Virus record (IMG/VR): IMGVR_UViG_3300033273_000833
Coordinates: 32,001 to 96,000 of that record
Length of the DNA stretch: 64,000 nucleotides
Reading direction: 5' to 3' (one strand)
DNA from: a virus
Lineage: Duplodnaviria; Caudoviricetes
Every line of letters begins with the position of its first letter. Within the stretch, counting starts at the first letter, position 1. The notes under the pieces are model-generated. The model did no database searches and was not told where the DNA came from. It was given only the letters and a program-made list of their open reading frames with translations. Both the position numbers and the translations under genes were made by a program. Positions 1 to 64,000 of the stretch are shown in pieces.

Positions 1-6
1 TATAAT

Positions 7-1125
7 ATGAAGTTAATAAATGTAGTATTATTTTTTGTTTCAGCTCAACTAGCTTTTTCTTTTGCTCCAAGCTCTCTTAAGGACGCAACATTTGAAGTAG
101 TTGGCGACTATACGTACTTACATTTACTTCACCCAGATTATTTTGATGCAGCGCTTTACGGCACCAAGTCTAAATACTCTATAAAATTTAAGAAAAATAA
201 TCAAGCAGTCTTATTCGAAGAAGGATTAAACACAGCTACATATGAATATTATTACAAAAAAAATAGTGATACGTCCGCCTCCTTAACTATTGAAACTACA
301 TACAGCACAACAATTTTAGTAAACTTAACCTTTTCTTCTGATTCTTCAGGTACAGGCAGTTATACAGAAACTCATATTTCTAATGAAGTATGGTCTAGAA
401 GTAATTTATCTTTTACATTTACGCAGCTCCTTGATCTAAATAATCCAAACAATTGGTATTTGTTCGGAGGTTACTGGCACCAGCCATCTACGAACACCTA
501 CGTAACTCCTTCGAAATTTGGTAACGGTGCTGGTTATATAAAAGAGGGAGAAAGGAAGATAATTAACGATACTACTATACCTGCAGATCATTTAAGGTGG
601 TTTAAATTTGCAAACAAATACTACTGGCAACAAGCTAATAATATTTTTATTACGATTTCTGATTTCACTCAAGGTAACTTTGATAACGTATTCAAACTAT
701 CTAACGAAGAAATCGATCAAATAGTCGCGGAAGATACTTCTTGGTATAAGTTTGGACGTGAGTATTATAACCCCAAAATGAATATCACAGTGCTAGATAC
801 GGATGTAGATAACTCTGAATACGCTGACGAAATTAAAACGTATTTTAGCAATGAACCTCGATCTCCATATTATGGATATAAGTCACAAAAATCAGATCAG
901 GAAGTCATTGCTGACCCATCATACACGCCGATACAAAATAACGCAGGATTCTTTCTTAGTGATGGTTGGATTTTTTCTCCTAAACATGGTTGGATTTTCA
1001 CAAACTCTACCATTTACCCTTATTTCTATCTCAATAAAACCAACTCTTGGTACTGCTATAAGATGGAAGAGGGCTCATCAATGGTATATGATTACAAGTT
1101 AAACAACTGGATCTTTGATTTTTAA
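7..1125 (+). CDS. Secreted/surface protein with three 48-aa W-Y/F-x-F repeats and an aromatic C-terminal domain
   Basis: Signal peptide MKLINVVLFFVSAQLAFSFA; W150, W198 and W246 start similar motifs; C-terminal GWIFSPKHGWIFT..YPYFY..SWY..YDY..W resembles termini I recall from Opitutales surface proteins. Confidence 0.55.
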   Translation: MKLINVVLFFVSAQLAFSFAPSSLKDATFEVVGDYTYLHLLHPDYFDAALYGTKSKYSIKFKKNNQAVLFEEGLNTATYEYYYKKNSDTSASLTIETTYSTTILVNLTFSSDSSGTGSYTETHISNEVWSRSNLSFTFTQLLDLNNPNNWYLFGGYWHQPSTNTYVTPSKFGNGAGYIKEGERKIINDTTIPADHLRWFKFANKYYWQQANNIFITISDFTQGNFDNVFKLSNEEIDQIVAEDTSWYKFGREYYNPKMNITVLDTDVDNSEYADEIKTYFSNEPRSPYYGYKSQKSDQEVIADPSYTPIQNNAGFFLSDGWIFSPKHGWIFTNSTIYPYFYLNKTNSWYCYKMEEGSSMVYDYKLNNWIFDF

Positions 1126-1134
1126 ATACAATAA

Positions 1135-1140
1135 GTGTAA
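1135..1140 (+). promoter_or_regulatory. GTGTAA putative late-promoter motif
   Basis: GTGTAA-N8-ATG(1149). Confidence 0.7.
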
Positions 1141-1148
1141 TATTCTAT

Positions 1149-2300
1149 ATGAGTATTGCGCGATTTAGTGATCTTCCAGAAAAAAATAATCCATCAACAG
1201 GAGATTATGTTGTAGGTTATGAAAAATCTTCATTTATGGATGAAAAGAAGTATTCAATAAAAGAATTATTCTCTTTATACTCCTCACTAGATCAAGAAAT
1301 CTCAGGTAAGCGAATTTTTCATAATATTGAATACGCTGGAGGTCTTACTATCGACGATATTTCAGGCGTAGATAAACAAGTTTCAAAAATCGTCAAACAA
1401 ACCCCTATAGAATTTATTGGCGAAGCGGATGGTTTTACGACTCCTAGAGCTTGGATAAATGAAATACATTACGATAATAGATGCGTAGACATAAAAGAGT
1501 TCGTAGAAGTCTGTGGGCATACAGGTCTAGACCCAAGAAGATTAACCATTATACATTATAAGTCAGATGGGTACATGTACCAAACCCATCAATTTTGCGA
1601 AAAAGATGGATGCGTCGATCCAGAGCCTTTTGCTTACACGCTAACAGGAACATCATTTGAAAACGTTGTCGGGGACTTTGGTTTTGAAGCAGCGCCAATG
1701 TCTGGGATATCTAATGATACTGACTATGGTTTTGCTTTAGTTTATGACTACCAAGAAACTGGAGAAAGAGTCTTGCAATTAATAAGTTATGAAGGTAGTG
1801 GTCAACAAATTTCTTTTGTAGCAAAAGACGGCCCTGCGTCAGGGATGAGATCCCACGACATTATAGCTATCCAAGACCCAGATGTTCAAGAAATTTTATG
1901 CGAAGAATTAAGAACTCTTCAGCTTTTTGGCACAGGTAATAGATATTCTGATTTTGAATGGAGATTCCCAACAGAGCATCAATTAGAAACAAGCGGATAC
2001 TTAAACCACGATCAAGGATTCAAAACTATAGATGGAGATAAAGATCGGCTACCTTTTGAATCAAGGCTTGGAGTTAACACAAAAAACCCCTTAGATACAT
2101 TACATGTTAAAGGGGGGATCACAGCAGAGGGTAATTTATTAATTTATGGCCCCGACTCAGGACATTATGGACAACACAGAAAAACTCTAGTTAGAATTGA
2201 AAACCTACCTTCAGAACAAGACTTTCATAATATACCACCAAACACGCTATATAGAAGTGGACATCATTTAATGGTAAAACCAACAGACTTAAGAGACTAA
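1149..2300 (+). CDS. Probable virion/fibre protein with lamin-tail-like (LTD) module
   Basis: N-terminal ARFSDLP; central WINEIHYDN..EFVEVCG..LISYEG..GPASG..S.DI; C-terminal LGVNTKNPLDTLHVKG fibre-type motif. Confidence 0.55.
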   Translation: MSIARFSDLPEKNNPSTGDYVVGYEKSSFMDEKKYSIKELFSLYSSLDQEISGKRIFHNIEYAGGLTIDDISGVDKQVSKIVKQTPIEFIGEADGFTTPRAWINEIHYDNRCVDIKEFVEVCGHTGLDPRRLTIIHYKSDGYMYQTHQFCEKDGCVDPEPFAYTLTGTSFENVVGDFGFEAAPMSGISNDTDYGFALVYDYQETGERVLQLISYEGSGQQISFVAKDGPASGMRSHDIIAIQDPDVQEILCEELRTLQLFGTGNRYSDFEWRFPTEHQLETSGYLNHDQGFKTIDGDKDRLPFESRLGVNTKNPLDTLHVKGGITAEGNLLIYGPDSGHYGQHRKTLVRIENLPSEQDFHNIPPNTLYRSGHHLMVKPTDLRD

Positions 2301-2301
2301 A

Positions 2302-2736
2302 ATGGGACCAATACTAAATACAATAATAGGAGCGGGAATAAAAATAGGAGTTAACCTTATTAACGCTTGGTTAATGCAAAAGCATCAAGCTCAAATGTTG
2401 ATGGCGGCGAGAGACCAAGCTTTAGTAGAAGCGTTACTTAAAAATCAATCAGAACAAGCTAAAGATCCTTTTGTTAAAGTAACTAGAAGGGTTTTATTCA
2501 TGAGTATAACATTCACTATGTGCTTTCTGATGATTTACTACGCCTTAAACCCTGGAATTTCATATGATGTAATAGTACCTAAAGGTGATGGAGCTAGATG
2601 GAGTATTTTTTCTTGGATTTTTGGTGGAAAAGAATGGGAGATGGTTCAGATGACAGGAGGGCTACTTTTAAGTTCTTTTTTTGATCTTTGTTTTATGGTT
2701 GTGGGTTTTTATGCAGTACCCAGTAAAATGAGATGA
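2302..2736 (+). CDS. Multi-pass membrane protein, holin-like
   Basis: 144 aa with about three hydrophobic segments, next to a lipoprotein gene. Confidence 0.4.
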   Translation: MGPILNTIIGAGIKIGVNLINAWLMQKHQAQMLMAARDQALVEALLKNQSEQAKDPFVKVTRRVLFMSITFTMCFLMIYYALNPGISYDVIVPKGDGARWSIFSWIFGGKEWEMVQMTGGLLLSSFFDLCFMVVGFYAVPSKMR

Positions 2737-3032
2737 AATACTTAATACTAATAACACTACTTTTATCATCTTGTTTTTCAGCTAATATAAAAAACAGTAA
2801 AAATTACATTAAAGATGAGACTATAACTTTAGAAACAATAGACACAAACCGAGACGGCAATTTATCTATATCAGAAATTAATTCATTTAAGAGACAATCA
2901 ACATCAAACAAATCAGATCCATTCAAGATATTTTTAGTTTTAATTAGTTTAGTTTTATTAATATCATCGTCTCCTTATGTAATAAATTCAATTAAGAATA
3001 AGTATGTCTCTAAGAATAAACAGAAGGAATAA
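2733..3032 (+). CDS. Lipoprotein with EF-hand loop and C-terminal TM (u-spanin-like architecture)
   Basis: Lipobox LLSS-C14; DTNRDGNLSISE (residues 37-48); C-terminal hydrophobic IFLVLISLVLLISS followed by a basic tail. Confidence 0.5.
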   Translation: MKYLILITLLLSSCFSANIKNSKNYIKDETITLETIDTNRDGNLSISEINSFKRQSTSNKSDPFKIFLVLISLVLLISSSPYVINSIKNKYVSKNKQKE

Positions 3033-6000
3033 TTTTCTAGAGATCAAAGAGGGTTCTAATTTAAAAATATTCAGAGCCCCAACTAGAGACCCCAATCAAA
3101 TCCCTGATCATGATTTTGCATACCACTTAGGCTATCATAATGGAAACAATTATGGCCTATCATCAAACCCACAATTTCATGTTAATTCTGACAGCGAATA
3201 CTATAGCAGCTCTGCGCTAAAATTTAATGGCACTGAATTTTTAGAGAGTAAAGAAATTAATCTATTAAACAAAAACAGTTTTTCTATTTCTACATGGGTC
3301 AACACAGAATCAGAGTTAGAAGAATTCCTAGTAACTGATGTAGATTCGTCAGGCGACGGTTCATTTTATTTAAAATCTAATAACGCCAGCGGTAGGCCAG
3401 AATTTGGAATATATAATGGAGTTAATGAGTTTGCATATGTAACTGGAAATAGTGGCATAAATGATGGTGATTGGCATCTAATTAACATTAATTTTAGCTG
3501 CGATAAACCAAACGAAGAAGTTTCTATAGAATTATACATAGATTCTTTTCTTCAAGAATCAAAATCTCTTAGCGGGATTCTTCATTTAGATTCTTTGTCT
3601 GGTAACGGCTTATGGGAAACAAGAAAACTTGAGGCTTCAAAATTAACAGACGACGATCAAACTTCATACATAGAAATGACTAACAGTCAAGAAGAATCAG
3701 ATCTGTATTTCGCTGAACCAATCACTGGAGGGATAGATAAAATAAGGTATCGAGCCATCAATGACGAAGCTAACTTTGGGGAAATCAAAACCTCATTAAT
3801 ATTAAAAAATAAAGACACGTCAGAAATTTCGACATGGGAACTCCAATCTTTCAAAAGCTCCAACTTTGATAACCAAAAAGCAATCAGCAACCCAACCCCT
3901 TTATATTTTGGACAAACTCCATTTCCACCACCCATACCAGAAAAAGGAATATCTTACGGCCCAGTAGAAAGCGTCTTCACCGCAGGCTGCCCATCAGAAT
4001 GCTTGTCGTATGATAATAGTTTGAAAACTTGGTTTCCAATACAGGATTACAGCATTTCATCGCCTCATGCAAGTAGAGTTATTATAAATATCCCCACAAT
4101 AAAACAATATGTATATGCTGGAAGCCCAAAAATTACAATCCAAGCAGGCGGAGTTTTTACGATTTACAGCAGCCACATAAACTCAAGCACAACTTTAAAC
4201 GTTATCTTTCTACCAATTGGATCCACCCCAAGCCTGACAGTAAACGAAACAACTAATACCATAGATATATCATACCCAAAAAGAAATTCATATTTTAGTT
4301 CAACAGATCCAGCCCTAGTAGATATACTAAACTTTATTAATAATCAAGATAACTTTACAGCAACAACAACAGCTACGACTTACTATAAAAATCAACCCAT
4401 GCGTGGATTAAATGACGGATCATACCAAGCAACAGATGAAACTGAATCCACAAACCCACAAGCCCATTATCCACTAAGAGCTGAAGACGCAAGAGATTAC
4501 GAAACAAACAGCTCTGGCGACGTCATCAACCACGAAGAGCAATATATATACGCAAACTTCAACACCTGGCAAACTGAAGCTCCCTTTCTATATGGACACG
4601 ATTGGGACTCGGCAAACTTTACAAACTACGAAATACTAGGTATTCGCTATCATTACAGCTCAGAACTATCAAATAGCTCAACAAATGGGATGACATTTTC
4701 AAGAATCATTGAATTTGGACTATACTTAAATAACACAGAATATGATTTATGGACATTTCTTCCCCTCAATAACTTTTCAGGATTAACTTCCAATATAAAC
4801 AATCAAAATAATTTCACAATAGGATCGTCTTCTTCAAATAACAAAGAAAAGTTTTATAAAGGAGAAATAGATCAATTAATTATTTTTGATAAAACAATCT
4901 CTCAAGATGAAATAAATTTTTTATATAATAATAATAGAGATAATGTATCGTACTCGAAAGAGCTAGCTGAAGACATGAAGGTAATTTCTTGGTATGACTT
5001 TGCTAATTCCGAAATTGTTGGATGGGACAGGCATTATAGAAAATCAGAAAAAAATGTAGCAAGACTTTATCACCTAAACAACACCAGAAAAGACTCAAGT
5101 TCATATGCAGTATTGCCTGAAGAATTTGGCGATATACAATATTCTAATGATGTTTTTAAGTTTTCTGATTATTCTGCATATTTCGACGGAGAAACTTATT
5201 TATTCGACGAAGGAGGTAAAGAACTTTCTTTTCATGGGAATTTTACAATAGATGTTTTCTTAAATTTTGCTCAAATACCAGGCGCAGACAGACAGGAGTT
5301 ATTAAGAACAAATCATTTCAAAAAAACAGGAACAAGTTTAAGTATTTATTTCCAAAACAATAGGTTATATTTCGACATGTATTTAGGTCTCAAGCAATTC
5401 ATGTTTATAGAAAGTAATGAGCTAGATATTTCTACTGACATTTTTTTTCATGTCGCAATATGTAGAGACAGGGAAAATGTTTATCTATTTTTTGATCGAA
5501 AGATTTGCGGACAAGCATCATTCCCATATTACCTACCAATTGATAACGCTTCAGAAGGTTTATATATTTTTAATGAATTTAATGGGTATGCTCAAGATTT
5601 CAGAATTATTACCGAAGCTTGTTTATATCAACCTGAAAAAGATATTGATGAGTTTACCAATAGGCTTAGTTCCGAATTTTATGAAAGAAACATTTTAACC
5701 ACTACATCACACTATCCAATAACTAAAAAAGTAGAATTTAATGATAGTGACGGCATATACATACCGTCAAAACATTTCATCGAAACCGCTCATGACCACA
5801 AAGCGTTTAATTTTCATAAAAACAGTTTCTCAATAATTGGCTGGTTCAGATTAGAAAACTTAATTAAATCTGGCTTCATATTAGGCTCCTGGAACGACGA
5901 AGGGGGAAACAGTCATAGTTACGCAATTAGGTACGTTAAAAACTTCAGAGACCAAGTAAACACTTTGGTGTTTCTCGCATCTGAAGATGGTACTAACTTT

Positions 6001-9000
6001 AGATCCGTTAGAACAATTAAGTTAAAAAATAATATAATGCGATCCGATAGATGGTATTTTTTCGCAGTAACTTATGATACTAATACTCAAAAATTAAAGT
6101 TTTTCTTATACGATCAACTTAGCTTTATAGATTCAAGCGAAGGTTTAGTAAATCAATTTTTTACTATATCGAGAAGAGACGACTTCCAAATTAATGGAGT
6201 AAAACACACCGAAGAAAGTGATACTTTTTTAGATATGTCTTTATCTCAATTATTCTTTTTAAACAAGCCAGCCTCTTTAGCTGAAATCGAGTCCTTCTGG
6301 AATTCTGGGGGAGGAATAAAATACAAAGAATCAATAGACTTAAATCGCTATGTTATAGCTTGGTTCGATTTCCCAGAAGGCTCCTTATTAGACCTACACA
6401 ACCAGAACCATTTAACTTCTTCTACAGCTTTTACAATTACAGAAGGTAGACGTAAGTTAGAAGCTAAAGATGATGAGGCTGAGATATTTTTAGTAAAGCC
6501 AACTATAGGTAATAATATATTATTTAATCTAGCTGAACATCGGCCCACATACGAAACTAACGGTATAAACAATCTACATTCTTTGCAATTTGATCAAACA
6601 AAAACCCCCTTCTTAGACTCTAATTTTACTTTAAACTTTAATACAGATTTTTCTTTTTATTTTTGCTTCAAATCTTCTGGAACAAATTCAGAGTTTAGGC
6701 CAATTGTAGATTTTTCTAATTCAGCAACACAGGGGCTATCAGTTTTATGGAAAGATACTCCAGAATCAAACTACCCAGGAATTTTAAAATTAATTGTAAA
6801 CAATCAAGAATTAGTATTTGAAAACGAACCTTTTATTAGAGACATAAATGTTGTAAACATAGAATGGAACAGAAAGAAGGAAAGAGTATTTTTATCATTA
6901 AATAACTCTAGACTTTCATCAGCTCCAAAGTCTCTAAAAAATACAGCAATCCATTTAAATTTTTCACAGACACCCATGTCTCTAGGCAAGTTTTATTATG
7001 ATAGCGAAAACGAATTAGGTAATTTCAACGGATTCCTTTCTGAGATATTATACCACTATGGATTAGCTCAAGTAGAAACACTTCAGTATTTTTCAGACAA
7101 ATATAACGCAATTCATCCTGGCACTAGCCCAGAGTATATATATGACGATGATGAACCTGCTATATTTTTTAATGTATCACAAATTAAACAATACATACAA
7201 GAAGGAACTAGCTATCTAGGAAGAATTCAATGCTCTCTATCAAATCCTATTTACTCAACAATTGAAAATAGCAATATTACAATTAACGAAAATGGAGACA
7301 TCTATTTAATAAGTCCAGCAGATAGAGATATAGATTCGTATCAGTATACAGTCATAACTTCAGACCAAGACTCAGATATTGAACAGTCTATGAGCTTTAT
7401 CACTTACGTTCAAAAGGACACGGTCATAGCTACTGTAGATACTAGTAATATCAAAACATTCTTAGCTGACAATGAAACCTCAAAAGGGACGGATTTAGGC
7501 TGTTTATCAGCCAACGAATCAGTCACATGGTCAACTCAAGATTCTTTGATAACAATAAACCCATACAGCGGCTGCATTACATTAAATGAAGATATTCCAC
7601 CTGGTACAGAGTCTATAGACTTTACAGTTTCAACATTAGATACAGAGGAAAACATTACTTCGTCAACAATAACCTTAACAATCTACAATCCAATAAGATC
7701 CTCTGAGTTAATATTTAAAAGTTCATACCCAAGTCCCACAATTGAACTAGATTATATACTTGAACCTGGGCAAGAATATATCGAAGTTGACTTCAATGAC
7801 GGCTTAGGCTACAGGTTAGTACATTACAATAATTTAACTTCGCCTATACCATCAAACTTTAGTACAGCAAACATTTTTCACAAAAACTCTCAAATATACA
7901 GCAACTACTTAAACAGCAATTATTGGAACGATTTTAATAAGTCGATACCCTTAATATCTTTACAGGATATCGCCTATCATGAATACGAAGAAAACTCTTT
8001 CGAGCAAGAATCCAGAGTTAAGTCTTATCAATTTATTAATAATTGGCAAGAATCAGATGTGCCAGAATCAGAAAATCTTTACCAAACTTTTAAATTCTCA
8101 GATATAAATCACTCAGACTTTAGTAATGCTCAAAATATAATCAACAATCTAAGTTATAAAATTGACAGGCAGTACCTAGAAGACGAAGATAACATTAATT
8201 ACAATGACAGGCTAGTATGGAGAAGAATTAGATTCACCCTATCCTCTAATCACTACTTTAAAATCAGAGGCAAATTTATATCCCTAAACGCAAGGCGTTA
8301 CGGATATAACGAAGGCGTCGATACGGGTTCTGAAAATCTAGCTGAACTAACTTTAATAGCCGATGAAGACTCAGTTCTGCAAAAGACATCATTTAATGGT
8401 TTTGACATCTCAAATCTTACATTAAATATAGAAACCGATCAATTAGTTGATTTAACAAAGTTTTTACAAGGATGTCGAATTGCAGACATTTCAATAATTA
8501 ATTTCAATACTTCAAATGTACTATGTATGTCAAATTTTGCTTCGAGAATGTACAGCAAAAATACCGTAGACCCAAGTGACTCAAGTCGGTCATTATTACC
8601 TATAAAAAATTTAATACAAAATGACATAGATTTTTCAAATGTATTAACTATTGATAGATTTTTATACGATTCACATGATTTTACCTACTCAAGCCAATTC
8701 AACGCAACACTTATTAATGGATACCAAGAAACCGATGTAACATCCTGCGAAGAAAACTGGGATCAGTGGCTGTTGGATAATAATAGTAACCACGAACACG
8801 ATATTAATTTATCCCAAGCCGATTTCAGCAATTTACTATCTATGAGTGAATCCTTCAGGGGCTGGTGTTCAAATTTTCAAGTCATATTTGATACTCAAAC
8901 TACAAAGACTTATACAAAAGTAAAAAATATGTACAGATGCTTCAGCGAGTGCCAGATCGGCATACATCCAATTTTATCAAATATAGTTAAATTCGTCTCT

Positions 9001-12000
9001 TTATCCAACTATAACCATAGTAGCATTTATCCTACCCAACAAAAAATTGTATCATCATTATCTTATAGATCAAGTGAATACGCTACAGATTATTCATACA
9101 GCAGCTATAGGTCGGAAAGAGACAATTATTTCTTTTTCGAATATTCAGACGAAAGAGTGATTAAGACGACTTATGGCGATACAGGTACAATTATACATAA
9201 CAACAAAGTTTATTCAAATAGCGCAAATCATTATCTACCAGAACTACAAGTCACACCAGTATTAATACCTTTTTTCACAAAAACAACAGTAGATTTAAGC
9301 TTATTCACAAATGGACTCAAAGATATTAGTTATCTATTTAGAGAGTTTTATAGTTTTTCTGATATTAATTTCACAAACCAATTAAAATCAACAAATTTTT
9401 CAGAAGTTATTGATATTAAAAAACTTTTTACTTCTAGTTTCTTGATTCAAAATATAACATTTCCAAATAATTCTAACCTAGCTCCCTCAAACATCAAAGA
9501 TTCCTCAGCTATGTTTAGCGAATGTTACACTTTAAAAAATGTTAACAATTTCGAATACATGTCTATACCAAACTCTGAAAGTTGTGAAAACATGTTTTAT
9601 TATTGCGTAGACCTCAAATCCATAAAAATACCTCACTTAAATAAAGTAAAGTCTCTACATAGAATGTTTTATCATTGCATCAATCTATCATTAATAGAAG
9701 GCTCTACAGATGCATTTGGATACGGAGGCCCTAACTCTACAGGTTTAATTGATCTAGAGGACGGCTCAGAATGCTTTTATAAAAATGAAAAATTAAAAAC
9801 CTTAAACTTATCTAATATAACTTCAACTAAATTATCAAATATTAATAAAATGTTTTATGGTTGCAGAAGACTTTCATCGATTTATATTGGAGAAACATAC
9901 GTCAATGAAGGATCAGCATCTAATAGTGATAAAAATTTCTACCTAGGTAATGTGACCACTGCGAATTTAGCCTTTTTTCAATGTGAATTCTTAAGATGGT
10001 TCTGTCGAAAAGGAGAAAATATTTTTGACATAGAAAGAATTAATTTGCAAAATTGCTCCAGTGCGGTAGGCATCTTCAGATATTGCTTTAGACCTCTTTT
10101 TCTAGACCTTCAAGATGTTATATTAAACCCTTTACGAAGCACTAATACCTACGACTACCCAAATGATATAGGAAAATTCTTACAACCAATAAGCTTTTGG
10201 GATTTTTCGCAAAGCTTAGAGGATAATCTATTAGAAGCCTGCACATATCCAGATAAGTATTCAGAGCTGGTTGATTATTTTTTTCAAGAACAAGACTTAC
10301 TAGACTCTGGAGATTTTGATCTCGCGAGTAAACCTCCTGTATTTAAAAAAGGTACAGAAGTTTCGAATTTCCCTCAAGCCGAAATAGAAGGGTTAGTAGA
10401 CAAAGGTGATTTCAATATTGAAATCATACTTGCTCACAACAGCTCTTTTGATTTAAGATACATAAAAGCGATAATCTCGCCAAACTACGAGCACTATGAT
10501 TTGTTCCTAAACTCACTAACAGACGGAACTTCAATCAATACAGTTAGAATTTTCTGGACTTACTCCACCCACCCGAACGAAAGTTCTATATTAACCAACC
10601 ATTTCGGCACGAGCGCAATTACTCCTTACGAATTTTTTATAGCTCAAGGAGGAAATTACGAAGGAGAATTATGTATCTTTATAAAAGATAGAAACTCAAC
10701 CGTTCAAGATATAATCGAAGCTAATCGGGGTCCAGGCATCAAATTTGAAACTCTGCTTGATGTAGAAGCAGATCCTATCGGCACCTTAGACCTAGACGGG
10801 TCTCCTCAATACTCCTCAGGGAGCTTAAGTAATAGCTCAAATTCTTCATACATTTCCGCTAATTATGCAATTAAGCCTTGGTTTACCTACCGAAGCAATT
10901 TAATTTTAGATTTAAACGAAAACTCTGGAATTAATTTAGCTAACGCTTTTAGAAACTGCACCCTTATTGAAAATGTATTCATAAAAGGCTCTTCAGCAAA
11001 AATAAATAATTTTTCTGGAGCCTTCGGTCACAACACATCACTCAGGTATTGTGACACATCTAGCATAAATTTCTTAGATAATTACACAAGTGAATCTGCT
11101 TTTTTTAACTGCTTAAACCTTAGGCAGGTCAATCTTGGTTCTAATTTCTTACCTCAAAATAATCAAAATAGAAACCTAAGAAGTATGTTCATGTATTGTG
11201 ATTTTTTAGTTAAAATAGATAATGATTGTGCTGATTGGTATGGACCAAACTTAAAAACAATAGAAAACTTGTTTAACAGATGTAGTTTATTAAAGCAAAT
11301 TAATCTATCCAACTTAAGTCCAGTAAAATGTAAATATATGGATTTTGCTTTTCTTTCTTGCACAAGCCTAGAATCTCTCGATTTAACAAACTTCAACAGC
11401 CATAAACTGCAGTCTTTAAAGAGCGCGTTTAGCCACTTATCTTTAAAATCATATTCAGGTCTACTAAATTACTATTACAACCCATCAGCTCTTAGATTAA
11501 ATTACCTACCTTCTGCAAAAATAATTCCTTATACTATTGCATATGAAGACATACTCTACAACTCAAACACAAATACGTCTGTATTTTTTAGTAATTCCTA
11601 CCTAAATATGCTAAGAGAAGGAGATAGATTCACAGAGCTTTTCTCATGCGCTTCAAAATTTGGTCCACTTAAATTCGAAATCCCCGAATTACACAACATT
11701 TCATCAACGCGCGTAGATCTTGATTTATCCAGCCTGGATTTATCGAACGTAAGAGACGCGACCTCACTAGATTCGCTTGATGGAAGCTTGGGTTATAGTA
11801 GCTCCTATGTAAGATACGGCATAGCCAGGAACCCAGACGATACCTTTGATATAGAAGCTCTACACTCTAGAGGCCTGTGGAGACACGATGACTATAATTA
11901 TATCTCAGAAAATACATTAACAATAAATAGTGAAGGAGAAATTACTTCTATAGAAGAACCATTATATATATCAAACTATAACAGTAATTACGAAGACAAT

Positions 12001-13701
12001 CTTGACCATCAAAATTATCTCACTTACACTTATGGTACATTATATACACTTTCGTTAAATCCTAGAGCTACCGAGATGAATCCATACGACAGAGAAGCGA
12101 CAACAGATGATATTATAAACAGCGCCTCAGACCCAGATCTCGAATACCAATCAACAGAAAAAGGTTTTAACGCGGGCAACGGCGCCAGAATGAATGATTC
12201 TCGTGGTTACAATAATGATCGACACCCAGAAACGACTTTACTATCAAACGGCTCGAATGCTCTTTCTAATCTTTTTTATAATTCAAAAATTAATAATTTA
12301 AAAATAGGAGGAAGTTTTGAGATTCCAAACATTGAACCGACTTTAAAAACATATGATTACGGACATGGTATAAATTTTAATTCAGATGCCGATAATTTTT
12401 TTAATTTTGAAAAAAATTCAAATGATCCAAGTTATGCAGCAAGTAACCCTTACTTTTCTGATGAAAACCACAGTAATAAATGGAGCACAAGCGTTAGGGG
12501 GGTTAGAGCTCCAAGTCCATTATCAATGTTTCGTAGTTCGTATATAAATAACCTAGAAATATCAAATAATTTCCTTCAGTCATGTGAAAAATCTTATGCT
12601 TTAACCGCTATGTTCTATATGGCTAACATCTCAAGTTCGACAGGCTTAGATTTTACAAAACTCAAGACAGATAGCGCAATTTATATGGATCAACTTTTCT
12701 TCGGATATAACGGTACAAACATAAACACCTCCACATTCAAAACCAGCAAAGCTGTAACGATAAAAAATCTTTTTTACAACATCTATAACATATTTAATCA
12801 TAATATAATTACAACAAGCTGGGACACGAGCAATGTCAAGAATTTTGAACACGCTTTCGCTTGGCCCGCAACTACAGGAGGCTCAAACCAAACAGAAGTA
12901 GATAGCATTCTATCCACCTTTGAAATCAACCTATCGGGACTTTCATTCAATTCAGCAGAATTAATTAGAGGAATATTTTGGTACAATAATATTAACTACA
13001 TGATACTACCAACAAATAATTTATTAAGACCTTCTTCTAGAAAAATTTTTACACTAAATAATGTATTCGCAAATTCTGGACGATTTGGTTCATCGACGCC
13101 GTATTCCTTTGCCTTGCCACATTCAAATGAAGATATATTGACAAAAGTTAACGCTTTTTTAAGCTTTCTTGAGCCAGGGCTAACCAATAGAATATCCCTT
13201 AACTCAGCTTTCAATGCTCTAACTCCAGGTAATCAACAAACTACTGAAGATAACCCGACTTACGGATATTACAACACAGACAACAGCTCAAGAAGATCTC
13301 AGCCATATATTTTAGATTTAACGCCTATTGTAGGCAAGTCTATAACGTCATTATATTCTACATTTTTAACATATTTTGGCGGACAGCTAGCAAAGTCTCC
13401 TTTCATAACATCTATCACTAACATTGAGAATTTGTCATTTGACGAAGAAGTAGACGCCTATGACCTATTTAGCGCACTCAGAAGAGTCCATCCAGATTTA
13501 GCAATGAATTTATCTTCTTGGTGTTTGCCTAACGTAGATTATACAGAAAGCGATTTTTTTGATCAAAACAATATACACAATAGCCCTCAGGCCCCAATAT
13601 ACAGCTTTGTAGTATCTGATAGTCAAGGCGGGTATCACGAAAAATCTTCTGCCGCTAATGCAGGAGTTACTTTACCTAATTTTGGTGAACCTTGTGCATA
13701 A
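3004..13701 (+). CDS. Giant adhesin/fibre-like protein: LamG domains, cadherin-like domains, BspA/DUF285-type LRRs
   Basis: 3565 aa; LamG motifs (FSISTWVN, GDWHL, FYKGEIDQLIIF; repeated FNGYAQDFRI and FNGFLSEIL); Ig/cadherin-like segment near residues 1390-1560; many MF.xC..L..l repeats; no signal peptide. Confidence 0.65.
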   Translation: MSLRINRRNNFLEIKEGSNLKIFRAPTRDPNQIPDHDFAYHLGYHNGNNYGLSSNPQFHVNSDSEYYSSSALKFNGTEFLESKEINLLNKNSFSISTWVNTESELEEFLVTDVDSSGDGSFYLKSNNASGRPEFGIYNGVNEFAYVTGNSGINDGDWHLININFSCDKPNEEVSIELYIDSFLQESKSLSGILHLDSLSGNGLWETRKLEASKLTDDDQTSYIEMTNSQEESDLYFAEPITGGIDKIRYRAINDEANFGEIKTSLILKNKDTSEISTWELQSFKSSNFDNQKAISNPTPLYFGQTPFPPPIPEKGISYGPVESVFTAGCPSECLSYDNSLKTWFPIQDYSISSPHASRVIINIPTIKQYVYAGSPKITIQAGGVFTIYSSHINSSTTLNVIFLPIGSTPSLTVNETTNTIDISYPKRNSYFSSTDPALVDILNFINNQDNFTATTTATTYYKNQPMRGLNDGSYQATDETESTNPQAHYPLRAEDARDYETNSSGDVINHEEQYIYANFNTWQTEAPFLYGHDWDSANFTNYEILGIRYHYSSELSNSSTNGMTFSRIIEFGLYLNNTEYDLWTFLPLNNFSGLTSNINNQNNFTIGSSSSNNKEKFYKGEIDQLIIFDKTISQDEINFLYNNNRDNVSYSKELAEDMKVISWYDFANSEIVGWDRHYRKSEKNVARLYHLNNTRKDSSSYAVLPEEFGDIQYSNDVFKFSDYSAYFDGETYLFDEGGKELSFHGNFTIDVFLNFAQIPGADRQELLRTNHFKKTGTSLSIYFQNNRLYFDMYLGLKQFMFIESNELDISTDIFFHVAICRDRENVYLFFDRKICGQASFPYYLPIDNASEGLYIFNEFNGYAQDFRIITEACLYQPEKDIDEFTNRLSSEFYERNILTTTSHYPITKKVEFNDSDGIYIPSKHFIETAHDHKAFNFHKNSFSIIGWFRLENLIKSGFILGSWNDEGGNSHSYAIRYVKNFRDQVNTLVFLASEDGTNFRSVRTIKLKNNIMRSDRWYFFAVTYDTNTQKLKFFLYDQLSFIDSSEGLVNQFFTISRRDDFQINGVKHTEESDTFLDMSLSQLFFLNKPASLAEIESFWNSGGGIKYKESIDLNRYVIAWFDFPEGSLLDLHNQNHLTSSTAFTITEGRRKLEAKDDEAEIFLVKPTIGNNILFNLAEHRPTYETNGINNLHSLQFDQTKTPFLDSNFTLNFNTDFSFYFCFKSSGTNSEFRPIVDFSNSATQGLSVLWKDTPESNYPGILKLIVNNQELVFENEPFIRDINVVNIEWNRKKERVFLSLNNSRLSSAPKSLKNTAIHLNFSQTPMSLGKFYYDSENELGNFNGFLSEILYHYGLAQVETLQYFSDKYNAIHPGTSPEYIYDDDEPAIFFNVSQIKQYIQEGTSYLGRIQCSLSNPIYSTIENSNITINENGDIYLISPADRDIDSYQYTVITSDQDSDIEQSMSFITYVQKDTVIATVDTSNIKTFLADNETSKGTDLGCLSANESVTWSTQDSLITINPYSGCITLNEDIPPGTESIDFTVSTLDTEENITSSTITLTIYNPIRSSELIFKSSYPSPTIELDYILEPGQEYIEVDFNDGLGYRLVHYNNLTSPIPSNFSTANIFHKNSQIYSNYLNSNYWNDFNKSIPLISLQDIAYHEYEENSFEQESRVKSYQFINNWQESDVPESENLYQTFKFSDINHSDFSNAQNIINNLSYKIDRQYLEDEDNINYNDRLVWRRIRFTLSSNHYFKIRGKFISLNARRYGYNEGVDTGSENLAELTLIADEDSVLQKTSFNGFDISNLTLNIETDQLVDLTKFLQGCRIADISIINFNTSNVLCMSNFASRMYSKNTVDPSDSSRSLLPIKNLIQNDIDFSNVLTIDRFLYDSHDFTYSSQFNATLINGYQETDVTSCEENWDQWLLDNNSNHEHDINLSQADFSNLLSMSESFRGWCSNFQVIFDTQTTKTYTKVKNMYRCFSECQIGIHPILSNIVKFVSLSNYNHSSIYPTQQKIVSSLSYRSSEYATDYSYSSYRSERDNYFFFEYSDERVIKTTYGDTGTIIHNNKVYSNSANHYLPELQVTPVLIPFFTKTTVDLSLFTNGLKDISYLFREFYSFSDINFTNQLKSTNFSEVIDIKKLFTSSFLIQNITFPNNSNLAPSNIKDSSAMFSECYTLKNVNNFEYMSIPNSESCENMFYYCVDLKSIKIPHLNKVKSLHRMFYHCINLSLIEGSTDAFGYGGPNSTGLIDLEDGSECFYKNEKLKTLNLSNITSTKLSNINKMFYGCRRLSSIYIGETYVNEGSASNSDKNFYLGNVTTANLAFFQCEFLRWFCRKGENIFDIERINLQNCSSAVGIFRYCFRPLFLDLQDVILNPLRSTNTYDYPNDIGKFLQPISFWDFSQSLEDNLLEACTYPDKYSELVDYFFQEQDLLDSGDFDLASKPPVFKKGTEVSNFPQAEIEGLVDKGDFNIEIILAHNSSFDLRYIKAIISPNYEHYDLFLNSLTDGTSINTVRIFWTYSTHPNESSILTNHFGTSAITPYEFFIAQGGNYEGELCIFIKDRNSTVQDIIEANRGPGIKFETLLDVEADPIGTLDLDGSPQYSSGSLSNSSNSSYISANYAIKPWFTYRSNLILDLNENSGINLANAFRNCTLIENVFIKGSSAKINNFSGAFGHNTSLRYCDTSSINFLDNYTSESAFFNCLNLRQVNLGSNFLPQNNQNRNLRSMFMYCDFLVKIDNDCADWYGPNLKTIENLFNRCSLLKQINLSNLSPVKCKYMDFAFLSCTSLESLDLTNFNSHKLQSLKSAFSHLSLKSYSGLLNYYYNPSALRLNYLPSAKIIPYTIAYEDILYNSNTNTSVFFSNSYLNMLREGDRFTELFSCASKFGPLKFEIPELHNISSTRVDLDLSSLDLSNVRDATSLDSLDGSLGYSSSYVRYGIARNPDDTFDIEALHSRGLWRHDDYNYISENTLTINSEGEITSIEEPLYISNYNSNYEDNLDHQNYLTYTYGTLYTLSLNPRATEMNPYDREATTDDIINSASDPDLEYQSTEKGFNAGNGARMNDSRGYNNDRHPETTLLSNGSNALSNLFYNSKINNLKIGGSFEIPNIEPTLKTYDYGHGINFNSDADNFFNFEKNSNDPSYAASNPYFSDENHSNKWSTSVRGVRAPSPLSMFRSSYINNLEISNNFLQSCEKSYALTAMFYMANISSSTGLDFTKLKTDSAIYMDQLFFGYNGTNINTSTFKTSKAVTIKNLFYNIYNIFNHNIITTSWDTSNVKNFEHAFAWPATTGGSNQTEVDSILSTFEINLSGLSFNSAELIRGIFWYNNINYMILPTNNLLRPSSRKIFTLNNVFANSGRFGSSTPYSFALPHSNEDILTKVNAFLSFLEPGLTNRISLNSAFNALTPGNQQTTEDNPTYGYYNTDNSSRRSQPYILDLTPIVGKSITSLYSTFLTYFGGQLAKSPFITSITNIENLSFDEEVDAYDLFSALRRVHPDLAMNLSSWCLPNVDYTESDFFDQNNIHNSPQAPIYSFVVSDSQGGYHEKSSAANAGVTLPNFGEPCA

Positions 13702-13707
13702 ATTTTA

Positions 13708-13736
13708 TTGACATTGATCTTTTTTTAACTTATAAT
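13708..13736 (+). promoter_or_regulatory. sigma70 promoter for nrdB
   Basis: TTGACA-N17-TATAAT; ATG 16 nt after the -10. Confidence 0.85.
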
Positions 13737-13752
13737 CGTTATATATAAAATT

Positions 13753-14766
13753 ATGAAAGATAAAACTGGAGAACTATTAACAAAAAATATTGCAGGAGTA
13801 AATAGAATTTTACCTCATAAACATAAATACGCATGGGATTTATTTTTAAAAAGTTGCGCAAACAATTGGATGCCTACAGAAATTTCTATGCAAAATGACA
13901 TCCAACAATGGAAAAACAATGAAATCACAGAAGATGAAAAACTCTTGGTTAAGCGCTGCCTTGGATTCTTTGCTGGATCTGAGTCTTTGGTTGGTAATAA
14001 TTTGCTTTTGTCAGCTTTTAGATTTATTACTGACGCTGAGTGTCGTCAGTACATTTTGCGTCAAGCGTTTGAAGAAAGCTTACACAACTTGACCGTAGTA
14101 TATATATGCGACAGTCTAGATCTTGATATAGAAGAGGTCTTTACTGCCTACGAAACAATACCTAGTATAAAAGCAAAAGATGACTTCTTAATGAATATAA
14201 CCAACGACATCAGTAGGCAAGACTTTGATCCTCACACAAAAGAAGGCAAGCAAGAAATTCTAAGGAACTTTCTAACGTACTGGATTGTATGCGAGGGTAC
14301 ATTCTTCTTCAGCGGCTTCGCAATGCTTTTGGCGCTAGGCAGACAAAACAAGCTTCAAGGAATTTCGGATCAAATTAAATATACATTGAGGGACGAAAGT
14401 TCACACATTGCATTTGGAACTTATTTAATTAATACATTAATCGAGCAGAATCCTTCTATATGGACTAAGGCAATTCAAGATGAATTTGTCGAACATATAA
14501 AAAAGGCTGTAGAGCTAGAAATCGCATATGCACATGATGTACTTCCTACTGGAATTTTAGGATTAAATGCAGAAATGTTCGTCGATTATATGCACTACAT
14601 CGGCAATAGAAGGTTAGAAGCAATAGGTCTAGACTATCGTTTTCCTAGTGATAAAAACCCTTTCCCTTGGCTAGGAGAAGTTGTTGACGTACAAGCTATG
14701 GGTAACTTTTTTGAAAGAAGGGTTAGGGAGTACCAGCAAAGCGGATCTTTAGAAGACGATTTCTAA
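13753..14766 (+). CDS. nrdB: Ribonucleotide reductase small subunit, class Ic (R2c) type
   Basis: FFAGSESL, RQAFEESLHNLTVVY, EGTFFFSGF, RDESSH and C-terminal RRVREY; Val115 sits at the tyrosyl-radical position. Confidence 0.95.
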   Translation: MKDKTGELLTKNIAGVNRILPHKHKYAWDLFLKSCANNWMPTEISMQNDIQQWKNNEITEDEKLLVKRCLGFFAGSESLVGNNLLLSAFRFITDAECRQYILRQAFEESLHNLTVVYICDSLDLDIEEVFTAYETIPSIKAKDDFLMNITNDISRQDFDPHTKEGKQEILRNFLTYWIVCEGTFFFSGFAMLLALGRQNKLQGISDQIKYTLRDESSHIAFGTYLINTLIEQNPSIWTKAIQDEFVEHIKKAVELEIAYAHDVLPTGILGLNAEMFVDYMHYIGNRRLEAIGLDYRFPSDKNPFPWLGEVVDVQAMGNFFERRVREYQQSGSLEDDF

Positions 14767-14767
14767 A

Positions 14768-15454
14768 TTACTTATCTTTCTTTTTCTTACTCGATTCTTG
14801 AGCTTTTTTTAAGGACTTAGGGTCTGGGTAATCTTTATCTCCAGGTTTTGCTGGTTTATAATTTTTACCCATTCTTTTTTTCTTGTTTCTAATATTTTCC
14901 CAAAGCCCAGGTTTTGAAGCGTCGGATTCTTTTTCCTTGCTAGGAGTTTTATCTTTTTTATCTTCCTTAGTATCTTTGCCTTTTTTTTGTAAAATTTTCT
15001 TTTGGAGAGCTGGAGGTAACTTTTTTTGTTCTTTTGTTAGTTCGGCATCCGATTCATCTAGAAAAGATACCATCTCTTCCTCGGCTTGTTGCTCTCCTTT
15101 AGTCATTTTGGTAACGCTTTTCTTACTCCACATTTTACAACTCCAATATTTAGCTTTCGTTTTAGGTCCAGGATTATCGCAACCATGCCTAGCCCTAAAA
15201 CTTTTACGCCTTGCAGGATCGTCCCGCTTAATAGACATATTTGGGTCCCCGAAATTAACTTTCACTACGTTGCCTTTATCGTTTTTAACGTAAACAGAAA
15301 ACTTCTTAGGTCCACCAGGAGTTCTAAAGGGTTTATTTAATTTTTTTCCTTTATTTTCCTCTGCAGCCCAAGCTTCTTCCGAAATAAATTCTTCATTTCC
15401 TTGTTGTGCTAATAGTTGATCTTTAATTTGTTGAGTAAAATCTAATTCTTTCAT
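14768..15454 (-). CDS. Lys-rich basic protein, probable internal virion/DNA-binding protein
   Basis: KKFSVYV..VNFGD..RKSFRARHGC..YWSCKMW module and GLWENIRNKKKR module, both familiar from marine phages; preceded by GTGTAA. Confidence 0.55.
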   Translation of the reverse strand: MKELDFTQQIKDQLLAQQGNEEFISEEAWAAEENKGKKLNKPFRTPGGPKKFSVYVKNDKGNVVKVNFGDPNMSIKRDDPARRKSFRARHGCDNPGPKTKAKYWSCKMWSKKSVTKMTKGEQQAEEEMVSFLDESDAELTKEQKKLPPALQKKILQKKGKDTKEDKKDKTPSKEKESDASKPGLWENIRNKKKRMGKNYKPAKPGDKDYPDPKSLKKAQESSKKKKDK

Positions 15455-15462
15455 ACATAATT

Positions 15463-15468
15463 TTACAC
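15463..15468 (-). promoter_or_regulatory. GTGTAA putative late-promoter motif
   Basis: GTGTAA-N8-ATG(15454) on the minus strand. Confidence 0.7.
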
Positions 15469-15506
15469 TGTGTTTATGTAATAAATAAAACTTTTTTCAC
15501 TTTTTT

Positions 15507-15512
15507 GTGTAA
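15507..15512 (+). promoter_or_regulatory. GTGTAA putative late-promoter motif
   Basis: GTGTAA-N8-ATG(15521). Confidence 0.7.
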
Positions 15513-15520
15513 CCTTAGTC

Positions 15521-15916
15521 ATGGAATATAGCAAGCAAGGCGTACCAGGAAAATTAATAAATACTCAATTAGCTTCAACTAATTTAGCAGAAGTCACTGA
15601 GTTCGAAGGTCAGAGAATCCAATCAGCATATTTTTCTACTTGCGGAGAAAGCATAGGCATACAAGCTCCCGAAGGAAGGAGTATTGTAATTACTGATGTA
15701 ATCCATGGAGCAACAGGAGGAACAACTGGTGATAGTACCGACCTAGAACTATGCTTTAAAGACTCAAAAACTTCAAACGCCTCAACTAGAGTAGTCTTTT
15801 TAGTAATGCCAGCCAGAACCACTCACACGTTTTTCACTCCCATACTTTTGCCTGCTGGAAAATTTTTAAATTTCCGCAGCGGTTCCGATTTAACAATTTG
15901 TTATTATATAGTTTAG
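15521..15916 (+). CDS. Hypothetical beta-rich protein, possibly virion
   Basis: 131-aa ORF filling the gap, with a GTGTAA motif upstream. Confidence 0.6.
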   Translation: MEYSKQGVPGKLINTQLASTNLAEVTEFEGQRIQSAYFSTCGESIGIQAPEGRSIVITDVIHGATGGTTGDSTDLELCFKDSKTSNASTRVVFLVMPARTTHTFFTPILLPAGKFLNFRSGSDLTICYYIV

Positions 15917-15918
15917 TC

Positions 15919-15947
15919 TTGACTTTTGTTGACTAATTGCCTATAAT
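15919..15947 (+). promoter_or_regulatory. sigma70 promoter (leaderless geometry)
   Basis: TTGACT-N17-TATAAT-N6-GTG(15954). Confidence 0.8.
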
Positions 15948-15953
15948 TATAAG

Positions 15954-16292
15954 GTGATTAAAAATAATAACAAAAAAGACATTCTATCAAATATTGTTGA
16001 TATTCCTAAAACACAAAAAAGAGCTTTTTGGGCGAGAGAATTTAAAATACTTAATGACTTAATGAGCATCTTTCCTAACGAAAAGTTTTGGAATGTAATT
16101 AATTTTAAAGAAAAAAAAGATTCTTTAATATTTTATAAATCAGAGCATGGCTTGAAGATACTTAAAGCTTTGTACAATGAATACAACTATCAACCAAAAA
16201 CAACCCCTAAAATAAAATTAGGGGAAAAATTTGGAGAAGACAAAATTATACCATCTAACAATAAAACAATTAAAAACTTTCTATCATCATGA
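15954..16292 (+). CDS. Hypothetical protein
   Basis: 112-aa ORF coupled (ATGA) to the recombinase gene. Confidence 0.65.
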   Translation: MIKNNNKKDILSNIVDIPKTQKRAFWAREFKILNDLMSIFPNEKFWNVINFKEKKDSLIFYKSEHGLKILKALYNEYNYQPKTTPKIKLGEKFGEDKIIPSNNKTIKNFLSS

Positions 16293-17395
16293 CAGACACA
16301 CAATCAAATACATTTTTAAAATCTTTTTTAAAAAACAATAAAGAATACCATTATAACTTCGAAGAAGAGATAGACTATAAGGTTTCGAGCGGCAGTCTTA
16401 GAATGGATTTCGAGCTTGGAGGAGGATTCGGTCCAGGTCTACATAGATTTGTTGGCATGAATGAAGGAGGAAAAACATCAGAATCTTTAGAAGTTATGAA
16501 AAACTTTTTAAATACGCAGGAAAAAAGTAAAGGTTTTTTTATCAAAGCTGAAGGTCGGTTAAGTCCCGAAATGAGATTAAGGTCAGGAATAAACTTTGTA
16601 TTCTCTGAAGATGATTGGGTAGAAGGAACATGTTTTGTTTTTGAAAGCAATGTTTACGAAACAGTACTAGAAGTTATGAAAATGCTAATACTTAATAACG
16701 ATGATGGAAACAAATACTGTTTCGTATTAGATTCTTTAGACGGTCTGATAACTAAAGATGACTTAAATAAATCTTTTGAAGACGCGCATAAAGTTGCTGG
16801 AGGAGCCTTATTGGGAGCGAAGTTCATGCAAAGAATGAGTATATCTTTAGCTAAAAGGGGACATATGGCAATATTTATATCTCAAGTAAGAGCTGATATT
16901 AAACTCGATCCATACTCAAAAGCCCCCGTAAGACAAACAAGCGCTACTGGAGGCAATGCCTTATTGCATTTTGCAAATTTTATATTAGAGTTTCAGCCTA
17001 GATTTAAAAAAGATATTATCCTAGAAGACTCAGCCAAACCAGTCTGTCCAGATAAAAACCCAATGCTTGGACACCTAGTCAGTATAACGGTCAAAAAGTC
17101 TCCTAATGAAAAAACCAATTATACATTAAATTATCCAATTAAATATGGTAGACAAGGGGGTAACTCAGTATGGGTGGAAAGAGAAATTATAGACATGTTA
17201 TATTTATGGGGATATATAAATAAAAAAGGAGCATGGATTAGCGTCGAAGAAGAATTTATTAATATATTAAAAGATAATAAATTTGATTTTCCTGAAAAAA
17301 TACAGGGTGATTCAAAATTAAATAACCATCTTGAAGAAAACCCTGATATGGTTAAATTTTTAATAAAGCATTTTAAAGAAATTATATCTAAGTGA
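16289..17395 (+). CDS. recA: RecA/UvsX-like recombinase
   Basis: SSGSL..D..LGGG, Walker A GMNEGGKT, Walker B FVLDSL, IFISQVR, TGGNALLHFA, KKGAW; divergent phage-type sequence. Confidence 0.9.
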   Translation: MTDTQSNTFLKSFLKNNKEYHYNFEEEIDYKVSSGSLRMDFELGGGFGPGLHRFVGMNEGGKTSESLEVMKNFLNTQEKSKGFFIKAEGRLSPEMRLRSGINFVFSEDDWVEGTCFVFESNVYETVLEVMKMLILNNDDGNKYCFVLDSLDGLITKDDLNKSFEDAHKVAGGALLGAKFMQRMSISLAKRGHMAIFISQVRADIKLDPYSKAPVRQTSATGGNALLHFANFILEFQPRFKKDIILEDSAKPVCPDKNPMLGHLVSITVKKSPNEKTNYTLNYPIKYGRQGGNSVWVEREIIDMLYLWGYINKKGAWISVEEEFINILKDNKFDFPEKIQGDSKLNNHLEENPDMVKFLIKHFKEIISK

Positions 17396-17799
17396 AATTT
17401 AAAACCACCTCAGGAGTAATAAAAAGAGCCAAAACTCCTAAAAAGTATTTCATTGATTGGGAGGGAGAAAGCAAAAGCAAATTTCAAAAAAATGTTAAAA
17501 AATTTTTATTTGACTTCTGGAGGTATGATGTTGTGCTAGAAGAGTTTCCTATTCCTGGAAGCAGATTATCTATAGATTTTTTTAACGTAAACAAAAAAAT
17601 AGCTGTTGAAGTTCAAGGCGATCAGCACATAAAATATGTACCCTACTTTCATCAAACAAAAGGTAATTATCTACATCAATTAAGAAAAGACAAGGATAAA
17701 GAAAATTTTTGCAATATAAATGATATTATTTTGGTCGAAATTTTCACTGATGACGTTATATCTATAGATTTATTTAAAAAGTATAATATAGATTTATAG
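17392..17799 (+). CDS. Vsr/DUF559-like endonuclease
   Basis: EEFPIPG.RLSIDFF..IAVEVQGDQH; GTG start overlapping the upstream stop. Confidence 0.7.
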   Translation: MKFKTTSGVIKRAKTPKKYFIDWEGESKSKFQKNVKKFLFDFWRYDVVLEEFPIPGSRLSIDFFNVNKKIAVEVQGDQHIKYVPYFHQTKGNYLHQLRKDKDKENFCNINDIILVEIFTDDVISIDLFKKYNIDL

Positions 17800-17804
17800 T
17801 GTAA
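17799..17804 (+). promoter_or_regulatory. GTGTAA putative late-promoter motif
   Basis: GTGTAA-N8-ATG(17813); supports 17813 rather than 17804 as the start. Confidence 0.6.
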
Positions 17805-17812
17805 TGGTTTTT

Positions 17813-18070
17813 ATGAGAGATTTTGATCCAGACAACCTTGGGCAATTTGAAATGCCCGACGAAATATTTGAAAAAATATATGAACTATCAGGAGGTACAG
17901 AAGAATCCTCCAAAGGATTTTTATTGGCCTATGTAAATAGTGTTGGCGAGCCTATTATTCACTCTAAAGCACCTAATCAAATTGTTCATATGGGGCTAAT
18001 AAAAGCTATAGAGCAATTTTTAATTCAAATGGAATCTCAGGAGGATATACCTCCATCTTCTGAAGATTAG
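17813..18070 (+). CDS. Small acidic hypothetical protein
   Basis: ORF track entry 17804..18070, start moved using the motif. Confidence 0.6.
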   Translation: MRDFDPDNLGQFEMPDEIFEKIYELSGGTEESSKGFLLAYVNSVGEPIIHSKAPNQIVHMGLIKAIEQFLIQMESQEDIPPSSED

Positions 18071-18072
18071 TG

Positions 18073-18101
18073 TTGACTTTTAAAGTTTTTCTTGGTATCA
18101 T
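18073..18101 (+). promoter_or_regulatory. sigma70 promoter with extended -10 (leaderless geometry)
   Basis: TTGACT-N17-TATCAT with TGn, then N6-ATG(18108). Confidence 0.8.
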
Positions 18102-18107
18102 TTTAAT

Positions 18108-19622
18108 ATGATATCGTCAAACGAACTCGAACAACATGTTTTGGCTGGACTAATTAGGTATCCAGATATATTCCATGATATAGAATATTTTATTGATGAA
18201 AAAGATTTTTACGATGAAGACTCTATAGTTCATAAAACTATATTTAAAATCATCAAGCAATTAGCAAATGCATCAGAACCTATAGATCCAGTCATTATAG
18301 CAGAAAGAATTAATTCAATCGGAATTAGTTTTGAAGATAATATAAATGTTTCTGACTATGTTCAAGCTCTCTCAATGAGAAGAGTTGCCAAGAACCAAGT
18401 AATTTCTTCTTGTAAGGAGCTCAAAAAATTAACAGTCAAAAGAGAAATATGCAACTCTGCCAAAGAAGTTATATCGGCAGTTAAGCGAATGCCAGCAGAA
18501 TCGTCTTACTCTGAAATTGTGGGAGAAGCAGATTCGGTTTTTAATAAAACTATTAATGTTTTTGACTCAGGGCAAGATGCCCCGATTAATATATATGAGA
18601 ACATGGAGTCTATGGTAGAAGAGTTGGGCAATAACCCAGTCACCGACTTTGGGCTTAAAGGGCCTCATAAAAAACTACATGATTTATACGGCTCGCTTTT
18701 GCGCCCAGGAAACATTACAGTTATTACCGCAAGGTCTGGAGTAGGTAAGACTCAATTTTGCATGGATTTTTGCACCAAGGTTTCAGCGGAACATAATATA
18801 CCTATTCTTCATTTTGATAACGGAGAAATGAGCTTTGAAGAACTGACAATGAGGCAGTGTGCGGCTTTAAGCGGGGTCCCCTTGCATCTATGTGAGACAG
18901 GGAAATGGAGGACTGCTGGTGAAGAAGTCTGCAATAAGATTAGGTCAGTATTTCCAAAAGTTAAAGGCTTGCAGTTCTATTACCAAAACGTAGGAGGTCT
19001 TTCTGTCAATGAAATGATTAGCTTAGTCAAAAGATTTTACTATGGTAAAATCGGAAGGGGCAACCCTTTGATATTGAGCTTCGACTACATCAAAACTTCT
19101 TATTCCGAAAATAGTTCTAACATGAAAGAGTGGGAGCAAATAGGCAAAATGGTTAACGACTTCAAGAAGTGCATACAAAGAGATATTGTAGTTGACGGTA
19201 AACCAGTGATACCAATGATTACTAGTGTTCAAACAAACAGAATGGGAATCAGTCAAAACAGAAACTCTGATTCCGTCGTGGAAGATGAAAGCGTAGTATC
19301 TCTCTCTGATAGGATAACGCAGTTTTGCTCGCACATGTTTTTCTTAAGGCCGAAAACAACCGACGAAATAGAGTCTGACATGGGTTTCGGTACTCATAAA
19401 TTAATTAATCTAAAATCTAGACACCTAGGCGATGATGTTTTTGGGGCGTTAGAACCCGTAAAGATGCCTGACGGAAGATTAAAAAAGAACTATATTAATT
19501 TGAATTTTGATAATTTTGGAATAACCGAAGTAGGAGATCTTAGAGATTTAGTCGAGCACTTAGAAGCTTCAGGAGAACCATTAATGGATGGAGAATCTGA
19601 ACTTCCTGATCTTTTTTCTTAA
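18108..19622 (+). CDS. dnaB: Replicative DNA helicase
   Basis: N-terminal EQHVLAGL; LRPGNITVITARSGVGKT; FDYIK; VQTNR; LKSRH arginine finger. Confidence 0.9.
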   Translation: MISSNELEQHVLAGLIRYPDIFHDIEYFIDEKDFYDEDSIVHKTIFKIIKQLANASEPIDPVIIAERINSIGISFEDNINVSDYVQALSMRRVAKNQVISSCKELKKLTVKREICNSAKEVISAVKRMPAESSYSEIVGEADSVFNKTINVFDSGQDAPINIYENMESMVEELGNNPVTDFGLKGPHKKLHDLYGSLLRPGNITVITARSGVGKTQFCMDFCTKVSAEHNIPILHFDNGEMSFEELTMRQCAALSGVPLHLCETGKWRTAGEEVCNKIRSVFPKVKGLQFYYQNVGGLSVNEMISLVKRFYYGKIGRGNPLILSFDYIKTSYSENSSNMKEWEQIGKMVNDFKKCIQRDIVVDGKPVIPMITSVQTNRMGISQNRNSDSVVEDESVVSLSDRITQFCSHMFFLRPKTTDEIESDMGFGTHKLINLKSRHLGDDVFGALEPVKMPDGRLKKNYINLNFDNFGITEVGDLRDLVEHLEASGEPLMDGESELPDLFS

Positions 19623-19625
19623 TCA

Positions 19626-20678
19626 ATGAGCCCTGAAACAATCAAATCTGTATTAAATGAGTTGGGGTATAATTTAGTAGACAGAGGGTCTTACTGGCAA
19701 ACAAACGCTCTTTTTAGGAACGGAGACAACTCTACAGCAATACAGATATATAAAAATTCTGGAGTATGGAAGGACTATGTGTCAGGAACTTCATTCATGC
19801 CCTTTAAGAGTTTAATTCAAGCTACTCTTAAAACTAATGATAAACAAATTATAAATAAATATTTAAAGAATGTTGACACTCTTGACTTAGATAGCGTCGA
19901 ACGTCAATATAAGCCTACTCAAAAAATTATGTCAGAAGAAATATACCCTAAATCAGATATAGATAAATTTTTACCTCATTATAAATTTTATGAAAATAAA
20001 GGTATATCTAAATCTATTTTACAAAAATTAAAGTCAGGATTCTGCACAGAAGGTAAGATGCATAATCGATTTGTATTCCCTGTTTTTAATGAAAGCGGAA
20101 TGATTCATGGATTAGCTGGTAGAGATATGCTTAAAGATGCTGCGAATAGACCCAAATGGAAACACATGGGTCAGAAAAACAACTGGATATACCCCTTATA
20201 CGACGAAGACTCTTTAGCCAGAGAACACATAAACAACAAAGAGGAAGTCATTTTAGTTGAAAGTATAGGAGATTTATTATCTTTACACGAGTCAGGTATT
20301 TACAATTGTCTTGTAACTTTCGGGCTCTCTGTTTCGCCTAAAATGATATGCGCTTTAGTTTCTTTGGCTCCTAAAAAAATAATATTATCTTTCAATAATG
20401 ACTCAGACAAAGAAGAGAACAGGGGTGCAGATGCCTGTGTTAAAAACTATTTAAAACTATTAGATTACTTTGATCAAAATTCATTATATATATGCTTGCC
20501 TACAAAAAATGATTTTGGAGATATGAATATAGATGAAGTATCACAGTGGCAAATTAAATTATCCAATATAGACCAACCAAAACAACAAGAATATATTTTA
20601 AAAAGATCAAGCGAATTAAGATCTAATAAAAAATTAGCTGAAAGCTTATACAAAAAAACGAAAAAAATAAAATTATGA
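19626..20678 (+). CDS. dnaG: DnaG-type primase (Toprim)
   Basis: RFVFPVFN.SG..HG.AGR; VILVESIGDLL; LSFNND; C-terminal KNDFGDM; adjacent to dnaB. Confidence 0.8.
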   Translation: MSPETIKSVLNELGYNLVDRGSYWQTNALFRNGDNSTAIQIYKNSGVWKDYVSGTSFMPFKSLIQATLKTNDKQIINKYLKNVDTLDLDSVERQYKPTQKIMSEEIYPKSDIDKFLPHYKFYENKGISKSILQKLKSGFCTEGKMHNRFVFPVFNESGMIHGLAGRDMLKDAANRPKWKHMGQKNNWIYPLYDEDSLAREHINNKEEVILVESIGDLLSLHESGIYNCLVTFGLSVSPKMICALVSLAPKKIILSFNNDSDKEENRGADACVKNYLKLLDYFDQNSLYICLPTKNDFGDMNIDEVSQWQIKLSNIDQPKQQEYILKRSSELRSNKKLAESLYKKTKKIKL

Positions 20679-21709
20679 AACGTGATGTTAGATTATCTGC
20701 TAGTAGAATTAGTACATTAAAAAAATGCAGTTGGACATATTGGGTAAAGTACGTACTCAAGCTTCCTGACACAACCAATGCTGGAGCAAGTAGAGGTTGG
20801 ATCTGTCACTTGATCTTTGAAATTCTTGGTGAGCCGCGACACAAGAAAGTTTATGATCGGCTTTTAGTGGCAAAAGATATTTTTGAAGTTGAGTCAATCA
20901 AGAGGCTCGTAATGCATCATGCTCGTAAAATGAATGTTGATGACGCAGAAAATCTTCAGCTCATTAGCGATATGACAATGGCTGGCTTGAACTTTGATTT
21001 CTTTGGAGACACATTCGCAAAACCTGATTTAGCTATTTCTGAAAAAGAATTCTTGCTTGATGTAGATGAAGATGGTAAAAGATATAAAGTTTTAGGTTTT
21101 ATTGATAAATTATTTCTTTATAAATCTGCCAGTAAAGCTTTAATCAGAGATTTTAAAAGCAGTAAGAGCGTATTTAAAGGCAAAGACCTTGAAGATAACC
21201 TACAAGACTTAATCTACTGCTTGGCAGTAAAAAGAATGTTTCCTGAATACAAAAACAGAGTAATGGAGTTTTTGTTTCTGAAGTTTAATCTAGAGTCAAA
21301 GGGTAAAGTAATGATGCCTACAATTCCTGATGACGAGTTAGATGGGTTTGAATACGAACTCACACAAATCCAAGACTACTTGGAGAACTTTTCAGAGAAA
21401 GATGCTATGTCTAATTTTGCAGCCGACCAAGGATTCCCTAAAGATGGAAGCTTCGGAGGTTTATTAGCTTGCGGTAAAGATGGCTTTAAAATGAGTCGGG
21501 GCTCCCCAGTTTTAGACGAGAACGGAGAGCCAATAAAAGCGTTTATATGTCCCTTCAGAAAAGGTTTTAATTATTATGTATTAATTAATTCGGAAAACAA
21601 AATAATCAAAAGCTCATTTGAAAATGAAAAAGAAAAGCTTGTCGCAAAAGAAGGCGAGACTATTGAATTAAGAGAGTACAAAGGATGCCCTAAATGGATT
21701 AACTCATAG
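20675..21709 (+). CDS. RecB/AddB/Cas4-like PD-(D/E)XK exonuclease
   Basis: LSASRI..KKC, G..CH..FE, EKEF, GFIDKL, IRDFKSSK, Q..Y; three C-terminal Cys. Confidence 0.85.
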   Translation: MKRDVRLSASRISTLKKCSWTYWVKYVLKLPDTTNAGASRGWICHLIFEILGEPRHKKVYDRLLVAKDIFEVESIKRLVMHHARKMNVDDAENLQLISDMTMAGLNFDFFGDTFAKPDLAISEKEFLLDVDEDGKRYKVLGFIDKLFLYKSASKALIRDFKSSKSVFKGKDLEDNLQDLIYCLAVKRMFPEYKNRVMEFLFLKFNLESKGKVMMPTIPDDELDGFEYELTQIQDYLENFSEKDAMSNFAADQGFPKDGSFGGLLACGKDGFKMSRGSPVLDENGEPIKAFICPFRKGFNYYVLINSENKIIKSSFENEKEKLVAKEGETIELREYKGCPKWINS

Positions 21710-22588
21710 GCGATTATAACCCCAAGAAGAACGCAAAAACGCGTTCCAGTCTTTATAAGTATGACCAGCATCTAAAGAGCTCTCTTGCCCCCATTTATGA
21801 GCTAAATACCCTTCTATTTTTTCAACCATAGTATCATCAGTATACACAACACATTCAGCAATAAAACCTTCTAGGGAGAATTGACCATTTTCATTAACAC
21901 CCAGTCTAAAGCGATTAAAGGTATTATCGCCAGTATCTCCAGAAACTTTTTGAGTTCCATTTACTCTAATAAAAGAAGTAGCCGATGAATCCAATTTAAT
22001 TGTAATTAATGAGTTTGAGCCCACCATGACTGGACTTAAGCCGCTGGCAGTAATTACTTTAGCGCCACCAGCGTCTCCACCATAAACCTGCAAAGTCGCG
22101 CCACCACTTGCAGATCTAGCCATCATTCTATTTCCCCCAGACGTAGTATTTGTTAAAGCAAATAAAAAATGCTGAGGATTTGTAGGTCCTGTATCAACAC
22201 GAAAAATTAAACTCACTAAAAAATCTTGATTAGCCCTACTAAAAGAAAAAGATTCGTTCGACAAACCGCTAGTAGTACCCGCATATTCCATAACATTTAA
22301 ATTATTTAAAGTTCTCGTATTTGTTGTAGGTGCAGTATTGGCATTAGTTAAACTTGGTACTGTTAAATTAACCCCGTTACCGCTTTTGTCATTCCATTGA
22401 CTTACAGCATTTGATGTATGCTGAATTGTTGAAGTATCACTGGCATCCCACCAAGCGACTGTCGAAATTTCGCTAGGAGACCAAGGAATAATAATTTGCC
22501 TATTTAATGCATCAAGAATTTCATTCACTTTATTTCTTGTTTCATTAAGATCTACTTGAGTTTGATCAGAGTTTAATTTATCTACCAT
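21704..22588 (-). CDS. LamG/ConA-like virion fibre-type protein
   Basis: AWWDASD..VSQWNDKSGNG, EGFIAECVVY, EKIEGYLAHKWG; start moved to M12 of the ORF track entry. Confidence 0.65.
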   Translation of the reverse strand: MVDKLNSDQTQVDLNETRNKVNEILDALNRQIIIPWSPSEISTVAWWDASDTSTIQHTSNAVSQWNDKSGNGVNLTVPSLTNANTAPTTNTRTLNNLNVMEYAGTTSGLSNESFSFSRANQDFLVSLIFRVDTGPTNPQHFLFALTNTTSGGNRMMARSASGGATLQVYGGDAGGAKVITASGLSPVMVGSNSLITIKLDSSATSFIRVNGTQKVSGDTGDNTFNRFRLGVNENGQFSLEGFIAECVVYTDDTMVEKIEGYLAHKWGQESSLDAGHTYKDWNAFLRSSWGYNRL

Positions 22589-22599
22589 TTCAATATTTA

Positions 22600-22605
22600 T
22601 TACAC
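22600..22605 (-). promoter_or_regulatory. GTGTAA putative late-promoter motif
   Basis: GTGTAA-N11-ATG(22588) on the minus strand. Confidence 0.55.
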
Positions 22606-22614
22606 TATTTCGTC

Positions 22615-22643
22615 TTGACATTTTGATTTCAACATGCTATCAT
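22615..22643 (+). promoter_or_regulatory. sigma70 promoter with extended -10
   Basis: TTGACA-N17-TATCAT with TGn, then N9-ATG(22653). Confidence 0.8.
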
Positions 22644-22652
22644 TATACTTAT

Positions 22653-23381
22653 ATGATACCTTTATTTAAAAGCCACTATTCTATAGGTAAATCAATACTT
22701 ACTTTAAAGAATCCCGAAAAAGCAGAAGAAGGTGGTCCAGATAGCATTTTCTCAATTGCTCAAGAACATGAATTAAAACAAGTTTGTTTAGTGGAAGACT
22801 CTCTGGTTGGCTTTTTAGAAGCTAAAAAAACCTGTGAAGAAGTAGGTATAAATTTATATTTTGGACTTCGCATTGAAATAGAGAATGGAAGTTTGTATAA
22901 AGTTATCATTTTTGCAAAGAATAGCGAAGGCGTTAAAGACTTAAACAGTATATACAGTAACAAGTTTTGCTCTGAAGATAAATTTTCCATAGACTCACTA
23001 AAGTTGTTATGGACAGATAATCTTTTACTCGTTATCCCCTTTTACGACTCTTTCATTTTCAACAATACATTATCATTTACTGGATGTATGCCCGACTTTA
23101 ACTTCACGAATCCTTCTTTTTTTATAGAAAATAATGGTTTACCGTTTGATCACATTGTTCGCAAAAAAGTTACAGATTACTGCGAATCAAACAGCTACGA
23201 AACCCTAGAAGCCAAAAGTATCTATTATAAAAATAAATCCGATTTTGATGCATGGCTTACTTACAAAATCGCGACTAATAGGAGATTTGGAAAAAACCAA
23301 TCTTTATATTGCCCAAATTTTGATCACCTAGGAAGTGATGAATTTTGCTTTGAATCCTACCTTAATAAAAATGGCAGATAA
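22653..23381 (+). CDS. Stand-alone PHP domain of DNA Pol III alpha (degenerate metal ligands)
   Basis: PLFKSHYSIGKSIL, CLVEDS, FGLR and IIFAKNSEG..DL match the DnaE PHP layout; start moved downstream of the promoter. Confidence 0.75.
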   Translation: MIPLFKSHYSIGKSILTLKNPEKAEEGGPDSIFSIAQEHELKQVCLVEDSLVGFLEAKKTCEEVGINLYFGLRIEIENGSLYKVIIFAKNSEGVKDLNSIYSNKFCSEDKFSIDSLKLLWTDNLLLVIPFYDSFIFNNTLSFTGCMPDFNFTNPSFFIENNGLPFDHIVRKKVTDYCESNSYETLEAKSIYYKNKSDFDAWLTYKIATNRRFGKNQSLYCPNFDHLGSDEFCFESYLNKNGR

Positions 23382-24012
23382 ATTACTTAGATTTAATAAA
23401 AAACAGAAATATATATATTTTGATTTTGAAACTTGTGGCCTTAATTTAGCCTCAAAAGAAAACAAACCTTGGCAGCTTGCGTTTATAGTATCCGATGGAA
23501 CTAAGATCGTTTCAGAAAAAGATTATTTAATCAAGTGGGACACTCTTGATATTTCTGATGGAGCTGCAAAAACAACAGGATTCTCTAGAGCGAAATATAA
23601 CAAGCTTTCTGTTGATCCAACAATGGTTCTCGATGAATTTGAGAAATACATTTATGACGATCAATATTTAATTATAGGACACAATATACTTGGTTTTGAT
23701 GTTTATATACATAATATATTTAGAAAGCTACTAGGCAGAGATACAGACTACTCTTATATAAACAGATGCATCGACACACTGTCTTTATCTAAAGCTAAAT
23801 TAAAAGAAATTAAATTCGATAAAAATCAAACTTTAATTAATTGGCAATATAGATTAAACTCTTTTAGAGAAAGAGGCATGAAGTGTAGCTTAAAAGTAAT
23901 GTGCAAATTATATGATATACCCTTTGATGAATCAAAATTGCATGATGCATTATATGATATTAGAATTAACAAATTATTATTCGAGAAATTAATATGGCAA
24001 ATAGATATTTAA
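23371..24012 (+). CDS. dnaQ: DEDDh 3'-5' proofreading exonuclease (epsilon-like)
   Basis: YFDFETCGL, IIGHNILGFD, CIDTL, LHDALYDI. Confidence 0.85.
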   Translation: MADKLLRFNKKQKYIYFDFETCGLNLASKENKPWQLAFIVSDGTKIVSEKDYLIKWDTLDISDGAAKTTGFSRAKYNKLSVDPTMVLDEFEKYIYDDQYLIIGHNILGFDVYIHNIFRKLLGRDTDYSYINRCIDTLSLSKAKLKEIKFDKNQTLINWQYRLNSFRERGMKCSLKVMCKLYDIPFDESKLHDALYDIRINKLLFEKLIWQIDI

Positions 24013-26570
24013 AATTTAAAGAAAACTTTTCAAACTACGATGATTGTATTGACCCAGGAGTAAAGCTGCCTGAGATCAATATCACTGCAAAACAAAAAAA
24101 AGAATTAAAATGCAATCCTGATTGTTCAAACTTAGACTACCTTAAGGCTTTATGCTGGAAGGGAGTTAGGGATAAAGGTATAGACAAACTCAAGAACAAA
24201 CAAGACTATTATGATAGAGCTAAAACAGAGTTAGAAATTTTAGACAAACTCGGGTTTGTTGACTATATTTTATTGAATTGGGATATTCTTAATTATTGCC
24301 ACGAAAACGATATTCCGACAGGGCCAGGACGAGGCTCTGCTGCAGGTTCCTTAGTTCTTTTTCTCATCAGGGTTACAAACATTGACCCTGTCAAATATGA
24401 TTTATTTTTTGAGAGATTTGTTAGTGAGAGTCGAGCAAAGAAAATTGAAAAAAATGGAGTTACATACTTGGACGGCAGTTTGCTAGCGGATATTGATAAT
24501 GACATTTCTTACGAGCGAAGAAAAGATGTTATCTCTTATATAGAAAATAGGTTTCCAGGCAGGACTGCCAAGATTTTAACGCTAAATACATTGAGTGGTA
24601 AACTCTGCATTAAGGAATGTGGCAAAATTGTAAAAGAGTTATCAGAACAAGATGTCAATCTAGTCAGTTCTTATATACCGAAAAGATTTGGCGAGGTAGC
24701 TCCTTTGAGAGAAGCTTATAATGAGTCTCAAAAGTTCAAGGAATGGGTGGATTCTAACGATAAAATATTTAAAATCGCAAAAAAAATAGAAGGACTCAAC
24801 AAAAATACTGGAGTCCATCCCTCAGGGATAGCAATCTGCCACCAAGAAATCAGTAGAGCTTGCCCCATACAAAAAACCAATGATGGAGCACTCGTTACAG
24901 GCTATGATATGAATTGGGTAGCAGAGTTAATGGTTAAATTTGATATCCTAGGACTAAGAACATTAACAGTTATCCACGACACTTGCAAGCAGTTAAACAT
25001 TTCCCCAGAAAGCATTGATTTAAACTCAAAATCAATTTTTAAACCACTTAAAAATCTAGAAAATCCACATGGTTTATTTCAAATTGAGGCTGACACAAAC
25101 TTTCGGGTGTGTAAAAAGATTAAACCATCAAGTCTAGAAGAGCTTAGTGCCGTTGTTGCTATTGCTCGCCCAGGAGCCTTAGAGTTTATGGATAATTACT
25201 CAGACTATACTCGGACAGGCGACTTTCAAAGCGTACATCCTTTCTTTGATGAAGTCTTAAATTATACAGGAGGCATTCCTCTGTATCAAGAACAGCTAAT
25301 GAAAATGGCAGTTAAAGTCGGGTTTACTCTTGATGAAGCAGAGCAATTAAGAAGAATAGTTGGCAAAAAGAAGGTTAAAGAAATGCCTCAATGGAAATCG
25401 AAAATTGCAGAAAAAATTCGAGAGAAAAATTTAGAAGAAGAGATAGGAGAAGTTTTATGGAAGGTTGCGGAAGATAGCGCTAACTACTCTTTTAATAAAT
25501 CTCACTCTATATCTTATGCAACTCTTGCAGCATGGACAGTTTATTTGAAATTCAAGTATCCAAAACAATTCTTCTTAAGTCTTTTGAAGATGACGGAATA
25601 TGAACCATCTCCACAAGAAGAAATAAGTAAAGTATCTAGAGAATTAGGCTTTTTTAATATACAACTCTTGCAACCTGATTTAATTAAATCAAATATGGAT
25701 TTTTCTATTGAAGGAGAAAACATCAGATTCGGCCTAAATAGCATTAAGGGCGTAAGTAATAAGTCTCTAGCTAATATTAATTCTTTCATTAAAGAAAATG
25801 AAAGTGCTTCCAATAAATTCGAACTATTTCTATGCGCTAAAGAGTGTGGCATAAACATTGGTATATTATGCGGCCTCATACAAGCAGGAGCTCTTCAGAC
25901 AGAAAATAAATCAAGAGCTAGAACCGTACTAGAAGCCCAAGCTTTTAATATATTAACCGACAGAGAGAAAAGATTATTCACTCAAATTGGTTCAGATTTT
26001 AACTATGATATATTAACAGCAGTATCAACGTGCATATCAAAAAACCTTCTCGGAGATAATGGAAAACCTATTATGTCGGAAAAGAGATTTCAAACATTTA
26101 AAACTAAATTAGGCCCATACAAAGAGATCTATGAGAAAAATAAAGCTTATGAACAGTTTGCAAACTGGTATTTCGAAACTAAATTATTAGGTTACAGCTA
26201 TTCTACAACCCTACAGAAAGTATTCAGTACGGATAAAAATAGATTTTATAATACTTATGAACATTCAACCTTTGAAAAAGGCGAAAGAGTTAAGATGGTC
26301 TGCGTAGTGGAAGATGTTTTGTCTGGGGTTAGTAGAAACGGAAATAAGTACATTAAAATGTCTCTGCATGATGAGGTTGGATCAGTTCAAGCTATGATAG
26401 GAGACTTCAGAACACCGAATTTAACTAAATATAAAGACTCAGGAGGAGTAACTCCTAAAAAAGACAATATCGTAATTATTGTTGGTGAAAAAAGCGATGA
26501 CATTATCTTTGTAGACAGGATGTCTATAATGGATGACAGGATCTATATGAAACTTAGTGACTTAAAATAG
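23994..26570 (+). CDS. dnaE: DNA polymerase III alpha catalytic core lacking the PHP domain
   Basis: GPGRGSAAGSLV, DIDND, GVHPSGI, KFDILGLRTL, YQEQLM, YSFNKSHS, IRFGLNSIKG; C-terminal OB-like region. Confidence 0.95.
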   Translation: MANRYLKFKENFSNYDDCIDPGVKLPEINITAKQKKELKCNPDCSNLDYLKALCWKGVRDKGIDKLKNKQDYYDRAKTELEILDKLGFVDYILLNWDILNYCHENDIPTGPGRGSAAGSLVLFLIRVTNIDPVKYDLFFERFVSESRAKKIEKNGVTYLDGSLLADIDNDISYERRKDVISYIENRFPGRTAKILTLNTLSGKLCIKECGKIVKELSEQDVNLVSSYIPKRFGEVAPLREAYNESQKFKEWVDSNDKIFKIAKKIEGLNKNTGVHPSGIAICHQEISRACPIQKTNDGALVTGYDMNWVAELMVKFDILGLRTLTVIHDTCKQLNISPESIDLNSKSIFKPLKNLENPHGLFQIEADTNFRVCKKIKPSSLEELSAVVAIARPGALEFMDNYSDYTRTGDFQSVHPFFDEVLNYTGGIPLYQEQLMKMAVKVGFTLDEAEQLRRIVGKKKVKEMPQWKSKIAEKIREKNLEEEIGEVLWKVAEDSANYSFNKSHSISYATLAAWTVYLKFKYPKQFFLSLLKMTEYEPSPQEEISKVSRELGFFNIQLLQPDLIKSNMDFSIEGENIRFGLNSIKGVSNKSLANINSFIKENESASNKFELFLCAKECGINIGILCGLIQAGALQTENKSRARTVLEAQAFNILTDREKRLFTQIGSDFNYDILTAVSTCISKNLLGDNGKPIMSEKRFQTFKTKLGPYKEIYEKNKAYEQFANWYFETKLLGYSYSTTLQKVFSTDKNRFYNTYEHSTFEKGERVKMVCVVEDVLSGVSRNGNKYIKMSLHDEVGSVQAMIGDFRTPNLTKYKDSGGVTPKKDNIVIIVGEKSDDIIFVDRMSIMDDRIYMKLSDLK

Positions 26571-26571
26571 A

Positions 26572-26577
26572 GTGTAA
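26572..26577 (+). promoter_or_regulatory. GTGTAA motif (plus TATAAT at 26584-26589) upstream of clpC
   Basis: GTGTAA 17 nt before ATG(26595); TATAAT 5 nt before the ATG. Confidence 0.45.
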
Positions 26578-26594
26578 TTTATATATAATATTAT

Positions 26595-29039
26595 ATGAGT
26601 ACAGAACCACAAGCAAATTTTACACCACGGTGTCAAGCTGTAATAAACGAATCTAAAAAGTTATGCTCGAAGCTGAGGCATGACTCAGTTGAGCCAATTC
26701 ATTTATTTTCGTGCGTTATCTCAAATCAATTCAGCGTAATACCTGATTTATTGGCCACATACTCAATAACTATTGACGAGGCAATTACATGCGTTTCAGC
26801 CAATCTTACCAAAGTTAAGCCTATAGACAGAAACAGCACATTTAATATTCATTTTTCGAAAGATTGTAAAGAAGTAATTTTTGCCGCTATAGAGATTTCG
26901 GAACAACTAATGCATCCGTACGTAGGAATAGAACATTTATTAGTTGCTATACTAGAACAAAAAGACTCCCTAGTTTCTTCCACTTTAGAATCTTTATCTA
27001 TTGACTCGAAAGAATTTCATACTTTATTACACAATCAACTTTTTTTAGCTCAAGGAATTGAGTCTATTGGAACAGGCTTTGGTTCACCTTCCTCAAACGT
27101 CAAGAAGTCTAGCAAACAACAACAGCAATCATCCTCTTATCCCCACATAGAAAAGTATTGCAAAAATTTAAATAAAATTGCAGAACAAGATGGTTTTGCA
27201 AAGCTTGTGAGTAAAGAAAATGAACTTAAAGTACTGTGCGAAATATTGTGTCGAAAAAATAAAAACAATCCAATCTTGCTTGGTGAGCCAGGAGTCGGAA
27301 AAACTGCAGTCATCGAAGGCTTGGCCTCGTCTATAGTTGATCAAAGCTGTCCAAACATACTTCTAAACAAAACTATTTTTTCTTTAGATTTAGGTCTACT
27401 AGTTGCGGGAACTAAATACAGAGGTCAATTTGAAGAAAGACTCAAAAAACTTCTCAATGAATTTAAAAACTTTAAAAGCGCAATTTTATTCATTGACGAA
27501 ATACATACAATCATTGGTGCTGGGGGAGCAGAAGGTTCCATGGATGCCTGCAATATTCTTAAGCCAGCTCTAGCTAGAGGAGAGCTTGCTTGCATTGGCG
27601 CCACAACTTTGTCTGAATTCAAAAAGACCATAAGGAAAGACGGAGCAATGTCCAGAAGATTTCACCCAATCACCATAAATGAGCCATCAACATCAGAAAC
27701 TCTAAAAATACTAACTGGAATCTGTCCCTTTTACGAAAAATATCATAAAGTAAAATACGAGAAACAAGCATTAGCTTATTGCGTAAACTTAGCTGAAAAA
27801 TACATTAACGAAGGCAACTTTCCAGATAAAGCAATAGATCTACTTGATCATGCTGGAGCAAAATGTAAAATTAAACACTTTAATATACCAGATACAATAA
27901 AAGATATAGAAAAAACAATATCAGAAAGAATAGATACAACATCTTATTTAACAAACGGAGCGTTGACTGAAGATTTAGAAGATCTGTTTGCAAAATATGA
28001 ATCTATGCTAAAAGATTGGGACGAAGATTACGAAAAAAATTTACCAGTAATTACCAAGGATGATATTTTGAACATAGTATCTGAACAATGCAATATCTCT
28101 ATTAAAGATATGGATGAATCAACAATTGATAAAGCTAAGTCATTAAATAGGTTTTTGTCAAGAAAACTTATAAACCAAAAAGATGCTATAAAATCTTTAT
28201 GCAATTGCCTCAAAAGAAACTTATGCGGACTAAAAGAACCTCACAAGCCCTTTGGATCATTTCTCTTTCTTGGTTCAACTGGAGTAGGAAAAACTTATTT
28301 ATCTAAGCTTTTAGCTTCTCACTTATTCCAGTCGAAAAACTCTTTCATATCAATAGATATGTCTGAGTATTCTGAAAAAAATTCTATATCAAAATTTATT
28401 GGTTCAGCCCCAGGTTATGTAGGTTACGAAGAAGGGGGAGGGTTGGTTGAAAAAATAAGAGCCACTCCTCATGCCGTCATTTTGTTTGATGAAATAGAAA
28501 AAGCCCACCCTGATGTATTGAACGTTTTATTACAAATTTTAGACGAAGGATCTTTAACTGACAACACAGGTTACTCAGCTGATTTTTCTAAAGCAATAAT
28601 TATTGCAACAAGTAATATAGGTTCAGACAAAATAATCGAAAATAAATCAATGGGATTTATGTCTAGTCCAGAAACTCCAGAAGCTTTAGCTATAAAAGAT
28701 CTTGAAAAATCTATGAGGCCAGAATTAATAAATAGATTCGATGAAATTATTGTATTCAATCAATTAAAAGACGATGACTTTAGATCAATTATCAATATTG
28801 AAATTTCCAAAATTAGAGCAATGCTTAAAAAATCTAAACTACAATTATCTGTAGACGAAAAAGCTTTAGAATATTTTTATAATTTGAATTTCGATAAAAA
28901 ATATGGAGCCAGGTTTATATCAAGAACACTAAAAAATGAGCTTCAAAATCCTTTATCTGATTTTATACTCAAAAACTATGGTCTTAAAAAGATCAATGTA
29001 ACAACAGACAAACATGGAAGAAGAATCAAATTACATTAA
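26595..29039 (+). CDS. clpC: ClpC-like Hsp100 AAA+ unfoldase
   Basis: Clp N-domain NFTPR; GEPGVGKT/FIDEIH; GSTGVGKT/LFDEIEKAH; RRF, PELINRFD, YGAR; MGF loop. Confidence 0.9.
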   Translation: MSTEPQANFTPRCQAVINESKKLCSKLRHDSVEPIHLFSCVISNQFSVIPDLLATYSITIDEAITCVSANLTKVKPIDRNSTFNIHFSKDCKEVIFAAIEISEQLMHPYVGIEHLLVAILEQKDSLVSSTLESLSIDSKEFHTLLHNQLFLAQGIESIGTGFGSPSSNVKKSSKQQQQSSSYPHIEKYCKNLNKIAEQDGFAKLVSKENELKVLCEILCRKNKNNPILLGEPGVGKTAVIEGLASSIVDQSCPNILLNKTIFSLDLGLLVAGTKYRGQFEERLKKLLNEFKNFKSAILFIDEIHTIIGAGGAEGSMDACNILKPALARGELACIGATTLSEFKKTIRKDGAMSRRFHPITINEPSTSETLKILTGICPFYEKYHKVKYEKQALAYCVNLAEKYINEGNFPDKAIDLLDHAGAKCKIKHFNIPDTIKDIEKTISERIDTTSYLTNGALTEDLEDLFAKYESMLKDWDEDYEKNLPVITKDDILNIVSEQCNISIKDMDESTIDKAKSLNRFLSRKLINQKDAIKSLCNCLKRNLCGLKEPHKPFGSFLFLGSTGVGKTYLSKLLASHLFQSKNSFISIDMSEYSEKNSISKFIGSAPGYVGYEEGGGLVEKIRATPHAVILFDEIEKAHPDVLNVLLQILDEGSLTDNTGYSADFSKAIIIATSNIGSDKIIENKSMGFMSSPETPEALAIKDLEKSMRPELINRFDEIIVFNQLKDDDFRSIINIEISKIRAMLKKSKLQLSVDEKALEYFYNLNFDKKYGARFISRTLKNELQNPLSDFILKNYGLKKINVTTDKHGRRIKLH

Positions 29040-30171
29040 AACATTTCAGGAAGAATTTGAGCCAGACTCACACTCTTTTGTAAATGAATATTTTCAATTA
29101 TTTAAATCTAATTTTGAAAACAATAAGTTACCTAAAGAAATACGGTTCTTGGATGATCATGCTTATAGAATTTCTGCGCCAACCACTAATAAAACATACC
29201 TAACTGCTTTTTTTTCAAAGCCTGGAGAGCAATCTTATATTGGTAAATTTTCTCTAGCAGATGATGGAGCTGATATTAAAAAAGAATATAAAATTTTAAA
29301 GCATCTACAGAAAAAGAAGGTATGCCCAGAAGTATTATATTACGGAGAGCTTGACGATGAATTAGGTGTCAATTTTCTATTCACTACTGTAGAAGGGGTA
29401 GACAACAACCTAAATGGAACCAACCCTCAATTCTGGTGGGATAAAAATAAAGAAGTTTTAATCGATAAACTTTTATGTATTCACAAATATAGAAATGAAT
29501 TGTCTATTTCGTCTCACGATAATATTTTAATAAGTGAGTTTTTCGAAAACATTTTATTTGAAGAAGAGAATCTTTTTGAGTATATATTCCAATCTGATTC
29601 CGATCAATCATTATTTGACTTTATATCTAAATGTAAAGAAATTTCCTTAAAAATATGTTCTAAGCTTGATGCGAAAGATTTGGTATTGTGTCATAATAAT
29701 CTTTGCAAGTCTTCAGTTTTGTTTGAGCCAAATTCGGAAGAGAAATTTAAGTTTATTAATTTTCATAAAGCTATTATCGCTCCTCCAGCTATTGACCTAT
29801 TATCCATTTACCATAGATTATCTCTTGAAGAAGATGATGTATTTAGATCTTTTGATTTAACAAACTTTAGAGAACTTAAGTCTTTGTATGAAAGCCAAAG
29901 TGGTAAAGAAATTGATTTTTCTCAAGACATTAGGTTTTTGAACACTATTCAAAGGATGCTTTTGTTAGTGTACGAAAATAACTTTCCTCCAGTTACGCTT
30001 TTTCAATCTAATCCTTTGTTAAAATTTAGAACTCGCACAGCAGAATTAAAACACTTAAAAGAAAGGTTTCTTTCTATAATTAATCATAAAGACTTTAGTT
30101 ATTCAGATGACTTTTTTGAATACGATAACATGAATAAAATGCCTTTTAAAGAACTATTACTGTATGGATAA
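29014..30171 (+). CDS. APH/choline-kinase-fold protein with non-catalytic substitutions
   Basis: KKEYKILKHL..PEVL; LCHNNLCKSSV (canonical HxDLxxxN); FINFHKA (canonical IDF); AIDL. Confidence 0.6.
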   Translation: MEEESNYIKTFQEEFEPDSHSFVNEYFQLFKSNFENNKLPKEIRFLDDHAYRISAPTTNKTYLTAFFSKPGEQSYIGKFSLADDGADIKKEYKILKHLQKKKVCPEVLYYGELDDELGVNFLFTTVEGVDNNLNGTNPQFWWDKNKEVLIDKLLCIHKYRNELSISSHDNILISEFFENILFEEENLFEYIFQSDSDQSLFDFISKCKEISLKICSKLDAKDLVLCHNNLCKSSVLFEPNSEEKFKFINFHKAIIAPPAIDLLSIYHRLSLEEDDVFRSFDLTNFRELKSLYESQSGKEIDFSQDIRFLNTIQRMLLLVYENNFPPVTLFQSNPLLKFRTRTAELKHLKERFLSIINHKDFSYSDDFFEYDNMNKMPFKELLLYG

Positions 30172-30177
30172 TTTGTA

Positions 30178-30205
30178 TTGAATATTTTTATATTATATAT
30201 ATAAT
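30178..30205 (+). promoter_or_regulatory. Probable sigma70 promoter
   Basis: TTGAAT-N16-TATAAT-N5-ATG(30211). Confidence 0.5.
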
Positions 30206-30210
30206 AATTC

Positions 30211-30780
30211 ATGAGTATAGCTCTTTATAAACCAAATAGTAAAAATACTGGAACTGCAGTTAACCTCAGGGTAGGTTCAGGCAAATACAACATACCCGCT
30301 CTTTATATTGGAGCTATTCAGCAGTACAGTTGGGATGAATCAAGGAAGCTTGGATCCTTCAGTGAAAATGCAAAAAACCCAGATAAAACAATTAACATTA
30401 AATTAAATGAGTTTGAATGCGGTGAGATTTTAAACTCCATTAGAGACAGGGTAGAGTACTCAACTTTCCATAAATTCGATGACAACCAAACTGTAATTAA
30501 GTTTACTCCCTGGGATAAGCAAAGAAAAATTTCTAAATATAATCCTCAAACTAAAACTTTTGATGAAAAATCAGTCACCGTAAGCGCATTTGGTTTAACT
30601 ATCACCAGAAATGGAAACCAAAGCTTTAAAATATCAATAGAGCCAGGAGAAGTTAGGGTAATAGAAGAGTTCATTAAAAATTATCTCACTGATTTTTTTA
30701 AATCTAAATCAGAAAACTTAGAAAAAAATAAAGAAAACACTTCTACAACAGAAAGCCTATCAGAAGACCCTCCTTTTTGA
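30211..30780 (+). CDS. Putative ssDNA-binding protein (Whirly/PC4-like) with SSB-type acidic tip
   Basis: Beta-rich core with IKLNEFECGE; C-terminus TESLSEDPPF. Confidence 0.45.
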   Translation: MSIALYKPNSKNTGTAVNLRVGSGKYNIPALYIGAIQQYSWDESRKLGSFSENAKNPDKTINIKLNEFECGEILNSIRDRVEYSTFHKFDDNQTVIKFTPWDKQRKISKYNPQTKTFDEKSVTVSAFGLTITRNGNQSFKISIEPGEVRVIEEFIKNYLTDFFKSKSENLEKNKENTSTTESLSEDPPF

Positions 30781-32690
30781 TGAAAAAAGTTTTAATCCAC
30801 AGCAATCATTCGAAAGCCTTTACGGGTTTCGGAAAACACACAAAAAACCTTCTTATCTACCTACAAAAAACAGGTAAGTATGAAATTGTGGAGTTTGCTA
30901 ACGGAAGAAAGTGGTCAGATCCATCTCTTTTAAAAATGCCCTGGAAGACATATGGCTCAGCTCCAGATAGCCAGGTTGTAACGGAAAGGGCTGCTCGAGA
31001 CCCAAAACTAAAAAGACACCTAGGTTATGGAGGGATAATGATCGATGAGGTCATAGAAAAAGAAAAGCCTGATGTTTACATTGGAATAGAAGACATCTGG
31101 GCATTTAGCGGTTACTGGGAAAAGCCTTGGTGGAATAAAATAAATCATGCAGTATGGACAACTCTAGACAGTTTACCAATTCTGCCTGAAGCAGTAAATG
31201 CAGCGCCCAGGATTAAAAATTATTTCGTGTGGGCATCTTTCGCTGAAAAAGCAATGCATAAACTTGGTCACGATCACGTTAAAATGATTAGAGGATCTTT
31301 AGATACAGATCATTTTTTCAAGCTACCCAATCAATCACGAATTCAACTTAGGTCATCTTTTAATATTAAAGAGCAAGACTTTATTATCGGATTTGTTTTT
31401 AGAAACCAATTAAGAAAAAGCGTCCCAAATCTGCTCGATGGCTTTAAAATATTTAGAGAAAAAAATCCAACTTCTAACGCAAAATTACTTTTGCATACTA
31501 ATTGGTCGGAGGGTTGGGATATTCCAAGGTTATTAAAAGAAAAAGAAATTGACTCATCACTCATTCTCACCACATACTATTGCCCGAAATGTAAAAATTA
31601 TGAAGTCAAACCTTTTGTTGGTCAACAGCAAAATTGTAAATTCTGTGGCTCAGAAAAAACTCAAAACACTACAGGAGTTAACAGCGGGGTATCAGAAGAT
31701 CAGCTAAACGAAGTATATAATTTAATGGACGTCTATTGCCATCCTTTTACATCAGGAGGCCAAGAAATACCAATACAAGAAGCCAAACTAACAGAGCTAG
31801 TGACTCTAGTAACTAATTATAGCTGCGGAGAAGATTGTTGCACAGATGAAAGCGGAGGCTTACCGCTCAACTGGAAAGAATACAGAGAACCTGGCACACA
31901 ATTTATTAAAGCTACCACAGATCCATTTAGCATATATAAACAATTAAATAAAGTTTTTAATATGAACAAAAAAGACTTAGAAAAAAGGGGTCAACTCGCA
32001 AGAGATTTTGTTCTAAAAAATTATTCTATAGAAGTTATAGGTAGTCAAGTCGAAGAATTTATTGATTCTTGTGAGGTTGTAAATTATGATTTTGATATCA
32101 AGCCTCACTCAAAAAGGAGGAACAATACTTATCCTTTTCAAAATATTGAAGATGGCCTAGAGTGGGTTAAAGATTTATATAAAAATGTTCTTATTAGAGA
32201 TGTAGAGGATAACGATGAAGGCGTTAAGCATTGGATGCAAAAATTAAAAGAAGGGGCTACCAGAGAAGGTATTTATAATTATTTTATTTCGGTTGCCAAC
32301 AAAGAAAACCAAGAGATTGTAGACTCTCTAGACACTATCTTAAGTGAAGATAAAGAAAAGAAAATAGCTATTGTAATTAATGAAAATGCCACTGAAACAT
32401 TCCTATGTACATCTTTATTGCCGTCAATCAAAAGATTATATCCTGAGCATAATATTTATTTCTTCGCACCAAAACATAATCTAGATATTTTAAAAGGGAA
32501 TGAGTATATATATAAATCACTCCCTGTTTCAGAAGATATTTTTGACTGCATATCTATGGAAAAAGAAAAAGGGGACAATAAATTTTTTGACATCATCTAC
32601 TACCCTTCTGACGCCTCTTCTGGAGCCTTTAGATACTGCCACCAAGGTAGAGACAAAATAGAATACGAAACAAAATATGCACATACTTGA
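30777..32690 (+). CDS. GT-B (GT4-like) glycosyltransferase with Zn ribbon and DUF4214-like domain
   Basis: TGFG, FVFRNQLRK, YNLMDVYCHP..GG.EIP.QEA; CPKC..CKFC; LYKNVLIRD..EG..HW..L..G.TR. Confidence 0.75.
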   Translation: MMKKVLIHSNHSKAFTGFGKHTKNLLIYLQKTGKYEIVEFANGRKWSDPSLLKMPWKTYGSAPDSQVVTERAARDPKLKRHLGYGGIMIDEVIEKEKPDVYIGIEDIWAFSGYWEKPWWNKINHAVWTTLDSLPILPEAVNAAPRIKNYFVWASFAEKAMHKLGHDHVKMIRGSLDTDHFFKLPNQSRIQLRSSFNIKEQDFIIGFVFRNQLRKSVPNLLDGFKIFREKNPTSNAKLLLHTNWSEGWDIPRLLKEKEIDSSLILTTYYCPKCKNYEVKPFVGQQQNCKFCGSEKTQNTTGVNSGVSEDQLNEVYNLMDVYCHPFTSGGQEIPIQEAKLTELVTLVTNYSCGEDCCTDESGGLPLNWKEYREPGTQFIKATTDPFSIYKQLNKVFNMNKKDLEKRGQLARDFVLKNYSIEVIGSQVEEFIDSCEVVNYDFDIKPHSKRRNNTYPFQNIEDGLEWVKDLYKNVLIRDVEDNDEGVKHWMQKLKEGATREGIYNYFISVANKENQEIVDSLDTILSEDKEKKIAIVINENATETFLCTSLLPSIKRLYPEHNIYFFAPKHNLDILKGNEYIYKSLPVSEDIFDCISMEKEKGDNKFFDIIYYPSDASSGAFRYCHQGRDKIEYETKYAHT

Positions 32691-33840
32691 ACATTTTTCT
32701 TTAAATTGCGGAATTAAATCATCAAAAGCCTTCATTCAAGAAGACTATATCCCCGTTCCTTTTGATCAATTTATATGCATCAATAATGACTCATCCATAG
32801 ATTCGTTTACATACTCATATTGGTCAGATGTTTTTGACATAATCAAACCTTATCTAGAAAAGTCAAATATTAAAATCTTACAGATTGGTGGACCGAAAGA
32901 TCAACTTCTGCCAAGCTGCGAAGATTACAGGCATATCCAAACTCGACACCAAGGAGCCTACATAATCAATAAAGCACAACTCTTTATTGGTTCAGATATT
33001 TTTTACTCAAACATCGCCTCCCATTTTGGAACCCCAGGCGTTCTCCTATACGGGCCGATACCACCATCTTGCACCAAACCATATTGGAATGAAGATAATT
33101 TTGAAATTTTATGCGAAAACGATAAGTTCTCCTACTCATCTAAAGAACTTCATAAGACAATTGATAAAATAAAACCTGAATCAATAGCAAATGCTATTCT
33201 TAAAAAATTAAAAATACCTTTTGAAAGCGATCAAAAGACAGAGTTTATAGGTCAGCTTTATGACAATAAAATATTCGAAGTCATTCCTAATTTTTCTCCC
33301 AATCCAGATTTCTTAAAAGGCTCATTTGTGACAATGAGAGCTGACTATCAAGAATCTGATGAATTCATAGGTGAGTGGTCGATTGGTCGAAAAATAAATC
33401 TCATAACTAATCGAAAAATTAATCTTGGATTAATACAAGCTATAAAAAACTCTCTACAAGTTATACATTTTGAAGTTTCTAATGACTGCAGTGAAGATGT
33501 TGTAAAAGAAAATATACAGTACTTTAAAGCAATTAAAAAACTTGGTTTAAATATCAGTCTTTTTAGAAAAGATGAAGACAATATTGCTGATCTTCGCTTA
33601 ACTTATTTTGATTGGAATGTAGAAGTTTTATCCCAGAATAAGCCTTCAGAAAATATAACTAAAAATAAAGATTTGTATTTTTATTCTGGCAAGCTGGTCT
33701 TTTCTGATGGCAAAAAATATCCCTCAATAGAGCATGCTATAAACGATCTTGACAGCGACACAGGAATAAATCGGATTGTAGATACAGATTTATTTTGGTT
33801 AGAATCAGATCATTATAGAATAATATCAAAAAAGAGTTGA
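32677..33840 (+). CDS. GT9-like glycosyltransferase-fold protein
   Basis: YSYWSDV, ILQIGG, AYII..AQLFIGSD..SNIA..G.PGVLLYGP. Confidence 0.6.
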   Translation: MHILEHFSLNCGIKSSKAFIQEDYIPVPFDQFICINNDSSIDSFTYSYWSDVFDIIKPYLEKSNIKILQIGGPKDQLLPSCEDYRHIQTRHQGAYIINKAQLFIGSDIFYSNIASHFGTPGVLLYGPIPPSCTKPYWNEDNFEILCENDKFSYSSKELHKTIDKIKPESIANAILKKLKIPFESDQKTEFIGQLYDNKIFEVIPNFSPNPDFLKGSFVTMRADYQESDEFIGEWSIGRKINLITNRKINLGLIQAIKNSLQVIHFEVSNDCSEDVVKENIQYFKAIKKLGLNISLFRKDEDNIADLRLTYFDWNVEVLSQNKPSENITKNKDLYFYSGKLVFSDGKKYPSIEHAINDLDSDTGINRIVDTDLFWLESDHYRIISKKS

Positions 33841-33865
33841 CTTAGGTTGTTTTATATGCTATCAT
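33837..33865 (+). promoter_or_regulatory. sigma70 promoter with extended -10
   Basis: TTGACT-N17-TATCAT with TGn, then N8-ATG(33874). Confidence 0.8.
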
Positions 33866-33873
33866 TATAAACA

Positions 33874-34662
33874 ATGAAAAAATCAACTAAGCAAACAAAA
33901 ATAGACAACAGCCCTGGACCAAACCTTTATAGTAGAGACGAAAACGGACTACTAAAAAACCATCAGTATGAGTTCAATGAAGATGGATCAATTAACTGGA
34001 GGGCAATGATTAAAGATGAGCACCTATTCCCAAATCGATCTTGGTTTCAAACAAGAGGCAAAGATTACCCCAAGACCATCGAAGGCTTGGCGGACCATCA
34101 GTTATTAATTAAATTAAGCGGAATTAAAGAGCTGGCTAAACTACGAGGATTTTCTTCGGTTCATTATAAGACAGTCAAATGCGAAGAAAACCATGTGGCT
34201 GTTTCTTGTTCTATTACCTTTTTAGCTAACTACGAAACAAATAACGAACCCATCGTTTTTGAAGATATGGCCAATGCCACACTTAATAACACAAGCAGTT
34301 TTGCCACAAAGTTTCTTGAAACGATTGCATGCAACAGAGCCTTCGTCAGATGCGTTAGAAATTTTCTAAATGTTCATATTGTTGGAGATGACGAAATTGA
34401 TAAGTCCAATAACACCCAACAAAGTTTAACGCAAAGAGAATCAGAAGTTCAATCTAATTCTGACATCTCTCCCTCAGGAATATTAGCGAGCTTAGCTAAA
34501 GATAAATTCGGCATTAATAGCTACTCAGAATTTAAAAATAAACTGAGAGAGTTGTGGCAGAATGATTTATACAAGAACCCTGATACTAAAAATTGGTCAG
34601 ACTTCGCAGATATACCCCCGAAAGAAGCCAGAGCTTTACTTAAAGCACTTCATTCTTCTTAA
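33874..34662 (+). CDS. Putative Rad52/Redbeta-superfamily single-strand annealing protein
   Basis: LLIKLSGIKELAKLRG and ETIACNRAFVRCVRNFLN..GDDE, motifs I associate with SSAP-like proteins. Confidence 0.4.
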   Translation: MKKSTKQTKIDNSPGPNLYSRDENGLLKNHQYEFNEDGSINWRAMIKDEHLFPNRSWFQTRGKDYPKTIEGLADHQLLIKLSGIKELAKLRGFSSVHYKTVKCEENHVAVSCSITFLANYETNNEPIVFEDMANATLNNTSSFATKFLETIACNRAFVRCVRNFLNVHIVGDDEIDKSNNTQQSLTQRESEVQSNSDISPSGILASLAKDKFGINSYSEFKNKLRELWQNDLYKNPDTKNWSDFADIPPKEARALLKALHSS

Positions 34663-34666
34663 TTAA

Positions 34667-34672
34667 GTGTAA
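34667..34672 (+). promoter_or_regulatory. GTGTAA motif upstream of the tmRNA
   Basis: 26 nt upstream of the mature 5' end. Confidence 0.5.
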
Positions 34673-34698
34673 TTTATAGAGTTCTTTGATAAATTTAT

Positions 34699-35062
34699 GG
34701 GCGTGTACTGGATTCGATTTAAATTGGATTAGTATACTGCAAGTAGGAGTTGCATCTGGCTCCTCAAAAAGGTGCAAACAATTACATGGCAACAAAAACC
34801 GTGTTAAAGCTTTCGGCCTTAAAGCTAAAAAGCTTGCCCTAGCAGCTTAGTTCTGCTACCTCGTAACCTTTGACGCAGATAAAAGGATTACGGGGCCATT
34901 AATCTGCAAAACAGAAAAAGTTTTCTTGCTTCACAAACTGCAAATAATTGAAACAAGAAGTTGGATGTTAATATCATAACTGTAAAAAAAATTAACTAAA
35001 CTTGTAGGCGTATATCTACAGAAAATTTAAAGACGCGGGTTCGACTCCCGCCACGTCCACCA
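34699..35062 (+). ncRNA. ssrA: tmRNA (one-piece, 364 nt)
   Basis: Acceptor stem GGGCGTG/CACGTCC with G3:U and encoded ACCA; TGGATTCGA D-loop motif; T-arm GCGGG-TTCGACT-CCCGC; pk1 AGGAG/CTCCT and TTGCATCT/AGGTGCAA; tag ORF 34788-34850 GNKNRVKAFGLKAKKLALAA*. Confidence 0.97.
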
Positions 35063-35099
35063 AATTTATTCGCCAATCCACACTTAAACCAATTTATAT

Positions 35100-35687
35100 A
35101 TGCTTGTCAAAAAAATATTCTTAATCACCTTTCCAAATTCGTCTCGATCAAAATATTATACAGAATCAAATTCTCATTCCAAAAAGCATTTGACTTTTTT
35201 TAATGCCATTGATACCAGAGAAGACCCTCTAGGCTTTTGCTCAAAATATGGCATCAAGATCAACATAATGGAAAAATGGAAAAAATATTTTTTGTCAAAT
35301 AGTGGTTCATTTGGCTGCACAATTTCGCATGTAGAGCTTTGGAAAAAAATATCATCAATGAAAAAAGGAGATTTTGTCTGCGTTTGTGAAGACGACATAT
35401 CAGTAGATTCTCTAGAAAAATTAATTAACACAGACCTCAGGAGTATAGACTCAGATATAACTTCGGGTAAAATAATCAACATAGCAGGGTGGGCATTTGA
35501 TCTTTGTTCTGCGGGTTATTTGATTGATTCTGCTGGGGCTAAATATTTATTAAAAGAATTTAACCAAACCATTATAGCCCCTCAGGACAAATTTATGTTT
35601 CAAGTTTGCTTCAAAAAAAATCCAGAACTATTTAAATGGAATCCTGTTTTAAAATTTGCAGAACATTTTAAGAATACAACCTTGTAA
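35100..35687 (+). CDS. GT25 family glycosyltransferase
   Basis: FFNAID, FGCTISH..LW, VCEDD, AGYLI..GA..LL, DKFM. Confidence 0.85.
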   Translation: MLVKKIFLITFPNSSRSKYYTESNSHSKKHLTFFNAIDTREDPLGFCSKYGIKINIMEKWKKYFLSNSGSFGCTISHVELWKKISSMKKGDFVCVCEDDISVDSLEKLINTDLRSIDSDITSGKIINIAGWAFDLCSAGYLIDSAGAKYLLKEFNQTIIAPQDKFMFQVCFKKNPELFKWNPVLKFAEHFKNTTL

Positions 35688-35699
35688 ATATTTTTATTT

Positions 35700-36137
35700 A
35701 TGACTGATATTAACCCATATTACATTGCTTACATGCAAGGTGGTGATTACATTATAAATGCAAAAATAGATGATCTTCCTGTACATGTAGAAAATAATAT
35801 ACAACAACCAGGCCAATATTTTATTAAAATTTGGATACAATATAAAAGTACAGAATGGGAAGTAGACTATAATAAGGGATGGGTAGGATGCTTAAACAGC
35901 GACGAATCACACCTAATCAATAAAACTTTTAAAAACGGCGACAACGGCCCAATTAAAATTGCAAAAATTGAACTTGATGATGTTATATTCATAGTTGATT
36001 TTCCTGACCGAGGTTTCAACTTAAAATTTAAAGAAAACTTTTTTAAAAATAATCCAAATATCAGTAAATATTTAGGCGGAATTATATCTAAAGATCAGTT
36101 ACGATATTTAGATGATTATAAACAAATTTTAATTTAA
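35700..36137 (+). CDS. Hypothetical protein
   Basis: 145-aa ORF with no recognised motif. Confidence 0.6.
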   Translation: MTDINPYYIAYMQGGDYIINAKIDDLPVHVENNIQQPGQYFIKIWIQYKSTEWEVDYNKGWVGCLNSDESHLINKTFKNGDNGPIKIAKIELDDVIFIVDFPDRGFNLKFKENFFKNNPNISKYLGGIISKDQLRYLDDYKQILI

Positions 36138-36141
36138 TTAT

Positions 36142-36216
36142 TTATAAAAATATACTTAGTGCTCCAGCTAATAAAATTAAAAATATTATTTGACTAATTT
36201 CAACGTTGTGTATCAT
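36142..36216 (-). CDS. Possible 24-aa membrane micropeptide (not in the ORF track)
   Basis: MIHNVEISQIIFLILLAGALSIFL*, ATGA-coupled to a 15-codon ORF at 36213..36260. Confidence 0.3.
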   Translation of the reverse strand: MIHNVEISQIIFLILLAGALSIFL

Positions 36217-36269
36217 GCTTGTTTTGTTTGTGCGTGGAAGTTGTTTTTGAAGAATTCCATAATGACTTA

Positions 36270-38075
36270 TTAGAAATACTTTAACCATGTTTCACAAATT
36301 TTTAAATCTAGCTCTGTGATGATTTGTTTGTTAAATAGTTTTTGGTAAATGTTTCGCATTAGTTCTTTGTTGAAGTTTTTATCTATTGACTTTTGTCGAG
36401 GTAAAACATCTTCGCCCAACACATCTACAATAGTTTCGTTAGCCAAATACATGGGAACTTCCGACTCGAAGTCTTGCATCAAATCGTGTTCATTCCTTAG
36501 CTGTGTTACATTAGGTGAGGTGTAAGCCATGTTTTTATTGTTGTACTTCAAGAGGGTATTTGCTACGATTCCTTTTAATATATCACAATAACGAAAAGTT
36601 ACAGAACAAGGTATAAGTAAACCTAGAAAGAGGTTTGGATCTAACCAAAAAGTATTTTGAGTATTAAACGGACAGGTATTCTCATTGGATATAATTATTT
36701 TTTTGCCTTTTTCCCATACAACTGCATGATTGCAAACTAAACGAAAAATAGCATCAACATCTGGATCGTTTTCAACGAGACCATTAATTATGGCAACATC
36801 TTCTTTGTTTTTTGAATTGTCAAATTTAAAGTCTGGATGCGGGTTTTGTTTTATATTGGATAACGGGTAACCTCTTGGCCAAATCCAACTGTTATTGGTG
36901 AAGTATTTAAAAATATTGATCCACGAACTATTATTTTCTTTGATAGTTTGTACATTTTTATCGAGTTCAAGAACTGAGTCAAAGTTGTCGTGCGGTATGT
37001 TGTCATCATCAGTCTCGTATATAACCTCGTAACCTTTTTTAATAGCGTAAAGATAACCTAAGTTTTTACGACCATAATGGTTGTAGGGTATCAAATCACA
37101 CAATTCAGGAAACAATTTTTTTTGATTTTCAACATCCAAAAATATACAATCTTCATTTTTATATGTGCCTGGAGTTTTTAGATCACCCACGATGATTACA
37201 TCATATTCTGAATTGCTTATGTGTTTACGAATAGTTTCCGTAGGTTCATTAATGGTGGTTATTATGACGCATTTTTTCTTTTGAAAAATATCATTTAGTA
37301 AATCGAGTAGTTTTGGGTTTTCACCAAATTTAATTGGATGTAAAAATAAATCAAATTTTTTATTAAATCTGTTCTTTATATACGGTGGTTTAGAGGTGAG
37401 ATTTCTGGAACTCCACAGGACAGTTCCACTTATGTTATTATAGTTCTGTCGTTCAGGTTCAATATTCCTAATAATTGTTGGTATTGCTATTTCTAAAAAA
37501 ACACCATAATTTGCGAATAGTTGAAATAAATCAAAAATTTTGCTCGAAAGATATTTTTTTGGTAAATAAAAATAATCAGCAAATTCTTTACAATATTTAT
37601 TAATACCAAAGTCATGATATTCCGCATTTTTTTCTAGTTTAGATATTGCTTTTATGCCGTAAGGGCCGTGCCACCAGCCCCCTTTAAGTGCATCTAGTGC
37701 ATCTAGTGGTTTTATATTAAAACCGTGACCTGTAGCAGAGCAGGCCTCTGTATTGTAAATAATTTTTCCTGTGTCATATAAATTCAATATATTTGTGTTG
37801 ATTATGTTATCATCCATTGTATAGAATAGACCATCGCATTCGTTTATATCGTTCTTGTAATTATCGTACAAATGCTTAAAAATTTTATGAGCAAGGTATC
37901 CACGCTCTATATCAATATAGTTAACATCGTTGTGCAATTTTTCATCGGTATCTTTGGGTGTATCAGAGTATACAATAATTTTTTTAAAATGGCTTTTATA
38001 CAAATCGCAAATTTTTTGCCTGCTGTCTAAGCATTTGCTATAGTTGAATACTAATAGTAATATTGAATTTGTCAT
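36270..38075 (-). CDS. STELLO/DUF288-like two-domain glycosyltransferase
   Basis: IVVGDLKTP, RKNLGYLYAI, IYETDDDN, NDPDVDAIFRL, PFNTQNT, FRYCDI; N-terminal second GT-like domain with YTMDD. Confidence 0.8.
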   Translation of the reverse strand: MTNSILLLVFNYSKCLDSRQKICDLYKSHFKKIIVYSDTPKDTDEKLHNDVNYIDIERGYLAHKIFKHLYDNYKNDINECDGLFYTMDDNIINTNILNLYDTGKIIYNTEACSATGHGFNIKPLDALDALKGGWWHGPYGIKAISKLEKNAEYHDFGINKYCKEFADYFYLPKKYLSSKIFDLFQLFANYGVFLEIAIPTIIRNIEPERQNYNNISGTVLWSSRNLTSKPPYIKNRFNKKFDLFLHPIKFGENPKLLDLLNDIFQKKKCVIITTINEPTETIRKHISNSEYDVIIVGDLKTPGTYKNEDCIFLDVENQKKLFPELCDLIPYNHYGRKNLGYLYAIKKGYEVIYETDDDNIPHDNFDSVLELDKNVQTIKENNSSWINIFKYFTNNSWIWPRGYPLSNIKQNPHPDFKFDNSKNKEDVAIINGLVENDPDVDAIFRLVCNHAVVWEKGKKIIISNENTCPFNTQNTFWLDPNLFLGLLIPCSVTFRYCDILKGIVANTLLKYNNKNMAYTSPNVTQLRNEHDLMQDFESEVPMYLANETIVDVLGEDVLPRQKSIDKNFNKELMRNIYQKLFNKQIITELDLKICETWLKYF

Positions 38076-38091
38076 TTTTTAAATTTCTTCT

Positions 38092-38847
38092 TCATTTAGG
38101 GGAATATTTACGTAAAAAAATGTATTCGGATGATTCTTTTGGTATGTTAGAGAATACTTGCGCCGCTGTCCTAGTTTGATCTATGTTACAATATATAAAT
38201 TGTTCATTGTCTATGTAATCAATACTATTGTATTTTAACGCATTTGCCCAATAATACTCGTCATGCAAAAAGTATTTAACACATTCATTTTTATCATGGG
38301 GAAGATACTTCTTGGCATAATCATCGTTAAAACCAACAAAAATATCGGATTTTAATATTTCAGGTGTTTTTAACTTATAAAAATCTTCTTTTGATATACA
38401 GAAAAACATATTTTGCTTGACCCATTCAACTTCACTAATTTTTGACTTAAATTTAGCAGTCGTTATACTATTGTATTTGCTTGAATTAAATTTAGCTTGT
38501 GATGTTGTTGGGTTTTTTTGTATTTTTATATTAGTATGTTTGTTATTATTTACAAACGATATAGATCGCCTTAGTGGTAGCATATCTCCCGACATTATGT
38601 ATACAACATCACACCCTTTATCAAATAAATCATGAAATAATAAGTTCGTCGCGACAACCAGGCTAGAATGCCCCCATTCGGTTGGTATAGTATTAATACA
38701 ATTTATTGGAAATGGTAATTTATTTTGCACCCTTCCTTTTGCATGCACAGATATTATCGTTTCATGTTTTATAGAATTAAAAAACGCATCAAGATGTGAT
38801 ACATTATGTATTTTATTATATACCATGAAGCCAAAACCAATTTTCAT
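38092..38847 (-). CDS. Core-2/I-branching (GT14-like) glycosyltransferase
   Basis: ISVHAK, TEWGHSSLV.A..LL, MSGDMLPL, HDEYYW. Confidence 0.7.
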   Translation of the reverse strand: MKIGFGFMVYNKIHNVSHLDAFFNSIKHETIISVHAKGRVQNKLPFPINCINTIPTEWGHSSLVVATNLLFHDLFDKGCDVVYIMSGDMLPLRRSISFVNNNKHTNIKIQKNPTTSQAKFNSSKYNSITTAKFKSKISEVEWVKQNMFFCISKEDFYKLKTPEILKSDIFVGFNDDYAKKYLPHDKNECVKYFLHDEYYWANALKYNSIDYIDNEQFIYCNIDQTRTAAQVFSNIPKESSEYIFLRKYSPK

Positions 38848-39521
38848 AACTTGTGGAGGTTAAAAAGTTGTGGATATTTTTCATGCATAATTGTTAAGAC
38901 CATTTCTTCATCATATATAATGAAATTATTATCAACAAATTGTAGGCATTCTATATATTTCTTTGTAAATTCAGGAATTATGTGTCTTGGGAGTTTTATA
39001 ACTTGAGCCAATATCTTTATGGGTGGTAATGTATTTTTTAGTAAACCTTTATATGGTTTATTTGGGAAGTTGTCTGATTTTGCATATTGATTGATGTAAC
39101 ACTTATTGCTATCACTGGAGGTTATTGACTGTAAATTTCTTGTCTTCACGCAATCAACCCACATTAAATAATCAGCATCTGTATAGTCTAAAATTTTTTC
39201 AAAAAGAAGAATTTTGCTTGTCCATATTGTAGCTAACTTTAAAAAAGCATTGGATTTAACGTGCCTCCCAAATTTGAAATAAACTGCATCTCGTGATTTG
39301 CAAAAATTAGTTAAGTTTTTAAGGTACGGCAAACTTGGAAGATTATTAAATTCCAAATCAATTTTATTGGAGAAGCCTACAACCTGATCTTGCGAACATA
39401 TAAAATAATCTAAATTTTTGTTTCGAGCATGTTTTATATGACCTTGTCTGTTTGAAAATTTTGGATTGTTTTCTACATGCCAGTAGGCGGAAAAGGTTGT
39501 TGTTTTTTTCATATTGATCAT
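38844..39521 (-). CDS. HtrL/WlaTC-like glycosyltransferase
   Basis: IWTSKILL.EK, YLMWVDC, YDEEMVLT. Confidence 0.55.
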   Translation of the reverse strand: MINMKKTTTFSAYWHVENNPKFSNRQGHIKHARNKNLDYFICSQDQVVGFSNKIDLEFNNLPSLPYLKNLTNFCKSRDAVYFKFGRHVKSNAFLKLATIWTSKILLFEKILDYTDADYLMWVDCVKTRNLQSITSSDSNKCYINQYAKSDNFPNKPYKGLLKNTLPPIKILAQVIKLPRHIIPEFTKKYIECLQFVDNNFIIYDEEMVLTIMHEKYPQLFNLHKL

Positions 39522-39526
39522 AATTA

Positions 39527-39688
39527 CTATTCTCCAAATTTGTAACCGAAATACTCAATGTGCGTACTACCCCCATATGGGTCTCCGTTGTACCCCGTGT
39601 CCGATCTTCCGAAGACAGCCTCCTCGACTGATTCTCCGCCACATTTTGCAAAATGCACAAATATAATTTTTTGTTTATGACAAATCAC
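39527..39688 (-). pseudogene. Internally deleted sulfotransferase remnant (53 codons)
   Basis: GTG-ICHKQKIIFVHFAKCGGESVE..GGSTH joined directly to IEYFGYKFGE*, i.e. the N- and C-termini of the two intact paralogues. Confidence 0.85.
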
Positions 39689-39690
39689 TA

Positions 39691-40452
39691 TTATCTATGT
39701 TTGCGGTTTCCTAAGCCTGTAATATATTTCCTGTTTTTCTGTATATACAGATTATCATATATCCCTTTGGATTTGGAGATAACAGTGTTTTTATTATAAA
39801 TCCCAGCAATTCCGCTAAACGAGGATATTCCAGAAGGAAATAATATGTCGCATAATATCATGTCATTGATTGCAGTTAGCTCTGGTGTATTGCGATCATA
39901 TACATTTACTCTCATTCCATGAGTGTTAAGCTCCCTTAAATTTATATTTCCGTCAGTATGTATATTTATTGATAAGGGGGGATTTATGTAGTAGTGGATA
40001 TAATCTAAAATATTTTTTAGGTCTTCAGTAGAGCAAGCTCTATATCTAACTGGTTTACAGCCTTTATATTCCTCATTAGCAGTATCTCCTCTTCGCACAT
40101 GTATACAGATATTGGTCTGATTAACTTGTTGAAGAGTGTTTTCTAGAGGGGTGTAGTTTTTAATGATTGATTGCATAAATTTGCTACTAAAATCAGCAAA
40201 TAAGCCACGTTTGATAATTGGAGTATAATTAGCTTCACCGCTAAAGATGGTGATCTTATTTAATTCTTTCTCACAAATGTTATGAAATTTAGAGCCTAGG
40301 TTAAAGACAGACTCGTATGGATCCTCGAGTGGTGTGTGTATATATTCGAAGCCTTCTTGTTTAGCAAAGTAAGCGGTCCATAGTCTGCTATAAATTTGCA
40401 TACCAATCCTATCTGTTTTTTGACAGGTGATATATTTTTTTGCTTTTCTCAT
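39691..40452 (-). CDS. GT11/NodZ-like (fucosyltransferase-like) glycosyltransferase
   Basis: DRIGMQI, ICIHVRRGD, D.ILCD..SSFS..A. Confidence 0.65.
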   Translation of the reverse strand: MRKAKKYITCQKTDRIGMQIYSRLWTAYFAKQEGFEYIHTPLEDPYESVFNLGSKFHNICEKELNKITIFSGEANYTPIIKRGLFADFSSKFMQSIIKNYTPLENTLQQVNQTNICIHVRRGDTANEEYKGCKPVRYRACSTEDLKNILDYIHYYINPPLSINIHTDGNINLRELNTHGMRVNVYDRNTPELTAINDMILCDILFPSGISSFSGIAGIYNKNTVISKSKGIYDNLYIQKNRKYITGLGNRKHR

Positions 40453-40516
40453 TCAGTTAGTAATGTTTGCAAGTTATTTAAGCTGACGAATTCAATATTC
40501 TGGTTGTGGAATAAAT

Positions 40517-41122
40517 TTAATCTCCAAATTCATAATTAAAATACTCAATGTCTTTTGCATATTTTTCTGCAACTATTTGCTTCGTTTCTTCATCGTAATA
40601 TTCGGTGTAGTGTTTTTTGTTTCTCTTGTTCATATGTGGCAATTTCAATCCTTTCATATTCAAGTAATTACACACACACATAAAATTATTTTCAAAATTT
40701 TCAAATCTACCAACAAAATCAACAGCTATATTACCTTCATTATCTTTCAAGAAATCATATTGAGCAACAGAGTGAGATGGATCAAGGTGTATGGGCGATA
40801 GTAGAAACTTTTTTAAGCTTTGTTTTTTTGGTCCGCCGAAATAAAAATAATCTGATATGGCCCTGTCCCATGGGTTTCTAACAAAAGCAAAAGAAAAATA
40901 ATAATTCTTTAATTGTGGGTGAATTTTATAAACCTCACTGATTGTAAGGTGTTGAAGATATTTTCCTGTATACTCATCCCTGCCAAGCAATAATTGCTTG
41001 TCGCAAAAATTATTTGGGAATTTTTTTTTGTCCCATAAATTATAACCAAATGCAGTTTCAATACTAGAACCGCCGCACTTGGGTATATGAATGAAGATAA
41101 ATTTATGCTTATGGCTTATCAT
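40517..41122 (-). CDS. Sulfotransferase (Sulfotransfer_2 family)
   Basis: 5'-PSB FIHIPKCGGSSI; 3'-PB FVRNPWDRAISDY; FVGRFEN; KDIEYFNYEF. Confidence 0.9.
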   Translation of the reverse strand: MISHKHKFIFIHIPKCGGSSIETAFGYNLWDKKKFPNNFCDKQLLLGRDEYTGKYLQHLTISEVYKIHPQLKNYYFSFAFVRNPWDRAISDYFYFGGPKKQSLKKFLLSPIHLDPSHSVAQYDFLKDNEGNIAVDFVGRFENFENNFMCVCNYLNMKGLKLPHMNKRNKKHYTEYYDEETKQIVAEKYAKDIEYFNYEFGD

Positions 41123-41142
41123 TGTACTGAATAATATACACC

Positions 41143-41784
41143 TTATTTTAACCAGCTTCCATTCCAGTGGTGAACCGCATAAGCTTCAGGATGCGTTTTG
41201 GAAAAATCTTCTTCCCTACGAAACTTTTCTTGCCAATAGTAAGGGTATACAGTTTTCTTAAGAGAATCGCGACCATCTGGCATTCCTATTTCGTGTCCTA
41301 ATTTTTCGGTTATGTATGCTGGTCCATATTTATAATCAGAGTTTTCTTTATGGCCATGAGATTTTTTTCTCGAAGGTAGTCCGTCTATCAAGCGTTTTAC
41401 ATCTCTATTATGCTTGGAGGCTCCAAAAAAAGCTCCGCATATTTTTTTATGTTCTTGATGAAATAAAACAATTTCTTTTTGTTCAAAGAGAGGATTTATA
41501 TTTTTTAAGCATTCAAAGTCGGTATCAATATACAATCCTCCAAACTGATAAAGGATTTCAAACCTTAAGATATCAGATTTTTCAGAAAAATTTTCGCAAC
41601 TCTCTAGAATTTCAGGGTAGGTAATTTTTAAATTATCTTTTATTTTTTTATCGTCCCAAAGAATATGTATCCATTCGGGGTTTTTACTTTTCCATGTACC
41701 TTGCCAGTATAACTCTTGTTTTGATAATGAACTTTCGCCCATATGTATTTGATGAAATATTTTTGGTATTATTGAATTTCTCAT
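41143..41784 (-). CDS. GT32 (DXD, OCH1-like) glycosyltransferase
   Basis: IPKIFHQ, KSDILRFEILYQFGGLYIDTD, AVHHWNGSW. Confidence 0.9.
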   Translation of the reverse strand: MRNSIIPKIFHQIHMGESSLSKQELYWQGTWKSKNPEWIHILWDDKKIKDNLKITYPEILESCENFSEKSDILRFEILYQFGGLYIDTDFECLKNINPLFEQKEIVLFHQEHKKICGAFFGASKHNRDVKRLIDGLPSRKKSHGHKENSDYKYGPAYITEKLGHEIGMPDGRDSLKKTVYPYYWQEKFRREEDFSKTHPEAYAVHHWNGSWLK

Positions 41785-41786
41785 TT

Positions 41787-42371
41787 TTATTCTCCAAATT
41801 TATACCCAAAATACTCAATGTCCTTTGCGTATTTTTCCGCAACAAGTTGACGAGTTTCATCATCGTAATATTTTGTGTAATGGGTGGTTTCTGTTTTGTA
41901 ATTGTGTGGTAGTGTTTTTCCAGAAATACCTATATTTCTACAAACATTATTGAAGTCTTCGTGTAAATTTTCAAATCTTCCTATAAAATCCATTTGTTCA
42001 AGTGGTTTTAATATTTTCATGTAATCGTATCTGTGATATGGATCTCCTACATTGCTACTAAAAAATTTTTTTAAAAAACATTTAAAAGTTGTTCCGTGAT
42101 AAAATTTTTTGACTTTTTTTAGTGGGTATTTGTGTGTTGAATTTGTAAACCATTTAAACTCTGAAACCATTTTATCGTAAGGGTTTCTTACAAACGCAAA
42201 CTTATAATAATTTTTATACTTATCCAACTTCAGAACCTCTGCATGGGTCGTGTGAGTGTGACCATTAAAAAAGAATTCAAAATCTTGCAAGTATCTTTCC
42301 ATGCTTGTGCCCGCACACTTCGGTATATGAATAAATACAGTTTTATGTTTATCACTTATCATTTTTATCAA
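41787..42371 (-). CDS. Sulfotransferase (Sulfotransfer_2 family)
   Basis: FIHIPKCAGTSM; FVRNPYDKMVSEF; FIGRFEN; KDIEYFGYKF. Confidence 0.9.
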   Translation of the reverse strand: MIKMISDKHKTVFIHIPKCAGTSMERYLQDFEFFFNGHTHTTHAEVLKLDKYKNYYKFAFVRNPYDKMVSEFKWFTNSTHKYPLKKVKKFYHGTTFKCFLKKFFSSNVGDPYHRYDYMKILKPLEQMDFIGRFENLHEDFNNVCRNIGISGKTLPHNYKTETTHYTKYYDDETRQLVAEKYAKDIEYFGYKFGE

Positions 42372-43183
42372 ATTTTGTTTTCTTTCTTCATAAGAGTTTC
42401 GTCCTTTACCTCTGGATGGTCACTGCTTAATAAATGTTGCAATGTATAATCTGAATACCAATTATTTAATTTTATTTTTTTTTCACAGTTTTCTTTGGAT
42501 ATTATTCTATAATGGTAGCACAACAAAAATCCAGTCTCAATATCTACCTCACGTAAATTATCATAAAACGGATTTAATTCACTTGGTTGGTTGCCAACTC
42601 CGTCGCGAATTTGCTCTGGAGTTCCCATGTGTTCACATGGATGATGGTCTTTTATCTTTGTAAAATATGTTGGTTTAAAAATACATTTAACTTCAATTTT
42701 TTCATAACGACATCTAAACTTGTGAATTTTGTGTGGATGTTTTTTATCATGATTCCACCTATAAGTTATTTCATTTAAAATGCTTTTTGGATTTTTTTTC
42801 AAGGAATTGCAAGACATCATCACCCAAGGTACTTTTATGCAATGGGCGTCCTTGAAAGTTGTTTGTAATTCATCCCTAATAGTTTTATTGAGATTTTTCT
42901 TTGTAACTATAAACTCATCAATGTCCACATATATTACCCACTCGTAATTATCCTTAAGTTTATCCACCCAATTTAAAATATAATTGTCCTTTGTAATTTC
43001 CTTTTCAAAGAAAATGTTTATGTTTTCTTTATTTAACAATTCATCATATATGGATTTATCTTCGGAATCGTCATCTATTATATTAATTTCGTCAACTCCT
43101 TGACTTAGATAATGATTGCAAAACTCTGCAACAAAAAACTCATCTTTACAACGAGCTATTAATCCTAAAAATTTTTTGTGCAT
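42368..43183 (-). CDS. GT2-like/GT92-like glycosyltransferase
   Basis: ARCKDE..AEF..HY..GVD...IDDDS, WVIYVDIDEFI, KCIF. Confidence 0.75.
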   Translation of the reverse strand: MHKKFLGLIARCKDEFFVAEFCNHYLSQGVDEINIIDDDSEDKSIYDELLNKENINIFFEKEITKDNYILNWVDKLKDNYEWVIYVDIDEFIVTKKNLNKTIRDELQTTFKDAHCIKVPWVMMSCNSLKKNPKSILNEITYRWNHDKKHPHKIHKFRCRYEKIEVKCIFKPTYFTKIKDHHPCEHMGTPEQIRDGVGNQPSELNPFYDNLREVDIETGFLLCYHYRIISKENCEKKIKLNNWYSDYTLQHLLSSDHPEVKDETLMKKENKI

Positions 43184-43189
43184 TGACTC

Positions 43190-43993
43190 TTATTCAGGTC
43201 TTTTGCCTAAAGGTTTTCCATCTTGACCAATTTCTCCAGCCCTAATTTTGGTTGCAGAAACATTTTGAAGCTCTTTACTTAATTCAAGCTGCTCAATGTT
43301 ATATCCTACGCCTCTACCATAAAATACATCTGTAATATTTGGAAGCTCAACAACTTTAATTTTATTCCCAAACTCAATGCATGCAGAATGAATTTCTGCT
43401 TTAACTTTTTCAAAATTATATGGATTCTTTTCGTCAATTCCGCCGACATCTCTTAAAGCAATGCAGCATTGCCCAGTTCTTTTAATCGCTTCAGCAACTA
43501 ATGTTTTATGGCCAACATGAAAAGGTTGATACCTCCCAATTAATAAAGCTGTTGGAGCTTGATTATCCCAGGATTCTGTTTCATTTAATTTATTCAATAC
43601 TCTTTCAACCCATTCTTCTGGAGATCCGTCAGTTAGTCTTACGTCGTAATTCAAAGGTCTTTCAAACATTTTATTAGTGTCTTCGTATCTACCTTCCATA
43701 ATCCTATCGACCCATACAACAAAATCAGCAGCAAATGCTTTTCTTGTTTCTTGGGTAGGGCATACAAAATCGGCGACAGAGTAACCTCCGCCCATTGAAG
43801 ACCAAGAACATAGTTTACCCATTCTTTCGGCATGCTTAATTCTATCTTCTTCCGAAAACCCTAGCTCTGAATATATATCTTGCCTAACGGCATCAGCGTT
43901 AAACCAGGCTGCGTTAATTTTTTTTACTAAAATCTCAGCCAACGTTGTTTTGCCAGATCCTGGGAGCCCCATAATCAAAATTTTTCTTTTCAT
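43190..43993 (-). CDS. Fusion: adenylylsulfate-kinase-like domain plus HIGH-superfamily nucleotidyltransferase
   Basis: GLPGSGKTT, NADAVR, LGFSEEDR, ADFVCP; then IGRYQPFHVGH, NPY, VSATKIR. Confidence 0.8.
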   Translation of the reverse strand: MKRKILIMGLPGSGKTTLAEILVKKINAAWFNADAVRQDIYSELGFSEEDRIKHAERMGKLCSWSSMGGGYSVADFVCPTQETRKAFAADFVVWVDRIMEGRYEDTNKMFERPLNYDVRLTDGSPEEWVERVLNKLNETESWDNQAPTALLIGRYQPFHVGHKTLVAEAIKRTGQCCIALRDVGGIDEKNPYNFEKVKAEIHSACIEFGNKIKVVELPNITDVFYGRGVGYNIEQLELSKELQNVSATKIRAGEIGQDGKPLGKRPE

Positions 43994-44001
43994 ATCTCTG
44001 T

Positions 44002-44007
44002 TTACAC
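44002..44007 (-). promoter_or_regulatory. GTGTAA putative late-promoter motif heading the glycan operon
   Basis: GTGTAA-N8-ATG(43993) on the minus strand. Confidence 0.7.
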
Positions 44008-44015
44008 GCTTTTTT

Positions 44016-44345
44016 TTATTTTATCTTCTTATTTATTAAACATGCTAGACTAGGCACGGAAAACATACTAAAGCCAGCAAAAATCATATTTAAATTAAAA
44101 AACCAACAACAAAACAAAGAAGCAAGCAAAGACAACCAAGTGCCATAACATAAGGGACAGCTCAATAGTTCTCCCAGCTTACCCCAATTATCAATTATAT
44201 AATCATGCAAATCATCTAATGTATATATTTTTTCTTTTATAAACAATGACAATATATATACTTTTAAATTAGTATACTCCAATACGGCAATAATATTAGA
44301 AACAAACAAAATGCAAGCTAAATAAATTAATAAATAATTAATCAT
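44016..44345 (-). CDS. DUF1360-like membrane protein
   Basis: GELLSCPLCYGTW flanked by TM segments; start moved to the ATG overlapping the upstream gene's end. Confidence 0.6.
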   Translation of the reverse strand: MINYLLIYLACILFVSNIIAVLEYTNLKVYILSLFIKEKIYTLDDLHDYIIDNWGKLGELLSCPLCYGTWLSLLASLFCCWFFNLNMIFAGFSMFSVPSLACLINKKIK

Positions 44346-44517
44346 CTTGAATGCGAGGAAGAATGAACGATGTGTATTTCCTACGCACACTAGCTTTTCT
44401 GCACGAAGAACATCCTCCAGGTTTATTCACTTCTGCCAAGTAATCTTTTTTCATTTGCTGACAACCATCAAAGTTTATTTCTTGACAAGTTTGCTCGGGC
44501 GTTTTATTTAAATCCAT
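44338..44517 (-). CDS. Small Cys-containing protein (CSSC); start uncertain
   Basis: C..C..GGCSSCRK; coupled to the downstream gene. Confidence 0.5.
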   Translation of the reverse strand: MDLNKTPEQTCQEINFDGCQQMKKDYLAEVNKPGGCSSCRKASVRRKYTSFILPRIQDD

Positions 44518-44567
44518 AAATATTCTTATGAGATTCATTTGGGCTGGTGTTTTTGGATTCATTTTTC

Positions 44568-44596
44568 TTGACAAATTTGATTACATATATTATACT
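44568..44596 (+). promoter_or_regulatory. sigma70 promoter (leaderless geometry)
   Basis: TTGACA-N17-TATACT-N6-ATG(44603). Confidence 0.8.
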
Positions 44597-44602
44597 TATA
44601 AT

Positions 44603-45142
44603 ATGAAAAATATTCTAGAAAAAACTAAAACTTATCTGGTTGGCCACATGCAATACATTAGTGGGAGGAACTGGCGAGAAGAAGTTACTCAAAAGCTTTC
44701 TGATATTAACATTACATGCTTCGACCCTTATAAAAAACCCTTTATTAAAGATGTCGAAGAAGATGAGGTCTCAAGACAAGAAATGGAAACTTGGATGAAA
44801 ACCAAGCAGTACGACAGAGTAACGGAAAGAATGAAAATGGTAAGAGCTTATGACCTAAATTTAGTTGATCGTAGCGATTTTATCATCGCTCATCTAGTTC
44901 CTAGCGTTGCATCTTGGGGTAGTGCCGAAGAAATTGTTACTGCGGTAAGAATGAAAAAACCTATCTTTATCAGCATGGAAGGCGGTAAGTCCCAAACTCC
45001 ACTCTGGATGCTAGGAATGCTTCCTCATAAATACATTTACAATTCAGTAGAAGAAATAGTAGATATGCTTTTTGCTATCAATGAAGGGTCAAAAACTATA
45101 GACTCAGATCGCTGGCGCCTATTAAGACATGAATTTAGATAG
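44603..45142 (+). CDS. Nucleoside 2-deoxyribosyltransferase-like protein
   Basis: TYLVG, WRE, FDP, DL..VDRSDFIIA, GSAEE; start moved downstream of the promoter. Confidence 0.65.
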   Translation: MKNILEKTKTYLVGHMQYISGRNWREEVTQKLSDINITCFDPYKKPFIKDVEEDEVSRQEMETWMKTKQYDRVTERMKMVRAYDLNLVDRSDFIIAHLVPSVASWGSAEEIVTAVRMKKPIFISMEGGKSQTPLWMLGMLPHKYIYNSVEEIVDMLFAINEGSKTIDSDRWRLLRHEFR

Positions 45143-45569
45143 TATAACCTTTTCCAAAAATAGGCTTCATATGAGGGTCGCCACTTCCACCAGCACTTAG
45201 GCTTGGAGTCCCAAATAGAATTTGATGATTATTGCTGTAATAAGGAGCAGCAACTAAGTCATTGGCAATAGCTACTTTTATACTTGTCTGCCCTCCGCCA
45301 GCATCAGAAATTTCGGTAGCTACTAGAGATATTGAATCAACATAACTGCTCGCTCCTGCATTGTTTGGCCAATGTCCGACGCTAGGTTTGGTAGACGATA
45401 ATACGCTTGAGTCGAACGTTTCATAATCTGAAGCGCTCATTGCTCCAACTGAGTGTGAATTTATATAAGGAGTTATAGTTATATTACTTAGTTCGGTGTC
45501 GCTAGGTATTATAGCGCTTGATACAGTAATTGTTGTTGAATTTGTTCCTGTTGATATTTCGTTTGGCAT
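45135..45569 (-). CDS. Ser/Thr-rich protein ending in a GDPH motif
   Basis: C-terminus GGSGDPHMKPIFGKGYTI*. Confidence 0.6.
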   Translation of the reverse strand: MPNEISTGTNSTTITVSSAIIPSDTELSNITITPYINSHSVGAMSASDYETFDSSVLSSTKPSVGHWPNNAGASSYVDSISLVATEISDAGGGQTSIKVAIANDLVAAPYYSNNHQILFGTPSLSAGGSGDPHMKPIFGKGYTI

Positions 45570-45628
45570 AATATTTTAAAATTTAAAGTGATTAATATAG
45601 GTATATACACATTTTTTTTAAATAGTAC

Positions 45629-45657
45629 TTGACATTCTAAATAATTTTTACTATAAT
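45629..45657 (+). promoter_or_regulatory. sigma70 promoter (leaderless geometry)
   Basis: TTGACA-N17-TATAAT-N7-ATG(45665). Confidence 0.85.
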
Positions 45658-45664
45658 TATAAAC

Positions 45665-45763
45665 ATGGATAATTCAGAATTACAAGGTTATTTTATTTTG
45701 GCTGGAGCAGTAATTTACTGCATATGTCTATGTGTCAAATATTCAGACGGAGGAAAACTATAA
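45665..45763 (+). CDS. 32-aa single-TM peptide with CxCxC (not in the ORF track)
   Basis: MDNSELQGYFILAGAVIYCICLCVKYSDGGKL*; directly after a consensus promoter and TAATG-coupled to the next gene. Confidence 0.65.
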   Translation: MDNSELQGYFILAGAVIYCICLCVKYSDGGKL

Positions 45764-45984
45764 TGAAAGAAGTTTATCTTAGAGGAATTTATTCTCAATA
45801 TGTCGGATTAAGAGATCAAAAAATTGCAGACTTGAATGTCATGCTTAATTCTCCTGTTGGAGTCGGAGAGCACGGGGATTTAAGTGAGACAATTAAAAAA
45901 ATTATAGAAGAAATTGATAAGTACGATTCTCTTATTTCCACATTGAACAATTTAATTCCTAAAGAAGAAGATAAGAGTGAGTAA
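45763..45984 (+). CDS. Small helical hypothetical phage protein
   Basis: PVGVGEH.D motif between two helices; start moved to the coupled ATG. Confidence 0.65.
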   Translation: MKEVYLRGIYSQYVGLRDQKIADLNVMLNSPVGVGEHGDLSETIKKIIEEIDKYDSLISTLNNLIPKEEDKSE

Positions 45985-46942
45985 AAGTTTAAAATACTCA
46001 GATATTTGCTTGATTCCTAATTATAGCGAATGTCACTCTAGATCAGATTGCGATACATCAGTATCTTTATTTGATAAAAAATTTAATCTACCTATCATTC
46101 CAGCCAATATGAAGTCTGTAATTGATATGGACTTAGCTAAATGGATGAGTGATAATCAATATTTTTATGTAATGCATCGCTTTAATCGCGATTTAGCTGA
46201 AGATGTTGCTAACGCTCAAGAATGGAATAATATTTCATTTAGCGTCGGGGTTAAGATGGAATGCAAGATCGCAATACAAAAAATTAAGAAGCGAAACCAC
46301 AAGGTCGATTTTTTAACAATTGATATTGCTCACGGACATTGTTTAAGAATGAAAACAATGATTAACTTTATCAGGAAACATTTGCCTGATACGAAAATTA
46401 TAGCTGGCAATGTCGCAACTCCTCAGGCAGTTAGAGATTTATCCTCTTGGGGCGCTGATGTCGTTAAGGTTGGAGTAGGTCAAGGTTCTCCTTGTACAAC
46501 TAAAGATAAAACTGGCTTCACTATGCCAATGTTTAGTTGCGTAAAAACTTGCTCTAAGCAGTATTCTGACGACCTTGAGGAGGAAACAAGTATTCCAATC
46601 ATTGCAGATGGAGGTATAGGTAGCAATGGAGATATCGCAAAAGCTCTTGTAGCTGGAGCAACAATGACTATGGCAGGAGGTTTATTTGCGGCTTGCTCTG
46701 ATAGCCCCGCATGCCCTAGCTTAATAGGAGGAGTATCTCACAAATCTTATTTTGGCTCAGCGAGTGCGGAGAATAAAGGGCATCGCAATCACGTAGAAGG
46801 CAAACTAAATCACATCTTATGCAACAATATGACCTACGAACGAAAGCTAAATGAAATCAAACAAGACTTACAAAGCGCCATATCATATGCAGGAGGCCAA
46901 GATCTAAGCGCATTTAAACACGTACAGTACACAGAACAATGA
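45977..46942 (+). CDS. guaC: GMP reductase
   Basis: PIIPANM, TIDIAHGH, AGNVATP, KVGVGQGSPCTTK, IIADGGI, LQSAISYAGG; no CBS domains. Confidence 0.9.
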   Translation: MSKSLKYSDICLIPNYSECHSRSDCDTSVSLFDKKFNLPIIPANMKSVIDMDLAKWMSDNQYFYVMHRFNRDLAEDVANAQEWNNISFSVGVKMECKIAIQKIKKRNHKVDFLTIDIAHGHCLRMKTMINFIRKHLPDTKIIAGNVATPQAVRDLSSWGADVVKVGVGQGSPCTTKDKTGFTMPMFSCVKTCSKQYSDDLEEETSIPIIADGGIGSNGDIAKALVAGATMTMAGGLFAACSDSPACPSLIGGVSHKSYFGSASAENKGHRNHVEGKLNHILCNNMTYERKLNEIKQDLQSAISYAGGQDLSAFKHVQYTEQ

Positions 46943-47103
46943 ACAAACAAAAAGCATTATTAATTAAAAAATTAATTTCTTACGATGGCTCATCAGCCGA
47001 ACATAAAAGAGTTTTTAAAAAATTAAAGAAAAAGTACAACAAATTATCTAAATCAGAAAAGATTAAATTATTAGAAGATATAGAATCTACATTTAAAGAT
47101 TAA
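46939..47103 (+). CDS. 54-aa Lys-rich protein (not in the ORF track)
   Basis: MNKQKALLIKKL..TFKD*; ATGA-coupled to guaC; its stop shares TTAA with the convergent tail J stop. Confidence 0.55.
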   Translation: MNKQKALLIKKLISYDGSSAEHKRVFKKLKKKYNKLSKSEKIKLLEDIESTFKD

Positions 47104-50100
47104 GATATGCCATCAGGTTCAATCCTATACCATATACCATTAACTTCTATGTGAAGATTACCGTCTTCGACTTTTAATCTTGAATTTCCAGATATAACTA
47201 AATTTTGGGTAAAGCCCGTATCTTGTATTTTATTATCAAAAATAGTTGTGTTATTCAAAGCTTCGTCTATTTTACCAGATATCCCTTCTCCCTCAGAAAA
47301 GTAAGTTGACATCGGGGAATTACCGATAGTAGGTTCTTGCGAAAAGTTTACTATTTCCCCAGCCTCAAAACCATTTGTTTTAATTGTTGATCCAGAAATA
47401 ATTCCTCCTTGACCATCATAATCTCCATCATCGCCAGGTACGCACCTGATATTCATTCCTTTAACATTAACAAAAAAGTCTAACATATCACTATCAATTG
47501 ACCCGCTAGTTAAGGCAAAATTATTAGAACTATCACCTTCTCCTAATAAATCACTAAATGTTTTATTGCTTAAGTTTTCAATATCAAACTGTCCAATTCC
47601 TATAGGAGTGCCTTGATATGCAGTTTTAGATGCCAAGGGATACTTAACAAAAGAATCTGGATCAGAACTAACTCCATCAGAACTACTCCAAGTCTTTGTT
47701 CCTCCTATAATTATTCCTTCTCTAAACTGTTTCATCCCTACAATTCTCTCATCTCCAAAAGTGTTCATAAACACATGTCCCAACTCCTCAACTGAACTTT
47801 CTTCATCCTCAACACCTTCGCTTAGATCTGCCAACTCATCTTGAGGAGCAATCATAAAACCTGTTACTCCAAAATCAAAAACGGTATTATCAAGAAGAGT
47901 AACTTTATCAATTTCACTCAATAAAGAATTTTTCCATACGAAACTTTCGAATACTTTAACTTTCAAAAAATAATCTCTGTCATAATTAATTCCACCATTT
48001 TCCAAACTAGCGTCATAAGGAATTATTAGCTTATCACTACCATCTTTCTGTTGAATAGCTAAGGTTTCAGACAATTCAAAATCTGGATTATTTTTATTAG
48101 CATATAGTATAGCGTATCCAACAGTTTGCTTCTGGGAATATCTACTTGAGTCAGCTAATGATGGATTATGATAGGATCCAGATATATTTAAATTCATAGA
48201 GTCGAACGCCATTAACGTATTTGATCCAGCATCATCAGGTCTATTTTTTTGTAGAGCAGCTTTATTTGTATCATTAAATTCTACGTCGCTTGTTGTCCAG
48301 GAACCCAACTCTTCCAGCATAGCAGAATCTTCAATACCGTCTTGTTTCCAGAAATTTACTGCAGAGAAGTTTGCAAAATGAGTTACAGCCAAAATTTTAG
48401 TAAAATTATTAAAGCCATTTGACCCATAATCTTCCCAGGTTTGAGCTATCTGTTTAATTTGATCAAAAGAATATGTTTTATATGGGTAATTTTGATTATG
48501 GAATTGATTTACTTTTAAAGATTGAATTGTCAAATTTTTTATTTGATCCCAATATGCTAGCGCATCATCCAATGAATAAATTCTACTTGGGATATTGCTA
48601 TTCAAAGCCATTTCTGCCTGATAATCAAACCTTGCCCCTTCTGGAATATCTCCATGCGAAGCTGTTTCTGTATGAACATCGTTTCCATCATCATCAGTAG
48701 TTATAATTTTGATTTTTTGATCTTGATTTAAATCTAAAAATACTTCATCTGAGGGGATCCATTCTGGCAAAATTGAAGTTATTGACCCAGTAAATATTGT
48801 AGGTGCGTCGTAAAGTATAAATGTTTGGACTGAAGAATATCTTTTTTGGTTTCCAGCTTTTGCAATTGCTTGGATAACAACTGCTATACCTCTTTGATCT
48901 TGTAAGTTTGAATATTTAAAAGAAACACTACCCTGATCGTCTACAACTGTTTCAAACCTTATATCGTATGAAAAGCTGTAATCCAGCCTTTTGTATAAAT
49001 TGCTTTCATCATAAATCCATTGAGTTTGAGAGGTTACAGGGACTCCAGCTGTTTGAGCGCTAGATGCTCCAGATCTATCAACTGGACACAACCCAATTTT
49101 AAACCCTTCAAAATATGGACTACTGGAATTAAGCATTGACGAAGAGGTATAGGTTGTAGTTAAACTATCTATATCTCTGTATTCCCAGGTTAAATTATAA
49201 GAAGGAGAGTTTTGTTCTATTTTTGCATAATTACCAACCCAACCATCAGGAGCGAAATTGCTAATAACAGGAGGTCCACTACTGTACGTTGAGTCAGATA
49301 GAACTGCAGATAAAATTCCTGAAGCAGAAGTCTTAGACTTTCCTGTACTCTTTTCAGTTCCTGAAGTGGTAACCAATAAAGACCATGTACCTGTTGCTGC
49401 GGAAGAATTTTTTGCCACCGAAGTCGTTATTGAAAAAACTTTACTCCCCCCACCGTTTCTGGAAGAACTATTATGAGTAGTTTGATCTCCTGTTGGAGAT
49501 ATTAATATTATATTATTTGTTATGTTATTAAAGAGGGATTCGTCTACAGTTGTTGTAAATTTTACATCGAAAGTTAAGGTAGAGTTTGACTTAGCTTTAA
49601 ATTTTTCAACGATAGGCGGTGTGATATTTGCTGAAGCCTGAGATGTGCCAACTGATATATCATAGTCTGAAGTTATTATTGGGAATGTTTGATCCATTGA
49701 AGATAGTTTTTCTTCATCAAAAAATACTGCAATAATTTTATATTTACCCTCTCCTTCTTCTTCGATTGCCTGTATTCTATATTTTCGCTCTCTCCAGTCC
49801 GTACCATATTGGCCTCCATCTTCAGGATTAATTAAAGCCCAGTCAGTACCTTTCAGAATAACTTTGTATGAATTATCATAACTTTCAAGAATTGATGTAG
49901 TGAATTTTATAAAATTTCCATTAATGTCTTTTACTTTTATCTTGTTAGTAACAGCGGAACCTCCATCAGCAGGAAATACTGAGCCTTTAATTCTCTGGCT
50001 TTTATTCAAGTCTCGAATATCTTGACTACTTACAGAACCTTTTTCATCTAAAAAGTCTACATCATAATTTGGATCAATATTTCCTAGAATTATATCAAAG

Positions 50101-52835
50101 TAATTCGATTGCCTTGAATTTGGGTCGTAAGCTTTGAGAGATATAGGTTGAGTAAGTACCAGAGTTTCATCGCCTTCGACATCAATTACTTTTCCTATTG
50201 ATTGGTTCGTGTTCTTCAAAGTGTCTGTAACACTGATAATGTTTCCAGGTTTTAAAAACAAAGCTCTATAATCAGTACTAAAAGTAATTGTTTCTGTATT
50301 TACAGAAGAAGTCAGGAAAAACCATCTACCCATTCTTCTGGCCTGACCTCTAGAGGTACACCCCAATGGCTCAATATTTTTCCGAATGACTCCTAATTCT
50401 TTAACCCCCTGCTTATCTTCAACATATTCGTATTTTTTTCGAAAATTATCTTTCTTGTCCATATAGCCTACTCGAGCCACCGTATATCGCGTTGACTTAG
50501 AAGAAGTATAATACGAAAATACTCCTCCTTCTACATTTGTATTTGAAAAATTAATAGATGGTTCATCTACTTGAACACCAGGAACCTTATTCCAATATTT
50601 TTGCCAATTATTATCAACCCCAGGCCTAATTCCAGTTCCGCCAGTAGCGGTTTTTTTGAAAAAATTAAATGTAGATGCAGGAAACTCTACAACATCCCCT
50701 ATAGAATATGAAGTGCCTCCAGAGAAGCTTACATAACTAACGGTATTACTTCCGCCGTCAAGGGAAATAGAAACACCTCTGCCGTCCCAATATGCTATAC
50801 CATGAAATGTTTCAGCTATAGTTTTTAATAGCTGATAAGCTTCTTCTTCTTCGCTTATAATTACATTCATAGTGTATCTAGGCTCTTTACCGTTGTAAGT
50901 GTCATCGACGCCAACAAAATTACCTGAATCATTGACAGCGTCGCAGTATCTACCAATTTTATATAGTGTCCATTTATCAATTTTATCAATATCTAAATAT
51001 GCCCCAATTCCATATCTATTATTAATCATCAAATCATATAAAACCCACGCAGGATTATCAGACCATTCATATTTAAACGTTCCATCCCAGTTTCCGCTGT
51101 ATACATTTCCTCCGACAAATCTATTATCAGGAGTATAATTAGATGGAATTAATATTTTTTTAAGTCGTAGATGATAACTTCTTTCTGGCTTATCTTGAAA
51201 ATACCTTGAATTAAAAGATTGCTGAATAATTGCACTAAATGGGTATGACATTTTTTCGTCAATGATTTCAGTAACACTATCTAATGTAATTTTTGCAGAC
51301 ATTATAGGAGATATAATTTCTCTACCCGTTTTAGTGACTTTAATATATCTAGTTTTTCCAGCAATAGCTGGCGGCATCCTGAAACAATTAAAAGCATTAT
51401 TAGCATCAGTAATTGGCATAAAGAATGTTTCCAAACCTTCTTCATAATATTGCCTCATTCCTGAATCTTGTCCAAATTGACGAAATCTATTTAATCCTAA
51501 AGCTGGTTCATCGCTAGAAGGTGCGAACGTATGAGGGATAGCTTGATCAGGAGTAACTCCTTCTAGAGCTTCTGCATCAAATACCTCAGCTGGATTCCCT
51601 CCAGTTTCAATATCTCGCATTCCGTTATCAAAATCCGAATCCTCTCCAAATATAATTTCACCACTGTCTCCAAAACTAGCCCTACCTACATCAATTAAAT
51701 AACTTGAACCTTGAACCAGGCCTTGAATGAAATAATTTCTACTTATCGATTTCCTAGGAGCACCTCCAACTTGAGAAATTCCATGATATGCAAGCCATTG
51801 AGTAAACTCTAAAGAATTAGCTTCTTGATCAGTTAAACCGTTAATTCCTATTTCTACCTGAAAACCTATTTTATGTTCTCTTGCAGTTGTCATTAAACCT
51901 ACTTTACCACCCCCTGCTCCATGATCAACAGTATCTTTTAAGTCGTCAACGGATATTGTAATATAGGCAAAATCAACCTCAGGATTTGTGATGGTGTGAG
52001 ATACGGGAAAAGCGCCTTCTGAAAATTCTGCATGACCTGCGCTCCATGAAGTAAAATTTCTTACACTTGTATGAGTTCTTATATCTGAACCATGTTGTAC
52101 TTCGCTAGCTGCATACCCATATTTTATCGCTTCATCCAACCCTGCGGATGTACCAAGAAAATAACCTATGTAAGATCCGTTTTTTGCAAACCAATTCGCA
52201 GTATTAAAGTCGGACTTGACTGCCGTTTGACCCTCTTGCTTCATTAGATTAAGCATTGTTTTAAAATTTGGCGTCCCTCCTCCATATAGTATAGAAGCTC
52301 CATCTTCACCAGTACCCATATTAGGGCCGACCAAGCTTTGCTTAATAGATTGAGTATTATATATTTTACTCCTAGACCACGTATCTCTACTTGGGTCTAT
52401 GCCTTTATGGTTTCCAGGGCTCCAGTTTAAAGCAAGTTTTCTATAATTATATGTGCCATTTTCATTCTGAACCGCAGTCCCGTTAAAATATATTCCTTTA
52501 GCAATTTCTGTCCCAGACGCCAAGCTACCATCTGGTTTACAAAAGCCCTCTATAGGTCCTTCACAAATTAAATCTACAACTTCAGACTGAGAAAAACTCT
52601 GCAAAGCATTTTCGTCAGGAGCAGGAGGCTTTAGCAATGGGGTGGGAGGAGAGCCTTTTCCTTTTCCTCCTCCTTCTCCAGAAACTAAAGGTACGACTAT
52701 AAATTTATCCTCTTGTTCTAAAATTTTACATGGATATATATTATGCTTTATATAAAACTTTAATTCCTCCAAGCTTTTGTAAACCCTTTTACCAAGAGTT
52801 TTATTTAAAATTCCATGAAATTTTACGTTTATCAT
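47100..52835 (-). CDS. Tail tip/host-specificity protein J (lambda gpJ-like) with N-terminal Ubl-like leader
   Basis: VVDLICEGPIEG, YPFSAII, SDNPAWVLYDL..NRYG, EPRYTMN, GCTSRGQARRMGRW, LKPGNII.V.D. Confidence 0.9.
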   Translation of the reverse strand: MINVKFHGILNKTLGKRVYKSLEELKFYIKHNIYPCKILEQEDKFIVVPLVSGEGGGKGKGSPPTPLLKPPAPDENALQSFSQSEVVDLICEGPIEGFCKPDGSLASGTEIAKGIYFNGTAVQNENGTYNYRKLALNWSPGNHKGIDPSRDTWSRSKIYNTQSIKQSLVGPNMGTGEDGASILYGGGTPNFKTMLNLMKQEGQTAVKSDFNTANWFAKNGSYIGYFLGTSAGLDEAIKYGYAASEVQHGSDIRTHTSVRNFTSWSAGHAEFSEGAFPVSHTITNPEVDFAYITISVDDLKDTVDHGAGGGKVGLMTTAREHKIGFQVEIGINGLTDQEANSLEFTQWLAYHGISQVGGAPRKSISRNYFIQGLVQGSSYLIDVGRASFGDSGEIIFGEDSDFDNGMRDIETGGNPAEVFDAEALEGVTPDQAIPHTFAPSSDEPALGLNRFRQFGQDSGMRQYYEEGLETFFMPITDANNAFNCFRMPPAIAGKTRYIKVTKTGREIISPIMSAKITLDSVTEIIDEKMSYPFSAIIQQSFNSRYFQDKPERSYHLRLKKILIPSNYTPDNRFVGGNVYSGNWDGTFKYEWSDNPAWVLYDLMINNRYGIGAYLDIDKIDKWTLYKIGRYCDAVNDSGNFVGVDDTYNGKEPRYTMNVIISEEEEAYQLLKTIAETFHGIAYWDGRGVSISLDGGSNTVSYVSFSGGTSYSIGDVVEFPASTFNFFKKTATGGTGIRPGVDNNWQKYWNKVPGVQVDEPSINFSNTNVEGGVFSYYTSSKSTRYTVARVGYMDKKDNFRKKYEYVEDKQGVKELGVIRKNIEPLGCTSRGQARRMGRWFFLTSSVNTETITFSTDYRALFLKPGNIISVTDTLKNTNQSIGKVIDVEGDETLVLTQPISLKAYDPNSRQSNYFDIILGNIDPNYDVDFLDEKGSVSSQDIRDLNKSQRIKGSVFPADGGSAVTNKIKVKDINGNFIKFTTSILESYDNSYKVILKGTDWALINPEDGGQYGTDWRERKYRIQAIEEEGEGKYKIIAVFFDEEKLSSMDQTFPIITSDYDISVGTSQASANITPPIVEKFKAKSNSTLTFDVKFTTTVDESLFNNITNNIILISPTGDQTTHNSSSRNGGGSKVFSITTSVAKNSSAATGTWSLLVTTSGTEKSTGKSKTSASGILSAVLSDSTYSSGPPVISNFAPDGWVGNYAKIEQNSPSYNLTWEYRDIDSLTTTYTSSSMLNSSSPYFEGFKIGLCPVDRSGASSAQTAGVPVTSQTQWIYDESNLYKRLDYSFSYDIRFETVVDDQGSVSFKYSNLQDQRGIAVVIQAIAKAGNQKRYSSVQTFILYDAPTIFTGSITSILPEWIPSDEVFLDLNQDQKIKIITTDDDGNDVHTETASHGDIPEGARFDYQAEMALNSNIPSRIYSLDDALAYWDQIKNLTIQSLKVNQFHNQNYPYKTYSFDQIKQIAQTWEDYGSNGFNNFTKILAVTHFANFSAVNFWKQDGIEDSAMLEELGSWTTSDVEFNDTNKAALQKNRPDDAGSNTLMAFDSMNLNISGSYHNPSLADSSRYSQKQTVGYAILYANKNNPDFELSETLAIQQKDGSDKLIIPYDASLENGGINYDRDYFLKVKVFESFVWKNSLLSEIDKVTLLDNTVFDFGVTGFMIAPQDELADLSEGVEDEESSVEELGHVFMNTFGDERIVGMKQFREGIIIGGTKTWSSSDGVSSDPDSFVKYPLASKTAYQGTPIGIGQFDIENLSNKTFSDLLGEGDSSNNFALTSGSIDSDMLDFFVNVKGMNIRCVPGDDGDYDGQGGIISGSTIKTNGFEAGEIVNFSQEPTIGNSPMSTYFSEGEGISGKIDEALNNTTIFDNKIQDTGFTQNLVISGNSRLKVEDGNLHIEVNGIWYRIEPDGIS

Positions 52836-53326
52836 CTAAATAAATTTCTATTCCATGTTTGATTGCCGATTACATAGCTACCAACCCTGAGCCTACCATA
52901 GGCAACAGGCACAGGCTTACCTTGTTTTTCAACATTTGTTTCTCCTCTAAAAGAGTAAGATTCAGTTTTAGCGGATTGAGTTGAAGCATTATCCATTTCG
53001 GGGGCTTGAACTGAATTAGCTGCCATAATTACGCTTACGCCAATTGAGACAAGAAGTCCTACAAAAAACCAAAAAAGCCCACCTTTAGCTGCAGGCAATA
53101 TGTCTATTCTTTTTATATTTTTTTTATTAGCATTCTCTAGAGACAAAACTTTTCCATCTATCAAAATCACAAATTCCATTTGATCAAAATTTTTAGCTAA
53201 AAAAGTCATAAAATTACCTTCTACGGCATCTATAGCTTTAAGAACGTCTTTCGCAGATGAAATTTCGAATTCATATTTTTCTTGAAAACGCTCCTCAAAT
53301 ATTCCATGCATATATACCTCAACCAT
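52832..53326 (-). CDS. Tail assembly protein I (ubiquitin-like, lambda gpI-like)
   Basis: V..HG start; IDILPAAKGG; YSF.G..N..QGKPVPVAYGRLRVGS. Confidence 0.85.
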   Translation of the reverse strand: MVEVYMHGIFEERFQEKYEFEISSAKDVLKAIDAVEGNFMTFLAKNFDQMEFVILIDGKVLSLENANKKNIKRIDILPAAKGGLFWFFVGLLVSIGVSVIMAANSVQAPEMDNASTQSAKTESYSFRGETNVEKQGKPVPVAYGRLRVGSYVIGNQTWNRNLFR

Positions 53327-53690
53327 TAATCAGTCCTTTTATTTTATCAATTTTATGTTTCTTGCATAAATCAGGAAAAAATACTTCAAATTTATCTTCT
53401 TCATTTATATACAAAACATTGGGCAGGCAATTGATTCTCGAAACTATTTTATCAGCTTCGGAAAAAGATTCTGCATTAGGGTGGCTATGGTATATCGCTA
53501 AAATTTCTGAGCTTAATTTAGTCTCTAAATATGCCTCTGGATGTATTTCAAATTTGGTCTTGGGGGTGGAGGATACATTCTTGCATTCTTTTGCAGATAT
53601 TTCTCCATCAACCTCAACAATAAATCCGCAAATTTCTTCTGAAATTTTACTTAAAGCATGCGTTTTAATTCTTTTAAGCGTCTGATCCAT
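53319..53690 (-). CDS. Tail assembly protein K, JAB/MPN domain only
   Basis: EEICG and YHSHP..FSEAD JAMM motif; no NlpC/P60 domain. Confidence 0.85.
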   Translation of the reverse strand: MDQTLKRIKTHALSKISEEICGFIVEVDGEISAKECKNVSSTPKTKFEIHPEAYLETKLSSEILAIYHSHPNAESFSEADKIVSRINCLPNVLYINEEDKFEVFFPDLCKKHKIDKIKGLING

Positions 53691-54873
53691 ATCCTTCTGT
53701 AGCTGGAAAACCTCCGAATCGTAAATTTTTATTTTTTGTGTACCCAGATCTAAATCTCATTCTGCAAGCATCTACGCTTTTTGAGCATTGATCAGCAACC
53801 CAATTTCCACTTTTTTTCTCAGGAGCATTACTTAAACTAGATAAATGAGCACTCACACAAACCCACACAGTTAAGTCGTGTTTTTTACTTATTTTTCCAG
53901 ATACAAGAGTAATTTGTTTTGTACCCTCCATAAAACCCCCTCCTTCAGAAGAAGGTGGCGTTTTAACAACTGTACCAACCTCATAATTAACCCCAGCAGC
54001 CCAATCTGAAATCGTAGCTGTATAATCTTTTTCTCCTATCACCGAAGAACCTCCATTGCTTGGAGTTCTTAATGCGTTTAATCTCCCTAATCCTGCGGCA
54101 TTTTCATAAGACTCTGTTTGTCCAAGCATAAAGTTTTTTTCATCTAATTCTGTAGCTATTGGAGGTCCAGTAAAGTAACAACCTTCGCCCCTATAACACC
54201 ATGAGCAATAACTACCCAATATAGTTCTATTTGGTATAGTTACATTTTCTACATCTAAAGAAGAGGTTAACTCATACTCCACAGATTCTTTTGTTTCGTT
54301 AGCTTTTTTTGATATAAAGTATAATTCCGAAGAAAATTCGTAAGCAGAATCTGTTTCTGAGCCAGCGCCAGCATTTCTGGTTCCCCAAGGATTTTTGTTG
54401 CCGTTTTCAGGAAAGTTGTCCCCGTCTAAAAACTTAGCAAAAACTCGCCTCCTTACAACTCTAGCATTAGTCATATCATTAAAGTACTTATTATATGTAG
54501 ATATAGTTTCTAACACAGTACCCTTGTGATTTGTATCCTGCACAGCGTTTGCGATTTCTTTATTTGATATTGTTAACAAAGGTCTAGGAAGACCTTGAGA
54601 AGAAGATGCAAAATTTGCAGACCTAATACCTATAGGTAGATATGAAAAACCAGCCCAATTTAACCCTTTTTCTTGCATATGATCTGCTGTGACTGCCGTG
54701 ATTTCAGACAAGTTATCTACAGAACATAACCTTAGTGCGTAATTTCGATTATCATATACATCAACATCTTGATATCCTTCCAAGTAATATATTTCATACA
54801 AAGACAATAAAGCCGTTGGCGACAAGCCGAATGCTTGCTCCATGTTTAATCCTTGTTTTTGATAATCTTCCAT
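53674..54873 (-). CDS. Minor tail protein L (lambda gpL-like)
   Basis: RRRVFAKFLDGDNF, CSWCYRGEGC, CSKS..ACRMRF, FGGFP. Confidence 0.9.
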   Translation of the reverse strand: MEDYQKQGLNMEQAFGLSPTALLSLYEIYYLEGYQDVDVYDNRNYALRLCSVDNLSEITAVTADHMQEKGLNWAGFSYLPIGIRSANFASSSQGLPRPLLTISNKEIANAVQDTNHKGTVLETISTYNKYFNDMTNARVVRRRVFAKFLDGDNFPENGNKNPWGTRNAGAGSETDSAYEFSSELYFISKKANETKESVEYELTSSLDVENVTIPNRTILGSYCSWCYRGEGCYFTGPPIATELDEKNFMLGQTESYENAAGLGRLNALRTPSNGGSSVIGEKDYTATISDWAAGVNYEVGTVVKTPPSSEGGGFMEGTKQITLVSGKISKKHDLTVWVCVSAHLSSLSNAPEKKSGNWVADQCSKSVDACRMRFRSGYTKNKNLRFGGFPATEGYGSDA

Positions 54874-54881
54874 ATAATTAT

Positions 54882-54887
54882 TTACAC
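54882..54887 (-). promoter_or_regulatory. GTGTAA putative late-promoter motif heading the tail-tip genes
   Basis: GTGTAA-N8-ATG(54873) on the minus strand. Confidence 0.7.
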
Positions 54888-55633
54888 TATAGTTTAAAAT
54901 TATAAGTTATTGAAATTCCTTGTTTTATATTATTTATTCTATGCCACCAAAACCTAGGTATATTTAAACTTTCGTTTTCATTTAATATTATTATATTATA
55001 TTTTATATTGTTTTTAATTAAAATCTCGGAAATTTTTGTTTTAGAATACATAGCTCCAGAATGTTTTAAATCAGAACTTTCTATAAAGTTATTATATTGA
55101 GGATCAATCAACAAGACTTCTTTTCTACCACTTATAACGCTTAGTAGGGAATGTGCTATCGGCTTCTTATAAAAGTTTTCCTTGTGAATTTGCTTAAGAG
55201 TTTGATCAATTTTATAACTATAGGAATCGTAATGCAACGGAGTGATAGTGCCCTTTCCTCCCCACCAGAATGATATTCCGCCCTCTTTACCAAAATTGTA
55301 TTTATTGACTATTTCTTTTTCGAACTCTAAAATTTTTTCAGGATCAACAAAGCCAAAAGGATTTTCCGAGCGCAGATAATATTTATTATTTTTTTTATTC
55401 ATATACTCTTTAACATATTGCTCTATAGTAATTTCAATACAATTCATTTCTTGTAAATTTGATATTTGCCTACCTTCTATTATTTCTGGCACAATAACCT
55501 TGAGTCGCCCATATTTCTTTAATATATTATCGACATTAATAATTTTACTTAATCCAAAATCATAACTTAAAAAAAATGGGTTATTCTCCTTAAACAAATC
55601 TGTAATATTGTCAATATTTTCTACATGCAACAT
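54887..55633 (-). CDS. JmjC/cupin-8 2-oxoglutarate Fe(II) oxygenase
   Basis: WWG..GTITPLHYD, G.KEVLL, L..NESLNIPRFWWH; HxD..H triad present. Confidence 0.85.
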   Translation of the reverse strand: MLHVENIDNITDLFKENNPFFLSYDFGLSKIINVDNILKKYGRLKVIVPEIIEGRQISNLQEMNCIEITIEQYVKEYMNKKNNKYYLRSENPFGFVDPEKILEFEKEIVNKYNFGKEGGISFWWGGKGTITPLHYDSYSYKIDQTLKQIHKENFYKKPIAHSLLSVISGRKEVLLIDPQYNNFIESSDLKHSGAMYSKTKISEILIKNNIKYNIIILNENESLNIPRFWWHRINNIKQGISITYNFKL

Positions 55634-55636
55634 GCT

Positions 55637-55948
55637 TTATTTTAGTCTATTTAATATTTTTCTCAATACAAAAGACTGATTATTATAATTAATTAATTCT
55701 ATCTGCAAATTACTTTTGCGACGCGGGCCTATATAAAAACCTTGAACCTCATCTCTACTCACCATAGCGTCAACAAAATCATATGAATTATTTTGTTTTA
55801 ACCAAGACCAATATAGATCAATTTCTTTTTCGCAACATTCTACAAAAACATTTTTGTTTAAAAAACATTTTGCATATAAACTAATGTCCCTAAAACAATA
55901 CACCTGACTAGGAGGAGCGGTCAAACTACCATCTATAATCAAATCCAT
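55637..55948 (-). CDS. Hypothetical protein (weak HAD-like resemblance)
   Basis: LIIDGSL; start moved using GTGTAA-N8-ATG. Confidence 0.5.
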   Translation of the reverse strand: MDLIIDGSLTAPPSQVYCFRDISLYAKCFLNKNVFVECCEKEIDLYWSWLKQNNSYDFVDAMVSRDEVQGFYIGPRRKSNLQIELINYNNQSFVLRKILNRLK

Positions 55949-55956
55949 ATTTTTTT

Positions 55957-55962
55957 TTACAC
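55957..55962 (-). promoter_or_regulatory. GTGTAA putative late-promoter motif
   Basis: GTGTAA-N8-ATG(55948) on the minus strand. Confidence 0.7.
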
Positions 55963-56028
55963 TCAAACAACTAAAATTTTTTTTCGACGGATTTTTGAAT
56001 CACAGTGGACGATATACAAAAATAATAC

Positions 56029-56057
56029 TTGACAAACCTTGCAATATTTAATATGAT
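56029..56057 (+). promoter_or_regulatory. sigma70 promoter (leaderless geometry)
   Basis: TTGACA-N17-TATGAT-N7-ATG(56065). Confidence 0.8.
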
Positions 56058-56064
56058 TATAAAC

Positions 56065-56370
56065 ATGAATACTGAAAACAAAACAAAAACTTCTACTGAG
56101 TGGTCTTCGAGAGAAATGGGAGCACTTTGGCGCAAAAGCGGGAATACCGACTATTTAACAGGACACTTCAAGACTACAGAACTTGGTCAAGAAGTAGTTC
56201 ATAAGGTTGTTATTTTTGCCAACAAAAATAAAAAAGATAATGAAAGAGCTCCTGATTTAATTATCTACAAATCTAAACCTAATAATGCGTCTGAGGTAGC
56301 GCAAGTTCAACCTGAAGTAGCAGCTGTTTCTGCGGCCTCTGAAGATGAAGTTCCTGATAACTTGTTTTAA
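56065..56370 (+). CDS. DUF736-like protein with acidic tail
   Basis: MGALWRKSG..YLTG..IFANKNK..APD.IIY; ends SEDEVPDNLF. Confidence 0.65.
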   Translation: MNTENKTKTSTEWSSREMGALWRKSGNTDYLTGHFKTTELGQEVVHKVVIFANKNKKDNERAPDLIIYKSKPNNASEVAQVQPEVAAVSAASEDEVPDNLF

Positions 56371-56371
56371 T

Positions 56372-56377
56372 GTGTAA
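56372..56377 (+). promoter_or_regulatory. GTGTAA putative late-promoter motif
   Basis: GTGTAA-N11-ATG(56389). Confidence 0.5.
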
Positions 56378-56388
56378 ATAAGTTTATT

Positions 56389-57489
56389 ATGAATACTTAT
56401 GGTTTACTGAGCTCAAGCTCAACTTTGTCACAATCCTCTACTAGTAACGCTTTTAGAAGCTTATCCAAAAAAGCTTTTAATTCTAAGTCTCTTGATGAAG
56501 CCATAGCTGAGCTCAGTGAAATCATAATGCATAATGCGGTGTGCGCGCAAAACCATCTCAAATTTTGTGCTCAAAACAACATTAAGTTATATTCTATATT
56601 TAATGACTTAATTCCTTTGTTGCACGATGACGCAATACCATGTTCTATTAAAGACTTAAACGACTATGAGTCTATTATTAAAGAATTAAAGAAAATTGGA
56701 ATTATAGCAAGAAAATTTAATATTAAAATTTGTGTCGAACTAAGGAAACAAGTATTCTTGTCAGGTACAGACAATACTATTAAAAAATCTTTAAATTTAA
56801 TTAATTTATGGTCTACAATTTTTGACTTGTTCGAACTAGACCAAGGGCAAGAATCTCCAATTATTGTGCAAATTAATAATTCTGTAAATGAAGCCGAGGA
56901 ACTAAAACTAAAAAACGTGGTTGATAAATTTTACTCATCTTTTGAAAACCTACCCGAATCTTCTCAATCAAGAGTCGTCGTAACCAATGAAAAAGAAGGT
57001 TGCTGGAACTGTCAAAATCTATTTAAATGGTTGCATCTATACTGTGGCGGAGAATATGGCAAATTCTTTTCTTTATCTTACAATAATTTAAATCATAAAT
57101 TAAATTCCTCTATAGTTGGCGGTTCTGAGGTTTCTGATAAGCAAAATGTTCAAGCTTTTAAACATACTTGGGCTAAAAACGTAACTCCCACTTTCTTTTG
57201 GGACGAAGAACCTCTTGATGATTCATTTTCTAAAGAAATTCCTGATTTTGGAGAGAGCGTTAATTGGGTATGCTGTGGTGTAGAAAGTGATAAGAATATT
57301 TTTGGAATGCAAGGCGTTGTTGTTGAAGATGAGAATCTTGACATTAGTAGCTTTGATGAATTACTTATTGACGTCGAAGTTGATGATAGTGATATTAATG
57401 AAAGCGAAATAGATCTTGCTCATAAGAAAATTAGAGAAGCTTTAGAGTCAAAAGGGGGCAAAGACTTCAATTCTATATACGGTTTTTAG
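56389..57489 (+). CDS. UvsE/UvdE-fold protein with lost catalytic ligands
   Basis: Collinear with UvsE (N..L.F...IKLY..DLIPL, L.KIG..A, F.NLP..SRVV.N, TW) but the His/Glu/Asp ligands are substituted. Confidence 0.65.
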   Translation: MNTYGLLSSSSTLSQSSTSNAFRSLSKKAFNSKSLDEAIAELSEIIMHNAVCAQNHLKFCAQNNIKLYSIFNDLIPLLHDDAIPCSIKDLNDYESIIKELKKIGIIARKFNIKICVELRKQVFLSGTDNTIKKSLNLINLWSTIFDLFELDQGQESPIIVQINNSVNEAEELKLKNVVDKFYSSFENLPESSQSRVVVTNEKEGCWNCQNLFKWLHLYCGGEYGKFFSLSYNNLNHKLNSSIVGGSEVSDKQNVQAFKHTWAKNVTPTFFWDEEPLDDSFSKEIPDFGESVNWVCCGVESDKNIFGMQGVVVEDENLDISSFDELLIDVEVDDSDINESEIDLAHKKIREALESKGGKDFNSIYGF

Positions 57490-57490
57490 A

Positions 57491-57907
57491 ATGCCAAGTA
57501 TAAATAGCCTTGACATCACTTATCTCGAAATGGCTAAGACATGGTCAAATTTGTCAAAAGCTTTGCGTAAAAAAGTCGGATGCTTAATTGTCAAAGATGG
57601 TGCGATAATCTCAGATGGGTACAACGGAACTCCTAGTGGTTTCGACAATTGTTGTGAAACTGAGGATTTTATCACTAAGCCAGAAGTTATACACGCTGAA
57701 AGCAATGCCATCACTAAACTATCAAGGTCTACACAATCAAGCCTTGACGCGACTATGTATGTCACGATATCTCCATGCGTTGAATGCGCAAAGCTTATTA
57801 TTCAGTCTGGTATCTCTCGCGTTGTATTTGGAGAAGTTTATCGCAGTGAAGAAGGTATAGATTTATTAAGTAAAGCAGGAATTAGGACAGATTTAGTAGT
57901 TTTTTAA
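57491..57907 (+). CDS. dCMP deaminase
   Basis: KVGCLIVKD..IISDGYNG, HAESNAI, PCVECAKLIIQSGI. Confidence 0.92.
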   Translation: MPSINSLDITYLEMAKTWSNLSKALRKKVGCLIVKDGAIISDGYNGTPSGFDNCCETEDFITKPEVIHAESNAITKLSRSTQSSLDATMYVTISPCVECAKLIIQSGISRVVFGEVYRSEEGIDLLSKAGIRTDLVVF

Positions 57908-57908
57908 T

Positions 57909-58940
57909 ATGGAACAACCTTTAATAGATTTTGATTTAATTAGATCAAAAATTTCCATCAGAGATGAAAATTTGTCTAATAACGATCAAACAAAACAATA
58001 TAAAAAAATAGCTTCACTTATAACTCCTTATTGTCTTTCTTTTAAAGATGACGAAACAAGAAGAAAATATATAGAATTATTTAATCATCTTTGCGGCACT
58101 TTACAGTATTTTTATCAAGTTAAAATTATAACGCCCCGCAAGTATTTAGATATTACTTCTAAATATATAACAAAAAATCATGAATTATTAATTAGCGTTC
58201 CTGACGCATATGAAATTAAACACGTTAATCTAGCCCCAAGGAATTATTTATTTTATCAAATCAGCTCAAGAAAAGAAGGCATAGACTGCTCGTTTGCCCA
58301 GAGTTTCATGTCTTCAGATTATCGTTTAGATTTTCGCCAACTATTTAAACATTTAGACGGAGTTTATACTTTTGTCAATTTACCTGATAATGTTTCTTTG
58401 AATGAAATTTGCATAACCAAGCATTATGCTATTATATCAACAGCGCTTGAAAAGCAATATCCAAACATAAAAGAGAAGCTATCAAAATTTTTAAGATTAA
58501 AAATCATAACTTTTCGTTCTCCTGAAAATTCGACAGATATAACAAAATATTTTAGGTCAATTGATTCCGCGCCATCCTTGAATATCTCAGATTCTTTTGT
58601 TTCCTCTAATAATAGTCGATTAATATATGCCGAAACAGGAGTAAAAGATATAGATTCTAAAATCAAATTAGTGCTTGATGAAATTTCAAAAATTCAAAAC
58701 ACTACCACAATAAAATTTTTAAACCCTCAGAATAATAGATTAATTAATTATCTTGATTTCGCAATGTTAGATGGAACTTTTTTATTCCCACTATACGACG
58801 AAACTGCAGAGCAGAACCAATACGCTCTATCAGAACATTTTGCAAATAATTATTTTTTAACAATGATGCATCCAGACCTTGATTTATTTAACAAAAACAA
58901 AGTTAATTTTTCAAACAGCATTCTATTATCTCTAATATAA
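57909..58940 (+). CDS. Hypothetical protein
   Basis: 343-aa ORF in the operon with no recognised motif. Confidence 0.65.
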   Translation: MEQPLIDFDLIRSKISIRDENLSNNDQTKQYKKIASLITPYCLSFKDDETRRKYIELFNHLCGTLQYFYQVKIITPRKYLDITSKYITKNHELLISVPDAYEIKHVNLAPRNYLFYQISSRKEGIDCSFAQSFMSSDYRLDFRQLFKHLDGVYTFVNLPDNVSLNEICITKHYAIISTALEKQYPNIKEKLSKFLRLKIITFRSPENSTDITKYFRSIDSAPSLNISDSFVSSNNSRLIYAETGVKDIDSKIKLVLDEISKIQNTTTIKFLNPQNNRLINYLDFAMLDGTFLFPLYDETAEQNQYALSEHFANNYFLTMMHPDLDLFNKNKVNFSNSILLSLI

Positions 58941-58953
58941 AATTATTTTTTTA

Positions 58954-58982
58954 TTGACATTTTAATATCTTTTTAATACAAT
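58954..58982 (+). promoter_or_regulatory. sigma70 promoter (leaderless geometry)
   Basis: TTGACA-N17-TACAAT-N6-ATG(58989). Confidence 0.8.
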
Positions 58983-58988
58983 ATATAT

Positions 58989-59195
58989 ATGAAAATTGAA
59001 AATAACTCACATTCTGCTACGAAGAGAGGTAGAAAAAAAGGTTCAACATCATTTACCCATTTAACATACAAAGATTTAGGTAAATTTGTTGGCGCCGAAA
59101 CCTTAGTTCCTGTCCATAAATCTTGGCTCGAACAACTTGGCTTTGATATCTATACGAAAGAGCAGATCGAAAAATATACTCAGAAAAAATTATAA
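58989..59195 (+). CDS. Small putative DNA-binding protein (AT-hook-like)
   Basis: KRGRKKGSTSF..L..L..G...VPV..SWL. Confidence 0.55.
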   Translation: MKIENNSHSATKRGRKKGSTSFTHLTYKDLGKFVGAETLVPVHKSWLEQLGFDIYTKEQIEKYTQKKL

Positions 59196-59205
59196 ATTAT
59201 ATAAA

Positions 59206-59625
59206 ATGCAGAAAATCTTAATTGTTTTATCACTTATTGGTTTAGCTAGTTGCTCTAGCTCATTAACTAAAATCAACAAAGGCTCAAACGGGGAAATTGT
59301 AAGAGAATTACATATTGCTCCAATTGAAAAAGTGCGAGAAGCTACTGATTCCATCAAAGATTCAGTTCCTGTTAGAGTTAAATTATATCACATGCCATTT
59401 GTGTTAGGGCCAAGACTAAAAATGATAAATAACTGGGATCAACCACCACATATTTATGAATATGATTACGCCGAAGAACAGTATACAGAAAAATATGTTA
59501 TGTTCGATGTTAAAAATATTGAAAAATCAGAATCAATGAATATAATTGATTATATTAACTCAAACATTAAAGATCCTTCAGGCTTTCAACAAAATCATAA
59601 TAAACGATTTTTATTGGGGCTCTGA
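59206..59625 (+). CDS. Lipoprotein
   Basis: MQKILIVLSLIGLAS-C lipobox; start moved to M24 of the ORF track entry. Confidence 0.7.
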   Translation: MQKILIVLSLIGLASCSSSLTKINKGSNGEIVRELHIAPIEKVREATDSIKDSVPVRVKLYHMPFVLGPRLKMINNWDQPPHIYEYDYAEEQYTEKYVMFDVKNIEKSESMNIIDYINSNIKDPSGFQQNHNKRFLLGL

Positions 59626-59626
59626 T

Positions 59627-60109
59627 ATGGAAAAACAACCAACTCCATTTGCCGTGTTTCAAGATTTAGCAGAAAAAAAAGGGTATAGGCCCAAAAGAGC
59701 TACTACATCTCTTAAGAAAGAAAATGTTCAGTTTATCTTCCAAACTCCAACTCATAAAAATATTGAAGTTGATTTAAAGACTAAGAAAAAGTTTAAAAAT
59801 AAGTCTTTTGATAAGTGGATTTGGATTGAGTTTGCTAACAAGTATGGTAGGAAAGGCTGGATATATGGTCGAGCAAAATTTATCGCATTTGAAACGGCAG
59901 ATTCTTTTATACTCGTAAACAGGTCCGAACTAGCTAATTTCTTACAAAGCAGCAATGTAGCAAGATTTGACCTACCATTTGTTGACCAACCATGGAAAGC
60001 TAAATACAGGGTTTTTCGCAGACCTAATACAAAAGAAACTTTGACCCAAATCAAAACTCATGATTTATTAAAATTAAAATCCGTACAGATTTGGAAAAAA
60101 TATGAGTAA
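59627..60109 (+). CDS. PD-(D/E)XK-like nuclease family protein
   Basis: VDLK..WIWIEF.N.YG..GWIYG.A.FIAFE. Confidence 0.5.
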   Translation: MEKQPTPFAVFQDLAEKKGYRPKRATTSLKKENVQFIFQTPTHKNIEVDLKTKKKFKNKSFDKWIWIEFANKYGRKGWIYGRAKFIAFETADSFILVNRSELANFLQSSNVARFDLPFVDQPWKAKYRVFRRPNTKETLTQIKTHDLLKLKSVQIWKKYE

Positions 60110-60275
60110 TTTATTAGAAGTCGCACTCTTTAATGTGTGGCATTTTTTTGGAACTATTGTATTAATTATTACTATAGGTTTCGCAATATCTCTACCAGTG
60201 AGCGTTTACTTCAGGAATAAGCAATTACAATCATCAAACCTACTAAAAGTAATCAAATCAAAATTATATGAATAA
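60102..60275 (+). CDS. 57-aa membrane protein (not in the ORF track)
   Basis: MSNLLEVALFNVWHFFGTIVLIITIGFAISLPVSVYFRNK..YE*; overlaps both neighbours' start/stop codons. Confidence 0.6.
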   Translation: MSNLLEVALFNVWHFFGTIVLIITIGFAISLPVSVYFRNKQLQSSNLLKVIKSKLYE

Positions 60276-60453
60276 TCAAGACAAATTCTATGTTGTCACA
60301 AGAAATGGTCGCAGAATTGAAGAAAAAAATTACTGGACCAAAGATCTTGCAATCAAGCGCGCAGACGCTTTAATCGCATGTTTAAAAAAGTGGAAGGATA
60401 AAACTAATAAGGTTGAAATCGTAGAAACTTTTAAGCCTGAATCTATTAGGTGA
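60268..60453 (+). CDS. Small hypothetical protein
   Basis: 61-aa ORF coupled on both sides. Confidence 0.6.
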   Translation: MNNQDKFYVVTRNGRRIEEKNYWTKDLAIKRADALIACLKKWKDKTNKVEIVETFKPESIR

Positions 60454-60995
60454 TAAAAAGTCTAGATTTATCGAACTCTAAAAAAAAGTATAGTCATAAA
60501 GGTTTTGAGATTCTACCCTCACACTATTGGGTAGAAGAATTTCTGCAAAGCCTAAATAAGCTGCCTGAAGAATCAAGAAAGCTTATGTTTTGGAACCAAA
60601 CAAACAGCGACTTATACTTTAATCTTAGGTCTTTTTCCCGCACAAAAGGTTTTAGATTTCAAAAAGAAGGTCGAGGTATGTACTGGTTATTCAATAAGCC
60701 AAAAGATTTTAATAATGCATGGACTTTAGATGTGTTTAATCCACCAGATTCTGGAATTAATGGAATTGATTTTATTAGGGCAGTCCCCACCTACTTTTAT
60801 ATAGTTGATAAATTTAAAGAAACCCTAAAATGTAAAAAATTGAGAGCTTTTGTGTTAAATGATAATATTCAATCTATGAGAATGTGCAAAACTTTAGTCA
60901 AAAAAGGTTATCTAGATCTTGAATGCGAACTTAAAAACGAGGTTTTTGTTCATGGTAAAGATAGAGATTTAACACTTTTTTTAAGGTCAAAATAA
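60450..60995 (+). CDS. Possible GNAT-fold acetyltransferase
   Basis: C-terminal KLRAFVLNDNIQSMRM..GY..E..L..EVF resembles RimJ/RimL motif B. Confidence 0.4.
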   Translation: MIKSLDLSNSKKKYSHKGFEILPSHYWVEEFLQSLNKLPEESRKLMFWNQTNSDLYFNLRSFSRTKGFRFQKEGRGMYWLFNKPKDFNNAWTLDVFNPPDSGINGIDFIRAVPTYFYIVDKFKETLKCKKLRAFVLNDNIQSMRMCKTLVKKGYLDLECELKNEVFVHGKDRDLTLFLRSK

Positions 60996-61003
60996 AAAAA
61001 AAT

Positions 61004-61549
61004 ATGGAATTTCTGGTTTTTACATGTATAATTATACTAATAGCAAGTTTATACTTTCAATCTCAACACAAAAATAACGCAAATTTATTATCATCAGAAA
61101 ATAAATTACTTAAAAATAGAGAGGATCAATTAAATAGAACAATATCTGACTTAAATGCATCTTTAAAAAGAGAGCAAGAAATTATCAAAGAGCGTAAAAC
61201 TGAATTAGATAAAAAAGAAAAGCATATTGTCTCAACTTTAAATGATTTAGAAATACAATTAGCTAAAGAAAAAGAAGCGAAGAAAAAAGTAACATCACAG
61301 AAAAAGAGTAGCGAAGTTAGACTCGGTCATATCGCAGAAACTCTGGCTCCTTTTTTAGATCAATTTGAATTCGATCCAGAGGCTTGTACATTTCTAGGAA
61401 AACCTATAGACTATATATCGTTTGGAGAAGAAGAAATTACATTTATAGAAGTTAAAAGCGGAAATAGTCAATTAAACCAAAATCAGAGAAGAGTAAGAGA
61501 TTTAGTGAAAGACAAAAAAGTAAGTTGGAAAGAAATCAGAATAAAATAA
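61004..61549 (+). CDS. Membrane-anchored Holliday-junction-resolvase-like endonuclease
   Basis: N-terminal TM, coiled coil, then G.IAE.LAPF, FLGKPIDYI.F, FIEVKSG..L..Q. Confidence 0.8.
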   Translation: MEFLVFTCIIILIASLYFQSQHKNNANLLSSENKLLKNREDQLNRTISDLNASLKREQEIIKERKTELDKKEKHIVSTLNDLEIQLAKEKEAKKKVTSQKKSSEVRLGHIAETLAPFLDQFEFDPEACTFLGKPIDYISFGEEEITFIEVKSGNSQLNQNQRRVRDLVKDKKVSWKEIRIK

Positions 61550-61566
61550 ATTTAATTATAAAATAT

Positions 61567-62220
61567 ATGAAAACTAAAATCGTATCATTATTACTAGCCC
61601 TCGGGCTCACAACTAACGCCGCCTTTTCAGGCAACTCTGCACAAGTAGGATACACATCCGACTTTTTCTACAGAGGAGCGCAAAAGGCAGAACAATCAAT
61701 TCAATCCTCAGTTAGCCTCGGCTCTGCCGTCGGAAGCGTTGATCTTAGCGCGAATGTTTCCACTAATCAAGCTGTTGATACTGGTGCAGATAGCTACCAA
61801 ATTGCAGTAGGAGGAGGAAAGTCTTTCTCGGAAGGATTATTATCTGTCTATGCTGGAATCAATCATTTTGAAGACCGTCCAGGAGACGCCATTTCTGAAT
61901 TCGAAGTAGGTCTTTCTTCAAATGTATTGCTGAATCCATCTGTTTCGGTATTCAGAGATCTTGATGATTCTTTGTATACGGTTGAGCTTGGAGTCGGTCA
62001 TTCTGTAGATTTATCAGTTGCTTCCCTTGATTTGTCAGCTTCAATTGGTAACACTGATTTAACTGACACTACCGACAGAACATATTACGCTATTGGAGCA
62101 AGTGTTTCAAAAGCTGTTTCTGATAATGCAGAAGTTTCTGTTGGTGTAGATTATATTGATGCTGACGATCTTGCTGATAGAGAGTATGTTTTTGGAGGAG
62201 CTCTAACAATTAATTTTTAA
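61567..62220 (+). CDS. TorF/gcw_chp-like outer-membrane beta-barrel (putative porin)
   Basis: Signal peptide; YTSDFFYRGAQ; alternating beta strands; C-terminal LTINF. Confidence 0.75.
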   Translation: MKTKIVSLLLALGLTTNAAFSGNSAQVGYTSDFFYRGAQKAEQSIQSSVSLGSAVGSVDLSANVSTNQAVDTGADSYQIAVGGGKSFSEGLLSVYAGINHFEDRPGDAISEFEVGLSSNVLLNPSVSVFRDLDDSLYTVELGVGHSVDLSVASLDLSASIGNTDLTDTTDRTYYAIGASVSKAVSDNAEVSVGVDYIDADDLADREYVFGGALTINF

Positions 62221-62247
62221 CCCCTAACCATCAACCATTAAATTATT

Positions 62248-62487
62248 ATGAAAAATACATTGGAAACAATCAAAGCATATGCTGGCGGAATTACCAGCGT
62301 GTTACTAACGCTCATTGGACTACTTGTAGTAGCCCAAGTTGTATTCGGTACTGGAGCTCCAATTAATGTTATTGGAAATCTTCAAGAAGTAGTTACTGGA
62401 TTTGTAGGAGAAGGAGCCAGCCTGTCTGGAGTCATTACTCTCTTGCTTATCGTAGCTCTGTTTCAGAAAACTAAAGAAGCTAAGTAA
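62248..62487 (+). CDS. Small two-TM membrane protein
   Basis: 79 aa with two long hydrophobic helices; last gene before the terminator. Confidence 0.75.
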   Translation: MKNTLETIKAYAGGITSVLLTLIGLLVVAQVVFGTGAPINVIGNLQEVVTGFVGEGASLSGVITLLLIVALFQKTKEAK

Positions 62488-62509
62488 CAGCTAATACATA
62501 GCAAGCTTT

Positions 62510-62536
62510 AAGGGGCGCTTTTGCGCCCCTTTTTTT
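62510..62536 (+). terminator. Rho-independent terminator
   Basis: AGGGGCGC-TTTT-GCGCCCCT followed by T6. Confidence 0.9.
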
Positions 62537-62570
62537 GTGGATTTTTTAATTTTTAATTATATAATAATTA

Positions 62571-63326
62571 ATGCAAGAATCATTAGCTATATTAAGTTCT
62601 TATTTTTCTAAAAAAAAGCACCCCAATGACCCTGCGGATGCTCATGTAGTCGGAAGAACTGTTGATGGTAAAGTTAAAAACGACGAAATATCCTATATTA
62701 AACCTTGGTATGATTCTATTAATAAATTAAACCTTAAAGGATTCATATTTCACGACAATCTTTCGGAATACTTTGTAGAGCAGTATACAACAGAAAATGT
62801 AACTTTTATTAAAGTTGAAGATTCGATATACTCTAACAATGATTATAGATTTTTCTGTTTTAACAATTTTTTGCAAGAGAATAAATTCAATTACGTTTTT
62901 CATTCTGATGCATCAGATGTTACGGTAGCTCAAAATCCAATTAAATTAATTAAAAATAATCCAGAAATTTCATATTTCGCCTGTAAAGACAGCATTAAAC
63001 TCAAACAGTTTGGCGATTACTTAAGCGTTCATGATAAATTTAATTTTGAAGATAAAATGATGTTCATGCTGAACATGGATTCATGGGATTTAATTAATAT
63101 GGGGGTTATCGGGGGAGCTTACGAAGATATGTCTAATTTTTATTCTAGATTCGTTGAAATTAGACAATCTATGGGTGTTCCAGAATTTAATTCTGATATG
63201 TGGTTATGCCAGTACTTACTCAGGTCTCAATTCAAAGATAAAAAGTTTATTATGGGTGAGCCTGTTTGTAGTGAATTTAAACAATACCAAAACGAAAGAG
63301 AAGATGTCTATTTCATCCACAAGTAA
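62571..63326 (+). CDS. Glycosyltransferase-like protein
   Basis: FIFHDNL, NDYRF, FHSDASDV, NMGVIGG, DM..Q; upstream of a GT2 gene. Confidence 0.5.
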   Translation: MQESLAILSSYFSKKKHPNDPADAHVVGRTVDGKVKNDEISYIKPWYDSINKLNLKGFIFHDNLSEYFVEQYTTENVTFIKVEDSIYSNNDYRFFCFNNFLQENKFNYVFHSDASDVTVAQNPIKLIKNNPEISYFACKDSIKLKQFGDYLSVHDKFNFEDKMMFMLNMDSWDLINMGVIGGAYEDMSNFYSRFVEIRQSMGVPEFNSDMWLCQYLLRSQFKDKKFIMGEPVCSEFKQYQNEREDVYFIHK

Positions 63327-64000
63327 AATTACGGTTTATTGCTCTACCTATAATTCAATTAAATGGATTGAAGGTTATTTAAATAATATCAACTCTCAGA
63401 TTTGTGAAGCCTTTGAATTATTTTTCATAGACGCAGGCTCAACAGATGGCTCTCTTGAGAAAATTAAAAATTTTAAATTCAGCCCACATATTAATGTGTC
63501 TATTTTTGAACCTGGATTTTTATCCATTTACGGAGCATGGAATTTAGCAGTCGCTAAAGCTAGTACTCCATATGTTATGAATTTCAATACAGACGATAGA
63601 CTTAATTTTTGCGCCCTTTCAACCTATCATAGGTATATCGAAGAGTTCCCAGAGATAGATTTATTTTACGGAGTTCACAATTTCGTATCTGAAATTGGCG
63701 GAACCAACCTACCTATAGGTGAATATTGGAAAAACTTAACTGACTCCCTACTATCTGAATCAGAGAAAAAATTAATGTTTACAATTAATCCCTGTGGACC
63801 ATTTCCTTTAGTCAAAAAAGCCTCCCTGATGGACGCTGGTGAATTTGATGAAAAATATTTTTCTTCTGCGGATTATGACATGTGGTTGCGAATGTTTTCG
63901 ATGGGCATGAGATTTAAAAGAACTCAAGATATCATTGGTGACTTTTTATATAGGCCTGATTCAGCCTCTCAAGCTAAAATCAAAGAGTCAGAATCGCACG
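63304..64000 (+). CDS. GT2 family glycosyltransferase (runs off the window; not in the ORF track)
   Basis: Open from ATG 63304: ITVYCSTYN, FIDAGSTDGS, IYGAWN, NFNTDDRL, ADYDMWLR. Confidence 0.9.
   Translation, partial: MSISSTSKITVYCSTYNSIKWIEGYLNNINSQICEAFELFFIDAGSTDGSLEKIKNFKFSPHINVSIFEPGFLSIYGAWNLAVAKASTPYVMNFNTDDRLNFCALSTYHRYIEEFPEIDLFYGVHNFVSEIGGTNLPIGEYWKNLTDSLLSESEKKLMFTINPCGPFPLVKKASLMDAGEFDEKYFSSADYDMWLRMFSMGMRFKRTQDIIGDFLYRPDSASQAKIKESESH

Follow-up and report, generated by a model that had tools for sequence, protein, structure and literature searches.

Related Systems

Virus-encoded glycosylation of the particle is known from the capsid glycans of the chlorovirus PBCV-1 and the fibril glycans of Mimivirus, the particle being the target of virus-encoded glycosylation in giant viruses, and O-glycosylation of mycobacteriophage virions was reportedly described by Freeman and colleagues in 2023. 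To our knowledge, neither a sulfotransferase nor a PAPS enzyme is known or has been found in the PBCV-1, Mimivirus or mycobacteriophage systems. Cellular clusters for sulfated exopolysaccharides contain genes for priming, polymerisation and export and depend on CysDN/CysC. Bacteria of the genus Pontiella are described as producing sulfated glycosaminoglycan-like exopolymers (PMC7356697). By inference, exopolysaccharide clusters of the Pontiella type would combine glycosyltransferases (GTs) with PAPS-dependent sulfotransferases. MtdL and Hyg20 are bacterial GT75 GDP-L-fucopyranose/GDP-L-galactopyranose mutases (PMC9937993). No description of a sulfated, fucose-containing sugar chain made by a phage was found for any phage. 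The 203-kb genome of an uncultured marine phage holds GTs and sulfotransferases together in one operon, and since this operon is led by a probable sulfate-donor enzyme, the phage seems able to build such a chain of its own.

Gene Content and Layout of the Island

The window, the 64,000-nucleotide stretch that was analysed, contains a tmRNA (34699-35062) that precedes the island and is followed, as the first-pass annotation had stated, by a GT25-family gene of 195 aa (35100..35687, plus strand; PF01755 1e-14, 55 bits against a cut-off of 24; phrog_2835 glucosyltransferase, 6.5e-8), which lies on the strand opposite to the main run. The latter extends on the minus strand from 43993 to 36270, with neighbouring genes that abut or overlap without gaps, and no terminator-like site was found on that strand inside it. 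The run starts with an APS-kinase/nucleotidyltransferase fusion, followed by a GT2/92-like gene, a sulfotransferase, a GT32 gene and a second sulfotransferase, and ends with a GT11-like gene, an internally deleted sulfotransferase, an orphan, a GT14-like gene and a gene for a 601-aa protein. A hydropathy scan revealed no transmembrane segment in the island enzymes. Two further genes are of uncertain membership: an unassigned 145-aa ORF after the GT25 gene (35700..36137, plus strand), without a Pfam, PHROG or NCBIfam match, and a small membrane protein with about four hydrophobic segments by the same kind of scan (44016..44390, minus strand), with a weak DUF1360 match (E 0.007).

The gene content described earlier is largely real. 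The 'GT4' and 'GT9' genes upstream of the island (30777..33840, plus strand) did not hold at that strength, their signals being below cut-off (Glycos_transf_1, E 2.2e-4; GT9, E 0.011), with a DUF4214 match in the GT4-like gene (E 1.5e-6); they are conserved in two other loci (L030 and L031) and may belong to a larger glyco region. The sub-threshold status of several GT assignments was counted against the preferred reading. The content of the island differs greatly between related phages, a pattern that speaks for diversifying selection acting on some exposed structure.

A GTGTAA motif (44002..44007, minus strand) lies just downstream of the small membrane protein gene and is separated by 8 nt from the start codon of the fusion gene (GTGTAA-N8-ATG). 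The motif occurs within the window as often as expected by chance (27 copies vs. 27.3), and genome-wide 35 of the 72 copies are followed by an ATG ORF at a distance of 3–25 nt, most often 8 nt, which indicates that it is real. It heads both the run and the tail genes, as had been noted, and also the genes for the RNR large subunit, a ClpC-like protein, UvdE and GMD; the 'late' timing once attached to it thus does not follow from the motif, since it also precedes replication and repair genes.

Glycosyltransferases and Fucose Supply

Besides GT25, Pfam bears out the GT32-type gene (41143..41784, minus strand; DXD sugar-binding region, Gly_transf_sug, PF04488 6.7e-16; Caps_synth, 5e-6) and the GT2_4/GT92-like gene of 271 aa (42368..43183, minus strand; PF13704 1.9e-12; PF01697 1.3e-7). 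Two other assignments stand as leads. The GT11-like, fucosyltransferase-type candidate (39691..40452, minus strand) has an HVRRGD motif and an ESM Atlas rank-7 cluster with 30% GT11 members, but its Pfam match is below cut-off (PF01531, E 0.025; phrog_2644 glycosyltransferase, 1.4e-3); its true start is likely the ATG at codon 18 (40401), and the Atlas record begins at residue 18. The GT14/Branch-like candidate of 251 aa (38092..38847, minus strand) resembles Atlas structures (TM 0.74 over 223 residues, to clusters with 93–100% PF02485 members) but has no direct Pfam match. The gene formerly called HtrL-like (38844..39521, minus strand) encodes an orphan of 225 aa for which Pfam, NCBIfam, PHROG and PDB gave no match, even with a 31-member profile; its small, mostly viral family comprises just 39 representative clusters among 1.84 billion proteins, has invariant WxD and DEE positions and includes one member fused to an FkbM methyltransferase. 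Three island proteins have giant-virus sequences (MAGs) as their nearest viral relatives.

The last gene of the run (36270..38075, minus strand) encodes the 601-aa protein, in which an unassigned N-terminal domain (residues ~1-260) precedes a GT75-type NDP-pyranose mutase-like domain. Residues 314-555 match MtdL (PDB 7xpr/7yua) with E 5e-25, and the DDD, PRG (Arg159), DPDVDA, (S/T)Q, RxxD and NEH motifs are conserved. The gene had been labelled STELLO-like; the STELLO match, at 20.8 bits, is below cut-off, and the gene was reassigned as a GT75 mutase homologue.

A second glyco island opens with a GT2 gene (63154..64000, plus strand; PF00535 3e-11), the one GT gene recovered of the two reported at the window end, and continues past that end to genome position 103,819, with GT2, formyltransferase, DegT aminotransferase, methyltransferase, GMD, Fcl and epimerase genes (at locus L114: GMD, TIGR01472 1.4e-92; Fcl, NF047922 8e-130; DegT, 2e-57; Formyl_trans_N, 9e-29). 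GMD and Fcl (GDP-L-fucose synthase) are thus phage-encoded, about 25 kb beyond the first island, and together with the HVRRGD protein and the GDP-L-fucopyranose mutase homologue they favour the suggestion that the glycan is fucosylated.

Sulfotransferases and the Lead Fusion

Two intact Sulfotransfer_2 genes and one remnant, all foreseen, were corroborated by Pfam, motifs and tblastn. Sulfotransferase 1 (40517..41122, minus strand; 201 aa; PF03567 9e-19; phrog_3347, E 6e-23) is soluble, with no transmembrane segment, and is a 42% identical paralogue of sulfotransferase 2 (41787..42371, minus strand; 194 aa; PF03567 1e-18); both keep the 5'-PSB (HIPKCGGSS/HIPKCAGTS) and 3'-PB (VRNPxDxxxS) motifs. 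The remnant (39527..39694, minus strand) has an in-frame internal deletion that left about 55 codons. Its matches to the intact paralogues cover their N-terminus (E 2e-5) and their final 10 residues, and its translation joins a 5'-PSB-like loop to the paralogue C-terminal tail. The closest cellular sulfotransferases are 29–42% identical and belong mostly to Flavobacteriaceae and candidate-phyla MAGs; an Opitutales host and a food-mimicking 'bait', both once proposed, are unsupported, and no host signal was found.

Both sulfotransferases of the genome sit in this operon behind its sole APS-kinase-like gene, the fusion (43190..43993, minus strand), whose presence had been correctly called and which is the only PF01583 match genome-wide (E 4.7e-12). 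It combines an APS-kinase-like P-loop domain (residues 1-140) with a small HxGH nucleotidyltransferase (143-267), and phrog_10255 matches its whole length (E 3.5e-52). Profile comparison with the PDB returned APS kinases (1e-13) and NadM NMNAT (1.8e-8). In the fold comparison, APS kinases score highest for the kinase domain (Z 17.5–18.6), ahead of dephospho-CoA kinase (10.5) and nicotinamide riboside kinase (10.2), and D34, R37, F46, R51 and R57 are invariant in 24 homologues of 40–89% identity, the APS-contacting Asp, Arg and Phe positions being invariant across the family. About 25 residues of the APS-kinase lid are missing, and the Pfam match extends only from position 5 to position 91 of a 152-position profile; this shortened lid and partial coverage were counted against the preferred reading. 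So was the character of the C-domain, which is NadM-like by sequence (best matches NadM NMNATs, E 4e-9) and by fold not specifically ATP-sulfurylase-like, since PPAT, NMNAT and ATP sulfurylase tie at Z 7.9–9.4 with PPAT on top. The phage genome encodes no canonical ATP sulfurylase (PF01747) or CysD-type protein; a pyrophosphatase is encoded elsewhere in it. The fusion is probably a PAPS-supplying enzyme.

In several divergent lineages, members of the fusion family have sulfotransferases as neighbours, and these belong to two Pfam families. A Sulfotransfer_2 gene lies at most 10 kb from the fusion in 29 of 80 loci, at most 1.7 kb in 20 and at most 400 bp in 9, this proximity extending to lineages with a fusion only 40–46% identical, and one such neighbourhood (L060) displays translational coupling; in two records without Sulfotransfer_2, a Sulfotransfer_1/3 gene lies about 5 kb away. 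Of the 13 records that carry the fusion and are at least 90% complete, this genome among them, 12 have a sulfotransferase. Relatives have up to 11 sulfotransferase matches per genome, and only 3 of 50,697 GenBank phage records match the sulfotransferase of this phage. One of these three, DLP_6, also has the full fusion, there surrounded by replication genes and separated from the sulfotransferase by 90 kb. The 56-kb Casjensviridae phages Salvo, Sano and Bacata carry the fusion too, without sulfotransferases and next to a COG3236/NADAR-type gene, MazG and topoisomerase, and it is likewise present in a complete record of 117 kb in which no sulfotransferase could be detected; these absences, and the distance in DLP_6, were likewise counted against the preferred reading. 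The conserved fusion neighbour in close relatives is a nucleoside-deoxyribosyltransferase-like gene, and in two distant lineages the genes accompanying fusion and sulfotransferase encode a B12-radical SAM enzyme and a 2OG oxygenase.

Proposed Pathway and Alternatives

That sulfotransferase and GT genes are interleaved in a tight operon headed by an APS-kinase-like enzyme points to a sulfated glycan, in support of the earlier reading. At slightly better than even likelihood, the encoded proteins would work in the cytoplasm to make a glycan that is sulfated and contains fucose, and their pathway would include a PAPS step of its own. The fusion would supply the sulfate donor, its kinase domain converting APS to PAPS and its HxGH domain probably making the adenylylated substrate; in the most economical version, this second domain may adenylylate sulfate (ATP + sulfate to APS), pulled by the kinase and the phage pyrophosphatase. 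The soluble GT2/92-, GT32-, GT11-, GT14- and GT25-type enzymes would assemble the chain from nucleotide sugars, among them GDP-L-fucose made by the phage GMD and Fcl, which the GT75 mutase-like domain may turn into a furanose donor, and the two Sulfotransfer_2 enzymes would transfer sulfate from PAPS. Since neither a priming enzyme nor export machinery is phage-encoded, the presumed acceptor is slightly more likely to be a virion protein than a host envelope precursor; a search for candidate acceptors found no collagen-like or Ser/Thr-rich proteins in the genome, which was counted against the preferred reading.

The same chemistry could act on lipid-linked envelope precursors of the host (LPS O-antigen, capsule or exopolysaccharide) with host priming and export, which is possible if rather unlikely and would mean that infection alters the cell surface, for instance blocking superinfection or keeping progeny from re-adsorbing to debris. 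GT25, GT32/Caps_synth and GT2 enzymes are characteristic of LPS and capsule synthesis, undecaprenyl-linked intermediates are common substrates of peripheral, soluble GTs, the island is hypervariable like O-antigen loci, and the closest cellular sulfotransferases occur in marine Flavobacteriaceae and other bacteria. Yet no lipid-carrier priming enzyme or flippase (an initiating phosphoglycosyltransferase of the Bac_transf or WecA type, or Wzx) was found in the 203-kb genome, it is chiefly temperate phages that are known for surface conversion, and the three proteins nearest to giant-virus sequences recall systems in which the particle is glycosylated.

Doubtful, too, is a fusion unrelated to sulfate, namely an NMNAT-/PPAT-like adenylyltransferase joined to a 3'-OH kinase, analogous to NadR or CoA synthase and kept for NAD/CoA-type metabolism or counter-defence, with the sulfotransferases drawing on host PAPS. 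The NadM and PPAT matches of the C-domain, the Casjensviridae and DLP_6 contexts and the deoxyribosyltransferase-like neighbour agree with it, but the specifically APS-kinase-like fold and the invariant APS-contacting residues speak against it, and the association with two sulfotransferase families in divergent lineages is hard to square with it. That the target is phage DNA bases, a secreted small molecule or a free oligosaccharide, and not a protein- or lipid-linked glycan, is considered very unlikely: phage GT arrays are said by Pyle and co-workers (in 2024) to hypermodify DNA with glycans, a dCMP deaminase and the deoxyribosyltransferase-like gene lie nearby, and the radical SAM/oxygenase context suggests small-molecule tailoring, but the genome has no thymidylate-synthase-type hydroxymethylase to make a DNA attachment point, we know of no sulfated DNA base, and the GT families present are carbohydrate-chain builders.

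Comparison with Known Systems

Unlike cellular sulfated-exopolysaccharide clusters, the phage island is devoid of priming, polymerisation, export and CysDN/CysC genes. The fusion shares with metazoan PAPSS1/2, Sat-CysC (Aquifex 2gks) and CysC an N-terminal APS-kinase fold with the P-loop, catalytic Asp and APS-contacting Arg/Phe, and with human PAPSS1 the order of a kinase followed by an HxxH-class nucleotidyltransferase (1x6v_B aligns over model residues 1-259), but its second domain is NadM/NMNAT-like, of about 120 aa and without a PF01747 match, whereas PAPS synthases have a PUA and ATP-sulfurylase module of about 400 aa, and its kinase lid is shorter than theirs. In the mutase-like protein, the region of similarity to MtdL/Hyg20 spans about 250 residues and retains the positions of the nucleophilic Arg, of the catalytic Asp and of the DDD and His that bind Mn, and the presumed substrate, GDP-L-fucose, is also phage-made; the protein differs from MtdL in the extra N-terminal domain of about 260 aa and in the non-conserved Asp87 position, so that its sugar specificity may differ, and MtdL/Hyg20 serve antibiotic and not glycan pathways. 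As in PBCV-1, Mimivirus and the mycobacteriophages, the virus has its own soluble GTs and nucleotide-sugar enzymes without export machinery, in gene clusters that vary between relatives; unlike those systems, the present one, in which attachment to the virion is presumed, includes sulfotransferases and a putative PAPS enzyme.

Genome Setting and Gene Content of the Island

The source IMG/VR record, of which the window covers bases 32,001–96,000, measures 203,067 bp, is rated 100% complete and has a G+C content of about 33%. Replication genes (RNR small subunit, RecA-like protein, DnaB, primase, DnaE and a ClpB/ClpC-like ATPase) lie on the plus strand upstream of the glycosyltransferase and sulfotransferase island, and a minus-strand tail module, including a 1,911-aa gpJ-like protein, lies downstream. 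The island gave no megablast match to GenBank phages, and DnaE was at most 31% identical to any GenBank phage record, so the phage has no cultured relative. As to the host, no close cellular relative of the GMP reductase was found, and the cellular relatives of the sulfotransferases were too distant. The gene content proposed in the first-pass annotation proved largely right. The tmRNA (34699–35062, ARAGORN), the Pfam-assigned GT25 (35100–35687), GT32 (41143–41784) and GT2_4/GT92 (42368–43183) genes, two intact sulfotransferases, a sulfotransferase remnant and an APS-kinase-like fusion were all recovered by ARAGORN, Pfam or paralogue comparison. The remaining assignments are described below.

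Sulfotransferases

Sulfotransferase 1 (40517–41122, minus strand) and sulfotransferase 2 (41787–42371, minus strand) matched Sulfotransfer_2 (PF03567) with 69.0 and 68.9 bits, respectively, against a Pfam gathering cut-off of 22, and a profile search of the whole genome returned these two genes and no others. The proteins are 42% identical to each other. Both present the 5'-PSB loop (PKxGxS/T), as HIPKCGGSS and HIPKCAGTS, and the region of the 3'-PB motif (RNPxxRxxS), as VRNPWDRAIS and VRNPYDKMVS, the R, P and S of the latter being invariant across 25 phage homologues. By profile and PAPS-binding motifs, both genes are Sulfotransfer_2 members and are predicted to be PAPS-dependent. Single-sequence searches found no solved relatives; the sole one obtained by profile was heparan sulfate 6-O-sulfotransferase, with a marginal E value of 0.008. 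The third copy (39527–39694, minus strand) retains 55 codons in frame, in which a 5'-PSB-like loop is joined to the last ten residues of the paralogues, and this remnant shows that gene turnover in the island is ongoing.

The same theme is expanded in many marine phage genomes of ~200 kb. A sulfotransferase-motif search of IMG/VR returned at least 599 stretches, arrays reach nine per 20 kb, and up to 11 sulfotransferase matches occur per fusion-bearing record. In the relatives G001, G015, G013 and G022 (the records behind loci L004, L028, L019 and L041), some of the matches are single frames of 390–657 aa in which two or three sulfotransferase domains occur together. The present genome, which has two genes and one remnant, stands at the poor end of the range of sulfotransferase number among relatives.

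Glycosyltransferases and Fucose Supply

The GT11-like candidate (39691–40452) carries HVRRGD, corresponding to the HxRRGD GDP-fucose-binding motif of GT11 (alpha-1,2-fucosyltransferases). The Pfam score remained below the cut-off (14.2 versus 23.9 bits, over 37 residues). An ESM Atlas lead pointed to the same family, through a cluster with only 30% GT11 members, and a single-sequence search to E 5 found no solved relative. The GT14-like candidate (38092–38847) was indicated by an ESM Atlas structural match with a TM value of 0.74. In the ESM Atlas, both this protein and the GT11-like one have neighbours that belong in part to Nucleocytoviricota. For the gene formerly named HtrL-like (38844–39521, minus strand), no support for that name was obtained. 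The protein has no Pfam or PDB relative; its small family comprises 39 representative clusters among 1.84 billion proteins, with invariant WxD and DEE positions, and includes one member that carries an FkbM-type methyltransferase as a fusion partner. This orphan may be an undescribed glycan-modifying enzyme.

The 601-aa protein called STELLO-like at first (36270–38075) was reassigned, since its residues 314–555 match solved MtdL structures (E 5e-25). MtdL, a GT75 NDP-pyranose mutase, converts GDP-L-fucopyranose to GDP-L-fucofuranose and back, and acts likewise on the GDP-L-galactose pair (PMC9937993). Its described residues are the DDD and a His for Mn2+, the nucleophilic Arg159, Asp195, Ser228-Gln229, Arg257 and Asp260; Asp87 is needed for activity on GDP-L-fucopyranose, and plant RGPs differ there too (PMC9937993). 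Aligned to 7xpr and 7yua, the phage protein reads DDD, PRG, DPDVDA, TQ (for SQ), RYCD (for RFGD) and NEH. It thus agrees with GT75 enzymes (RGP/UAM, MtdL) at the DDD and His positions that bind Mn, at the nucleophilic Arg and at the catalytic Asp, and differs at Asp87 (NHYGRKN versus HSDNRRN in MtdL), so the sugar specificity of the domain may be another one. The closest viral relatives of the GT75-like domain (36270–37274, minus strand; loci L116–L155) are 59–72% identical and lie largely on GVMAG giant-virus contigs, which reach 258 kb and range in G+C content from 22 to 49%; these relatives suggest gene exchange between giant viruses and the present phage lineage.

A second glyco island, read from locus L114 (genome 94000–108000, a stretch that starts at window position 62000), opens with a GT2 gene at window position 63154 and runs past the window end. 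It contains genes for GT2, a formyltransferase, a DegT aminotransferase, a methyltransferase, GMD, Fcl and a GalE/TviC-like epimerase. GMD (PF16363, 7e-102; TIGR01472, 1.4e-92) and Fcl, the GDP-L-fucose synthase (NF047922, 8e-130), score under the NCBIfam strict equivalog cut-offs, yet far above any other family. Since both are encoded, the phage would make GDP-L-fucose itself, providing substance for the GT11-type protein and the MtdL-like mutase. A furanose form of fucose and a formylated amino-deoxyhexose are both possible components of the product; besides GDP-fucose, the second island could yield a perosamine-type N-formyl amino-deoxyhexose linked to GDP. An inorganic pyrophosphatase with GTGTAA ahead of it is encoded beyond the window (genome 112841–113287; PF00719, 1.7e-47), and could help to drive sulfate activation as well as the synthesis of nucleotide sugars.

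The Kinase–Nucleotidyltransferase Fusion

The fusion (43190–43993, minus strand) combines an N-terminal kinase domain with a small C-terminal nucleotidyltransferase domain. Three measures predict an APS-kinase-like N-domain: a Pfam match to APS kinase (CysC, PF01583; 4.7e-12), the family profile searched against the PDB, with best matches that are all APS kinases (1e-13 to 1e-8), and the modelled fold. Among the matches listed by Foldseek, ranks 1–49 were APS kinases or APS-kinase-type domains of PAPS synthases and ATP sulfurylases. Fold comparison by VIA gave Z 17.5–18.6 and rmsd 1.6–2.5 Å with APS kinases, followed by gluconate kinase as the next family (Z 16.0), dephospho-CoA kinase (10.5) and nicotinamide riboside kinase (10.2). 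The signature (L)DGDxxR ... LGFSxxDR reads NADAVR ... LGFSEEDR, the first Asp of DGD being replaced by Asn and the Asn after DR by His. Across 24 homologues (40–89% identity), there is no variation in the P-loop or at D34, R37, F46, R51 and R57, which include the catalytic Asp and the Arg/Phe/Arg positions of this signature. A full-length APS-kinase domain with a mobile lid was not found, as only positions 5–91 of the 152 of PF01583 are matched. In canonical APS kinases, the VD strand and FERP motif are roughly 40 residues apart; in the fusion, with its shortened lid, the distance is only about 15.

The C-domain, cytidylyltransferase-like at the Pfam level, bears the HxGH nucleotidyltransferase motifs GRYQPFHVGH and VSATKIR (NadM-type GRFQPxHxGH and ISxTxxR), both invariant in the fusion family, and is closest by sequence to NadM-type NMNAT. 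It has about 120 aa compared with ~170 aa in NMNAT, and the sequence matches span only the first ~60–70 NMNAT residues. The model gave Z 7.9 over 115 residues with the ATP sulfurylase 1v47, against 9.4 for PPAT, 8.9 for NadR and 8.8 for NadM. With values within 1.5 of one another, ATP sulfurylase is not separable by fold from NMNAT and PPAT, so the acceptor is unreadable from the fold. The 203-kb genome has no canonical ATP sulfurylase or CysD (no PF01747 above cut-off, no PF01507 match).

Association with Sulfotransferases and the Role of the Fusion

The fusion is the only APS-kinase-like gene of the genome and directly heads the operon with its only sulfotransferases. Its family, phrog_10255, has more than 7,000 metagenomic homologues and is linked to sulfotransferases well beyond the present phage. 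Gene neighbourhoods were read from IMG/VR loci: Sulfotransfer_2 was present within 10 kb in 29 of 80 fusion loci, within 1.7 kb in 20 and within 400 bp in nine. In two records that lack Sulfotransfer_2, a Sulfotransfer_1/3 gene lies some 5 kb away from the fusion, and 12 of the 13 fusion-bearing records that are at least 90% complete, counting the present genome, encode a sulfotransferase. In two lineages only 40–46% identical, the sulfotransferase follows the fusion after 2 bp (L060) or stands divergently behind a B12-radical SAM gene (L054). There, fusion and sulfotransferase cluster with B12-binding radical SAM and 2OG-Fe(II) oxygenase genes, or with epimerase and PIG-L deacetylase genes (L060, 6805–12733; L054, 7739–10792), and the clusters of these two distant phage lineages represent a different, conserved sulfation cassette. 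No glycosyltransferase gene of the window recurred systematically next to the fusion in the 80 related loci, and the island content is not conserved. In close relatives (73–86% identity), the gene conserved beside the fusion is the nucleoside-2-deoxyribosyltransferase-like one (44528–45142, plus strand).

This linkage accords with a part in PAPS supply, and the competing explanation, a cofactor-type role that combines NMNAT/PPAT and 3'-kinase activities, stays live because the fusion also occurs apart from sulfotransferases. None was detectable in the fusion-bearing Casjensviridae (Salvo, Sano, Bacata) or in one complete 117-kb record. In Xylella phage Bacata (L087, NC_052973.1, 29138–29878), the fusion, at 38% identity, stands beside a COG3236-type gene, MazG and topoisomerase; a gene annotated as cysteine dioxygenase lies near, with no sulfotransferase there. 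The fusion is a conserved early-region gene in the 56-kb Casjensviridae phages, which the PAPS reading leaves unexplained. This type of sulfotransferase matches three of 50,697 GenBank phage records, one of which, Stenotrophomonas phage DLP_6, also has a full fusion; this is a further co-occurrence of the two, although they are unlinked in DLP_6. We consider it a tentative and rather unlikely proposal that the fusion acts as a minimal PAPS synthase of a non-canonical kind. An NMNAT-derived nucleotidyltransferase of ~120 aa would then have been recruited as a new sulfate adenylyltransferase and fused to a lid-less APS kinase, and a marine phage lineage that is abundant and uncultured could cover its particles with hypervariable sulfated glycans built from fucose or fucofuranose, without depending on the host to activate sulfate. 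Should the small domain activate sulfate, a third and very compact route to this activation would exist, and the enzyme would be of use for PAPS production.

Operon Structure and the GTGTAA Signal

The run starts with the ATG at 43993 and closes with the stop codon at 36270. Its genes abut or overlap, with a largest gap of 64 nt and no minus-strand terminator-like site among them. GTGTAA stands 8 nt before the fusion ATG (44002). Within the window, the hexamer is no commoner than expected by chance (27 copies, 27.3 expected). Genome-wide, 35 of the 72 copies lie 3–25 nt ahead of an ATG ORF, with 8 nt as the commonest spacing, and GTGTAA is therefore a genuine upstream signal; no Shine-Dalgarno sequence was found between it and the ATG. 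Positions in the window include 1135, 15463, 15507, 17799, 26572, 44002, 54882, 55957 and 56372. GTGTAA is a phage-specific promoter or initiation signal. The initial deduction of late timing from its sharing with the tail genes was rejected: besides the tail fibres and the pyrophosphatase, GTGTAA heads the genes for RNR large subunit, ClpC-like protein, UvdE and GMD, so late timing is not established. Near-perfect sigma-70 consensus promoters occur on the plus-strand neighbours and are absent from the island, which argues against host-type early expression and nothing more. Near-consensus sigma-70 promoters lie at 44568–44596 and 45629–45657; the former, inside the listed 44528–45142 ORF, suggests a later, near-leaderless start.

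Acceptor and Comparison with Known Systems

The sulfated-glycan interpretation of the first-pass annotation is partly supported, in the form of a hypervariable island for a sulfated, fucose-containing glycan with a PAPS-related enzyme and with the fucose supply elsewhere in the genome; timing, acceptor and host, like the reaction catalysed by the small nucleotidyltransferase domain, are what we infer. Full-text literature searches found no description of sulfotransferase-rich phages, phage-made sulfated glycans or the kinase–nucleotidyltransferase fusion. The role of phage sulfotransferases was called unclear in a 2023 paper on OM43 phages (PMC10580990), and a paper on the 'moraphage' lineage mentions glycosyltransferases and not sulfotransferases. 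Here, the sulfotransferases belong to a readable pathway that also has a fucose supply and a candidate enzyme for providing the sulfate donor. If the glycan is on the virion, it would offer a new view of how the particles of marine phages are charged at their surface, stick to sulfated algal polymers, decay and recognise hosts.

The absence of hydrophobic segments from all island enzymes, and of an initiating phosphoglycosyltransferase, a WecA-type enzyme and a Wzx flippase from the genome, fits a cytoplasmic acceptor. So does the lack in the genome of a thymidylate-synthase-type hydroxymethylase for DNA glycosylation, which also weakens a DNA-modification reading. Use of host lipid-linked precursors by these enzymes, which would do without a phage priming enzyme or flippase, keeps some plausibility. 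No obvious acceptor proteins, such as those with collagen-like repeats or Ser/Thr-rich tracts, were found. Virus-encoded glycosylation is known from giant viruses and a few phages. The gene content would suit modification in the cytoplasm, for example of a structural protein, which is the case in giant viruses and mycobacteriophages.

Follow-up and report, generated by a model that had tools for sequence, protein, structure and literature searches.

Can a phage protein of 267 residues make PAPS on its own? The question is raised by a gene in the window, the whole stretch of 64,000 nucleotides analysed here, in which an APS-kinase-like domain is followed by a very small nucleotidyltransferase domain. 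ATP sulfurylase belongs to the HIGH superfamily, and in metazoan PAPSS the kinase likewise precedes the adenylyltransferase. The evidence assembled below leads us to favour, with moderate confidence, the view that the phage fusion is a self-sufficient, compact PAPS synthase.

The fusion gene and its operon

The fusion gene comprises 804 nt on the minus strand, according to its open reading frame and translation, encodes a small and soluble protein, and lies in the 203,067-bp record of an uncultured marine phage (about 33% G+C), which CheckV rates as 100% complete. Its position and those of its domains, motifs and neighbours are listed in Table 1. Both PF01583 and PF01467 match over their cut-offs. 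The earlier note, made from the letters and their translation, had described a P-loop domain fused to a small HIGH-type nucleotidyltransferase, and this description holds; the motifs quoted there (GLPGSGKTT, DAVR, LGFSxxDR, FVCP, GRYQPFHVGH and SATKIR) are all present in the translation, the third in the form LGFSEEDR.

Table 1. Position of the fusion gene, its domains and motifs, and neighbouring genes in the window
Feature	Position	Strand	Basis
Whole gene: APS-kinase-like domain and mini HxGH nucleotidyltransferase	43190..43993	(-)	ORF, PF01583 + PF01467, AF2 model
N-domain, residues 1-140: short APS-kinase-like P-loop kinase	43574..43993	(-)	PF01583, E 4.7e-12
P-loop GLPGSGKTT, residues 9-17	43943..43969	(-)	Read from sequence; conservation
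C-domain, residues 141-267: minimal HxGH/ISxTxxR nucleotidyltransferase, candidate sulfate adenylyltransferase	43190..43573	(-)	
GRYQPFHVGH, residues 153-162, HxGH nucleotide-binding signature	43508..43537	(-)	
YGRGVGY, residues 225-231, family signature (consensus YGRDVGY)	43301..43321	(-)	
VSATKIR, residues 245-251, ISxTxxR motif binding ATP phosphates	43241..43261	(-)	
GT2/GT92-like glycosyltransferase, next in operon	42368..43183	(-)	PF13704, E 1.9e-12; PF01697, E 1.3e-7
Sulfotransferase 1, 194 aa, presumed PAPS consumer	41787..42371	(-)	PF03567, E 9.7e-19
DXD glycosyltransferase, GT32-like	41143..41784	(-)	PF04488, E 6.7e-16
Sulfotransferase 2, 201 aa, presumed PAPS consumer	40517..41122	(-)	PF03567, E 9.2e-19
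Membrane ORF, 124 aa, co-directional, 22 nt upstream of fusion	44016-44390	(-)	

On the 3' side of the fusion, a GT2/GT92-like gene, a Sulfotransfer_2 gene, a GT32-like gene, a second Sulfotransfer_2 gene and further glycosyltransferase-like genes follow on the same strand. Intergenic gaps from the fusion to the second Sulfotransfer_2 gene range from -4 to 20 nt, and a search of the whole phage genome detected Sulfotransfer_2 genes at these two places only. The fusion had been called the first gene of the sulfotransferase operon. This is nearly correct: the membrane ORF precedes it, but none of the 80 related viral loci has a counterpart of that ORF, which effectively makes the fusion the leading conserved gene of the run. 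The membrane ORF was also compared with the DUF4118 membrane domain, which is fused to N-domains elsewhere, and no similarity was found. A promoter and terminator scan of positions 35900-44700 gave fewer promoter-like sites than shuffled sequences and was uninformative.

The phage genome contains no Sat gene; the sole PF01747 match in the whole-genome search is another gene, with an E-value of 0.05. No gene of the CysD/PAPS_reduct family was detected in a whole-genome search, and no CysQ-type PAP phosphatase was found in the phage genome.

A trimmed kinase and a minimal nucleotidyltransferase

The N-domain scores 46.6 bits against Pfam APS_kinase (PF01583, cut-off 21.1) over profile positions 5-91 of 152 only, and this early end of the match implies that the lid and the C-terminal half of the kinase are missing or changed. 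Against the cysC equivalog model of NCBIfam (TIGR00455) it reaches 42.3 bits, below the cut-off of 138.7. Among PDB sequences, APS kinases match best, with 7yq0 first (E 2e-7). An AF2 model of the 267-aa protein was built on 57 homologues (pLDDT 92.6); in a Foldseek search of the PDB, the best 49 matches of this model were all APS kinases or APS-kinase domains (best E 9.4e-10, TM-scores by target up to 0.77).

Conservation was scored over the 57 homologues, which are 33-87% identical. K15 of the P-loop and R37 are invariant, and G9, L10, G14 and T16 of the P-loop, together with D34, F46, R51 and P79, are conserved in at least 90%. These latter residues, with R37, fall in the motifs DAVR (residues 34-37), LGFSEEDR (44-51) and FVCP (76-79). 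When aligned to APS kinase, R37 corresponds to the Arg of DGDxxR, F46 to the Phe of LGF, R51 to the Arg of DR and P79 to the SP motif. The position of the Asn in the APS-kinase ENxRR motif is occupied by Ala55, with His or Gln just before it. In place of the lid, RDxKGLY...FTGI, stand about 14 residues, EGRYEDTNKMFERP, which neither the Pfam nor the NCBIfam match reaches. From the VWVD strand to the F..P motif, about 14 residues are present versus about 30 in APS kinases, in agreement with the previous observation that most of the RDPKGLY lid is missing. Judged by its sequence and fold, the N-domain is a divergent, trimmed APS kinase and no equivalog of CysC. It would phosphorylate the 3'-OH of APS to give PAPS, an assignment that is well supported, and we regard it as quite probable that the protein supplies PAPS at least through this domain.

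The C-domain, of about 125 aa, scores 25.6 bits against Pfam CTP_transf_like (PF01467, cut-off 21). Among the aligned C-domains, G153, Q156, H159 and H162 never vary, and R154, P157 and G161 occur in at least 90% of sequences; in the full-length alignment, all seven positions are conserved in at least 90%. G226, R227 and G230 of the YGRDVGY signature are invariant, as is R251, and S246 is present in at least 90% of homologues. Since the HxGH and ISxTxxR motifs are kept, the domain should be an active NTP:anion nucleotidyltransferase. Clusters of this family in the ESM Atlas are named only by the generic term 'putative cytidyltransferase'.

A profile of 57 C-domains matches archaeal NMNAT (1f9a, E 2.7e-11) and NadM; even at E<=10 it retrieves no ATP sulfurylase sequence from the PDB, and PF01747 is not among the Pfam matches of the 267-aa fusion either. 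The alignment to NMNAT covers residues 3-75 and 109-133 only, so that no match over the full NMNAT length, with the part that holds the nicotinamide ring, was obtained. The NMNAT stretch between these pieces has no counterpart in the C-domain, which is about 40 residues shorter, and the score against TIGR01527 (NadM) is 20.2-22 bits, below the cut-off of 181.2. Instead, the family has features of its own, R181 and YGRDVGY. The acceptor pocket would probably be small and basic. NMNAT presumably has SGN in place of YGRDVGY, and its IGSAQ presumably corresponds to (V/A)xRD here.

When modelled alone, the C-domain reached a pLDDT of 92.3. In Foldseek, this model matched NMNAT, NadM and PPAT, for the most part within its first 75-80 residues, and ATP sulfurylase was absent from the best 50 matches. 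VIA-align, run against 48,161 chains, gave Z-scores of 10.4 for NMNAT, 10.3 for PPAT, 10.3 for NadM and 8.9 for NadR. Thermus ATP sulfurylase (1v47_B) ranked sixth, with a Z of 8.7, an rmsd of 3.0 and 117 aligned residues; this was the longest alignment of the six best matches, with a Z within about 2 of NMNAT and PPAT. Cytidylyltransferases matched with Z 8-8.6, and the yeast, human and plant sulfurylases with Z 6.2-6.7. By its predicted fold, the C-domain is a member of the HIGH superfamily. The caution of the earlier note that it looks nearer to NadM/NMNAT than to ATP sulfurylase proved justified, both in the profile match to 1f9a and in the Z of NMNAT compared with that of Sat. The motifs of Sat, which we take to be HxxH, a GRD-type loop, a terminal ISGTxxR-like motif and the sulfate motif QxRN, find a similar order in HVGH, YGRGVGY and VSATKIR of the C-domain. 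Such motifs are common to the whole superfamily, and QxRN is absent.

Distribution of the family in phages and bacteria

The fusion family is very large in marine metagenomes. At E<=0.001, one search returned 7455 of 8000 candidates and another 2482 cluster representatives; with thousands of matches at this threshold, the fusion is no chance product. Among 45 related viral records searched whole, 28 contained PF03567, with up to 11 copies each, and so did 10 of the 12 that were at least 90% complete; none of 14 control bacteria had it. All ORFs within 10 kb of the fusion were clustered for 80 viral loci, and sulfotransferase was the commonest neighbour family (25/80). In relatives at 42% identity, the gene immediately downstream of the fusion is a sulfotransferase. 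The association of homologues with sulfotransferases, on which the earlier note made its proposal depend, is thus present in related phages and also in distant cultured ones. In the converse comparison, 10 of 23 viral records picked for a sulfotransferase matched the fusion family, and one of the five complete ones; many sulfotransferase phages therefore lack the fusion, which counts against a PAPS synthase.

Of 50,697 GenBank phage records, 21 match the 267-aa fusion and only 3 match the sulfotransferase of the window; two, DLP_6 and LR756500, are on both lists. DLP_6 contains the full fusion and a Sulfotransfer_2 gene, and LR756500 contains a sulfotransferase and a canonical APS kinase (E 5e-56) without Sat. 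In the Sano/Salvovirus phages of Xylella, Xanthomonas and Stenotrophomonas, the operon reads Sulfotransfer_4-like, NADAR, fusion: the Sulfotransfer_4-like gene (26.2 bits, cut-off 22.8) lies two genes upstream of the fusion, and the NADAR-domain gene overlaps the start of the fusion. No match to Sulfotransfer_1 or Sulfotransfer_3 exceeded the cut-off in five cultured phages. A kinase domain without a recognisable C-domain was found in phiRSL1, where it adjoins sulfotransferase-like and sugar-nucleotide genes and lies a few genes from a Sulfotransfer_2 gene; RsoM2USA has the kinase domain alone. Phages such as LR756500, phiRSL1 and RsoM2USA imply that host APS can suffice.

A scan of one genome per prokaryote species with a 12-sequence alignment placed the family mainly in Pelagibacteraceae (SAR11), and further in SAR86, soil Alphaproteobacteria, Peribacteria and a Flavobacteriaceae MAG. 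In SAR11 the domains are mostly encoded by separate but overlapping genes, one for N (about 136 aa) and one for C (124-135 aa), and such overlap is a classic sign of two parts working together. As a fusion or as overlapping genes, both domains are kept together across phages, SAR11 and SAR86. The N/C family was detected in 145 of 201 SAR11 genomes, AprA in 121, CoaE in 186, Sulfotransfer_2 in 10 and Sat (PF01747) in 8. The genome lists for AprA and the family were compared by hand: 117 of 121 AprA-positive genomes carried the family, versus 28 of 80 AprA-negative ones, counts that are uncorrected for relatedness.

In seven SAR11 regions, picked for close coordinates, the cluster order is MFS, then [N][C], [C] or [fusion], then TENA-like, aprM-like, aprB and aprA. 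Twenty aprA loci were also taken in the order of the AprA match list, regardless of adjacency. Among the 18 that were informative, the C-domain gene is in the cluster at nine and absent from it at the other nine; at one annotated aprA locus without it, the position immediately upstream of aprM holds a 132-aa HIT-domain gene. The C-domain protein encoded in the SAR11 apr cluster shares 48% identity and its motifs with the phage C-domain. A SAR11 fusion from an apr cluster aligns with the phage protein over 259 residues at 51% identity. The usual place of sat in sulfur oxidisers is beside the apr genes. According to published work, ATP sulfurylase is missing from most SAR11 (PMC10356861). A complementary distribution of the family and Sat in SAR11 was considered and not found: seven of the eight Sat-positive genomes also carry the family, so that Sat-positive SAR11 mostly keep it, a further observation against the sulfurylase role. 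Most SAR11 genomes with the N+C pair are without Sulfotransfer_2. In those, the pair is located in a betaine/one-carbon island beside enoyl-CoA hydratase and CoA-binding genes, and PAPS use is thus not evident there.

Other lineages provide further contexts. In the Flavobacteriaceae MAG, a gene for full-length CysC (97 bits over profile positions 2-150 of 152) is followed by those for the C-domain, a pyruvate-kinase barrel and Sulfotransfer_3. At three loci of Peribacteria, the C-domain gene is directly upstream of an APS kinase of 172-182 aa and overlaps it in two; in one of the three, a gene with a sub-threshold Sulfotransfer_2 match precedes the C-domain gene. In soil Alphaproteobacteria, the genes around the fusion gave no more than faint sulfotransferase matches below the threshold (E 0.004-0.007). 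In at least four unrelated settings, the C-domain therefore occurs with enzymes of APS synthesis, use or phosphorylation, and the adenylylation of sulfate, or its reverse, is the one step lacking an enzyme in that APS pathway. The aprMBA, CysC and APS kinase neighbourhoods provide an independent context for a role of the C-domain as sulfate/APS adenylyltransferase.

Function of the fusion and comparison with known enzymes

The proposal that the protein makes PAPS on its own is supported on comparative grounds, namely by the sulfotransferase, aprMBA and APS-kinase contexts. In the mechanism we propose, the C-terminal domain of about 125 residues would adenylylate sulfate (ATP + sulfate -> APS + PPi), and the short N-terminal APS kinase would phosphorylate the 3'-OH of the product. 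The resulting PAPS would be passed to the products of the two sulfotransferase genes that lie just downstream; together with the operon's glycosyltransferases, these enzymes may build a sulfated glycan during infection. Fusion of the domains would allow APS to be consumed at once, pulling the unfavourable first step. In a wider sense, the balance of evidence tilts towards the YGRDVGY domain of 120-130 residues being an unrecognised minimal class of ATP sulfurylase, derived from a NadM-type NMNAT. It would make PAPS production independent of the host in phages, and its stand-alone form in the aprMBA clusters of SAR11 would be the 'missing' sulfurylase that converts APS from sulfite oxidation to ATP and sulfate.

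Part of the evidence points elsewhere. The C-domain is nearest to NadM/archaeal NMNAT and PPAT by sequence and fold, and in the N-domain Ala stands in place of the ENxRR Asn and the lid is cut down. The NADAR neighbour in the Sano/Salvovirus phages hints at NAD or ADP-ribose chemistry. It is conceivable that the N-domain alone serves sulfation, turning APS made by the host (CysDN, Sat or AprBA) into PAPS, and that the C-domain performs an unrelated adenylyl transfer of NadM ancestry, such as NMN to NAD+, sustaining the infected cell or countering an NAD-depleting defence. The coupling of NADAR to the fusion, the phages with a sulfotransferase and an APS kinase without a sulfurylase, and the phiRSL1 kinase domain without its partner agree with such a division of labour, as does the NadM/NMNAT likeness itself. 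We consider it unlikely, since the NMNAT stretch between the matched pieces is absent, the invariant Arg/Gly motif is foreign to NMNAT, and both domains are kept together in phages, SAR11 and SAR86. It also leaves unexplained why the C-domain gene stands alone beside aprMBA in SAR11 and adjoins APS kinases in the Flavobacteriaceae MAG and Peribacteria.

Both domains might instead act as HldE, NadR or LicA/LicC do and activate a sugar or alcohol: X-OH would be phosphorylated and converted to NDP-X, which the operon's glycosyltransferases would use as a donor. CDP- or ADP-linked donors are made by small PF01467 enzymes, among them TagD and the C-domain of HldE; this background, the position of the fusion at the head of a glycosyltransferase-rich operon and the structural matches to cytidylyltransferases give the idea some ground. 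It seems improbable nonetheless, because the kinase resembles APS kinases specifically and retains the adenine-stacking Phe and both phosphosulfate Arg residues, and because the recurrent partners are sulfotransferases and APS reductase and no single glycosyltransferase family. A scheme similar to CoA synthase, in which the C-domain is a phosphopantetheine adenylyltransferase and the N-domain a dephospho-CoA 3'-kinase, is the least credible. Human COASY follows the same two-step logic, the 3'-kinase step is chemically the same as the APS kinase reaction, PPAT ties with NMNAT structurally, and in SAR11 enoyl-CoA hydratase and CoA-binding genes come after the pair. The linkage to sulfotransferases and aprMBA is left unaccounted for, however, and canonical CoaE is present in most SAR11 genomes with or without the pair, leaving no gap to fill; CoA synthesis was ruled out as the main reading on this ground.

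If the preferred reading, a PAPS synthase with a minimal sulfurylase, is true, a central reaction of the sulfur cycle would have a new and very small enzyme family. No bacterial group is more abundant in the surface ocean than SAR11. The same small nucleotidyltransferase may take over the ATP sulfurylase reaction missing in most of its members, which would explain how SAR11 finishes AprBA-dependent sulfite oxidation without a known ATP sulfurylase. Large marine phages would bring their own sulfate-activation enzyme and decorate glycans with sulfate. No paper on this family was found in the literature on phage APS kinase or sulfotransferase systems. The reaction and the logic of the fusion are known; what would be new is the use of another, far smaller enzyme in the first step.

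Several known systems can be compared with the fusion. The N-domain shares with CysC (PF01583, TIGR00455; 7yq0, 1m7g, 2ofx) the P-loop, DxxR, LGFSxxDR and (S/C)P motifs and the fold, and differs in matching only the first 91 of 152 profile positions, in a lid of about 14 versus about 30 residues and in the replaced Asn of ENxRR. The best match of the C-domain, by profile and fold, is the archaeal/NadM type of NMNAT (1f9a, 1ej2, 2qjt), with which it has GRxQPxHxGH, ISxTxxR and the first three strand-helix units in common. It is about 40 residues shorter, with no counterpart of residues ~75 to ~109 of 1f9a, and its gene context is APS/PAPS and not NAD.

Sat/MET3 (PF01747; 1v47, 1j70) belongs to the same superfamily as the C-domain, its HxxH, GRD-type loop and terminal ISGTxxR-like motif may have counterparts there, and the SAR11 C-domain gene has the same position beside aprMBA as Sat in the sat-aprMBA clusters of sulfur oxidisers. 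The C-domain, however, has no detectable membership in the Sat sequence family, is about one third of its size, and lacks the PUA-like N-domain as well as the QxRN sulfate motif.

Another comparison is with metazoan PAPSS1/2 (PDB 1x6v, 1xjq), in which an N-terminal APS kinase and an adenylyltransferase of the HIGH superfamily are also joined in one polypeptide. The proposed two-step chemistry is the same, and the kinase domains match structurally. Metazoan PAPSS, however, is about 620 aa long and has a Sat-type PF01747 domain, whereas the phage fusion has a NadM-like domain of about 125 aa without a PF01747 match and a kinase with a cut-down lid. Thus, the phage fusion, though outside the PAPSS family, may be PAPSS-like in function.

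Possible relation of the studied phage to SAR11

The chromosomal SAR11 versions at loci L182 and L178 share 48-51% identity with the phage protein, and the G+C content of the phage is about 33%. On the basis of these sequence features, a SAR11-type host, or gene exchange with one, would fit the studied phage. None of 80 related viral loci contained an equivalent of the predicted membrane ORF directly upstream of the fusion gene, which may therefore be lineage-specific or not a gene; here it is the ORF that is in doubt, not the fusion. Elsewhere in the record lies a second, separate CTP_transf_like gene, whose product could be a cytidylyltransferase or the true NMNAT of the phage. In some relatives of the phage (viral records G014 and G022), a single genome has as many as 11 Sulfotransfer_2 matches, some of them as tandem multi-domain ORFs of 400-657 aa.

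Coordinates of genes and gene groups discussed in the text
Feature	Length	Location	Strand	Source or remark
Predicted membrane ORF	124 aa	window 44016-44390	-	Directly upstream of fusion; weak DUF1360 match (E 0.007)
Second CTP_transf_like gene	141 aa	G000:C1:126755-127129		Studied phage, outside window; 46 bits
TENA/THI-4/PQQC-family gene	~223 aa	L181:3209-3880		Adjoins N/C genes, usually separating them from aprM
HIT-domain gene	132 aa	L196:5129-5527		SAR11 genome G048; just upstream of aprM; one locus annotated
Pyruvate-kinase barrel-domain gene	335 aa	L144:1716-2723		Flavobacteriaceae MAG; between C-domain and Sulfotransfer_3 genes
Conserved trio		L089:2978-4741		Stenotrophomonas phage Bhz60
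Conserved trio		L005:4978-6741		Xylella phage Bacata
ORF238-ORF232		L007:5001-10426		Ralstonia phage phiRSL1

SAR11 apr clusters with and without the C-domain gene

The TENA/THI-4/PQQC-family gene is kept in most SAR11 apr clusters that carry the C-domain gene (L178-L183, L185, L193, L194, L199 and L201-L204); it was not found in the SAR11 loci L184 and L186. The N and C genes, which encode the two domains separately, overlap except in three SAR11 loci (L107, L108 and L113), in which a gene of 754-778 aa stands between them.

Where the SAR11 aprMBA cluster is without the C-domain gene (L187-L189, L191, L192 and L195-L198), a gap of about 3 kb separates the MFS gene from aprM. In the one annotated locus of this kind, L196, pabB/pabA/pabC-like genes precede a HIT-domain gene. 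HIT enzymes are able to degrade APS; for this reason, the HIT-domain gene of L196 may represent an alternative exit from APS.

Domain partners and cultured phages

In metagenomic proteins (P0122, P0183, P0191, P0197, P0212, P0215 and P0218), a DUF4118 membrane domain is often fused to the short APS-kinase domain, on either side and with or without the nucleotidyltransferase. In the Flavobacteriaceae MAG, a canonical cysC stands directly ahead of the run of C-domain, pyruvate-kinase barrel and Sulfotransfer_3 genes.

Among cultured phages, the Sano/Salvovirus group carries a conserved trio in which the kinase-nucleotidyltransferase fusion is accompanied by a NADAR-domain gene and a Sulfotransfer_4-like gene of 192 aa. 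The trio of Bhz60 is followed by a DNA methyltransferase gene; on its upstream side are cysteine-dioxygenase-like and MazG-like genes. In phiRSL1, the gene after the APS-kinase-like ORF238 matches the TET-associated glycosyltransferase (PF20691, E 9.5e-12), and beyond it lie two sugar-nucleotide transferases and a sulfotransferase; the ORF238-ORF232 region may be a hint that a sulfated sugar serves as a modification, possibly on DNA.

Follow-up and report, generated by a model that had tools for sequence, protein, structure and literature searches.

A part for ubiquitin-like (Ubl) domains and JAB proteases in the assembly of siphophage tails was predicted in 2006 and is at present still being worked out for gpI and gpK of phage lambda. 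That K clips the Ubl domain of I as an assembly checkpoint is already known: the JAB was predicted by Iyer, Burroughs & Aravind in 2006 to free the Ubl domain at its C-terminal glycine (PMC1779556), and cleavage of the gpI Ubl domain by lambda gpK, following complex formation, was reported as experimentally shown in a 2025 conference talk (PMC12908700). The N-terminal domain of gpI is unseen in lambda virion structures, where residues 101/135-223 are resolved and the TAPI-C part forms the tail-tip plug, and gpK was undetected in virions by mass spectrometry. Fusions of I with J (TAPI-TAPJ) were described from prophages in 2006. Outside the tail-tip module, the closest comparisons are archaeal JAMM1 with its SAMP partners (5lda/5ld9) and the Bil defense, in which a host E1/E2 pair links a bacterial Ubl post-translationally to the central tail fiber and thereby interferes with tail assembly (bioRxiv 10.1101/2023.09.04.556158).

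The window analyzed here is a stretch of 64,000 nucleotides from the 203 kb record of an uncultured marine phage. Its minus strand carries a lambda-type tail-tip module in the order L-K-I-J, in which neighboring genes are linked by overlapping stops and starts. L is the first gene of the run and overlaps K by 17 nt, and the stop of I shares ATGA with the start of J. This order and the motifs described below are established in the window. The first two genes and the landmarks of K are as follows.

53674..54873, minus strand: L, a gpL-like hub protein of 399 aa (PF05100 Phage_tail_L, E 8e-32; phrog_18, E 4e-43)
53319..53690, minus strand: K, a gpK-like stand-alone JAB/JAMM metalloprotease of 123 aa (PF14464; phrog_30, phrog_2635)
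53634-53639, minus strand: candidate catalytic glutamate of K, E18/E19
53451..53489, minus strand: JAMM core of K, H68-S-H70 ... S77-x-x-D80 (alignment with six K relatives)

K scores 34 bits with the Prok-JAB model PF14464, above its gathering cut-off of 25 bits, and contains the Glu...H-x-H...S-x-x-D signature of JAMM/MPN+ proteases. Residues H68, S69, H70, S77 and D80 are invariant in the alignment of K with its six relatives, lambda K among them, and E18/E19 are conserved across these relatives; lambda K has one residue more between HxH and the serine. Both proteins have a JAMM-type JAB, whereas the C-terminal NlpC/P60 half of lambda gpK (TAPK: JAB plus NlpC/P60) has no counterpart here: K terminates after the JAB domain, and PF00877 (NlpC/P60) gave no match across the whole 203 kb record, where K is also the sole JAB. 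A preliminary description of the locus, made from the sequence, had read K as an intact JAMM protein without NlpC/P60, and these results bear it out. JAB-only K proteins are frequent in related marine phages (cf. phrog_2635). The top PDB sequence match of K is archaeal JAMM1 (5lda, 130 aa, E 0.004), which resembles K in size and, like K, is a minimal JAMM paired with a MoaD-type Ubl ending in glycine, the action of K on such a partner being predicted. JAMM1, in contrast, serves cellular pathways, in which it strips SAMPs off conjugates and off linear fusions, while K sits in a virion assembly module with no E1 present.

The third gene encodes a complete TAPI protein with the same layout as lambda gpI.

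52832-53326, minus strand: I, 164 aa (phrog_32 over the whole protein, E 1.7e-20)
53078..53326, minus strand: Ubl domain of I, MoaD/SAMP/Urm1-type beta-grasp, residues 1-83, ending P78-A-A-K-G82-G83 (phrog_32 positions 4-93, E 1.6e-7)
53015..53074, minus strand: hydrophobic, membrane-like helix of I, residues ~85-104 (AF2 helix 85-104)
52835..52990, minus strand: TAPI-C region of I, residues ~113-164 (phrog_32 positions 125-193)

As modeled by AF2 (pLDDT 80-89), residues 1-83 of I are a clear beta-grasp of the MoaD/SAMP/Urm1 type, with VIA Z scores of 9.3-8.0 against MoaD, SAMP1 and Urm1 and the MoaD-related chain 1v8c at the top (Z 9.3). The Ubl assignment made earlier from the start MVEVYMHGIF and the end IDILPAAK-G82-G83 was therefore correct. 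As in lambda, this domain ends in a conserved glycine, the predicted cleavage point; an alignment of 20 I proteins shows no variation at P78 or G82. The Ubl domain leads into the hydrophobic helix, whose counterparts in lambda gpI are the predicted membrane helices H1/H2 (PMC11101478), and then into TAPI-C, where P140, Y143, G144 and G149 are invariant and the motif GYGRLRVG was found.

The fourth gene, J, occupies 47100-52835 on the minus strand, encodes 1911 aa, and consists of three parts.

52677..52835, minus strand: J leader, residues 1-53, putative shortened TAPI-type Ubl ending P49-L-V-S-G53 (hhalign; AF2; pN/pS)
52653..52676, minus strand: Gly-rich linker EGGGKGKG, residues 54-61 (low pLDDT, conserved glycines, BLASTP to lambda J)
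47100..52652, minus strand: J body, central tail fiber / hub protein (phrog_31; PF13550)

J is a gpJ-type hub protein (phrog_31, E 1.3e-104; PF13550 Phage-tail_3, E 1.9e-12; BLASTP to the N-terminus of lambda J, E 9e-6); a phmmer search of PDB sequences with its residues 1-500 gave no match. BLASTP aligned J residue 71 to lambda gpJ residue 11, which places the lambda N-terminus at about J residue 55-61 and makes the leader an addition. This agrees with the preliminary reading of J as the start MINVKFHGIL, then FIVVPLVS-G53 and EGGGKGKG, followed by a gpJ-like start. In the AF2 model, pLDDT falls below 50 at residues 53-56, indicating disorder, and the linker glycines G55-G57, G59 and G61 are conserved among relatives.

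The leader had also been described as an unusually short copy, of about 53 residues, of the I-type Ubl domain. Simple searches gave little: the 62-aa leader had no match to the PF06805 and phrog_32 HMMs at E up to 10, hmmscan against Pfam and PHROGs returned noise only (phrog_36311, E 0.09; DUF7486, E 0.15), BLASTP against the resident I produced no alignment, and an ESM Atlas feature search with J residues 1-56 was uninformative, returning only unnamed clusters (0.91-0.92). An earlier hhalign comparison with a 19-sequence Ubl profile gave a local probability of 8%, and it took an enlargement to 40 sequences, together with shuffle controls, to make the comparison convincing. Against the 40-sequence TAPI-Ubl profile, the leader scored 28.4 in local mode (P 2.4e-5, 75.6% probability) and 32.1 in global mode (P 4.8e-6, positions 1-57 to 1-98). 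Column-shuffled leaders scored 10.3 +/- 2.2 and 3.2 +/- 2.3, respectively, and none of 150 reached the observed score. Register is kept at both ends, with leader 1-18 on profile 1-18 and FIVVPLVSG on xIHIVPxxxG, so that leader and TAPI Ubl domains have a common start, V-x-[FL]-[HY]-G-x-L...G-[KR], and a common end, h-x-h-h-P-x3-G. The P-x3-G spacing is the same in the leader, in the 20 aligned I proteins and in nearly all 40 TAPI Ubl domains listed (lambda gpI included), and in the leader this end runs directly into the flexible Gly-rich linker. Missing from it are ~35-45 central residues of the TAPI Ubl domain. At the level of profiles, the leader resembles the I-type Ubl beyond what chance would give, which upholds its description as a shortened form of that domain.

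The leader ends are closer to the Ubl domains of I-J fusions (FGKKW-type start, xHIxP-x3-G end) than to the resident I. More generally, they score higher against Ubl domains of other phages, fusions included, although only 26 positions are compared. A recent duplication of the resident I Ubl domain was judged unlikely, since the I of the window stands near the bottom of this ranking.

I-J fusions are plentiful among contigs of related marine phages (L015-L017, L029-L042, L045, L047, L050-L057), and in them too a polypeptide that includes J begins with a Ubl domain and is encoded beside a JAB-only K. They differ in holding the whole of I, with a Ubl domain of ~95 aa, hydrophobic helices and TAPI-C, in genomes with no separate I gene. 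In the window, I is a separate complete gene and the 53-aa leader, followed by neither hydrophobic helix nor TAPI-C, is directly joined to the J start, which sets J apart from TAPI proteins and from classical I-J fusions alike. A Ubl-only leader on J is new, unlike the reported fusions, which retain TAPI-C.

This leader is confined to one phage lineage: its carriers form only two representative clusters among 1.84 billion. A leader-profile search of the representative library recovered only the two known clades and three multi-stretch matches to unrelated shorter proteins, taken as noise; this search therefore supplied no bridge to TAPI proteins. The genomic context of the divergent clade was taken from a scan of a single metagenome. 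In the sister clade, two I paralogues accompany the J leader, so that, compared with lambda, three Ubl-bearing proteins stand beside one JAB.

We propose that I and J are each made with an N-terminal Ubl pro-domain of TAPI type. I has the usual layout of Ubl domain, hydrophobic helix and TAPI-C plug. In J the domain appears to be miniaturized to 53 residues: strand 1, a short helix and the region of strand 2 are retained, as are the main helix and the two final strands, and the flexible Gly-rich linker ties the domain to the position at which lambda gpJ starts. The stand-alone protease K most likely removes both domains, with predicted cuts at or just after the conserved glycine four residues past the conserved proline, that is, at G82/G83 in I and G53 in J. 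K has a full set of JAMM residues, no other JAB is encoded in the genome, and J, judging from the motif, the linker and the gene neighborhood, is probably its second substrate. In lambda, cleavage reportedly waits until gpI is part of the tip complex, so the same checkpoint would reach J here; we infer the enzymatic role of K on J, and with it the checkpoint. On balance we favor, by a modest degree, a two-Ubl L-K-I-J module in which K removes the Ubl domains of both I and J as an extended checkpoint. The leader is not generally required, since lambda and most relatives have no Ubl on J.

The strongest competing explanation, which we still regard as unlikely, is that the leader is a TAPI-derived Ubl retained on mature J, where it would permanently form a small N-terminal domain, serving for instance to dock K, I or L while the tail assembles or to decorate the hub. 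The related I-J fusions lend it some plausibility: their J N-terminus is covalently occupied, so that a free N-terminus is no structural necessity. Moreover, a Pro-rich spacer of 35 residues lies between G53 and the earliest conserved motif of J and could leave room for a small domain outside the hub, and the residue after the conserved glycine varies (E, H, S, G). Against retention, the leader keeps the exact P-x3-G found in I proteins at the site where the JAB is predicted to cut and continues into a disordered glycine run. In addition, other siphophages whose central tail fiber receives a Bil Ubl are blocked in tail assembly or in infectivity (bioRxiv 10.1101/2023.09.04.556158), which suggests that a Ubl left on J would be harmful.

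Structure prediction of the leader, named in the preliminary description as a way to check its fold, bears on a further alternative. The AF2 model (pLDDT ~80) has a strand at 2-6 (or E4-6), a helix at 9-13 (or H9-14), H22-30, and E36-40 and E45-49 as a terminal hairpin; it begins with the same elements as the model of I and assigns no strand to the strand-2 region. Beta-grasp-type matches were indeed obtained, in that 10 of the 43 PDB chains at Z >= 2 are MoaD/SAMP/Urm1 chains that also head the list for I. They are weak, however: the best Z is 3.3, and MoaD, SAMP, Urm1, GB1 and protein L share the list with equally scoring POTRA domains. Foldseek against the PDB found nothing at E <= 0.001, its top rows being unrelated GTPases. 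The homology of the leader thus comes mainly from the profile comparison, and a beta-grasp fold is weakly supported by structure prediction. The leader might then be a coincidental other alpha/beta fold, POTRA-like, or a leftover without a role from an ancestral I-J fusion or I duplication, events that are frequent in this phage group. We consider this quite improbable. The profile match lies far beyond the shuffled controls with both termini in register, and the leader is under purifying selection (pN/pS 0.14-0.32, pS 0.5-0.8), is conserved in the relatives P0001-P0009, L003-L014 and L084-L089, and has 18 of 54 columns invariant between clades that are ~48% identical in this region.

Translation of J from a downstream start, leaving the leader untranslated or a separate small peptide, could be argued from the absence of a strong Shine-Dalgarno sequence before the J ATG, yet we reject it as scarcely credible because ~170 codons of J pass without an in-frame ATG, because purifying selection acts on the leader, its frame and amino acids being kept in all relatives with synonymous sites near saturation, and because the ATGA overlap with I is consistent with translational coupling.

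Processing of both I and J by K would be one variant of a known system, in one group of uncultured marine phages, whose key step we infer. A broader reading is that the TAPI Ubl is a portable assembly lock, removable by JAB proteins and carried by different tail-tip subunits, with K processing I, the second I paralogue of the sister clade, and J; we advance it tentatively, as somewhat less probable than the two-Ubl module itself. On this broader reading, no smaller member of the JAB-coupled Ubl family would be known than the J leader (53 aa). If J is a substrate, the least that a phage JAB needs to recognize would come down to 53 residues, conserved at the ends and dispensable in the middle. 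The lineage would also offer a compact two-substrate system, with a minimal Ubl on the fiber and a 123-aa JAB, for asking if the order in which the tail tip assembles is gated by Ubl removal. Bil systems disable phages through a Ubl on the same protein, the difference being that in the window the Ubl is genetically encoded at the J N-terminus by the phage itself; removal of a Ubl from J by K-type proteases becomes directly testable. If it takes place, this lineage would provide natural evidence for a phage tail-assembly deubiquitinase acting on a Ubl-tagged central tail fiber, an activity that has been proposed as a possible counter to Bil.

The tail-tip genes of this uncultured marine phage lie in a complete (according to CheckV) IMG/VR record of 203,067 bases and ~33% G+C, of which the window covers bases 32001-96000. 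No close relative was found among cultured phages; J matches phage records over its hub region, at below 40% identity only. The four minus-strand genes overlap at their ends by 17 nt (L/K), 8 nt (K/I) and 4 nt (I/J, ATGA):

53674-54873, minus strand: L, 399 aa, PF05100
53319-53690, minus strand: K, 123 aa, Prok-JAB
52832-53326, minus strand: I, 164 aa, tail assembly protein (phrog_32)
47100-52835, minus strand: J, 1911 aa, central tail fibre / hub protein (phrog_31, E 1e-104; PF13550)

L is longer than in lambda (232 aa); PF05100 spans residues 64-246 only, and no family is assigned to the ~150 C-terminal residues, which include several Cys. The tail-tip run also holds a gene for a 248-aa JmjC/Cupin_8-like protein (PF13621, E 1.4e-13; window 54887-55633, minus strand), placed between L and a 109-aa gene (55637-55966) that has the size and position of gpM and no family match. 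The JmjC/Cupin_8-like gene recurs in the related contig L084 (2200-2946). The more distant contigs L086, L088 and L089 lack it, a 104-112 aa gene being followed directly by L.

Protein I is an ordinary tail-assembly-protein-I (TAPI) protein of the lambda gpI type. Residues 1-83, which end in P78-A-A-K-G82-G83, match phrog_32 positions 4-93 by themselves (E 1.6e-7). The AlphaFold2 model (20 I proteins; pLDDT 80-89 over residues 1-80) consists of E2-6, H9-13, E17-20, H26-36, H39-45, E50-56, H63-67 and E73-80, and its top matches in an all-against-PDB structural search are MoaD, SAMP, Urm1 and CysO only (Z 9.3 to 8.0, 66-81 residues aligned). This bears out the ubiquitin-like domain (Ubl) that the preliminary description had placed at the start of I. 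A hydrophobic helix (85-104) and the C-terminal plug region (TAPI-C), with a GYGRLRVG motif, follow; Iyer, Burroughs and Aravind (2006, PMC1779556) described the same layout.

K had likewise been described correctly as a JAB-only protease with an intact JAMM motif. Residues E18/E19, H68-S-H70, S77 and D80 are all present; when K is aligned with six relatives, lambda K included, none of them departs from H68, S69, H70, S77 and D80. K is the only JAB protein in the record, and NlpC/P60 has no match anywhere in its 203,067 bases. This absence is not unusual per se, because JAB-only K is the rule among the related marine phages of our contig scan, with JAB+NlpC/P60 forms in a minority (contigs L048, L049, L058, L063, L067, L069, L074, L076-L079, L082). 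Among solved structures, the nearest to K in sequence is archaeal JAMM1 (130 aa; entries 5lda/5ld9, E 0.004). SAMP Ubls are substrates of JAMM1, so the small size of K could suffice for such a protease. As annotated in NC_001416 (L083:977-1576), lambda K has just 18 residues ahead of its HSHP motif, with an in-frame stop 7 codons upstream of the start; the N-terminal Glu-containing JAMM segment, present in the window K and the marine K proteins, is thus missing from annotated lambda K.

J begins with a stretch that ends in P49-L-V-S-G53 and runs into EGGGKGKG; the strings earlier quoted for I and J were all found in place. Lambda gpJ residue 11 aligns with J residue 71 (BLASTP), which puts lambda residue 1 at ~55-61 and makes the whole of residues 1-53, the leader, extra with respect to lambda. 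This leader is a genuine, translated and conserved part of J. When J residues 1-130 were used in a word-indexed search of 5.8 billion proteins, nine clusters (1911-2017 aa) came out, each of them with the leader. Scans of viral and metagenome contigs returned the same two clades, one made up of L003-L014 plus L084-L087 and a more distant one of L088 and L089. From 1.84 billion representatives, a leader-only profile recovered just the two that stand for these clades (E 1e-23 and 6e-14). Together, these searches confine leader-bearing J to one uncultured lineage of ~200 kb marine phages. Three further multi-stretch matches of the profile were regarded as noise. Over codons 1-53 of the closer clade pN/pS is 0.14-0.32 (pS 0.5-0.8), and 18 of 54 leader columns, including M1, G8, L14, G15, Y19, P49 and G53, are invariant across the two clades, whose identity over this stretch is 48%.

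One sub-lineage has a split J (L002:4030-4563 and 4572-8003; identical junction at L086:3434-3967). A 177-aa ORF holding the leader and the first ~120 J residues is closed by a stop, and a new ATG follows 8 nt later in another frame; from its residue ~31 onward the second ORF aligns, at 69% identity, with residues 197 onward of the window J. The junction is probably real and a sequencing error unlikely, since it occurs in contigs of two or more samples, with direct checks made on L002 and L086.

The predicted fold of the leader, which the preliminary description had proposed as a check, is probably, though not firmly, a reduced beta-grasp. In the AlphaFold2 model (12-row alignment; pLDDT ~80 for residues 1-50, below 50 for 53-56) the elements are E4-6, H9-14, H22-30, E36-40 and E45-49. 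Strand 1 and the short helix lie where the I model has them; the second helix, strands 3-4 and 3-10 helix of I are lacking. Foldseek found nothing with this model, and the highest Z from VIA was 3.3; such weak results are expected for 50 residues. Of 48,161 chains compared by VIA, 43 reached Z >=2, ten of them MoaD, SAMP1 or Urm1 entries that also head the I list; the four-strand beta-grasps Protein L and GB1 are among the others, as are POTRA domains with equal scores.

Homology was therefore judged by profile comparison. By itself the leader matches no Pfam or PHROG family and gives no BLASTP alignment with the resident I. We compared it with a profile of 40 TAPI Ubls, taken from separate I genes, from I-J fusions of the same contig scan and from lambda gpI. 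Local hhalign places leader 1-18 on Ubl 1-18 (probability 75.6%, P 2.4e-5); global hhalign places leader 1-57 on Ubl 1-98, with both ends aligned around one large central gap (P 4.8e-6). The scores, 28.4 local and 32.1 global, were reached by none of 150 column shuffles (10.3 +/- 2.2, maximum 18.2, and 3.2 +/- 2.3, maximum 11.3, respectively). Leader and TAPI Ubls have in common the start M-x-x-V-x-[FL]-[HY]-G-x-L-x3-[FL]-G-[KR] and the end h-x-h-h-P-x-x-x-G, and Pro-to-Gly spacing is identical in the leader, the 20 aligned I proteins, lambda gpI and almost every one of the 40 listed Ubls. These features are family-specific, and the earlier claim that the leader is a short (53 aa) Ubl copy is well supported in the sense of homology to the TAPI Ubl. 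In a BLOSUM62 ranking over 26 anchored positions, the leader ends are closer to Ubls of other phages, I-J fusions included, with the resident I near the bottom. This hints, as a lead only and on a thin basis, at descent from a fusion-type Ubl and not from a recent copy of the neighbouring I.

True I-J fusions, an architecture mentioned in 2006 (PMC1779556), occur in many related marine phages (contigs L015-L017, L029-L042, L045, L047, L050-L057). They consist of a full ~95 aa Ubl, hydrophobic helices, TAPI-C and then the J start, and a separate I gene is absent. The window lineage, by contrast, has a complete I gene apart from J, and all that J carries of this is a trimmed Ubl, joined straight to the J start. 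One fusion (L048:1717-6099) has an unusually long ~230 aa insert between TAPI-C and the J start, and the K beside it is JAB+NlpC/P60. In the sister clade (L088:3968-5004, L089:3824-4989) a tandem pair of I paralogues lies upstream of J, both of them composed of Ubl, helix and TAPI-C, so that one 123-132 aa JAB-only K is followed by three Ubl-bearing proteins, the two I and the leader-bearing J. Tandem I genes are also present in L046, L059-L062 and L066.

The preliminary description had K clipping Ubls from both I and J as an assembly checkpoint. For I this restates a known mechanism: according to a prediction, the K JAB frees I of its Ubl at the C-terminal Gly of that domain (PMC1779556). In lambda virion structures gpI is visible only from residue 101 or 135 onward, where it plugs the lumen of the tip; the N-terminal domain of gpI does not show, and mass spectrometry did not detect gpK in the particle (PMC10721106, PMC11101478). 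According to a 2025 conference summary, the Davidson group showed gpI Ubl cleavage by gpK, only once gpI is engaged with further proteins of the tip, so that assembly is forced to proceed stepwise (PMC12908700). The single hub protein of T5, pb3, is the counterpart of L and I together with the J N-terminal region, with I at the pb3 plug position, so the I C-terminus and J N-terminus are neighbours in the hub. J is a candidate substrate by extension. The leader appears to keep just those Ubl parts that define both ends, including the tail that would enter the JAMM groove, and a predicted disordered Gly run comes directly after it. On the simplest reading, K would remove it as it would the I Ubl, leaving J with an N-terminus like that of lambda gpJ.

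We lean towards this reading of the J leader as a cleaved pro-domain. That it stays on mature J has a lesser but appreciable chance and is compatible with the I-J fusions, where the J N-terminus is not free. That the leader is a relic, or resembles TAPI Ubls by chance and has a POTRA-like fold, is improbable in view of the selection on the leader and the profile statistics. A J start downstream of the leader, which the preliminary description had allowed for, is very unlikely, because there is no in-frame ATG for ~170 codons.

The Bil defence system attaches a Ubl to the central tail fibre and in this way blocks either the assembly of tails or infectivity (bioRxiv 10.1101/2023.09.04.556158). 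By analogy, and as a conjecture, a phage-encoded Ubl on the fibre beside a DUB would fit JAB action on Ubl-tagged J. For I, the Ubl and its removal by K restate a known mechanism, reportedly demonstrated by now. J with its short Ubl is a new variation on that system and overturns nothing established, but as a compact natural system it lends itself to testing whether Ubl removal gates tail-tip assembly and whether a JAB acts on a tail fibre that bears a Ubl.
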